A stretch of 32,000 nucleotides of DNA from Elusimicrobiota bacterium (GTDB lineage Bacteria; Elusimicrobiota; Elusimicrobia; UBA1565; UBA9628), in assembly GCA_027371715.1 (NCBI GenBank), contig DAHXMM010000022.1, forward strand, positions 1 through 32,000, given 5' to 3'. Positions 1 to 32,000 of the stretch are shown here, one piece after another. The translations under genes were made by a program, and so were the position numbers. The notes below the pieces were generated by a model that worked only from the letters and a program-made list of their open reading frames with translations, had not been told where the DNA came from and made no database searches. Each line of letters starts with the position of its first letter. The stretch's first letter is position 1.

Positions 1-55
1 CAACGATAATTTTTTTCACGCGATCGTTAATGCTGCCGCTTGCTGTCTCAGTCAT
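1..55 (-). CDS. acpP: Acyl carrier protein, N-terminal fragment cut by the window edge
   Basis: The minus strand from 55 reads MTETASGSINDRVKKIIV..., typical of an ACP N-terminus. It lies 16 nt downstream of fabG, the usual fab gene order. Confidence 0.8.
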   Translation of the reverse strand, partial: MTETASGSINDRVKKIIV

Positions 56-71
56 GTTTCCCCCTGTTTTT

Positions 72-857
72 TTACATGTACCCGCCGCCGTTCACATTGA
101 GAACGTGGCCGGTAATATACGACGAATCCTCCGACGCCAAAAACAAAACGGCTCTGGCAATTTCAATGGGCTCTCCGATCCGCCCAAGGAGAATGCCGGA
201 TAAAAACTTCTGCTTTTCCGCCTCCGGAACCATGTCGGTCATCCGGGTTTTGACGAACCCCGGAGCGACGGCGTTGCACAGGATATTTCGAGAGGCAAAT
301 TCTTTCGCGCAAGTCTTGGTAAAGGAGATGAGGCCTCCCTTGGAAGCCGCGTAGTTGGCTTGCCCGGCGTTGCCTTCCTCTCCGATCACGGAGGCGATAT
401 TGACGATGCGTCCGTAATGGGCCTTGAGCATCGGGCGAATGGCGGCCTTGGTGAAATTAAAGGGCCCTTTCAAATTGATGTTGAGAACCGTATCCCAATC
501 CGCATCGGACATCCTCATCAGCAAATTATCCCGTGTGACGCCGGCGTTATTAATCAAAATGTCAATTTTGCCAAACTTGGCCACCGTTTCCTTGACCACT
601 TCCTCGCAGGACTCAAATTTAGTCACATCACAAGCCATTCCCAAGGTCGTAAAACCTTGAGAAGAAAGACCCTTGGCCGCGTCCGAAACCTTCAGAGCAT
701 CCACGTCGACCAAAACTACTTTAGCCCCTTCTTTTGAAAAAAGCTCCGCGATCGCAAAGCCTATCCCCTGAGCCGAACCAGTCACAATCGCTACGCGATC
801 TTTAAGTCTCTGATATGTCGCGCTCGAAACTTGATTTGCCGTCATTGTCGTTTCCAT
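72..857 (-). CDS. fabG: 3-oxoacyl-ACP reductase FabG (SDR family)
   Basis: Contains VAIVTGSAQGIG, NNAGVTRDNLLMRM, YAASKGG and the C-terminal YITGHVLNVNGGGYM. The ORF track starts at a TTG at 863; the ATG at 857 follows GGGAG with a 6-nt spacer. Confidence 0.95.
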   Translation of the reverse strand: METTMTANQVSSATYQRLKDRVAIVTGSAQGIGFAIAELFSKEGAKVVLVDVDALKVSDAAKGLSSQGFTTLGMACDVTKFESCEEVVKETVAKFGKIDILINNAGVTRDNLLMRMSDADWDTVLNINLKGPFNFTKAAIRPMLKAHYGRIVNIASVIGEEGNAGQANYAASKGGLISFTKTCAKEFASRNILCNAVAPGFVKTRMTDMVPEAEKQKFLSGILLGRIGEPIEIARAVLFLASEDSSYITGHVLNVNGGGYM

Positions 858-935
858 AATCAACTCCCTTAAGGTGATATTGCAAAATTAAAAAAGCCTT
901 TGCAACACTACCGTCCCATTTCCAGAACGCACACT

Positions 936-969
936 AATGCCTTTTCTAATGAATCATGAGGAAGGCATT
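936..969. repeat. Inverted repeat AATGCCTT-18 nt-AAGGCATT in the divergent fabG/cbiX-like intergenic region
   Basis: Perfect 8-bp arms at 936-943 and 962-969. A second pair TTGCAAA-12 nt-TTTGCAA lies at 880-905. Confidence 0.5.
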
Positions 970-1027
970 GTCCCATCCTCAGGACCTTACAAAGGAGAGG
1001 GACTAAAAATAGATATACTATATTGTC

Positions 1028-1531
1028 ATGAAAAAATACACAATCTTAGTCGGACACGGCGCCGTTCCCAAGGACGCCCCCAGAGCCTTGGTGGAAGAAT
1101 TTAAGCGTTTAGAGCGCGTATCTCCAGGCTCTCCTGAATTTTTGGAAGTTGACCGAAAGCTTCGCGCTTGGCCTAGAACCCCCGCAACCGATCCCTATAA
1201 AATAGGTCTTGAACAAATCTTAGCCGCCCTCCAAAAACAAATGCCCAGCCATACGACGATCGAAGCTTATAATGAATTTTGTTCTCCCAGTCTTGAAGAA
1301 GCGTTGGAATTTGCCGCCCAAGACCAGGCGGAAACCATTACCGTCATCCCGACTATGTTCACCCGCGGAGGCATTCATAGCGAGACGGAAATTCCGGAAA
1401 TTATCCGCAAATTTTCAGAAGACCACCCCCGCATCTCGATCAATTACGTCTGGCCCTTTAATCTCGAAGCCCTCGCCAAGATGTTGGCCGAAGAAATTTC
1501 TCGCGTTGAAAAATCCGCTGTTTCTTCCTAG
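1028..1531 (+). CDS. CbiX/SirB-like chelatase (sirohydrochlorin cobaltochelatase family)
   Basis: N-terminal ILVGHGAVPKD and TVIPTMFTRGGIHSETEIPEII resemble the paired His motifs of class II chelatases. Confidence 0.8.
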   Translation: MKKYTILVGHGAVPKDAPRALVEEFKRLERVSPGSPEFLEVDRKLRAWPRTPATDPYKIGLEQILAALQKQMPSHTTIEAYNEFCSPSLEEALEFAAQDQAETITVIPTMFTRGGIHSETEIPEIIRKFSEDHPRISINYVWPFNLEALAKMLAEEISRVEKSAVSS

Positions 1532-1548
1532 GGCTTGCGCTCGCTCAA

Positions 1549-3384
1549 ATGGAGAAGCCGACCCTCCTCTATGATGGAGATTGCTACTTTTGCCGCAGTT
1601 GGGTCAACCGCTGGAGAAAGACATCGGGCCATGCCGTTGAGTTTCGCGCTTATCAAGAAGCCGGACACTTGTTTTCTCATGTTCCCAGCGAAGAACTAAA
1701 AGCCGCCATTCAACTCATTGATTCTCAACACCGATATTCCGGCGCGGAAGCCGTTTTCAAAACCCTCGCCTACGGCGGGCAAAAGGGACCCCTCTTTTTA
1801 TATCAGAAACTCCCGTTTTTTAAAACCCTTAGCGAAACCCTTTACCGCTTTGTCGCCTCCCACCGTAATTTCTTTTCAAAACTCACGCGGCTTTTCTGGG
1901 GAACGCATTTAGAAAAATCAGAATACGCTTTTTCTTCCTGGATTTTTATGCGCCTCTTGGGACTGTCTTATTTGTTCGCTTTTGGGGCGCTCATCTTTCA
2001 ATGGAAAGGTCTGTGGGGACATCAGGGCATACTGCCCGCCCAAATGTATCTTCAAGCGCTCAAATCCCACTTTAGGGAAAAAGCCTATTTCCTCTCGCCC
2101 ACCTTGAGCTGGCTGTTTAAGCCGGACGCATTTTTAGGGTTTATGACCTGGGGCGGAACCTTTTTTTCCTTATTAATAGTGTTGGGAATCGCAGAAGGTC
2201 CTTTGACTTTTCTCTGCTGGCTTTTTTATCTTTCTTTGGTCTCTACTGGACAAGATTTTCTGAGTTTTCAATGGGATATTTTGCTTTTGGAGATCGGACT
2301 CATTAGTTTCTGGATGTTTCCCTGGAGACTTTGGCGCGGGCGTGAAGTCGAAAAACCCAGGCCTGCCGCTCGCATACTTCTTTTCTTTCTCTTATTTAAG
2401 CTTTTCTTTGAATCGGGTCTTGTCAAAATTTTAAGCGGAGACCCAAACTGGCGCAATTTCACGGCCCTTTTTTATCACTTTCAAACACAACCACTGCCGA
2501 CTTGGATCGGCTGGTGGGCAGCTCAGAGCCCCTCTTGGTTACTCAAAATCTCCGCTCTCTCCGCTTTAGCCGTCGAATTGGGCGCGCCTTTTCTCCTTTT
2601 CCTTCCCCGCCGCGCCAAGATGCTGGGCGCCGCCCTCATGATTTTTCTTCAAACCTTGATCGCCTTGACCGGGAATTACGGTTTTTTCAATTTGCTGACG
2701 ATCGCCCTTTGCGTTCTTTGTTTCGACGATTTTTTCTTTCAGGAATTTTTTAGAGGATACTCCTCAAAATTTCATTTGAAGACTGAGACAAAGCCGCTCA
2801 AGCGCCTCAAACGCATCCTCATCTTTTCTTTTGCCGGCCTTTGGGGCCTTCTCTCTTTATCCCAACTGCTGGCCATGCTCATTCCCCAAACTACTCCCAA
2901 ATTTCTTGAGGATTTAGACGCCACTCTCAGCCCTCTTCATATCGCCAGTTCCTACGGCCCTTTCGCGGTGATGACTACTCATCGCTATGAAATCATCATT
3001 CAAGGAAGCGCTGACGGAGTTGATTGGGAAGATTACGATTTTAAGTGGAAACCGCAGGATTTAGAGCGCGCGCCTTCGTTCGTCGAGCCTTATCAACCGC
3101 GGCTCGATTGGCAAATGTGGTTCGCCGCCCTTGAGCCCTATCAAAGACGTTCCTGGTTTACGGCGTTTTTGGTGCGGCTGCTTGAGGGTTCTCCCAACGT
3201 GTTGTCACTTTTGAGAAGTAATCCTTTCGGGCCCAATCCGCCTAAATACGTGCGCGCGCTTATTTATGAATACCATTTTACCTCGTCCGCCGAGCGCCGT
3301 TTAAACGGGCATTGGTGGAAGCGTCAGTTTCAAGGGGCTTATTGCCCTATTCTCGCCCTAAAAGGAGATCAAGATGGCATTTAG
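1549..3384 (+). CDS. Fusion of an N-terminal DCC-type thiol-disulfide oxidoreductase domain (DUF393-like) to a lipase-maturation-factor-like multi-pass membrane protein
   Basis: LLYDGDCYFCRSWVNRW is a DCC motif. It is followed by several hydrophobic helices including LFWGTHLEKSEYAFSSWIFMRLLGLSYLFAFGAL and a C-terminal soluble domain with RYEYHFTS-like residues. Confidence 0.75.
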   Translation: MEKPTLLYDGDCYFCRSWVNRWRKTSGHAVEFRAYQEAGHLFSHVPSEELKAAIQLIDSQHRYSGAEAVFKTLAYGGQKGPLFLYQKLPFFKTLSETLYRFVASHRNFFSKLTRLFWGTHLEKSEYAFSSWIFMRLLGLSYLFAFGALIFQWKGLWGHQGILPAQMYLQALKSHFREKAYFLSPTLSWLFKPDAFLGFMTWGGTFFSLLIVLGIAEGPLTFLCWLFYLSLVSTGQDFLSFQWDILLLEIGLISFWMFPWRLWRGREVEKPRPAARILLFFLLFKLFFESGLVKILSGDPNWRNFTALFYHFQTQPLPTWIGWWAAQSPSWLLKISALSALAVELGAPFLLFLPRRAKMLGAALMIFLQTLIALTGNYGFFNLLTIALCVLCFDDFFFQEFFRGYSSKFHLKTETKPLKRLKRILIFSFAGLWGLLSLSQLLAMLIPQTTPKFLEDLDATLSPLHIASSYGPFAVMTTHRYEIIIQGSADGVDWEDYDFKWKPQDLERAPSFVEPYQPRLDWQMWFAALEPYQRRSWFTAFLVRLLEGSPNVLSLLRSNPFGPNPPKYVRALIYEYHFTSSAERRLNGHWWKRQFQGAYCPILALKGDQDGI

Positions 3385-4156
3385 AAAAATTCTAATAACC
3401 GGAGCTTCTTCCGGAATCGGCCAAGCCATGGCCGTTCTTCTCGCGAAAGAAAAACATCACATCGCCATCACCGGGCGGAGAGAAAAAGCCCTGCAAGAAA
3501 CGGCCGCTCAAATTGAAAGAGAAGGCGGAAAAGCGCTGGTTCTGGTTGGAGACACCACCGATCCCGAAACCGTCGCCCGTCACTACGGCGAAATTAAAAA
3601 CCAGTGGGGCGGGCTTGATTGGGTGATTCTCAACGCCGGAATCAGCCTTAGAAACCCAGGGCCGGAATTTTCCGCCGCCCTCTACAAAAAAACTTTTGAG
3701 ACCAATGTTTTGGGCGCCGTCTACTGGATTGAAGCCGTCATTCCTGACATGGTCAAAGCCAAAAACGGAACCATCGCGGGTATCGCGAGTCTGGCGGGTT
3801 TTGTCGGGCTTCCGCGTTCGGGAGCGTACTCTTCCAGTAAATCCGCCTTAATGGTTTTGCTTGAATCCTTACGCGTTGATTTAGCCGCGTCGAACGTTTC
3901 CGTTGTAACTATTTGCCCTGGATTCATCAAAAGCGAGATGACCGATAAAAACGATCCCCGGGACATGGTTTTTATTTTGGACGCCGAAACCGGCGCAAAA
4001 AAAATCATTCAGGCAATCAAAAAGAAAAAACGTCTGTTTTATTTTCCCTGGCCGCTGGCCATTCCAATGACATGGATTTTGCCCAATCTCCCCCGAGGCG
4101 TTTATGATTTCATCGCCCGCCGCATGCTCAAAAGGCGCCTTAAAAAAAACGAGTGA
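3374..4156 (+). CDS. SDR family NAD(P)-dependent oxidoreductase
   Basis: ILITGASSGIG, LVLNAGIS-type segment (WVILNAGIS), YSSSKSAL. AAGGAG lies upstream and the start overlaps the previous CDS by 11 nt. Confidence 0.9.
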   Translation: MAFRKILITGASSGIGQAMAVLLAKEKHHIAITGRREKALQETAAQIEREGGKALVLVGDTTDPETVARHYGEIKNQWGGLDWVILNAGISLRNPGPEFSAALYKKTFETNVLGAVYWIEAVIPDMVKAKNGTIAGIASLAGFVGLPRSGAYSSSKSALMVLLESLRVDLAASNVSVVTICPGFIKSEMTDKNDPRDMVFILDAETGAKKIIQAIKKKKRLFYFPWPLAIPMTWILPNLPRGVYDFIARRMLKRRLKKNE

Positions 4157-4164
4157 GATTTCCC

Positions 4165-4193
4165 TTGCAAATTTTCCGGGGGCCTGCTATAGT
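4165..4193 (+). promoter_or_regulatory. Sigma70-like promoter TTGCAA-17-TATAGT, ending 6 nt before the ATG at 4200
   Basis: Read directly from ttgcaaattttccgggggcctgctatagtttaggtATG; optimal spacer, -10 matching 5/6. Confidence 0.65.
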
Positions 4194-4199
4194 TTAGGT

Positions 4200-4538
4200 A
4201 TGCAAAATTGGATGCGCGGGCTCATCGCGCTGATTTTTATCGCGAGCTTTTCTCCCAGGCCGGTCTTCGCCGTCTGCGCCCAGATGCCTTGTTGCGCGGG
4301 ACATGTTGCCCATAAAAAACCTTGCAAAAGCTCCAAGTCCTGTTGCGTCAAAAATCCGCCCGCCTTGGCTCAATTTAACGTCTCCCCTTGGCGCGCCCCT
4401 CAAGCCAACGGGGCTTTCGCCTCAACAATTGCCCTACCGGTTTTTTCCTCCGCTATTTTCTTCCCCATTTATTCCTCGCCCGCCATTGGGCCGCCAGGAG
4501 TTTTTAGGTCTCTCGGCCGCTCCCCGCCTCTCGCCTAA
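4200..4538 (+). CDS. Small secreted Cys-rich protein leading the metal-efflux operon
   Basis: In-frame ATG inside the 4104-4538 ORF gives MQNWMRGLIALIFIASFSPRPVFAVCAQMPCCAGHVAHKKPCKSSKSCC...: a signal peptide followed by six Cys and two His. Confidence 0.65.
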   Translation: MQNWMRGLIALIFIASFSPRPVFAVCAQMPCCAGHVAHKKPCKSSKSCCVKNPPALAQFNVSPWRAPQANGAFASTIALPVFSSAIFFPIYSSPAIGPPGVFRSLGRSPPLA

Positions 4539-4601
4539 GCCGTCCTCTGTTTAATTTCGTCTTTTATTTCATCTGTTGTTTCATTTACTTAAGGAGAAAA
4601 A

Positions 4602-5855
4602 GTGTTTAAAATTTTAATTCTCATCGTTTCAATTGCGCCAGCCTGGGGGAGTGAAAACCCGCATCAAGACTTGGATTCTATCATCGCTGTCGCTGTCAAA
4701 AAAAATCCTGAGATTTTGCGGGCCAAGGAACATTGGAAGACCCTCATGGCTCAAGTTCCCGCCGAGGCCACCTGGAATGAGCCCGTCATTGGCTTTCAGC
4801 GAATGAATTTCCAAGGCGGAGACGCCGGCAACTATTGGTCGGTCGCGCAAGATATCCCTTTTCCGGGAAAACTCTCAAAAAGCGCGGAAATGAAGCGGCA
4901 TGAAGCCCTCATCGCCTATCAAGAATATCGCGCTCAAAAACTCAACGTCATCGCGCAAGTCACTAGGACCTACGCGCGGATATGCTGGCTAAAAGACACC
5001 TCCCAAATTCTTAAAAAAGATTCCGAGATTTTGAACGCCGTTTCCAAGGTCGCGGAGGCCTCCGTCGCCTCCGGCCGCGCTAGAGCCGATGAGGCCCTAT
5101 CCGCTCAGGCCGCTTTTATCAAGGTGAGAAATGCGGCAAAAGAAAGACAAGCGGAAAGCCTGGTCCAAGAGGAAGCCCTCAACGCCCTTCTCGACCAAAC
5201 GCCGGGAAACCGCTGGAGACTTTTACCGCCGCAAGAACCTCAAAGGCTCAACGTTGGCGCGTCGCAACTCGACCAACTCGCCCAAAAAATCAGCCCGGAT
5301 TACATGGAAGCGCTTCATCTCATCTCCCACGCTCAAGCCATGGTGACCCTGGGGAAAATGGGTTTTTTGCCGGATTTTCAGTTCACCGCGACCCAGGAAT
5401 CCGGTCGTCCCGTGCCGGCCATGGAGGAAAGCGCCTACGGGGTCAATCTCGCGATTCCCCTTTGGTTCTGGAAAGAAAATGCCGTTCTTAAATCGGCCGA
5501 GACCCATGCCCGCGAAGCCGTCGCCGCATCGAGAGAGGCCCGAAACGAAATTTTTAGGCAAATCCATTCGGAACTCATTGAGGTCAACCTCCACCAGGAA
5601 TTGGCCCAAAGCGACAAGCAAGAACTTATTCCTCTGGCGAAAGGGGCGTTTAAAATCGCGGAAAAAGGATACGAAGCGGGCCGCACCAGTTTTTCGCAAC
5701 TCTCGCAAGCCGTACGCGCTCTTTTAGACGCGCAGCTCAAATATCCGACCGAAGTTGAACTCTATCAGGAACATTTGGCCAATCTTGAACGCGCGTTGGG
5801 CGGACCGCCGAACCTCAAGGCGTCCGCGATGTCCAAGGAGGACATGAACCCATGA
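4602..5855 (+). CDS. TolC-family outer-membrane factor (CusC/CzcC-like)
   Basis: Signal peptide; LDSIIAVAVKKNPEILRAKEHW, LNALLDQTP, YGVNLAIPLWFWKENAVLKSAE, AEKGYEAGRTSFSQLSQAVRALLDAQ. GTG start with AAGGAG at 4591-4596. Confidence 0.9.
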   Translation: MFKILILIVSIAPAWGSENPHQDLDSIIAVAVKKNPEILRAKEHWKTLMAQVPAEATWNEPVIGFQRMNFQGGDAGNYWSVAQDIPFPGKLSKSAEMKRHEALIAYQEYRAQKLNVIAQVTRTYARICWLKDTSQILKKDSEILNAVSKVAEASVASGRARADEALSAQAAFIKVRNAAKERQAESLVQEEALNALLDQTPGNRWRLLPPQEPQRLNVGASQLDQLAQKISPDYMEALHLISHAQAMVTLGKMGFLPDFQFTATQESGRPVPAMEESAYGVNLAIPLWFWKENAVLKSAETHAREAVAASREARNEIFRQIHSELIEVNLHQELAQSDKQELIPLAKGAFKIAEKGYEAGRTSFSQLSQAVRALLDAQLKYPTEVELYQEHLANLERALGGPPNLKASAMSKEDMNP

Positions 5856-6958
5856 AATCAAAAATCCCCGCTCTTTTGACCGCTCTTATTTTACTCATCG
5901 GCGTTTCTTTTTTCCTCAAGAAGACGACTCCGCCCCCCGCCCCGCAAGAAGCGGCGAAAAAAATTCTCTATCAATGCCCGATGCACCCTCAAATCATTCG
6001 TTCAAGTCCGGGGCAATGCCCCCTCTGCGGAATGGACCTTCGTCCGATGGAGCAACTTAAAGAAACGGGACCCGTTGTCCCCAACCGAGCGCCTATTGCC
6101 GTCTCGGCGCGAAAAAAACAATTAATCGGGGTCACCTACGGCGAGGTTAAAATTCGCCCTCTCGCTGAAAAAATTGATGCCCCCGGACGCATCGCCTATG
6201 ATCCCAAGCTCTATCAAGCCGTTGAAGAGTACCGCCAGGCCTTTGAAGCCTTAAAATCCGTAAAATACGCGACGTCCGAAGCGGCTTGGGCTCGTTCCAT
6301 GGAAAAGGCGGCGGCCCTCAAACTCAAGCTACTCGGCTTATCCCCCGCCCAAGTTTCACAATGGCTTAAAAATCCGGAATCCGCTCAAAGCCTTCTTTTG
6401 GGAAAACGCGGCGAAGCGGTTTGGGTTTACGCCGATGTTTATGAGTATAATCTTCCGCTCATCCATCCGGGATTACCCCTCGAAATTCGTTCTCAAACCT
6501 TGCCGGGAAAGACTTGGAGCGCAAAAATTATTTCCATCGACCCCGTCATCAATCCCGAAACCAGAACCGCCCGCGTCCGCGCGCGCTTAGACGACGTCTT
6601 GGGGCTTCTCAAGCCTGGAACCTACGTTGACGTGACCATTCAGTCTCCGTTAGGAAACTTGTTGAGCGTTCCGGACGGCGCGGTGTTGGACACTGGAGAA
6701 AACCAATACGTCTTTGTCGCCGGAAAAGACGGAACCTTGACCCCCACGCCGGTCACGCTCGGGAAAAGAGCCCAAGGCTACATGGAAGTTTTGTCTGGTC
6801 TTAAAGCCGGACAAACCGTCGTCACCTCGGCTAATTTTCTCATCGACGCGGAATCCCAATTTCAGTCCGCGATTAAATCTTTCGCCAAACCCGCAAGCGA
6901 CTCAAGCAAGGATTCCTCTTCCGGCGCGATGGGCTCCATGCCCGGGATGAAGATGTGA
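5852..6958 (+). CDS. cusB: RND efflux periplasmic adaptor (CusB-like) with N-terminal heavy-metal-binding motif
   Basis: YQCPMHPQIIRSSPGQCPLCGMDLRPM, DVYEYNLPLIHPG, TWSAKIISIDPVINPETRTARVRARLDD; Met-rich tail GAMGSMPGMKM; 4-nt overlap with the upstream gene. Confidence 0.92.
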   Translation: MKSKIPALLTALILLIGVSFFLKKTTPPPAPQEAAKKILYQCPMHPQIIRSSPGQCPLCGMDLRPMEQLKETGPVVPNRAPIAVSARKKQLIGVTYGEVKIRPLAEKIDAPGRIAYDPKLYQAVEEYRQAFEALKSVKYATSEAAWARSMEKAAALKLKLLGLSPAQVSQWLKNPESAQSLLLGKRGEAVWVYADVYEYNLPLIHPGLPLEIRSQTLPGKTWSAKIISIDPVINPETRTARVRARLDDVLGLLKPGTYVDVTIQSPLGNLLSVPDGAVLDTGENQYVFVAGKDGTLTPTPVTLGKRAQGYMEVLSGLKAGQTVVTSANFLIDAESQFQSAIKSFAKPASDSSKDSSSGAMGSMPGMKM

Positions 6959-6975
6959 TGAAAAAGGATGAGTCT

Positions 6976-7006
6976 AAAAAAGAAGGCCCCGGTCTCCCGG
7001 GGCCTT
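6976..7006 (-). terminator. Intrinsic terminator (minus strand)
   Basis: Minus strand reads AAGGCCCCGG-GAGA-CCGGGGCCTT-C-TTTTTT: perfect 10-bp stem, 4-nt loop, U-rich tail. The plus-strand reading lacks a U tract. Confidence 0.88.
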
Positions 7007-7033
7007 GGATAGTTCAACGCTCGGCGTCTCTCA
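6976..7033 (-). ncRNA. Candidate small RNA of about 58 nt with bipartite antisense complementarity to the adjacent tRNA-like gene
   Basis: Bounded by a perfect-consensus promoter (7040-7067) and a strong terminator. It contains UGAGAGACGCC (complement 7023-7033) and UUGAACUAUCC (complement 7007-7017), each an exact 11-nt reverse complement of the tRNA. The transcription start is predicted from promoter spacing only. Confidence 0.6.
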
Positions 7034-7039
7034 CTTTTT

Positions 7040-7067
7040 ATTATAACGCCGATATCTCGATTGTCAA
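7040..7067 (-). promoter_or_regulatory. Perfect consensus sigma70 promoter TTGACA-16-TATAAT
   Basis: Plus strand attata at 7040-7045 and tgtcaa at 7062-7067; both hexamers match 6/6 on the minus strand. Confidence 0.8.
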
Positions 7068-7080
7068 GGGGTGTCGGATA

Positions 7081-7110
7081 TCCCCGCCGCGTCTCTTACG
7101 GCGGCGGGGA
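7081..7110. repeat. Perfect 10-bp GC-rich hairpin with 10-nt loop
   Basis: tccccgccgc-gtctcttacg-gcggcgggga. The minus-strand loop is CGTAAGAGAC. No following U tract. Confidence 0.9.
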
Positions 7111-7122
7111 TGTCCATCGAGA

Positions 7123-7194
7123 TTGCGGGAGCGGGACTCGAACCCGCATCGGCCGTTTGAGAGACGCCCGTTCTATCGATTGAACTATCCCACA
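7123..7194 (-). tRNA. tRNA-Glu(CTC)-like gene, structurally atypical
   Basis: TGTGGGA/TCCCGCA acceptor (7 bp with one G-U), GTTC/GAAC D-stem, anticodon loop CTCTCAA, GCGGG-TTCGAGT-CCCGC T-arm, discriminator A. Atypical points: D-loop AATCGATA lacks the GG pair, and there is a G-G mismatch in the anticodon stem. No encoded CCA. Confidence 0.72.
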
Positions 7195-7250
7195 GTCTCT
7201 ACCTATCATACGGGCCAAGAGCCGAGAAAGTTCCATCCAGGAGCCGCTTC

Positions 7251-10200
7251 ATGATTTCTAAAATTATCGAATTCTCCGCGCGCAATAAATTTCTCGTTAT
7301 TTTGCTGACTCTCGCCGCGAGTTTAGGCGCCTTTTACGCCGTTCAAAAAATGCCGTTGGACGCCCTTCCGGATTTGTCCGACACACAGGTTATTGTCGTC
7401 TCGAAATGGGACCAAGCGCCGGAAGTCTTGGAGGACCAGGTCACCTACCCCATCGTCTCCGCTCTTTTGGGCGCGCCCCAGGTCAAGGCCATTCGCGCGA
7501 CCAATGAATTCGGAATTTCCTTAGTCTACGTGATTTTCAAGGACGGCACCAATCTCTATTGGGCGAGAAGCCGGGTTTTAGAATATTTATCAAAAATCAC
7601 GGCGGAACTTCCCAAGGGAGTCAAGACTGAAATCGGCCCCGACGCGACCAGTCTAGGATGGGTCTATCAATACGCCTTGGTGGACGATTCCCACACGCTT
7701 GATTTGCCGCGGCTGCGGGCGCTTGAAGATTGGCAAATTCGCTACCAGCTTCAAAGCGTTCCCGGGGTCGCGGAAGTAGCCTCCATCGGCGGATATCAAA
7801 AGGAGTACCAAATTAAAATAAATCCTCGCGCCCTTTGGAGTTACGGAATTCCCATTACCCGCGTTCTCAAGGCCGTGGCGGAATCCAACAGCGAACGAAG
7901 CGGCGGGACCGTTGAGTTTTCGGGGCGAGAATTCATGATTTTAGGAAAAGGCTATTTAAGAGGCCTTAAGGATATCGCCCAAATTCCCCTGGGACGCGAC
8001 CCGAAAACCGGAACTCCGGTTTTGCTCAAGGACGTCGCTATTCTCAGCCTCGGCCCCGCCAGAAGAAGAGGCGTCGCGGATTTAAACGGACTTGGAGACG
8101 CCGTCGGCGGCATCGTTATTATGAGAAGCGGGGAAAACGCCCTCAACGTCATCGCCCGCGTCAAGGCAAAAATCAAGGAAATCGCGCCATCCTTGCCGCC
8201 GGGAGTTCGCCTTGTCCCGGTTTATGACCGATCAAATCTGATTCACCAGTCCATCCGCACGCTGACGGAGACCCTCGCGGAAGAAATGCTGGTCGTCAGT
8301 TTGGTCATCCTCTTTTTTCTGTGGCATTTTCCATCGGCCATCGTGCCGATCTTGACCATCCCCATCTCTATTTTTCTCGCCTTTATCCCGATGTCGGCCC
8401 TGGGAATTACGACCAACATTATGTCTTTGTCCGGCATCGCTATTTCAATCGGTATTTTAGTAGACGGCGCCATTGTCGAAGTAGAGAACGCCTACAAACG
8501 CCTGGAAGAATGGCAAGCCTCGGGCCGCAAGGGAGATTTTCACGAAGTTCGATTAAAGGCCTTGAGCGAGGTGGGTCCTTCGGTCTTTTTCTCGCTCTTG
8601 GTGATCGCCGCGGCCTTTTTGCCGATTTTTGCCTTGACCGGAGAAGAGGGCCGATTATTTAAACCCCTCGCGTACTCCAAAACCTTCGCGATGGCCTTGG
8701 CCGCGATTTTAGCCGTAACCCTGGACCCCGCCGTCCGAATGCTTTTCACGCGAATGGAGGGATTTAACTTCAAAATCCCCTGGATCAAAAAAATCGCCGA
8801 CGCCCTATTGGTAGGACGCTATTATCCGGAGGAAAAACACCCCGTCAGCCAAAGGCTTTTCAAAATTTATTCTCCCGTCGTTCGCTGGGTTTTGGAAAAG
8901 CCCAAAGCCGTTATTTTATCGGCGATTGCCCTATTAATTTTGAGCTTGCCTATTTTCCGAAGTCTCGGATCCGAATTCATGCCCCCTTTGAACGAGGGGA
9001 CCATCCTTTATATGCCGACCACTTTGCCGGGAATCTCGATTACCGAAGCCGGCCGAGTTCTTCAAATTCAAGATGAAATTCTAAAATCGTTCCCGGAAGT
9101 CAAAACGGTTTATGGAAAAGCCGGACGCGCCGACACTTCGACCGACCCTGCGCCCCTTTCGATGATGGAGACGACCGTCGTATTAAAACCAAGGAAAGAC
9201 TGGCCGAACGTTTCCTGTTTCGGCGGTTTTTGGAAATGCAAAAGTACCTACAAACAAATGATCTCTCAAATGGATCAAAAACTCAAGATTCCCGGATTTC
9301 CCAATATTTGGACGCAGCCCATTCGAAACCGCATCGATATGCTCTCGACCGGCATGAGAACCCCGGTGGGAATCAAAATTTTTGGGCCTCATTTGTCGGG
9401 CATTCAAGACCTCGGCGTTCAAATTGAAAAAACATTAAGCACGGTCGCCGGAACCCGCGAAGCGGTCGCGGAAAGAAGCGCCCAAGGCTATTACGTCAAT
9501 ATTCATCTTAACCGCCGGGCCCTGGCCCGCTACAATCTTTCGGTGGATGAAGCCAATTCGGTCGTCGCCGCAGCCTTGGGAGGAGCAAATCTCACGACCG
9601 TCATCAAAGGCCGAGAGCGTTTCCCCGTCAACGTCCGCTACGCCCCGGATTTTAGGGATAATATCGAAAAAATCAAGGAGACGCTAATTCCCATTTCCGG
9701 CGGGGCTCAAATTCCCTTGGCTGAAATCGCCGACATCCGCAAAAGTCTCGGCCCGGACATGATTCGAGATGAAAACGGGGAGCTGACCGGATACGTCTAT
9801 GTCGATTTAAACACTTCAAATATCGGAGATTACGTCCAAAAAGCGAAAGCCGCTCTTCAAAAATCAGTTTCCCCACCCCCGGGATATCGATACGAATTCA
9901 CCGGTCAATACCGGCAAATGAAAAAAGCGGATCAACGGCTTGAACTGATCATTCCGCTGGCGCTTTTCTTGGTCATTCTTCTTCTTTACTTTAACACGGG
10001 CTCTTGGATGGAAGCGGGAATTGTTCTCTTAGCGGTGCCTTTTTCAGCCATCGGGGCGATCTGGCTCTTGTGGATTTTGGACTATCACCTGTCTGTCGCG
10101 GTTGGAGTCGGGTTTATCGCGCTTTTAGGTCTGGACGCCGAGACCGGAATTTTCATGCTTTTGTATCTGAACCTGGAAAGAAAGGCCCGGGCCTCGACCG

Positions 10201-10457
10201 GACGACTCAATACCTTAAACGATCTCAAGGACGCGATTCACGACGGCGCGGCGAAAAGACTGCGGCCCAAGTTGATGACGGTTTCTTGCGCCTTCTTGGG
10301 ACTTTTGCCCGCGATGTTTGCTCACGGCGCTGGAGCCTCCATGATGAAAAGGATCGCCGCCCCCATGGTCGGCGGATTATTCACGTCCTTTCTGCTTGAA
10401 CTTCTCATCTACCCTGCGGTTTATCTTTTGTGGCGGAAAAATGAGATACAGGAATAA
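7251..10457 (+). CDS. cusA: CusA/CzcA-family heavy-metal efflux RND transporter, probably the monovalent (Cu/Ag) type
   Basis: DALPDLSDTQVIVVSKWDQAPEVLEDQVTYPI, SISIGILVDGAIVEVENAYKRLEEW-like TM4 segment, FMPPLNEGTILYMPTTLPGIS, GLDAETGIFMLLYLN. Good ribosome site AGGAG-7-ATG. Confidence 0.95.
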   Translation: MISKIIEFSARNKFLVILLTLAASLGAFYAVQKMPLDALPDLSDTQVIVVSKWDQAPEVLEDQVTYPIVSALLGAPQVKAIRATNEFGISLVYVIFKDGTNLYWARSRVLEYLSKITAELPKGVKTEIGPDATSLGWVYQYALVDDSHTLDLPRLRALEDWQIRYQLQSVPGVAEVASIGGYQKEYQIKINPRALWSYGIPITRVLKAVAESNSERSGGTVEFSGREFMILGKGYLRGLKDIAQIPLGRDPKTGTPVLLKDVAILSLGPARRRGVADLNGLGDAVGGIVIMRSGENALNVIARVKAKIKEIAPSLPPGVRLVPVYDRSNLIHQSIRTLTETLAEEMLVVSLVILFFLWHFPSAIVPILTIPISIFLAFIPMSALGITTNIMSLSGIAISIGILVDGAIVEVENAYKRLEEWQASGRKGDFHEVRLKALSEVGPSVFFSLLVIAAAFLPIFALTGEEGRLFKPLAYSKTFAMALAAILAVTLDPAVRMLFTRMEGFNFKIPWIKKIADALLVGRYYPEEKHPVSQRLFKIYSPVVRWVLEKPKAVILSAIALLILSLPIFRSLGSEFMPPLNEGTILYMPTTLPGISITEAGRVLQIQDEILKSFPEVKTVYGKAGRADTSTDPAPLSMMETTVVLKPRKDWPNVSCFGGFWKCKSTYKQMISQMDQKLKIPGFPNIWTQPIRNRIDMLSTGMRTPVGIKIFGPHLSGIQDLGVQIEKTLSTVAGTREAVAERSAQGYYVNIHLNRRALARYNLSVDEANSVVAAALGGANLTTVIKGRERFPVNVRYAPDFRDNIEKIKETLIPISGGAQIPLAEIADIRKSLGPDMIRDENGELTGYVYVDLNTSNIGDYVQKAKAALQKSVSPPPGYRYEFTGQYRQMKKADQRLELIIPLALFLVILLLYFNTGSWMEAGIVLLAVPFSAIGAIWLLWILDYHLSVAVGVGFIALLGLDAETGIFMLLYLNLERKARASTGRLNTLNDLKDAIHDGAAKRLRPKLMTVSCAFLGLLPAMFAHGAGASMMKRIAAPMVGGLFTSFLLELLIYPAVYLLWRKNEIQE

Positions 10458-10490
10458 TTTTTTATCGATAAGGCATTACTTAAAGCCGCC

Positions 10491-11147
10491 TCAATGTCCT
10501 TCCGCCAAAAGAAGCTCTCCCGCGTAAAGTCTTTTATTGTCGGAATTAAACTCATGCTTGACGTCAACCAAAAGCTTCTCCAGAGACAATATCTTCCAGC
10601 CCTGGCAATAATAGACGCCGGGACTCTTTTGGTTCATCTCCAAGGATAAAACAAAGTGATGGACGTCCTGGGTAATCTTAAAATCTTCCGAGGGGGAAAG
10701 ATAAAATGAACGCTGGGTTGTTTCCACATTTTTCCGATTAAACGTCTTGCATTCGAGATAATTACGGCGCTCGTTTTGGTCCACGAATTCCAAATCGGGA
10801 TAACCCGCCGACTTTGTTTTTCCATTTACTTGCGGCTTTCCCGCCTTCCTCGCCCCAGATTCGATGAGCGCCTTCTCCACAAAAGCTTCAATGGCATTGC
10901 CCACTTCATTGGGACGCCGACTTCTGATGCCCTCTTTATTGATATACCTTTTAAAGCTGTTTGAGCCGTCTTTTTCATCAGACGGCTTAAATGGAACCAC
11001 GCGATGGCCCGATAGAGATTCAATGACGAGCCGAAAGGGAACGTCCTTGAGAGGCTCAATCATATGTTTGACGATGGATTCGAGTCGCTGGACATAAACC
11101 GCGTCCGAGACGAGGCTTTCCCTATCCTTGGTCTTGGGATAATTCAC
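10491..11147 (-). CDS. Putative type II restriction endonuclease (PD-(D/E)XK fold)
   Basis: GYPDLEFVDQNERRNYLECKTF fits a PD...ExK catalytic core. GTG start in a GTGA overlap with the upstream DNA methyltransferase. Confidence 0.7.
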   Translation of the reverse strand: MNYPKTKDRESLVSDAVYVQRLESIVKHMIEPLKDVPFRLVIESLSGHRVVPFKPSDEKDGSNSFKRYINKEGIRSRRPNEVGNAIEAFVEKALIESGARKAGKPQVNGKTKSAGYPDLEFVDQNERRNYLECKTFNRKNVETTQRSFYLSPSEDFKITQDVHHFVLSLEMNQKSPGVYYCQGWKILSLEKLLVDVKHEFNSDNKRLYAGELLLAEGH

Positions 11148-12466
11148 GGCGCCTCCTTGCGGAAAATAACAATGCGATTCGTATTCGTGCCCAGAGAATT
11201 ATTGCCGATGCCCCAGATATTCGACGTTTTCGTGAACCGCTGCTCGTTGACCATGACGCAAAGGCATTTAAAACCCGCGGATATTCCAACCGGAATGACA
11301 TAATCCTCGAGCTTAAGAGTTCCCTTGCGGATTTCGCCGACCTCGAAAGCGACATAGCCTCCAGGCATGGTCACTCGGAGCAAATCGCGAAAAACATCCT
11401 TCATCACGGACGCCCATTCCTTGACCGCCCGAGATATCGTTATTTTTGGAGAAATACTGGCGAAGTCAATTCCATTAAACCACAAGCGAAGCCAGTTATC
11501 CTTGGAGTATTCCACGATGTCAAGAAAAGGTGGAGAAGTCACCGTCAACTTCACTGATTCGGGTTCCACCTCCAAAACTTTTGCGGCATTGCGGCAGGCA
11601 AACAAGGCCTTCCGGGAAGCAAAATTCAACCGTTCGATATCCCTCAATGTCAAATCTTTCATTAGGGCTTTCGTTTTTTTGAGGATAATTTTTCGAATAT
11701 CCCTATATTCGGGAGTTTGATTTCTCTTCTCGTTGATTCGTTTTTGATCCTCTTGGGATGCCGCCTGATTGGGAGGAAGCGTATAGACGGAAAAAAATCC
11801 GCTCGAATGACCCGTCAGACGATTGGTCGCCGTCATCCGAATCCAACGATCAATATCATCTTCTTTTCCCTCGGTTTCTCTTTGATTGAGATAGGTTCTC
11901 AGGGAAACTATCTCGCTTTCCGTTATCGGGTGATAAAACATGCTTAAATCGATTTCCGCCCGTGACTTCCTATCCATTGGAATGGAATCCAAGCGCCTTA
12001 AAATTTGTTCCATGTCGGGGACGCGCAACCTTGGACGAGCCAATATTTTGCTCAGCGGATTTATGTCGTTTCCAACGGGAATGCGCCCCAAAAGCGCCGC
12101 CTCAATCGCGGTCGTCCCGCGTCCAAGAAACGGATCATAAACCCTGTCTCCCGGAAGAGTCAGGCGTTCAATAAAAAAACGCGGCAGTTGAGGCTTAAAG
12201 CAGGCGCGGTAGGACACTTCATGAACGGAATTGCCTTGCCTTTGGCGCGAAGTCCAAAATTCGCCTGTAAATACGGGGATATCAGCGCCTGATTTATTCC
12301 AAACGCCCAAGCGCGGGAGTTTAGACTCCAAAGGCGATTTATCGTCCAACCCCATCGCGGGTGAATTTAGAAATTCAAAAAACCAGCGGATTTCAGGGCT
12401 GACTTGCCCCTCTTTTTGAAGACTTAATTCCTGGCTAACTATCGGCGATCCAAAACTCATATTCAT
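11144..12466 (-). CDS. DNA methyltransferase of a type II-like RM system (N4-cytosine or N6-adenine specificity not resolved)
   Basis: DPFLGRGTTAIEAALLGRIPVGNDINP (AdoMet-binding region), TVTSPPFLDIVEYSKDNW (motif IV), PGGYVAFEVGEI. Start placed at the ATG at 12466 rather than the GTG at 12481. Confidence 0.88.
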   Translation of the reverse strand: MNMSFGSPIVSQELSLQKEGQVSPEIRWFFEFLNSPAMGLDDKSPLESKLPRLGVWNKSGADIPVFTGEFWTSRQRQGNSVHEVSYRACFKPQLPRFFIERLTLPGDRVYDPFLGRGTTAIEAALLGRIPVGNDINPLSKILARPRLRVPDMEQILRRLDSIPMDRKSRAEIDLSMFYHPITESEIVSLRTYLNQRETEGKEDDIDRWIRMTATNRLTGHSSGFFSVYTLPPNQAASQEDQKRINEKRNQTPEYRDIRKIILKKTKALMKDLTLRDIERLNFASRKALFACRNAAKVLEVEPESVKLTVTSPPFLDIVEYSKDNWLRLWFNGIDFASISPKITISRAVKEWASVMKDVFRDLLRVTMPGGYVAFEVGEIRKGTLKLEDYVIPVGISAGFKCLCVMVNEQRFTKTSNIWGIGNNSLGTNTNRIVIFRKEAP

Positions 12467-12469
12467 TTT

Positions 12470-12497
12470 AGTATACCACACCTCTTATACGGCTCAA
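12470..12497 (-). promoter_or_regulatory. Promoter-like TTGAGC-16-TATACT directly upstream of the methyltransferase start
   Basis: Plus strand gctcaa at 12492-12497 and agtata at 12470-12475; ATG at 12466 and a second in-frame ATG at 12460. Confidence 0.5.
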
Positions 12498-12615
12498 AGC
12501 CCTATTTTGTTCCCTTGGATGCCCCCGTTTATCTTTAGCACAACCCCAAAGACCCAGGCGGCGTCTAGGTCTTTAGACCCTGACTGAACCTCGAAAATTG
12601 GTTTATCCTAACCTT

Positions 12616-14712
12616 ATGAATATTCAACGCCAATCTAAGAAAAATTGGTTCGCCCTTTTTCTGGTCTTGTGCCTTTCTTTTCAAAACGCATTTTCGATTG
12701 CCGCTGATTTTGGGGAAATCAGGGAAAACATTCCCCAAAACTCAAGAATCGGTCATTCTTTATCGGGGCCCGACCTCTCGTTTTTCCTCACTCCCCAGGA
12801 AATGTTGGCGCAATATCAGGAAGCTGAAGACCGCTATCAAATAGAAATTAAGAAAGTTCTCTCGGTTCCCCAAGATCAAATTAATTTTGAGAATACCGCG
12901 AAAGCCCTTGAAGCGGCCGCAGCGAATTACTCGGATAAAATCCAACCTCTCACCTTCCTCAGCCAAGTTTCCCCCAACCCTCAAATCCGAGAGGCGGCGG
13001 AGAGAATTGAAGAAAAAGCCCAAAACTTTGGAAATAATATCGATCACGAGGCCCTTTACAAGATTTTGCGCCAGTGCGCCAATAAAAGAGAGAATCTCGA
13101 TGAAAAAGACTCCGAATTACTTAAAAGTAGCCTCCAAAGTTTTCAATCCGGCGGAATTGGGCTTAAACCCGAAGCGAGAGAGCGGCTGAAAGTCATTGAC
13201 GAACGCCTGGGTCAAATCGCGATGGAGTTTCAAAAAAACATTAATGAAAACGACGATTTTATCGCCGCCAACCGAGAAGAGCTTAACGGCCTGCCGGATG
13301 ATTATATCAATGGACTTCAAAAAAATGAAAGCGGGAAGTATCTCGTGACCCTCAAATACCCGGACTATGTCCCTTTCATGCAACAAGCGGAAAACGCTTC
13401 CCTAAGAAAAAAAATTGAATTTAAATTCAATAATCGCGCGTCCCAAAAAAACATTCCTCTTCTTCAAGAAGCTCTGAAGCTCAAGGACGAATCGGCAAAA
13501 ATCCAAGGGTATCCCTCCTATCCGGATATGGCTTTGGAAGACCGAATGGCCGAAAAACCGGAAAACGTCTGGCAGTTTTTAAACGGACTTTTGCCCCTTT
13601 TGAGATCCAAGGGAGACAAAGAACTTGAAGAACTTCTCAAAATCAAGCAGAAAGATTTCCCCGAGGCCCAAAAAGTTCATTCTTGGGAAAAAAGCTATTA
13701 CCTGGACAAGTGGCACAAATCTCAAAACAAAACCGATGAGGGTCTGATTAAGGAATATTTTCCGGTCAATCAAGTAGTCGAAGGAACCCTAAAAACTTAT
13801 CAAAAAATTTTGGGAGTTCAATTTTCCGAGATTCAAAATCCGGATGTTTGGCACAAAGACGTCCGGGCTTTTGAAATTAGGGACGCAAAAACCAACCAAC
13901 GCATCGGCCATTTCTATCTTGATCTCTATCCTAGGCCGGGAAAATTCGGGCATGCCGCGGTTTTTCCCTTGGTCAACGGCCGCGAGACTAAAAATGCCTA
14001 TCAAGAGCCCTCGGCGGCGATGGTCGCAAACCTCAGCCCGCCCCGCGCCGATCGCCCGGCCCTTCTTAACTTTGACGAAGTGGAAACCTTCTTTCATGAG
14101 TTCGGGCATTTGATGCATCATACGCTCACCAAGGCCCGATACGCGAGTTTTTCTGGAATGAATGTCGCCTTGGATTTTGTCGAAGCGCCTTCTCAAATGA
14201 TGGAAAATTTTATTTGGGAGCCCGAGGTTCTAAATGAAATTTCCGGACATTATCAAGACTCTCAAAGAAAACTCCCCAAAGAGATTCTCAATGAGATGAA
14301 ACAATCGAAGAAACTGGGAGAATCCTTGGCTTATCTAAGACAACTGGCCTTGGCCCTTGCCGACATGACCCTTCACGCGACGATTCCCAATGACGCGAAC
14401 ACGCTTTTCAATCAAATCATGGGTTGGATTAGTCTCTTCCCACCCCAGGAGAACACTCATTTTGCCGCGAGTTTCGGCCATCTTCTCGGCGGCTACGGCG
14501 CCGGATATTACGCGTACTTGTGGTCTGAAGTCTTCGCCGACGATCTCTTCTCGCGCTTTAAAAAAGAAGGAATTTTAAACCCGCAGGTCGGAATGGAGTA
14601 TCGCAAGAAAATCCTTGAGCAGGGAAGCGAACGACCCGAAATGGAATCCATGAAGGATTTCTTGGGTCGCGAGCCTAACAACGAGGCTTTCTTAAATAAA
14701 ATCCTAAACTAA
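12616..14712 (+). CDS. Secreted M3-family metallopeptidase (oligopeptidase/thimet oligopeptidase-like)
   Basis: Signal-like N-terminus NWFALFLVLCLSFQNAFS, zinc motif TFFHEFGHLMHHTL, LDFVEAPSQMMENFIWEPEVL, C-terminal GGYGAGYYAYLWSEVFADDLF. ATG at 12616 preferred over the TTG at 12598. Confidence 0.93.
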   Translation: MNIQRQSKKNWFALFLVLCLSFQNAFSIAADFGEIRENIPQNSRIGHSLSGPDLSFFLTPQEMLAQYQEAEDRYQIEIKKVLSVPQDQINFENTAKALEAAAANYSDKIQPLTFLSQVSPNPQIREAAERIEEKAQNFGNNIDHEALYKILRQCANKRENLDEKDSELLKSSLQSFQSGGIGLKPEARERLKVIDERLGQIAMEFQKNINENDDFIAANREELNGLPDDYINGLQKNESGKYLVTLKYPDYVPFMQQAENASLRKKIEFKFNNRASQKNIPLLQEALKLKDESAKIQGYPSYPDMALEDRMAEKPENVWQFLNGLLPLLRSKGDKELEELLKIKQKDFPEAQKVHSWEKSYYLDKWHKSQNKTDEGLIKEYFPVNQVVEGTLKTYQKILGVQFSEIQNPDVWHKDVRAFEIRDAKTNQRIGHFYLDLYPRPGKFGHAAVFPLVNGRETKNAYQEPSAAMVANLSPPRADRPALLNFDEVETFFHEFGHLMHHTLTKARYASFSGMNVALDFVEAPSQMMENFIWEPEVLNEISGHYQDSQRKLPKEILNEMKQSKKLGESLAYLRQLALALADMTLHATIPNDANTLFNQIMGWISLFPPQENTHFAASFGHLLGGYGAGYYAYLWSEVFADDLFSRFKKEGILNPQVGMEYRKKILEQGSERPEMESMKDFLGREPNNEAFLNKILN

Positions 14713-15203
14713 GGCGTCAGTTTCGCGCCAGACTGTTGATACCAATACTTAGGCGCGTTGGAATCAAAAGGATAGCGCAGAGGCGCGATCGCGTCCACAA
14801 AAGCGATTACCTGGCTCCCATTCACCACATAGCCCCAGCCGCCCGTATTTTTAATTTTGGATCCGTCAACTTGTCCGTTTTTTAAAATCGTGGACGAATA
14901 AACCGTCACCAAGCGAGTGCTTCGGTAGCTGGGAATTCCCAACTCAACAATGGGGATCTCAAACAAGTATTTAGGAACCAGAGACTTAAGGTCCGGGGGA
15001 ATTGTCCCATGGTCATGATAATAGGCCGCGATGGCATCATCAATATTTCCCAAAAATGAAAGAGTCTGAGACTCATCCGCCTGAACCTGCACCTTTGAAG
15101 CCGCCTTATCCATCGCGCGAGATGACGAATCGGTAAAAAGTTGCGTCGAAGACGCGCAAGCCGTAAATGAAAATACAGCCGCTAAGAAAAATATTTTTTT
15201 CAC
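14709..15203 (-). CDS. Predicted lipoprotein with pseudopilin-like (type II secretion G-like) region
   Basis: Lipobox-like FSFTAC; DDAIAAYYHDHGTIPPDLKSLVPKYL resembles the post-helix region of pseudopilins. GTG start preceded by GGGAGGT. Confidence 0.5.
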   Translation of the reverse strand: MKKIFFLAAVFSFTACASSTQLFTDSSSRAMDKAASKVQVQADESQTLSFLGNIDDAIAAYYHDHGTIPPDLKSLVPKYLFEIPIVELGIPSYRSTRLVTVYSSTILKNGQVDGSKIKNTGGWGYVVNGSQVIAFVDAIAPLRYPFDSNAPKYWYQQSGAKLTP

Positions 15204-16273
15204 CGTAAGACCTCCCTAATTGTTCCTCCGCCGATAACCTCCGTTCCATGATACAAAACCGCCGATTGTCCCGGGGTAATGGCTCTTTGTGGAGAATCGA
15301 AATGAATGCGCACCCGCCCGCTTTCCGTCAATAAAAACTTCGAAGACGCGGGCATGTGACGATGACGAATGCGAACTTCGGCCCGACCCTCCAAAATTGG
15401 CCGACCACCGCTCCAACTCATGTCGGACACCTCGCAAAGAGACGCCAGCGTCTCTTCTTTTTCTCCCACAATCACTGTTTGATTCTCGGGATCCAAACGC
15501 ACAACGTATTTCGGATCCGGCGTCCCTGACACCAAACCCTTTCTTTGCCCAATCGTATAACCCACGGTTCCCTGATGACGACCAAGTTCGCGGCCAGAAA
15601 TATCTTTGATTGGGCCGGATTTAAGGGCGGATTGAATTTTTGAACTCAAGGGATGAGATTTCACAAACCCACGATAATCGCGGTTGGGGATAAAACAAAT
15701 TTCTTGACTCTCCGGCTTATCTGCCGTCTTAAGCCCCAAGCGCCTTGCATAATCTCTAACCTCCGGCTTTGAAAGTTCCCCCACGGGAAAAATAAGCCGA
15801 GATAATTCGCTAGGGCCCAAATTGTAAAGAAAATAAGTCTGATCTTTGTTTTCATCGCAAGCGCGGTAAAGTTTTCCGTCCTGAACCCGCGCGTAATGGC
15901 CCGTAGCCAAAAATTTTGCGTTCCACGCTTCCGCAAGCCCCAACAAATGCCCAAATTTGACAAAGCGGTTACAGAGAGCGCAAGGATTGGGAGTGTCCCC
16001 ACGAAGATAAGACTCAACAAAAGGACGAATGACCTTATCTTCGAAAAGCTCATCCATGGTAATCACATAATGGGAAATATTAAGTCGAGACGCCACTGCT
16101 TTCGCATCCGCGATATCGGCCGGCGACCCGCAACAACCAAAGCCCGTGGGCGCGCCGGGCAAAAGCTGAAGGGTCACTCCAATCGTCTCAAAACCTTGCT
16201 CAACAAGCAAAGCGGCGGCGACCGAACTGTCCACCCCTCCCGACATCGCGACAACCGCTCGTTCTTGAGTCAT
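15200..16273 (-). CDS. mnmA: tRNA-uridine 2-sulfurtransferase MnmA
   Basis: VVAMSGGVDSSVAAALL, NPCALCNRFVKFG, FLATGHYAR, ESQEICFIPNRDY, GYTIGQRKGL. ATG at 16273 forms an ATGA overlap with the upstream gene. Confidence 0.95.
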   Translation of the reverse strand: MTQERAVVAMSGGVDSSVAAALLVEQGFETIGVTLQLLPGAPTGFGCCGSPADIADAKAVASRLNISHYVITMDELFEDKVIRPFVESYLRGDTPNPCALCNRFVKFGHLLGLAEAWNAKFLATGHYARVQDGKLYRACDENKDQTYFLYNLGPSELSRLIFPVGELSKPEVRDYARRLGLKTADKPESQEICFIPNRDYRGFVKSHPLSSKIQSALKSGPIKDISGRELGRHQGTVGYTIGQRKGLVSGTPDPKYVVRLDPENQTVIVGEKEETLASLCEVSDMSWSGGRPILEGRAEVRIRHRHMPASSKFLLTESGRVRIHFDSPQRAITPGQSAVLYHGTEVIGGGTIREVLR

Positions 16274-17427
16274 GCAGAAACCAAAGAGGCCGAGCGCATT
16301 TTTTGGACCGCGCTCGGGAAAGTTCGAATAAACCAACTGACTTCTTCTTGTTTTGTATTCCAACCGGTGGAAATGCGCAAAGCGCCCTTAATTAAATTTT
16401 TGGAAAGACCCATGGCCCGTAGAACATGGGAAGGACTTGAAAGTCCCGCAGCGCAAGCCGAGCCGGAAGAAACGCAAATTCTCTCCAAATCAAGGGCAAT
16501 CGACAAGGAATGCCCATCCACGCCTTCAATTGAGAAATTAGAAGTGTTCGGTAATCTTTTGGCCCCGGCGCCATTTAAAGTTACGCCTTCAACCGAAAGA
16601 CATGCCGTCTCAATTTGTTTTTGCCAAGCCAAATATTTGGATGAGTAGGATAAATCTGCAAAAGCTAATTTCGCCGCTTCTCCAAGGCTCACAATTCCCA
16701 CGACGTTTTCTGTTCCGCCTCGGCGTCTTTTTTCTTGAAGCCCCGAAATCAGCGGGAAAAGTTTGACTCCCTCTCGAACATAGAGCGCCCCCACGCCTTT
16801 AAGCGCTCCTAATTTATGTCCTGAGATGGACAATAAATCCACCCTCCAGGCCGCGGCTTTTATTTCAATTTTGCCAGCGGATTGAACCGCGTCGGAATGA
16901 AACAAAACGCCTTTTTCTCGGCAATAAGCCGCGATATTTTCAATGGGCTCAATCACCCCGGTCTCATTGTTGGCGTGCATGACCGAAACCAAAGCCGTCT
17001 CTTCGTCAATGGCATTAAAGAGAGAATCACAATCAATCAGCCCGTTTGAGTCTACCTGGGTTTCGTAAATTTTAAATCCTTGGCTGGACAAGACGGGGAG
17101 CATCTCCCGAATACTGTCATGTTCAACGGAACTGACGATAATCTTTTTCCGACCGCTGATCTGGAGAGAATGCCAAGCCGCCCCATAAAGAGCGGCGGAA
17201 TTAGCCTCTGATCCTGAGGAAGTAAAAACAATTTCTTGCGGGTTATTGGCCCCGACTAAACGCGCAACATCTTCTCGCGCCCACTCCACAGCCCGGCGCA
17301 CTTCTTGCCCTAAACGATAAGGACTATTGGGATTGGCAAAATTTTCTCTTAAATAAGGTTCAACGGCTCGTGACACCTCCGAGCGAATAGGGGCCGTCGC
17401 GTTATAATCCAGGTAAGCCACATCCAT
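16270..17427 (-). CDS. Cysteine desulfurase (NifS/IscS-like)
   Basis: YLDYNATAPI, HSDAVQSAGKIEI, LSISGHKLGALKGVGALYVR, RRRGGTENV, CVSSGSACAAG. Confidence 0.93.
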   Translation of the reverse strand: MDVAYLDYNATAPIRSEVSRAVEPYLRENFANPNSPYRLGQEVRRAVEWAREDVARLVGANNPQEIVFTSSGSEANSAALYGAAWHSLQISGRKKIIVSSVEHDSIREMLPVLSSQGFKIYETQVDSNGLIDCDSLFNAIDEETALVSVMHANNETGVIEPIENIAAYCREKGVLFHSDAVQSAGKIEIKAAAWRVDLLSISGHKLGALKGVGALYVREGVKLFPLISGLQEKRRRGGTENVVGIVSLGEAAKLAFADLSYSSKYLAWQKQIETACLSVEGVTLNGAGAKRLPNTSNFSIEGVDGHSLSIALDLERICVSSGSACAAGLSSPSHVLRAMGLSKNLIKGALRISTGWNTKQEEVSWFIRTFPSAVQKMRSASLVSA

Positions 17428-17432
17428 GGCAA

Positions 17433-18176
17433 TCAAGGGCCGAAACCAAACCCCTTAAAAAGACTATCTTCCGATTGCGCGGCGGGAGCGGGAGTTTCTT
17501 TTTTCTTCTTCGGAGAAGCGGGAGAAGCCGCGGGCGGCAAGGTTCCCGGCAAGGGAGAAGCGGCAGAACCTCCGGACAAGCTTCGAACCGGCGCCACGAT
17601 CACTTTCCTGATTCCCTCGGCAAAAACAATCATCCCGGTTTTTTCCTCGTAATAAAGCCTGAAGGGACTTTGTTTCATCTGCGGCTCATAAGCTTTTCCG
17701 AGATTGGATTTTTCTTCCTCCCACCCTGGGTTATAGACCAATTTTCCCCTGACGTCTACAATGCCATCAACGATGGGCAGAGAAAAACGAATCCGATAAA
17801 ATCCGTTTGAATCGCTGACCCCCGGATCAAAAGAACTAACCGCCAAAGCTTTTTCGCCCGTGTCAAATTGATCTTGATTTTCCTGTCCCTCAGCCGAAGC
17901 CACCGCGCGAACAACCACTCCCTGAATCGGGTTATCCGCGTAATCGGTGATCACTCCCTGAATATAGCCATCCAAGAACTCACTTTTTTTCGGGAGAGAG
18001 AAGAAAACATAATCATTGACTCCCGTTAATTTCTCAGTAATGGAGAGATCCACCACACGTCCTTCGGCGAAATCTAAAACGACAATTTTGCGCGGAGCTC
18101 CTCCGCAACCCCAAAAGACAAGTCCAACCGCCAAGAAAAATAGCGCTAAATGGGCGCAGGTTTTTATTTTTTTCAT
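17433..18176 (-). CDS. Predicted lipoprotein with possible carboxypeptidase-regulatory-like/beta-sandwich domain and Pro-rich tail
   Basis: AVGLVFWGCGG lipobox-like site; GYIQGVITDYADNPIQGVVVRAVAS...DSNGFYRIRF; C-terminal PAASPASPKKKKETPAPAAQS. Confidence 0.55.
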   Translation of the reverse strand: MKKIKTCAHLALFFLAVGLVFWGCGGAPRKIVVLDFAEGRVVDLSITEKLTGVNDYVFFSLPKKSEFLDGYIQGVITDYADNPIQGVVVRAVASAEGQENQDQFDTGEKALAVSSFDPGVSDSNGFYRIRFSLPIVDGIVDVRGKLVYNPGWEEEKSNLGKAYEPQMKQSPFRLYYEEKTGMIVFAEGIRKVIVAPVRSLSGGSAASPLPGTLPPAASPASPKKKKETPAPAAQSEDSLFKGFGFGP

Positions 18177-19315
18177 AAGAAAGAACGCCGGAAAACAATA
18201 GCCGCGATTAGAATCGGCAAGAGACTAAGGGAAAGCCACCACCAAGCCAAATTTTCAGAGTCGGAAAGAGGCGGCAATTGCTTAAACGCAAGCGCGTTTA
18301 ATTTAGTCCTTGAAACGCTCGAGTTGAGAACGGGAGAAAAAGAAACAAAGAAATTCCACTTCGGATTTAAATCGGAAGGAGTCTGAGAGCGCAAACTTTG
18401 ATAGACGCCCTTAACCTGGTCAAACAATGAAAAATCTAAAATCCGCCGGGAAACGGTCATCACAATTAAAACTGGAAATCGGCCGATTAAGGAAATATCC
18501 GAAAGGAGATGAGCCCCCAAGCCGTTTCCGACCTTATAAGATTGAGGCAAAGTTTCCCACGAACGCAAAAAAAACTTATTATTGACGTCTTCAGGGGAAG
18601 GAATTTTTCCAACCGGAGAAACAGCCGGGTCTCGCCCCTGAGAAACCGACGACGCATAGTTAGGGACAGTCCCTAATTCTTCTGTTGTTGGCTCCTGGTT
18701 TGTCTGAGATGGAAAAGCTAAATTCAGTAAACCGGTGGAATTGGGGACTGTCCCTAACTCTCCCCCGGACAAATGTCGTTTCGAGCGCTCCTGAGATTTT
18801 CCCTGCGACAAAAGCCGCCACAAATCATCGCTGATTTGGCGACCTTTTTCCAGCGATTTTTTTGCGCCGTTTTCCCAAGCCTTCAAGTTTTGGAGCGGTT
18901 TCTTAAGCTCGAGTTCTCGGCGCCGAATATTTTTTGATAAAGGAGCATTTTGACTCCGGGGCGAAAGAACGGAAGAACCGGGCGTCAAAACAGGCTCGAC
19001 GTTGTTGGCCAACGGATGAGTTTCAGGCGATTTCAAGGTTAAATTGGGAGAAACCGGCAACGCGAAAAAAACTCCCGAGGGAATTGTTTGAGGAAGAGCG
19101 GATGGAGAAAACCCCGGAGTTAAAGTCGGTGATATTCCAATATCCGAAGGTAAACCCGCATTTTGAGGCAAGGTCCCTAAATTATCGGCTCCCAAAAAAG
19201 CCATCGGCATAACGCCATTAGAGCCTACGATGTTCCGCGAAAAAGCTCCGGCATGGAGGTTTCCTTTAAAAAAACAAAGGGCCAAGACTATCAGCGCCGA
19301 CGTTTTTATGTTCAT
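18173..19315 (-). CDS. Predicted exported, Pro/Ser-rich protein with C-terminal membrane anchor and basic tail
   Basis: N-terminal signal MNIKTSALIVLALCFFKGNLHAG; C-terminal LAWWWLSLSLLPILIAAIVFRRSFL; ATGA overlap with the next gene. Confidence 0.55.
   Translation of the reverse strand: MNIKTSALIVLALCFFKGNLHAGAFSRNIVGSNGVMPMAFLGADNLGTLPQNAGLPSDIGISPTLTPGFSPSALPQTIPSGVFFALPVSPNLTLKSPETHPLANNVEPVLTPGSSVLSPRSQNAPLSKNIRRRELELKKPLQNLKAWENGAKKSLEKGRQISDDLWRLLSQGKSQERSKRHLSGGELGTVPNSTGLLNLAFPSQTNQEPTTEELGTVPNYASSVSQGRDPAVSPVGKIPSPEDVNNKFFLRSWETLPQSYKVGNGLGAHLLSDISLIGRFPVLIVMTVSRRILDFSLFDQVKGVYQSLRSQTPSDLNPKWNFFVSFSPVLNSSVSRTKLNALAFKQLPPLSDSENLAWWWLSLSLLPILIAAIVFRRSFL
18660..18757. repeat. Pair of REP-like palindromes inside a CDS
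   Basis: TTAGGGACAGTCCCTAA (18660-18676, perfect 8-bp arms) and TTGGGGACTGTCCCTAA (18741-18757, one arm mismatch), 81 bp apart. Both are read as LGTVPN in the protein. Confidence 0.65.
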
Positions 19316-19324
19316 TCCTTAGAA

Positions 19325-22300
19325 TTATAGAACATTCTTTCTCCGCTTTTTCTTCTTAAAAAGCGTTCCGAGAACTCCCGCCGCGGAGCCAAGGAAAAGC
19401 ATGATTTTAGCGGCATAGGATAAAATCTTATCTTTAAGCGAAATCGCCGCATGCGGAATAAAAGAAACCTGAAGGGCGGGTTCTAGTTTTTCCAAGCGGC
19501 GAATGTAACGCCGCCACCAAGAAACCTGGCGCGTCAAGGCCGCATCTCGCGCCCGGTCGGATTTGAGGCGAGATTCGACTTCCTGTTGTGAAAGGACCCG
19601 AATTTCCCGTCCATAAACGTCTTCATGAAGCCGATCCGCCGCGGCTTTGACGCTTGAGTCCTGGGCCGCAGTTTCCTTTCTCATGCGCTCAATTTCAAGT
19701 TGTTTTTTCTTAAGACTCGCCAGGTCCTTTTTTCTCAACGGGAGTTCTTTCTCTGTTTGATTGACGTATCCATGAACCTCTTTGGAATCGGATTGATACT
19801 CTTGCGCCCCGGCTTCAATATGAACCGTTTTCTGCGCGCGGTTGACCCAAATATCCTCGGGATTTCCCGACAAAACGATTTTCCCCGATCCATCAGCCCG
19901 CGGAGACAAGCCCACCTCCTTATCGCTTAAAGCTTTCGCCAAGGCTTCCTCGCCCACAGACCCTTCTTTTTTAGATTCCTCATAGGTTTTTCTCCGGCCC
20001 TGCATCTCGTTAATGACAAACTCAGACACTCCTCCGTTAAAATGAGCGAGGGTCCTCAAGCGCGCGGCATTAATGTCTTCCTGGTAATAGCGAAGGAGTC
20101 GCTCTAAAAACAGAGCGCCAAAATGAACATTCGCATCTTTATAACGTCCGCTTAAAGACGCTTCGCTGTCTCCGGGCATGAGAGTCGAACGCCCGACGCG
20201 CAAATCAGACGGGAATTGGCTTAAATCGTAGTAAGGAGTGACCGGGTCCGGAAGAAAGTTAAGCACATCCAAGGCCCCCGCGATATTGCGGAAAAACCCG
20301 TGGTGTTCCGTCTCTCCGCCTTCAGTCTTATACATCGCGACGCGCCCAAGATAATGCTGAAATCTTGGATCTCGCCCCGCCCACTCCACGGGGAAACCCA
20401 CGATTTCGCGCGGGACCTCCATGATCAAACTTCCCCAACGCCAAGGCATCACGCCCCAGTATTTTTTGAACGGAAGATGGGAGGAAACGTTTTGAGCGCT
20501 CTTTTCCAAATAGCGCTGATTCAAAAGAACGGGTAATTCATCGATTCCTTCCTTCGACAAACGAGCCTTAATTTCGAGGGCAATGCGCTTCGCATAATCT
20601 TCCGGGCTTTCACCCTGTTTGCTTGGCATATCTTTCTTAACCGCGGCGGAAACCTTGGTTATTTCCTCTTGGATTTGACCTTGAGTCTGCCCCTCCCGTC
20701 CCACCCAAACTTCATAATGACTGACGCGCAAACCAGGGTTGAGCGTTTTTGCCTTCGCGTTAAATATGTTTTTCTTGCCGTCGATCGTCTTTGACTTCAA
20801 TGTCCAGGACTTGGCGGCCTGATCCATTCCCGAAGAACTGGTATAGTATTGTCTTAAGCGCCCTTCTGAATCCATGACGGCGGCATAAATCGGCCCGCGC
20901 ACATAGACGTCGGCTCTTTGAGGCGACAAGCGATCGTTCAAGACGGAACGGCCGTAAACCGGGGAAGCTTGGGCATGAAGAACCGTTCCACGGGAATCCA
21001 ACCCCAAAATCAAATCGCGGCTGCGGTAAAGACTCCAAGTTTTCGAGCGCTCTTTAATGGTATTGGCCTCTTTCACTTGTTTCTTGGCGTCCGTAAACAC
21101 CGCTTTCTGGAGTTTCAAATTATCGCGAGCCGTATCCAATTTTTTGGATAAGAAGCTGACGCGTTTTTGAGCGTCTTTATACTGGCCGTTAGAAGATAAC
21201 TCCTTCTTGGTTTCTTCGCCTATCCGTTGAGCGTAGTTCGCCGCCAATTCCTTGTTTTTCCGCGGATACCTCTCGAGAACTTTCTCTTTGATGCTTCTCT
21301 CCACCTCGTTTTCGGCCCGCACGGCTTCCAGCATTATTTTCTGAGCTTCTTTTTCCTTTTTATCCGACTCTCCCAGATCTTTCGCGGCCTTAATGAGGCG
21401 AATCTGCGCTTCCTTAATCCCCCCATCCGCATCCGAGAACGCTTTTTTAGCCGCGTCGAAATCATCCCGGCTGAGATAAACGTCCGAAACTTCTCCTTTT
21501 TCATTTCTCGCGAAACCATATCCCGCTAATTTTAGCTCCGCGTATCCGGCCCGAAGTTCCGCTTGGCGCCTGGTCTCGAAGAAATCCATCAAATCTCCGG
21601 CTCCTTTTTTGGAAAGATAGACTCGACTGAAATCTCCCTTTACAGAAGAAGCCTTGAGAGATTCGAGAGTCTGGAACTTATCCGAGGGCAAAGCCGTTTT
21701 TCCGGTATAGACATAAATTTCGTATTGATCCGGCGACCTCGCCCAAGCCGCCAAGGCCGGCAACCGGTAATGCAAAAGCCCTGGGTTCTTAGAATTGAAA
21801 GCCTCGAAGAAAAGAACCTTTCCGTTGCTTAAAAGGCCTTGGGCCCCGAAAAGTTCTTGAACGGAATAACCCTTTTGGCCGTCCTCCGAGGCAAAATCAT
21901 ATTGACTCAGGCGTTCCGCCAAATTGATGACGCGAGAATCGTCCTTGACGCCGCTATTTGCTTCTAGTTTTTGCCGCTCGAAAGCGTCCGCTCCCCTGAC
22001 GAACTCAACTTTCATATTCGATTTAAGGAAATAGCGCCCACCCACATCGACGATTTGATCGTCCCCCTTATACGCGGGAGAGGCGCGTTTGGCGAGTTCC
22101 TCTTGAGTCAACCAACCCTCCACCGCCCACAAACGGCGGCCGTCCTTATCCACGCGGGTTTGGGCGTAGAGCGGATACAGTTTGGAACCGTGCTTAAGCC
22201 AATCGGCCCTCTTATTTTCCAATTCGGAGATTTTGAGGGCGACGGCGTTGATGGACTGCTCCGAGCGCCCTTCCCATCGTTCGGCAAAAAGACGGGATTT

Positions 22301-25300
22301 TTCAAGCATAATCAAGGCGTCCAAGGCGAGAATTCCGCGCCCGGATTCTTTGGAATCAATCTGGCGATCAAGGCTCTTGTGAACGTCATAGAGAGCGTCG
22401 AGCGTGCGAATGAGTTCGGCATTTCCTTGAACCTCTTTTAGGTCCAAGGTTCGGATTAAATCCTCGTCAAAAATCTGCTGGGCCTTGAGATAATCGTCCA
22501 AAAGCCCGTCTTTCAAGATAAAATCGTCGTTTTTCAAGGGCGAGGCGAAATAAGAATCAATCAACGCGGCCTTGGACAAATCTAATTGTTGATGATCCGC
22601 TTCAAGAGACTTAAACGCGGCTTCGGCTCTTGGAGAAACGGCGACCGCATTCCAATACGCATTGCGAAGTTCCAAGGCGGCCTGGGAATATTCAGTCCGT
22701 TTTTGCTCGCTTGAACCTAGCTCCCGCTCCAAATCTCGGCGCAAAAACCCAAGCTGCGGATCTTTATTTTCAATCTCGGTTTTTAACGCCGCAAGGCTGA
22801 AAATCAAAAGATTTCTCTTTCCGCGAGCGTCATTTTGGGCCAAAAGGCGAAGTCTTTCTTCCGATGAAAAATCTTCCGCCGTAACATCCTTGGAATCTCG
22901 AATGGCGGTGCGGTAAAGGCGTGCCACCGAATCGACGGAATCAATTAACTGCTGGGAAATTCCCAAACCGTGGAGATAGCGATCCTGTCGAATTATAAAA
23001 TTTGGATCTTCCATGCGGTCCGCCCAATATCCCAGGAGTCCGCGTTCGGAGGGATTTTTAGGCAAATTAAGATCGCCCGAAGCCCGTTGTTTTCCCAAAC
23101 TGAGATTTTTAAGCGAGAGAGCCGTATCGGAGGATTGGCTTTCCTTTCCCAGGGCTTTTAGTTCCGCGACTAAGGAAACGAAATTAGATTTTAAATCCGC
23201 CGACTGAACAATCAATTTTTCCTGGGCTTGAATTAAATTTTTCCGGGCGTCCAAAACGTCTTGATGAGCCTTGAGCGAACCGGATTCATGCGCGGCGGTC
23301 CAGTCCTTCTGTTTCAAATCGTCAATAGCCGCGGCCAACAAACGGCTGTCGGCTTGAACTTCTTTCATTCCGCCGGAAACGCGGGTCATTTGAGTATAAA
23401 GAACCATCTCTAGCTTCTCGAACTGCCCCTGGGCCTTGAGCTGTTCGCGAATGGAATCAGACAATATATTGGTCAACCCGCGTTCGATTTCCTGCGGGTC
23501 GGGGGCTTCCAAAAATCCGCCAAAAACAGGAGTTCCGCGGAAAATGCCGAAAGCCGCAATCGGCGTAATTCCTTGATAACTCATGTGTTCGGACAAAACA
23601 TCGGCCCGGATTTGATCCATGAAAACGTCCTTATCATGACTGGGCCCCAAAGCGTCCAAACCAAGGATTTTGGCAATGCGCGCTTTTCCCTCCGGAGAAG
23701 CAATCTCTTGAACCAAGCGAGGCTCCCCTCCGGAAAATTCAGCGCCCGAGGCTTCCGGAACCAGCTTCGACAGCAAACGCAAGCGATCCTCCGCGGTCTG
23801 TCCCTGAGCCTTTGAAAGCCCCAACAGCGCCCAAATTTCTTCCGCTTGAGAGAAGGTTTTTTGGCGAACGGAATCAATCATTCCCGTCCAATCGACCCCG
23901 GTTTCCTTGCTCTGATGCGATTGAACCCATTTGAGAAAACGGACATTTTCCGCGAAAGCGGCCAGCTCCGCGTCCGCCAACGCCGCCGCGCGCTCGCGCG
24001 CGATTTGATCTAAGCGGTCAGCCTTATCCTCGGATAATTTGGCCAAGGCAATCAAATCCGGTTCCGGGGTACCCTTGCTTTTAAGGCGCAACTCAATCCA
24101 CGGTTCCAAAAAGCCTCGGTTAATCGGAGTTTCATCGAGAGTTTGCCGCGCGTAAAAATAGCGCATGAACATCTCCGCCGGAGCCTTGTCAAAACCAGGC
24201 GCGGGAATGGGGGGCAAGGAATCCAAGCGGGGAACGCGAGCCACTTTTTCCTCTCCGTCAATCAGACGACGTCTGAGAGCGGCGAAGCTATCGGGCATCG
24301 AAACGGAATGAGCTGAACTCCCCGAATCAACTCCAAGACTGAGAAGAGATGCTTGAATGACCGCCTTTTGTCCTTTTAACTCTTCCACCTTGGCCAAGCT
24401 AAAAGGATCTCCCTTGGCGGACAAACTCTGAATCTCGGAATCGAGCATTTGAAGCCTGACCTGGTCGCGCGCGCGGAGATTCGCCAAATGAGAATCGAAC
24501 GAATCTTGTTGCCTTTCTTCCGTCAAAAGCCTGAGACGCGCCGCCATCACTTTATCGGCGCGCCCCGAATCTTCCTCCGAAAGCGCGCTAATCAGGCGTC
24601 CGATAGTCCGAGCCGTCAAGGAAATTGGATCAGCCGAGACGTCTTGTACTTTCAAGTTTTTATCCACCATCTTTTGATAGGCCTTGGCCACTTGGACGCG
24701 CGCCTGAAAAATGGTCTTTTGGGCCGCGACCAAATTCTGCTCCTTAAGCGTTTCTTGAAGCTGTTGGTAAGCCTTTTCCGGAGAGATGTCAATGGACAAG
24801 ACGGAATCCGCCGGTCGCCCCATCAAGACGTTGAGCGCCGAATGAGCCTCGTCGTTGGTTAAAACCATTTGAGCGCGCGACAATTTCGCGTTAAAAATTT
24901 CCTTTTTAATTTGGCTGACTTTCGCACGATCGCCGGAGGACTCAGCCCGGGACAATTCCCTTTGAAGCGCGGGAAGCGCCTGTTGGTCGATTTGAGCGAT
25001 GGCCGATTGCGCGGCCTTGGCCTCGACGATATCCTGATACATTTGAAGGGCCGTCTCGACTTTGAGCTTGGACTCCAAGGCCCCGTAATAGGCGGACTGC
25101 CCCTTGTCGGCCTTGACTTGCAGTTCTTTAAGTTCTTCCGGCTGAAAGCGGGCTCCTGGAATCGGCAGAATCGGAAATCCGGTAAAGCCGAAAGAAGGCA
25201 AAAACCCGGTGCCGGTCGCGGTCAAATCCACTCCGATCATCAAATTAATCCAAAATTTTTGAGTGACATGATTGTCGGCTTTCGCCAATGCCTCAAACTC

Positions 25301-28300
25301 TTCTTGATGAAGAGCCAAGGCTTCCAAGGATGAGTTCTGAAACGCGGTTTGAATGGCCCCGCTTAAATCCGAAACGCTCATCGGCGGCGCCATGGAATGA
25401 GATTTTCCTCCCACCGCCTCATCCATCGCGGCCCAAGCTCCGGCGGAAGCGGCCTGTGATTGAGAATTGACGGTCGCCCGAGCGTTCAAATTCCATAGGT
25501 TGATGGCTTGTCTCAATTCGCTTCTTGAAATTAAACCGTTGCGATAGGCTTTAATAGCGAATTCTAGTTCGCTGCTGGTCTGAGGAAGAGCCGCGGTCAT
25601 TTCCCCCGCCGTCTGTCCCCAGACGTCGGCTTCACGGCGTTCATTGCTTGCCAACAGACGGTATTGGGAATGGATGTCCTCCATTTCCTTGATATCGGCC
25701 TGGCTTTTGAGCAAATAACTCTTGTTTTTATCTTTTGAGGATGGGTCATAAAAAGGAAGCCTTAAGGTTCCGCCCATGCCGAAAATCTGCCCTGCCATCA
25801 AGTCCTGGATTTGAGTTCCGATTCCGAAGGTAAATTGATCGACAAAGGGAATCCAATCCATGATGTTGAAGCGGTCTTCGCCAATACGATCTTTTAGAGA
25901 TTTTTTATCCAAGGACCCAAGAATCTTTTTGAGGCGGTCGGGAGCGGCCACGAGGGAATGAATCTCCTTGACTAAGTTTTGAACGTCGGCGAGATTTAAG
26001 TCGTCAAACGGAGTCGGAGAAGACGGGTTTTTCCCGGCCATGATATTGTAGCGGACCCGCGCCTCGCTTAATTTCTCAGATGCCTCCGCCATCTGCGCCT
26101 GGGCCTTTCCCTTTTCAATGACGGAAGAAGCGTTTTGGAGCAAAAACGCCGCGCGCTGAACGGCAACCCGCGCCTTGACGATTTGAAGAGCGCTCTCTTC
26201 CCAGTCCTTGGTCAATTGAACCAAGCGAGACTGAAGCAAAAGACCGTTTTTATAAAGAGAAACGACTTTATTGTCTAAAAGCCCCTTTTGCGTCTTGGTC
26301 AAAGTCACCATAGTCTCGGTCCCGCTCATGAAACCTCCGGTGGCGGCCAGTTCCGCCGGGTCGTTGGAAACGGGGCCCGAGACAAAGCCGGCGTCTCCCA
26401 CCACCTTGACGTTGTCTAAAATCGCGCCCGCCGAACGCAAGTCCTTGATGTCGTGGTCCAAGGTTCCGATTTTCTGTTCAATGAGCCTTCTACCCACATC
26501 CTTGGCGAAAACCGCTTTAAGCTCGTTGAGATCTTTTTGGCCTTTTTGGGGTTTAAGAAAAGCCCCCATGCGCTTTTGATAGCCCTTGAGCGCTTTCCCA
26601 CCGTTTAAATCATCCGCGGCGCTGCGGGTCACTTCATTCCATAATTGAGAAAGACTGGCCGAGGTATTAAACATCAAGGACAAGCGGTTGTTATAGCCGA
26701 CAAACGGAGAACCGTATCCAACCGACACCTGCGTTCGGTTGGTCAGTTGCTTGCCGATCTGCGCATAATAAGCGTCGGCGGGCCCCAGCATTTGCCCCGT
26801 CGCGCTAAAAACAATTCCATTTTGGGGAAGCTGCACCGACAACTGATCAATGGCGATGTTATACTGCTGTCCCAACTCCCCGGTCGCGGTGTTGGAGATT
26901 CGAACCAAATCCACCGGCCTTCCCGAACTGTCCTGACCGCGAATCGTAAATCCCTTTAAAATCGTCGTGCCCAGGGTTTGCTGCGTAATATCGTAAGTAC
27001 CGGCGTAATTGGCGTAATAAAGGTCAACGGTAAACGGATTACTATCATCCTTAGAAACGACTCCCGATTGTTTAAGAAGAGAAGCCACGTCGAATGTCGG
27101 CCCGATTTTGGTCTCATAAAAATTCGCGCTTTTTCCGTGCGCGGCGATATCGAAGGTTTGGTTCAGACTCGGGTCAAGGCCCGTGAAGTCGAGATTGGCG
27201 GTCTCAAAAAATTGCCGCGGATCTTTCGCGAACAAAGCCTGCTGGTCGGCGTTTAAGCTCATGACCGGAGTCAATTGAATGGAGGTTTTGGCGTTTCCTC
27301 CGTAATAGTACGGTTGATTGGCGGAATTTTGCGCCGCCGCATCTCCAAAGCCCGTCAAACCGACGTAAAGTTTTCCATTCATTAAAAGCATCGCGTAATC
27401 ATTAAAGAGAAGAAGGCGGCTTTCATTGGCTTGGGACGCAAACGACATATTCGGGGGAACGTCCAGAATGTCGTGATGGATAATCGCCTCGAAATAATTG
27501 ACGTTATTTTTGCGCAAAGTCTCGACTTGAACGCCGACGCCCTTGTCTCCCCAAGGCGCGTTCGAGGCCCCGCCGGTTTCCGGCGGGGAATAGGTGTCGT
27601 AAGCCATGACGCTTAAATTACTTCCCATCACATGGGCGACGTTACCCAAGGTCACTTGATTGGTCGAACTCAAGCCGTAAGGAACTCCAAATCCTGTTTG
27701 ATAAACCAGATAAAAACCGTCCGCGGAATCCCCCAAATTCATGACCTGCGCTCCGGGGATGAGTTGTGCGATGTTTTGGGGATTGGCGAGAATGCTTTGC
27801 CCCAAGGCCCCGATGTCGGCCGAGGAGGCATTGGCTCCGCCGGACAAACTTGAAAGGATGTTGTTGACAAAATCGGGAAAATTCGATTTTTTAATCACCA
27901 AAGCCGAAGCCCCGGAGGATGAATTGAGTCCCATGCCCCAGCCGGAATCGCTCAGATGAAGGGAATCAAATTCCTGCTTAATCTGATTGGGAACGCGCGC
28001 CCATTCTTCATCCGTTAAACTTAAGCGCAAGTTGATGAGCTCTTTTTGTTTATCCCCGATTAAATCCATATCCGCTCTCAAAATGCGGTCGGCGCGGGAT
28101 AGATTCTCTTTGAGCAAGGTCCACTTATGATTGGCCTCAAGAACCTTGCGGGTGTCATCCTGAATCTGGGAAATCGCATGCGAGGTTTGGTGTAGCGCGC
28201 TGTCGTAAGGGCTATTGAGTTGTCCCATCCATGACAAAAGTTCGGATTTCGTGCTATTCAAACTGCTCATCGTGTTTTGAAGCGCCGTCATCATCGAATT

Positions 28301-31300
28301 CATCGCCGTCAAATCGCCCTGATCAACGGTGACCCCCGAGCCGTAAACCTGATTAGCCATGGCCTGATAATAGGTGGCGAGGAGGTTTACCGTCCCTAAA
28401 GACCCGGGATCGTATTGACTAATCTTGATATTGTAAAAATTGATTCCCTCTTGGAGAACGGACTGCAAAGAATTGAGCATCGCGATTTGATTGGCGTAAA
28501 CCGTCGCGGTTGGGGGGCTATTGCCACCTGAGTTGATGTAAGCCTCGTCCTGCTTTAATTGCGCTTGAGCGCTGTTTAAAGCGGCGGTTGCATCATTTAA
28601 GAATTTTTCAGCTTGGGGAATCTCGGTCGCGAGTTCCTGCTGGGAGCTCTGAACCGTCGAAAAGGAATAGAGAAAGCGCGCGATTGAGAAAGAAATCGAA
28701 GGAGAATTGGCGCTGCTTCCGGATGACGGCGCCAAGATTTTGGCCGCGTCCAAGGCCAAAAGGGCCAACTGTTGAGCGTTAGAAACGGTCGGAGACGGCT
28801 GATGACCGGTTTGAACGGCGAGACCGCCCCCGCCGCCCACATTAATTGAAGACGCTGAGCCCGCTTGGGCCGCGATATTTTTCAGCTCGGAAGCCAAACC
28901 GGTTAAATTCCCGTTGTTAGTCACGGAGAGAGAATAAATCTGATTATAGCCCGCTTGACTCGCCGCGACATTGGTCGGCAATTGATAGGACGAAAGATTG
29001 TATTTCCCGCCCGACAAGGTTTGGATTTTCGTTAGGATTTGGTTAAGTTGCGCATCTTGATCGTTGATTTCCTTGACGCGCTGATCCATTTCAGTCGTGT
29101 AAAGGGTAATTTTTTTCGGGAGGCTGTATGGCCCGCCGCCGGGATAATTACTGTCCTTCAAATAATCTACGGTCTCATTCCCATTAAAATTCGGGTCTTT
29201 TCTCTCGTTGACCTGAGTCAGATTCGTTGAAACCGTCTGTTGAAGATTGGTGAAATTGGTCTGCCAAGATTGCAAACTCGACAAACTGCTGGCGGTGTTT
29301 CCGGAACTGCCGCCTAAAGAGATCAGCCCCCAAGGAATGGTTTTATCGTTGAGTTGTTGAGTTTGGGTAATCAGAGAATTTTCCGCGCTAAAAAGCTCTT
29401 GATAAGCTCCATTGGAAGACACCTGCTGAATGGAAGACTCTTGATAGGGAATGAGCGTGTTTTCCAAGGCGTTTTGAATGTTGTTCAGAGGCGAGATAAT
29501 GTCGTTTTGAAGCAAATTTTCCTTGCGGTTAATAAGCGCCTGCACCGCGTTGGTCGGGGGATTGGCATTGGCATTGGGATATTGGGCCACGAAAGCCTGA
29601 TCGGCCCCAACATCGTTGATGATATTTTGCACCATGTTGACGGCCTGCTTCATGGCGGTCTGGGCTTGGGGAACGGTACCTCGAAGCGCGCTTTGAATGG
29701 TCGTCACGGTCGTCTGGGCCTCGCTTCCTTGAATGACCAGCCAAGCCGCCTGCGGCAAGAGAGAAGCGATTTTCACCAAATCCAGGGAAGCCTGAAAAGC
29801 CTGGGGTGTTCCGTTATTGGGTATCTGTGCGTTTTGAAGAGCCGTTCCATAATTTTGAACCGCGGTTTGGAGTTGGGTCAGAGTCAAACCCGAAAGCCGG
29901 GGCAAGCTCGGCCCTCCAGCCTGACTGATTTGGTTGGCCATTTGATCCATTTGAGAGGTAATGGAGTTAATGGATGATTGCGCTTGGCTCAAGGTTTGGC
30001 TCGCTTGGGCTTCCCAAACCGGCAAAGACTGAGGATAAGAACGCCCAAATTCATCGGTCACCATCGTCTGATTATTGGGGTCTAACATCGCCGCGACCGA
30101 GTTAAGGTCCTTTTGAAAAGTATTGAGTTGCCCTTCCCAGTAAGACTTTCGCGCGCTTAAAATTTCGCTAAAGCTCATCGAGTTGGAAATGCCCGGGCCG
30201 CCCGGAACGTCTTTAATAATGACTGGCCAGGCTTGAGTAGGCGCCGTCTTAATTTCGCTGAGGCCATTCTGCGCTGATTGAAGATTGGTCTGGACCTCGG
30301 TCAAGATATTTTTAAATTCCTTGAGCGAAAATGCCGAGGGATTGTTGGGATTTCCGTTCGTACGCCATTGAGACACCTGTCCCAGTTCCTGCAAACGCAG
30401 TTGAAACTTCGCCTCCAAAGCCTGCGCCTCGGAATCAAAACTTCCGCTCGTAACTCCTTCATGAGAGGCAATGGTCGCCATAACCGAGGGAAGCGCGCCT
30501 TTGACGGAAGTGAAAACTTGGACCGCGGAAGAAGCTTCGCTAAAATCGGAAGAGAGTTGATTTTGTTGGGTTTGATCGGCCTGGGTCTGCTGAGTCGCTT
30601 CCTGCTGCCATTGCGGAAGATTAGACTGCGCCTGTTGAGCTGCCGCTTGGTTTTGTTGCGACAAGGTCTGGGACTGGTCTATTTTCTGGATGTTGGTATT
30701 CAAAAGACCTTCCATCCCGCTGATCGCGTTTTCCGCCGCGTTAATTTCGCGAAGGCCTAGAGCGAAATCCATGACCGCCGAAACCTGGGAAAGGCCTTGA
30801 ATAAAATTCATCATATCCTGCCCGTTCCGGCGATTATTCAGAGCGCTCTCCCGCGCCTTGGAAACGACTTCAAGCACTTTTCCAGTCGCGTCCCGCATTT
30901 TCATCTGGGCCGCGGCATTGGTTCTGAGAGTTCTAATCTCCTTCACCAAGTTTTCGATTTTATGATCCACCTTCAAATCTTCGGGGGAAAGGGGACGTTC
31001 GCTCGGGACGTTTCTCCCCACCTTGCGGTCCAGATTGCTCAATACGGACTTGATCATTCCAGGACGAATTTCCTGATCCTCGGCATAACCGATGCGATTC
31101 TCCGGGCCTCTGCGTTTTTTTGCATCCATCGAAGACAGATCTTTCAGTTTTTGCTTCAATTCGTGAAGATGTTGGTCTGAATTTGAGGCAGGACGGCTTA
31201 AATCATGGTTTTCTGAAAGCTTTGAACGGACATAACGCTCGTTTTGAGCCTGTCGTAATTTGGCCAACCGCGCTCGATAGGCCTTGATTTCACCCGGGGT

Positions 31301-32000
31301 CAAAGGCCGGTTTTGAGTTTTGAGCGCCGCCTCGTCTTTATGAACCGAGGCCAAATCTTTTTGAAGCTTCAGTTCTTGCGCGCGCGCGGCTTTCATCTCG
31401 TCCTTAAAATTTCCCGCCGATTTCTCAAGTTCTTTAAGGCGAGCGTCTATTTCCTTGGGAGTTTTTTTGTAAAGCTCGGAGTCAAACGGAATCGGCTTAC
31501 TGGGAGCGGAAGCCGCCGCTACCACGCCCGCGGCCGCAGCGCCGGCGGTACGGGAGTTGAGAGTGTGCATGACCGCGTCCGACAAGTTAAATCCCAAGGC
31601 CGATTCAACTTTGTAGAGAAGGACATTCCCCCAGGTAATCGCTCCACCAAAAGGAATCACGCTTTGACCTTTAGGGGCTTCAAACGCCGAGAAAAGGCCG
31701 TGAAAGCCGTGAAAGTCGTGCCCCGTAACCGCATGCCAAGAAGGAGTCAGGCTTGTATCAATCTGGGCTCCGTAGGAAAGAATTCCTTGAATCTCGGAAC
31801 CGACGGTCAAAAGCCCCAGGAAAAACTTAAGGTCCTGCCAAATGAAGAATTTCCAAAACTCGCGCGCGAAAACGGCCGAGGCCATGGCCTGGGTCCAACT
31901 TACGGAATCTTCGGGATGTTCGGCTTCAAGACGCCGGCGATGCCAATCCACCGACTGGGGCAAGGTAAAAATGGTCGAGAGAATAAAAGTATTTAATATG
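19325..32000 (-). CDS. Giant predicted surface/envelope protein, at least 4212 aa, 5' end outside the window
   Basis: Uninterrupted ORF of 12.6 kb. The frame has no stop between 31963 and the window edge (...ILNTFILSTIFTLPQSVDW). Long coiled-coil, Gln/Ser/Asn-rich regions, a hydrophobic segment near the N-terminus and a C-terminal hydrophobic helix with KKKKRRKNVL tail. Confidence 0.85.
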   Translation of the reverse strand, partial: ILNTFILSTIFTLPQSVDWHRRRLEAEHPEDSVSWTQAMASAVFAREFWKFFIWQDLKFFLGLLTVGSEIQGILSYGAQIDTSLTPSWHAVTGHDFHGFHGLFSAFEAPKGQSVIPFGGAITWGNVLLYKVESALGFNLSDAVMHTLNSRTAGAAAAGVVAAASAPSKPIPFDSELYKKTPKEIDARLKELEKSAGNFKDEMKAARAQELKLQKDLASVHKDEAALKTQNRPLTPGEIKAYRARLAKLRQAQNERYVRSKLSENHDLSRPASNSDQHLHELKQKLKDLSSMDAKKRRGPENRIGYAEDQEIRPGMIKSVLSNLDRKVGRNVPSERPLSPEDLKVDHKIENLVKEIRTLRTNAAAQMKMRDATGKVLEVVSKARESALNNRRNGQDMMNFIQGLSQVSAVMDFALGLREINAAENAISGMEGLLNTNIQKIDQSQTLSQQNQAAAQQAQSNLPQWQQEATQQTQADQTQQNQLSSDFSEASSAVQVFTSVKGALPSVMATIASHEGVTSGSFDSEAQALEAKFQLRLQELGQVSQWRTNGNPNNPSAFSLKEFKNILTEVQTNLQSAQNGLSEIKTAPTQAWPVIIKDVPGGPGISNSMSFSEILSARKSYWEGQLNTFQKDLNSVAAMLDPNNQTMVTDEFGRSYPQSLPVWEAQASQTLSQAQSSINSITSQMDQMANQISQAGGPSLPRLSGLTLTQLQTAVQNYGTALQNAQIPNNGTPQAFQASLDLVKIASLLPQAAWLVIQGSEAQTTVTTIQSALRGTVPQAQTAMKQAVNMVQNIINDVGADQAFVAQYPNANANPPTNAVQALINRKENLLQNDIISPLNNIQNALENTLIPYQESSIQQVSSNGAYQELFSAENSLITQTQQLNDKTIPWGLISLGGSSGNTASSLSSLQSWQTNFTNLQQTVSTNLTQVNERKDPNFNGNETVDYLKDSNYPGGGPYSLPKKITLYTTEMDQRVKEINDQDAQLNQILTKIQTLSGGKYNLSSYQLPTNVAASQAGYNQIYSLSVTNNGNLTGLASELKNIAAQAGSASSINVGGGGGLAVQTGHQPSPTVSNAQQLALLALDAAKILAPSSGSSANSPSISFSIARFLYSFSTVQSSQQELATEIPQAEKFLNDATAALNSAQAQLKQDEAYINSGGNSPPTATVYANQIAMLNSLQSVLQEGINFYNIKISQYDPGSLGTVNLLATYYQAMANQVYGSGVTVDQGDLTAMNSMMTALQNTMSSLNSTKSELLSWMGQLNSPYDSALHQTSHAISQIQDDTRKVLEANHKWTLLKENLSRADRILRADMDLIGDKQKELINLRLSLTDEEWARVPNQIKQEFDSLHLSDSGWGMGLNSSSGASALVIKKSNFPDFVNNILSSLSGGANASSADIGALGQSILANPQNIAQLIPGAQVMNLGDSADGFYLVYQTGFGVPYGLSSTNQVTLGNVAHVMGSNLSVMAYDTYSPPETGGASNAPWGDKGVGVQVETLRKNNVNYFEAIIHHDILDVPPNMSFASQANESRLLLFNDYAMLLMNGKLYVGLTGFGDAAAQNSANQPYYYGGNAKTSIQLTPVMSLNADQQALFAKDPRQFFETANLDFTGLDPSLNQTFDIAAHGKSANFYETKIGPTFDVASLLKQSGVVSKDDSNPFTVDLYYANYAGTYDITQQTLGTTILKGFTIRGQDSSGRPVDLVRISNTATGELGQQYNIAIDQLSVQLPQNGIVFSATGQMLGPADAYYAQIGKQLTNRTQVSVGYGSPFVGYNNRLSLMFNTSASLSQLWNEVTRSAADDLNGGKALKGYQKRMGAFLKPQKGQKDLNELKAVFAKDVGRRLIEQKIGTLDHDIKDLRSAGAILDNVKVVGDAGFVSGPVSNDPAELAATGGFMSGTETMVTLTKTQKGLLDNKVVSLYKNGLLLQSRLVQLTKDWEESALQIVKARVAVQRAAFLLQNASSVIEKGKAQAQMAEASEKLSEARVRYNIMAGKNPSSPTPFDDLNLADVQNLVKEIHSLVAAPDRLKKILGSLDKKSLKDRIGEDRFNIMDWIPFVDQFTFGIGTQIQDLMAGQIFGMGGTLRLPFYDPSSKDKNKSYLLKSQADIKEMEDIHSQYRLLASNERREADVWGQTAGEMTAALPQTSSELEFAIKAYRNGLISRSELRQAINLWNLNARATVNSQSQAASAGAWAAMDEAVGGKSHSMAPPMSVSDLSGAIQTAFQNSSLEALALHQEEFEALAKADNHVTQKFWINLMIGVDLTATGTGFLPSFGFTGFPILPIPGARFQPEELKELQVKADKGQSAYYGALESKLKVETALQMYQDIVEAKAAQSAIAQIDQQALPALQRELSRAESSGDRAKVSQIKKEIFNAKLSRAQMVLTNDEAHSALNVLMGRPADSVLSIDISPEKAYQQLQETLKEQNLVAAQKTIFQARVQVAKAYQKMVDKNLKVQDVSADPISLTARTIGRLISALSEEDSGRADKVMAARLRLLTEERQQDSFDSHLANLRARDQVRLQMLDSEIQSLSAKGDPFSLAKVEELKGQKAVIQASLLSLGVDSGSSAHSVSMPDSFAALRRRLIDGEEKVARVPRLDSLPPIPAPGFDKAPAEMFMRYFYARQTLDETPINRGFLEPWIELRLKSKGTPEPDLIALAKLSEDKADRLDQIARERAAALADAELAAFAENVRFLKWVQSHQSKETGVDWTGMIDSVRQKTFSQAEEIWALLGLSKAQGQTAEDRLRLLSKLVPEASGAEFSGGEPRLVQEIASPEGKARIAKILGLDALGPSHDKDVFMDQIRADVLSEHMSYQGITPIAAFGIFRGTPVFGGFLEAPDPQEIERGLTNILSDSIREQLKAQGQFEKLEMVLYTQMTRVSGGMKEVQADSRLLAAAIDDLKQKDWTAAHESGSLKAHQDVLDARKNLIQAQEKLIVQSADLKSNFVSLVAELKALGKESQSSDTALSLKNLSLGKQRASGDLNLPKNPSERGLLGYWADRMEDPNFIIRQDRYLHGLGISQQLIDSVDSVARLYRTAIRDSKDVTAEDFSSEERLRLLAQNDARGKRNLLIFSLAALKTEIENKDPQLGFLRRDLERELGSSEQKRTEYSQAALELRNAYWNAVAVSPRAEAAFKSLEADHQQLDLSKAALIDSYFASPLKNDDFILKDGLLDDYLKAQQIFDEDLIRTLDLKEVQGNAELIRTLDALYDVHKSLDRQIDSKESGRGILALDALIMLEKSRLFAERWEGRSEQSINAVALKISELENKRADWLKHGSKLYPLYAQTRVDKDGRRLWAVEGWLTQEELAKRASPAYKGDDQIVDVGGRYFLKSNMKVEFVRGADAFERQKLEANSGVKDDSRVINLAERLSQYDFASEDGQKGYSVQELFGAQGLLSNGKVLFFEAFNSKNPGLLHYRLPALAAWARSPDQYEIYVYTGKTALPSDKFQTLESLKASSVKGDFSRVYLSKKGAGDLMDFFETRRQAELRAGYAELKLAGYGFARNEKGEVSDVYLSRDDFDAAKKAFSDADGGIKEAQIRLIKAAKDLGESDKKEKEAQKIMLEAVRAENEVERSIKEKVLERYPRKNKELAANYAQRIGEETKKELSSNGQYKDAQKRVSFLSKKLDTARDNLKLQKAVFTDAKKQVKEANTIKERSKTWSLYRSRDLILGLDSRGTVLHAQASPVYGRSVLNDRLSPQRADVYVRGPIYAAVMDSEGRLRQYYTSSSGMDQAAKSWTLKSKTIDGKKNIFNAKAKTLNPGLRVSHYEVWVGREGQTQGQIQEEITKVSAAVKKDMPSKQGESPEDYAKRIALEIKARLSKEGIDELPVLLNQRYLEKSAQNVSSHLPFKKYWGVMPWRWGSLIMEVPREIVGFPVEWAGRDPRFQHYLGRVAMYKTEGGETEHHGFFRNIAGALDVLNFLPDPVTPYYDLSQFPSDLRVGRSTLMPGDSEASLSGRYKDANVHFGALFLERLLRYYQEDINAARLRTLAHFNGGVSEFVINEMQGRRKTYEESKKEGSVGEEALAKALSDKEVGLSPRADGSGKIVLSGNPEDIWVNRAQKTVHIEAGAQEYQSDSKEVHGYVNQTEKELPLRKKDLASLKKKQLEIERMRKETAAQDSSVKAAADRLHEDVYGREIRVLSQQEVESRLKSDRARDAALTRQVSWWRRYIRRLEKLEPALQVSFIPHAAISLKDKILSYAAKIMLFLGSAAGVLGTLFKKKKRRKNVL
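24450..26320 (-). other. Outer-membrane-factor (TolC-like) region inside the giant protein
   Basis: Motif-like segments FGMGGTLRLPFYDPSSKDKNKSYLLKSQADI, AIKAYRNGLISRSELRQAINLWNLNARATVNSQSQA, FLPSFGFTGFPILPIPGARFQPEELKELQ and AHSALNVLMGRPADSVLSIDI, with long helical stretches. Boundaries approximate. Confidence 0.45.

What the first reader, a model, noticed from the sequence alone, without database searches (positions are those of the whole stretch)
6976..7194. tRNA-like gene with a downstream small RNA that is bipartitely antisense to it
Minus strand. A perfect promoter TTGACA-16-TATAAT (7067-7040) predicts a start near 7033, exactly where the block UGAGAGACGCC begins. This block is the exact reverse complement of tRNA nt 27-37 (GGCGUCUCUCA), the 5' anticodon stem plus the loop including the CUC anticodon. 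After a 5-nt spacer (GAGCG) comes UUGAACUAUCC, the exact reverse complement of tRNA nt 5-15 (acceptor/D-arm). A strong terminator stem begins at the very next base. The two blocks are in the right antiparallel order to pair with one tRNA molecule, bulging out tRNA nt 16-26. Nearly the whole predicted RNA is therefore tRNA-antisense sequence plus terminator. It could be a tRNA antagonist, a processing or decay guide, or a tRNA-fragment sponge. I know of no described family of this layout. Alternative: a decayed inverted duplication of the tRNA locus.
Basis: partly seen in the sequence, partly recalled or inferred. Interest (0 to 1): 0.88.

Follow-up and report, generated by a model that had tools for sequence, protein, structure and literature searches.

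The report
A tRNA with its own anti-tRNA
Between two copper-efflux genes of an uncultured bacterium lies a tRNA-like gene followed by a tiny RNA gene built to base-pair with that tRNA; relatives carry different tRNAs in the same slot, each with its own matching partner, which points to an undescribed RNA pair acting on a tRNA.

Summary
On the minus strand lie tRNA-Glu(CUC) (7194-7123), a perfect TTGACA-16-TATAAT promoter, two exact 11-nt blocks antisense to tRNA nt 27-37 and 5-15, then a strong terminator.

It is not chance and not only a decaying duplication.
- Four relatives carry four different tRNAs (Glu-CUC, Asp-GUC, Val-GAC, an aberrant AAC form) in the same slot between the cusB-like and cusA-like genes. 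Each is followed by a promoter, an sRNA antisense to its own tRNA, and a terminator.
- Predicted binding is cognate-specific (-8 to -23 kcal/mol; non-cognate 0 to -7).
- sRNA mismatches are 7 G·U to 1 A·C.
- One relative keeps only the sRNA. Both blocks are 100% conserved while the linker and terminator loop are substituted and the stem changes compensatorily.

New points: a decayed third antisense copy in the tRNA trailer, a module-wide imperfect palindrome (origin by inverted duplication), a mismatch in every anticodon stem, and a plus-strand frame kept open across the spacer.

Best reading: an sRNA that pairs with, and probably sequesters, its partner tRNA. Expression and function are untested, and all instances come from one lineage and one locus. 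No described family matches.

The parts
7123..7194 (-). tRNA-like gene, anticodon CUC (Glu). It has U1-A72, A73, no encoded CCA, no G18G19 in the D-loop, and a G28·G42 mismatch in the anticodon stem.
   Evidence: ARAGORN. Rfam RF00005 at 56.1 bits. The sequence was read. A population SNP at 7192 (U3 to C3) turns U3·G70 into C3-G70.
7205..7234 (-). Putative tRNA promoter: GGAACTT (7234-7228), 17 nt, TATGAT (7210-7205). The tRNA 5' end lies 10 nt downstream.
   Evidence: The element GGAAC(T/A)T-N17-TAT(G/C/A)(A/T) is conserved upstream of all four module tRNAs. Function is inferred, not shown.
7076..7122 (-). tRNA 3' trailer. It holds a 15-bp hairpin (arms 7115-7101 and 7090-7076) with no U tract. 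The loop and 3' arm carry TAAGAGACGC (7098-7089), a third, imperfect antisense copy of tRNA 28-37.
   Evidence: the repeat finder I2 and D2; alignment; coordinates. Equivalent trailer copies exist in L007, L128 and L142. Their mismatches look neutral: 4 G·U, 5 A·C, 2 transversions.
7040..7067 (-). sRNA promoter TTGACA-16-TATAAT (12/12 match to consensus).
   Evidence: Equivalent promoters stand in front of every relative's sRNA: TTGACA-17-TACACT in L007, TTGACA-18-TACAAT in L128, TTGACA-17-TAAACT in L142, TTTGCA-16-TATAAT in L134, and (TT)GACA-TATACT in L138.
6976..7034 (-). Predicted sRNA of about 57-59 nt. Its 5' end is predicted near 7034/7033, 6-7 nt after the -10 box. It is followed by the two blocks, the terminator and the U tract.
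   Evidence: The start is predicted from promoter geometry. Folded alone, its 5' end is free and the terminator hairpin is strong. No transcript data are available.
7023..7033 (-). Block 1, UGAGAGACGCC. It is antisense to tRNA 27-37, the 5' strand of the anticodon stem plus the loop including the anticodon.
   Evidence: It is 100% conserved in L134. Its counterparts in L007, L128 and L142 match their own tRNAs.
7018..7022 (-). Linker GAGCG. The first three bases are free to vary (AAU in L134). The CG is conserved and can extend pairing to tRNA 25-26.
   Evidence: alignment, plus my reading of the sequence.
7007..7017 (-). Block 2, UUGAACUAUCC. It is antisense to tRNA 5-15: the end of the acceptor stem, nt 8-9, the 5' strand of the D stem and the start of the D loop.
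   Evidence: It is 100% conserved in L134.
6976..7006 (-). Intrinsic terminator: a 10-bp stem (8 G-C), loop GAGA, then CUUUUUU.
   Evidence: The stem changes compensatorily in L134 (C-G to U-A), and a different stem sequence plays the same role in L128, L142 and L138.
6955..7254 (+). Bridging reading frame on the opposite strand (99 codons). It starts at GTG/ATG overlapping the stop of the MFP gene (GTGATGA) and stops at the TGA overlapping the pump's ATG (ATGA).
   Evidence: The same frame-bridging arrangement occurs in all 7 filled spacers. The shuffle probability of that frame being open is 0.5-3% for each of the four full modules. The peptide has no Pfam hit and no homologues.
5852..6958 (+). 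Flanking gene: CusB-like membrane-fusion protein with a heavy-metal-binding domain.
   Evidence: Pfam HlyD_D23 and HMBD.
7251..10457 (+). Flanking gene: CusA-like RND efflux pump.
   Evidence: Pfam ACR_tran, E = 2.9e-217.

Best explanation
The 290-bp spacer holds a two-gene, RNA-only module: an accessory tRNA-like gene and, just downstream on the same strand, an independently transcribed sRNA of about 57 nt (a short 5' arm plus a terminator hairpin).

Proposed mechanism (inferred):
- The sRNA's 5' arm pairs in trans with the 5' half of that tRNA or its precursor.
- Pairing nucleates where the sRNA's 5' end meets the exposed anticodon loop (nt 37 down to 32).
- It then spreads into the 5' strand of the anticodon stem. 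This is helped because every module tRNA has a mismatch that weakens its own anticodon stem, whereas the sRNA is a perfect match.
- The second block zips onto the D stem and the end of the acceptor stem, looping out the D loop.
- The result is an unfolded tRNA that cannot be charged or decode and may be exposed to nucleases. The sRNA is therefore a dedicated anti-tRNA that sets the level of its partner.

Shown: the anatomy, the specificity, the co-variation, and the signs of selection on pairing.
Inferred: transcription of the sRNA, pairing in vivo, the direction of control, and the physiological purpose.

The module most likely arose by inverted partial duplication of the tRNA gene. It is tolerated inside the efflux operon because the opposite strand is kept as an open reading frame linking the two efflux genes.
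For: 1. The layout recurs with four different tRNAs at the same site, and each sRNA is antisense to its own tRNA only. Window: Glu-CUC. L007: Asp-GUC. L128: Val-GAC. L142: an AAC form. Cross-controls are empty.
2. The cofold matrix is diagonal. Cognate net binding is -18.2, -11.7, -8.2 and -20.6 kcal/mol. The L134 sRNA against the window tRNA gives -22.9. Non-cognate pairs give 0 to -7.
3. Across modules, 15 paired positions vary; 12 vary on both sides and none breaks. Between L128 and L142, all five changes in the acceptor/D block keep or improve pairing, including C7-G to G7·U.
4. Mismatches in the sRNA blocks are 7 G·U to 1 A·C, which fits pairing between minus-strand RNAs. The trailer copies on the same strand show 4 G·U, 5 A·C and 2 transversions.
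5. L134 against the window: third codon positions of the flanking genes are 53% identical. The -10 box, the leader and all 22 block bases are unchanged. Three of 5 linker bases and 4 of 4 loop bases differ, and the terminator stem change is compensatory.
6. Near-consensus sigma-70 promoters stand in front of all six sRNA genes, and complementarity begins 5-7 nt after the -10 box.
7. All four module tRNAs have a non-pairing position in the anticodon stem, against 19% of 416 other tRNAs.
8. The nearby ordinary tRNA-Ser has no antisense partner, and none of 112 control tRNAs has the pattern.
Against: - There is no transcript, termination or interaction data, so promoter and terminator are predictions.
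- All instances come from one uncultured lineage and one locus. The four full modules form two homologous pairs, so the number of independent events is small.
- The pair table was built from segments chosen because they pair.
- The module is an imperfect palindrome with an extra decayed copy. DNA-level processes could therefore generate complementarity without any RNA function.
- L134 keeps the sRNA without an adjacent tRNA. Either the target lies elsewhere or the sRNA has another role.
- Energies were computed for unmodified RNAs. A mature, modified tRNA may resist invasion.
- G·U versus A·C (7 to 1) gives only p of about 0.035.
Confidence: 0.45

Rival explanations
1. The roles are reversed. 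The sRNA's real job is as a cis-antisense regulator of the efflux operon. It is perfectly complementary to the mRNA just after the MFP stop, where the bridging frame starts, and it controls ribosome passage to the pump gene. The tRNA-like RNA is a stable decoy, processed by RNase P and RNase Z, that soaks up the sRNA.
For: - The sRNA lies antisense to codons 8-27 of the bridging frame.
- L134 keeps the sRNA and the bridging frame but no tRNA.
- The module tRNAs show traits that suggest relaxed decoding constraints: no G18G19 in the window, U37 in L128, and C33/A34 in L142. A decoy that only needs a tRNA shape would fit this.
- The anticodons CUC, GUC, GAC and AAC are linked by single-base steps.
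Against: - A purely cis-antisense role places no constraint on the sequence itself. It therefore does not explain the invariance of the blocks in L134 against the free linker and loop.
- The duplex starts about 18-21 nt after the start codon, outside the usual initiation window.
- There are no data on operon expression.
Confidence: 0.2
2. The module is a non-functional relic: an inverted partial duplication of a tRNA gene. Its arms are kept similar by gene conversion or by template switching within the quasi-palindrome, and the promoter and terminator are incidental.
For: - Inverted symmetry extends beyond the blocks (I1-I4).
- The read-through transcript folds as one long hairpin, with z = -8.5 for the window and -4.7 to -5.2 for the relatives.
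- The trailer copy plus the sRNA region together read like one inverted pseudo-tRNA split by the promoter. The trailer copies decay neutrally.
Against: - It does not predict near-consensus promoters with aligned start sites in six variants, nor compensatory terminator changes.
- It does not predict the G·U bias found only in the sRNA blocks.
- It does not predict the pattern of invariant blocks beside a substituted linker and loop, nor survival of the sRNA gene after loss of the tRNA arm in L134.
Confidence: 0.15
3. The functional unit is the cis structure. Transcription from the tRNA promoter reads through the trailer (which has no U tract in the window) to the terminator at 6976. The 219-nt precursor then chooses between a cloverleaf and a long hairpin, gating tRNA maturation or creating an RNase III substrate.
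For: - The trailer hairpin lacks a U tract.
- The precursor's minimum free energy is -114.3 kcal/mol (z = -8.5), with the tRNA 5' half paired to the sRNA region. The topology is similar in L007, L128 and L142.
- The G·U bias fits same-strand pairing as well as trans pairing.
Against: - A strong internal promoter is conserved, which is unnecessary for a cis element.
- In L007 the trailer carries a hairpin followed by a U tract, which would end the tRNA transcript before the sRNA.
- L134 has the sRNA alone.
- The tRNA is transcribed first and would fold before the antisense arm exists.
Confidence: 0.12
4. The plus strand is what matters: the 99-codon frame encodes a real small protein of the efflux system, and the RNA features on the other strand are secondary.
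For: The frame is open in all seven filled spacers. It is coupled to both neighbouring genes by overlapping start and stop codons.
Against: - The peptide has no Pfam hit and no homologue in 5.8 billion proteins.
- Peptide sequences differ completely between modules and merely follow the antisense tRNA.
- The conserved stretches shared by the window and L134 have no synonymous changes at all, which is an RNA- or DNA-level constraint.
- L008 lacks the spacer altogether.
Confidence: 0.04
5. The inverted repeats are the ends of an invertible DNA switch that flips the strong promoter toward the pump gene.
For: Inverted repeats flank a consensus promoter.
Against: - All 20 or so independent contigs show one orientation with no variation.
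- No recombinase gene adjoins the module.
- Inversion would destroy the tRNA.
- The repeats are bipartite with unequal spacers.
Confidence: 0.02

Closest known systems
Trans-encoded base-pairing sRNAs with 5'-end seeds and intrinsic terminators (such as RybB and OmrA/B in enterobacteria; from my own knowledge)
   Same: A short primary transcript with a single-stranded 5' seed, a terminator hairpin with a U tail, a strong dedicated promoter, and action by antisense pairing.
   Different: Known targets are mRNAs or other sRNAs. Here the complementarity is to the body of a tRNA, in two blocks covering 22-27 nt. The target gene is adjacent and co-varies with the sRNA.
tRNA-precursor-derived sponge 3'ETS-leuZ, which pairs with the sRNAs RyhB and RybB (cited in papers listed, e.g. 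PMC6191717 and bioRxiv 10.1101/2021.04.25.441314)
   Same: A link between a tRNA transcription unit and an sRNA by base pairing, with mutual titration as the logic.
   Different: In that system the spacer, not the tRNA, pairs with the sRNA, and the sRNAs have mRNA regulons. Here the tRNA body itself is the complementary partner. The trailer copy has the same sense as the sRNA, so it cannot sponge it.
Type VIII / CreTA RNA toxin-antitoxin modules, in which the CreT RNA sequesters a rare tRNA (PMC8501985, PMC10097628)
   Same: A compact two-RNA module in which one small RNA disables a specific tRNA. These modules evolve fast, are patchily distributed and have their own specificity.
   Different: CreT acts through a translated mini-ORF with rare codons, not by antisense pairing to the tRNA. 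The antitoxin is a CRISPR-like guide that needs Cascade. No repeats or cas genes are seen next to this module.
T-box riboswitches (from my own knowledge)
   Same: A bacterial RNA that recognises a specific tRNA partly by pairing with its anticodon, placed right next to an intrinsic terminator.
   Different: A T-box reads only the anticodon plus one base and the NCCA end of a folded tRNA. It uses a leader of about 200 nt upstream of amino-acid genes. Here 22-27 nt pair with the 5' half and would unfold the tRNA. Rfam finds no T-box.
Antisense control RNAs of plasmids and type I toxin-antitoxin systems (CopA/CopT, RNA I/RNA II, Sok/hok; from my own knowledge)
   Same: Fast pairing nucleated at a U-turn loop and then propagated. 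Specificity classes arise by co-variation. The antisense promoter is stronger than the target's.
   Different: In those systems the pairs are encoded on opposite strands of the same DNA, so complementarity is automatic. Here the two genes are separate, on the same strand, and complementarity has to be maintained. The target is not an mRNA or a replication primer.
Archaeal C/D-box sRNAs that guide tRNA methylation with two 10-12-nt guides (from my own knowledge; compare PMC2651775 on guide sRNAs for pre-tRNA)
   Same: A small RNA with two short guide segments complementary to nearby sites in one tRNA.
   Different: There are no C/D or C'/D' boxes. The host is bacterial, with sigma-70 promoters and intrinsic terminators. 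The only Rfam C/D hit is 13 bits against a threshold of 38, and it lies on the other strand outside the sRNA.

Membership tests
tRNA (Rfam RF00005) | Cloverleaf scoring above the family threshold, with a 7-nt anticodon loop | tested here: met
   56.1 bits against a threshold of 29. ARAGORN calls Glu-CUC. Relatives score 65.8, 48.8 and 54.8 bits.
tRNA (canonical decoding tRNA) | Universal tertiary and loop nucleotides (G18G19, U33, purine at 37) and a regular anticodon stem | tested here: inconclusive
   - Window: no G18G19 and a G28·G42 mismatch.
- L128: U37 and A28·G42.
- L142: C33, A34 and C28·A42.
- L007: only C27·A43.
- These features are suggestive of relaxed or altered function, but this is not proof.
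tRNA (canonical decoding tRNA) | Aminoacylation and use in translation | not testable with these tools
   This needs charging assays or tRNA sequencing.
Primary sRNA gene | Own promoter, defined 3' end at an intrinsic terminator, and conservation in relatives | tested here: met
   A 12/12 promoter and a 10-bp terminator. Equivalent elements occur in six variants. The stem changes compensatorily. Transcription itself was not observed.
Trans-acting antisense pair (sRNA-tRNA) | Complementarity maintained by co-variation and specific to the cognate partner | tested here: met
Trans-acting antisense pair (sRNA-tRNA) | Physical interaction and a regulatory effect in vivo | not testable with these tools
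   This needs gel shifts, probing, RIL-seq-type data or genetics.
T-box riboswitch | Stem I with a specifier loop, a conserved T-box sequence pairing with NCCA, and a leader of an amino-acid-related gene | tested here: not met
   There is no Rfam T-box match even at E of 5 or below. The RNA has only about 27 nt before its terminator, and no coding gene follows it.
Type I toxin-antitoxin | A small toxic peptide ORF overlapped or targeted by the antisense RNA | tested here: not met
   The only ORF in the region is the 99-codon bridging frame, which is hydrophilic and arginine-rich and has no family or homologue.
CreTA / type VIII toxin-antitoxin | A CRISPR-repeat-like creA next to cas genes, and a creT mini-ORF with rare codons | tested here: not met
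   No repeats of that kind occur around the module. The neighbours are efflux genes. I did not screen the rest of the window for cas genes.
Invertible promoter switch | Both orientations present in a population, and a site-specific recombinase nearby | tested here: not met
   All contigs show a single orientation. No recombinase domain is found in the flanking genes.
C/D-box guide sRNA | Boxes C (RUGAUGA) and D (CUGA) flanking the guides | tested here: not met
   The boxes are absent from the 59-nt sequence, and there is no meaningful Rfam hit.
Miniature mobile element (MITE-like) | Multiple copies, terminal inverted repeats at the element ends, and a target-site duplication | tested here: not met
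   There is a single copy in the 32-kb window. I saw no target duplication when I compared the filled sites with the empty site in L008. Copy number across the whole genome could not be checked.

The most novel reading that the evidence does not exclude
The module is a self-contained, RNA-only addiction or immunity cassette of a kind not yet described. It consists of a stable tRNA-shaped RNA that is harmful or potent when free (for example through off-identity decoding) and a short-lived antisense sRNA made from a stronger promoter that neutralises it by unfolding it. Orthogonal specificities (Glu, Asp, Val, Val*) would be exchanged between lineages at a fixed site. The host operon would accommodate the parasite by keeping the opposite strand translatable.
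Probability: 0.15. Interest if true: 0.95.

Novelty: new variant of a known kind. Interest (0 to 1): 0.8.

Why it matters
- Bacterial base-pairing sRNAs are known to act on mRNAs and on other sRNAs. A dedicated sRNA whose co-evolving target is the body of a tRNA would add a new target class and a new way to tune or silence a single tRNA species.
- The four natural, mutually orthogonal tRNA/sRNA pairs are ready-made material for testing how an RNA can invade a folded tRNA. They could also serve as programmable tRNA switches, for instance to control suppressor tRNAs.
- The module shows how an operon can absorb a 300-bp structured insert on the opposite strand by keeping a coupling reading frame through it. 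This constraint would be easy to test genetically.

Tried and rejected
- An exact 27-nt tRNA 3' half in 185,579 species genomes gave no hit. This used one of two genome scans without yielding loci, though it does show the tRNA is not widespread.
- A terminator-based scan of JGI metagenomes returned only an unrelated TARA contig with a generic terminator after a dksA-like gene.
- A protein search with the pump's N-terminus was saturated by fragments of 60-67% identity and gave no new relatives.
- A protein search with the bridging ORF found nothing.
- Viral-contig scans for the window's sRNA and for the tRNA 5' half found nothing. Plasmid and phage BLAST gave nothing beyond generic tRNA similarity.
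- Within-type contigs were identical, so no population-level co-variation could be measured.
- A search for the MAG names in the literature gave nothing.
- I considered and rejected several readings:
  - T-box, C/D-box guide, type I TA, CreTA, invertible switch and MITE (see the membership tests).
  - An ECF-sigma reading of the GGAACTT element. The ordinary tRNA-Ser promoter in the same genomes also has a weak -35, so the tRNA promoter is unremarkable.
  - In-frame placement in the bridging frame of the codon that matches the anticodon. It is in frame in only 2 of 4 modules, which is about chance (my reading).
Full report
**1.
On the minus strand, ARAGORN finds one tRNA in the window: Glu with anticodon CUC at 7194..7123. 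Rfam scores it at 56.1 bits. Downstream lies a 12/12 sigma-70 promoter, TTGACA (7067-7062), 16 nt, TATAAT (7045-7040). Six bases further on comes TGAGAGACGCC (7033-7023), then GAGCG, then TTGAACTATCC (7017-7007). At the next base a 10-bp terminator stem begins (7006-6983), followed by CTTTTTT.

The two blocks are exact reverse complements of tRNA nt 27-37 and 5-15 (I3/I4). An antisense match of 11 nt or more appears in 0.24% of shuffles. The blocks occur nowhere else in the window without a mismatch. None of 112 control tRNAs with the same T-arm shows a bipartite match.

**2. Context.**
The module sits on the opposite strand between a CusB-like membrane-fusion gene (5852-6958) and a CusA-like RND pump gene (7251-10457), downstream of an outer-membrane factor gene. 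Contigs of the same species from four metagenome assemblies carry the module unchanged. The one exception is a SNP at 7192, which converts U3·G70 of the tRNA into C3-G70. The host is an uncultured lineage known only from MAGs labelled "bacterium". The exact tRNA 3' half is absent from 185,579 species genomes.

**3. Relatives give the decisive evidence.**
I compared the same gene junction in relatives.

| Locus | Similarity to window | Content of the slot |
|---|---|---|
| L007 | pump 88% | tRNA-Asp(GUC), TTGACA-17-TACACT, UGACAGAUGGGC-CAAU-AGCUACCC, same terminator |
| L128 | MFP 71% | tRNA-Val(GAC), TTGACA-18-TACAAT, a 78-nt sRNA |
| L142 | MFP 65% | aberrant tRNA (anticodon AAC, C33), TTGACA-17-TAAACT, a homologous sRNA |
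| L138 | MFP 66% | contig cut; shows only the promoter and sRNA |
| L134 | MFP 65% | no tRNA; window-type sRNA gene retained |
| L139-L141 | MFP 66% | an unrelated short filler |
| L008 | pump 87% | the two genes 12 nt apart, no module |

In every full module the sRNA is antisense to its own tRNA:
- **Window:** 27-37 and 5-15.
- **L007:** 26-37 and 5-12.
- **L128:** 22-38 with a 3-nt gap, 4-13 and 34-51.
- **L142:** 25-38 and 1-13.

No sRNA is antisense to the other tRNAs.

**4. Tests for selection on pairing.**
- **(a) Binding energy.** Net predicted binding, after paying to unfold both partners, is -18.2, -11.7, -8.2 and -20.6 kcal/mol for cognate pairs. For the L134 sRNA with the window tRNA it is -22.9. 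Non-cognate pairs give 0 to -7.
- **(b) Pair table.** By canonical tRNA position, 15 positions vary among modules. Twelve vary on both sides and none breaks. The caveat is that I chose these segments because they pair.
- **(c) L128 against L142.** Their tRNAs and sRNAs are homologous. All five differences in the acceptor/D block keep or improve pairing, including the double change C7-G to G7·U.
- **(d) Strand test.** With both transition types scored equally, mismatches in the sRNA blocks are 7 G·U to 1 A·C (one-sided p of about 0.035). The trailer copies on the same strand give 4 G·U, 5 A·C and 2 transversions. This favours pairing between minus-strand RNAs. It argues against a plus-strand mRNA structure or a purely DNA-level cause, and the trailer serves as an internal control for mutational bias.
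- **(e) Window against L134.** Flanking coding DNA is 76-78% identical, with third codon positions at 53%. In the sRNA gene, the -10 box, the 6-nt leader and all 22 block bases are unchanged. Three of 5 linker bases and 4 of 4 terminator-loop bases differ, and the stem carries a compensatory C-G to U-A change.
- **(f) Promoters.** Near-consensus promoters precede all six sRNA genes, and complementarity starts 5-7 nt after the -10 box.

**5.
- Each tRNA trailer contains a further antisense copy of the anticodon arm. In the window it is TAAGAGACGC at 7098-7089, in the loop and 3' arm of a 15-bp hairpin. In L007, L128 and L142 the copies are longer and reach the variable loop.
- The inverted symmetry also includes ACGGCCGAU/AUCGGCGU and AUCUCGAU/AUCGAGAU. 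The whole module is therefore an imperfect palindrome centred near 7095 (I1-I4). As one read-through RNA it folds into a long hairpin at -114.3 kcal/mol (z = -8.5). The relatives give z = -4.7 to -5.2.
- Read together, the trailer copy (anti 50 down to 28) and the sRNA arm (anti 37 down to 5) look like one inverted pseudo-tRNA split by the promoter. Origin by inverted partial duplication is thus likely (inference).
- The module tRNAs are not quite canonical. The window tRNA lacks G18G19, L128 has U37, and L142 has C33 and A34.
- The ordinary tRNA-Ser 3 kb upstream in several relatives is nearly identical across these genomes and has no antisense partner.
- Module type does not follow host phylogeny. 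L134 groups with L128 and L142 (pump 87-91% identical) but carries the sRNA and terminator type of the window's clade. This implies either exchange between lineages or sorting from an ancestral pool.

**6. The other strand.**
In all seven filled spacers, the plus-strand frame that begins at the GTG overlapping the MFP stop codon stays open. It ends at a stop 3 or 10 nt past the pump's ATG. Shuffles leave that frame open in 3.1%, 0.5%, 0.5% and 0.6% of cases for the four full modules. A tandem duplication in L140 is 66 nt, a multiple of three.

The peptides differ completely between modules and have no Pfam family and no homologue. The conserved stretches shared by the window and L134 carry no synonymous changes. 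I infer that an open, translationally coupled frame is selected, not a protein. Its likely purpose is to carry ribosomes through the structured insert and avoid polarity on the pump gene.

**7. Mechanism I commit to.**
The module encodes a tRNA-like RNA and a dedicated antisense sRNA that pair in trans. The sRNA has the build of a classic seed-at-the-5'-end regulator: a free 5' end followed by a terminator hairpin with a U tail.

Its first bases are complementary to the anticodon loop, the most exposed and pre-stacked part of a tRNA. The next five match the 5' strand of the anticodon stem perfectly, whereas the tRNA's own stem has a mismatch. Strand displacement is therefore downhill. The second block then takes the D-stem and acceptor 5' strands and loops out the D loop.

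The expected outcome is an unfolded, non-chargeable tRNA, that is, sequestration and possibly decay. The anatomy, specificity and selection on pairing are shown. Transcription, pairing in vivo, direction of control and purpose are inferred. I put about 0.65 on pairing being the selected property and 0.45 on the full statement.

**8. Rivals.**
- **The tRNA-like RNA is a decoy for a cis-antisense sRNA that controls passage to the pump gene (0.2).** This fits L134 and the odd tRNA features. It does not explain the sequence invariance of the blocks.
- **A relic palindrome kept similar by gene conversion (0.15).** This fits the origin. It does not fit the promoters, the compensatory changes, the G·U bias or L134.
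- **A cis switch in a read-through precursor (0.12).** This fits the fold. It does not explain the conserved internal promoter, the terminator-like trailer in L007, or L134.
- **A real plus-strand protein (0.04) and an invertible switch (0.02)** are poorly supported.

**9. Comparison with known systems.**
Rfam has no family for the sRNA, even at permissive thresholds. Full-text searches found no description of an sRNA dedicated to a tRNA body.

The closest analogies are:
- seed-type sRNAs, which share the build but target a different class of RNA;
- the 3'ETS-leuZ sponge, in which the tRNA spacer, not the tRNA, pairs with sRNAs;
- CreT toxins, which disable a tRNA through translated rare codons and not by antisense pairing;
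- T-box leaders, which read the anticodon and the NCCA end of a folded tRNA;
- plasmid and type I antisense pairs, which share the kinetics and the specificity classes but are encoded on opposite strands of one locus.

It works like an antisense regulator. It is not a member of any of these families (see the membership tests).

**10. Limits.**
- There is one lineage, one locus, and four full modules in two homologous pairs.
- There are no expression data.
- Energies are for unmodified RNA.

**11. Verdict.**
This is a real, non-random feature under selection. It is best described as a tRNA-like gene with its own anti-tRNA sRNA, nested antisense in a translated operon spacer. It is a new variant of antisense RNA control, with a plausible more radical reading as an RNA-only addiction cassette. 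Interest is high and the next experiments are simple.

Noticed in passing
window 6955-7254 (+); also L007 3694-4011, L128 3625-4014, L142 3625-3936, L134 3619-3753, L139 3616-3717, L140 1903-2070: A reading frame bridges the MFP stop and the pump start in every filled spacer, whatever RNA genes lie on the other strand. The peptide is not conserved. It looks like selection for translational coupling or against polarity across an insert.
   Followed up: yes
L139 3620-3713; L140 1907-2066; L141: In one relative the slot holds an unrelated 94-nt filler that retains the A-tract of the lost terminator. In L140 a 66-nt piece of it is tandemly duplicated, which preserves the bridging frame.
   Followed up: partly
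L128 559-830 (also L134, L139, L008 downstream of tRNA-Ser): Two tandem direct repeats, each ending in a copy of the tRNA-Ser 3' end (AATCCCACCCTCTCCGT), lie downstream of tRNA-Ser(UGA). They look like scars of integrative elements, so in that clade the efflux operon may sit in an island next to this tRNA.
   Followed up: no
L034 3730-3870 (IMG/VR contig IMGVR_UViG_3300017658_000249): A viral contig carries a tRNA-like sequence whose acceptor halves (GGTCCCG ... CGGGACCA) enclose two cloverleaf-like units. The second contains GACAAACCC, which is antisense to the first unit's anticodon arm. It is an odd nested or tandem tRNA arrangement and unrelated to the cus module.
   Followed up: no
window 7180-7209 (+): A promoter-like site, TTGAAC-18-TATCAT (9/12), points toward the pump gene. 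Its -35 lies inside the tRNA D-arm, and its -10 is the complement of the tRNA's own -10 (TATGATA). It could be a divergent promoter pair that gives the pump its own start.
   Followed up: no
window 7046-7061 (-); L134 equivalent: The 16-nt spacer of the sRNA promoter (ATCGAGATATCGGCGT) is 14/16 conserved in L134, although neutral sites there are largely saturated. It contains a GATATC-centred near-palindrome, so it could be an operator. It is also part of the module palindrome.
   Followed up: no
tRNAs of the window, L007, L128 and L142: The four anticodons, CUC, GUC, GAC and AAC, form a chain of single-base steps. The tRNAs share their variable-loop and T-arm sequences. The slot tRNAs may therefore have changed identity by point mutation.
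   Followed up: partly
window 19325-31963 (-): A single ORF of 4,212 codons fills over a third of the window. I did not examine it.
   Followed up: no
window 10491-12481 (-): A DNA methylase (N6_N4_Mtase domain) gene overlaps an upstream 218-aa ORF with no family match. This may be a restriction-modification or defence pair. It is not adjacent to the module.
   Followed up: no
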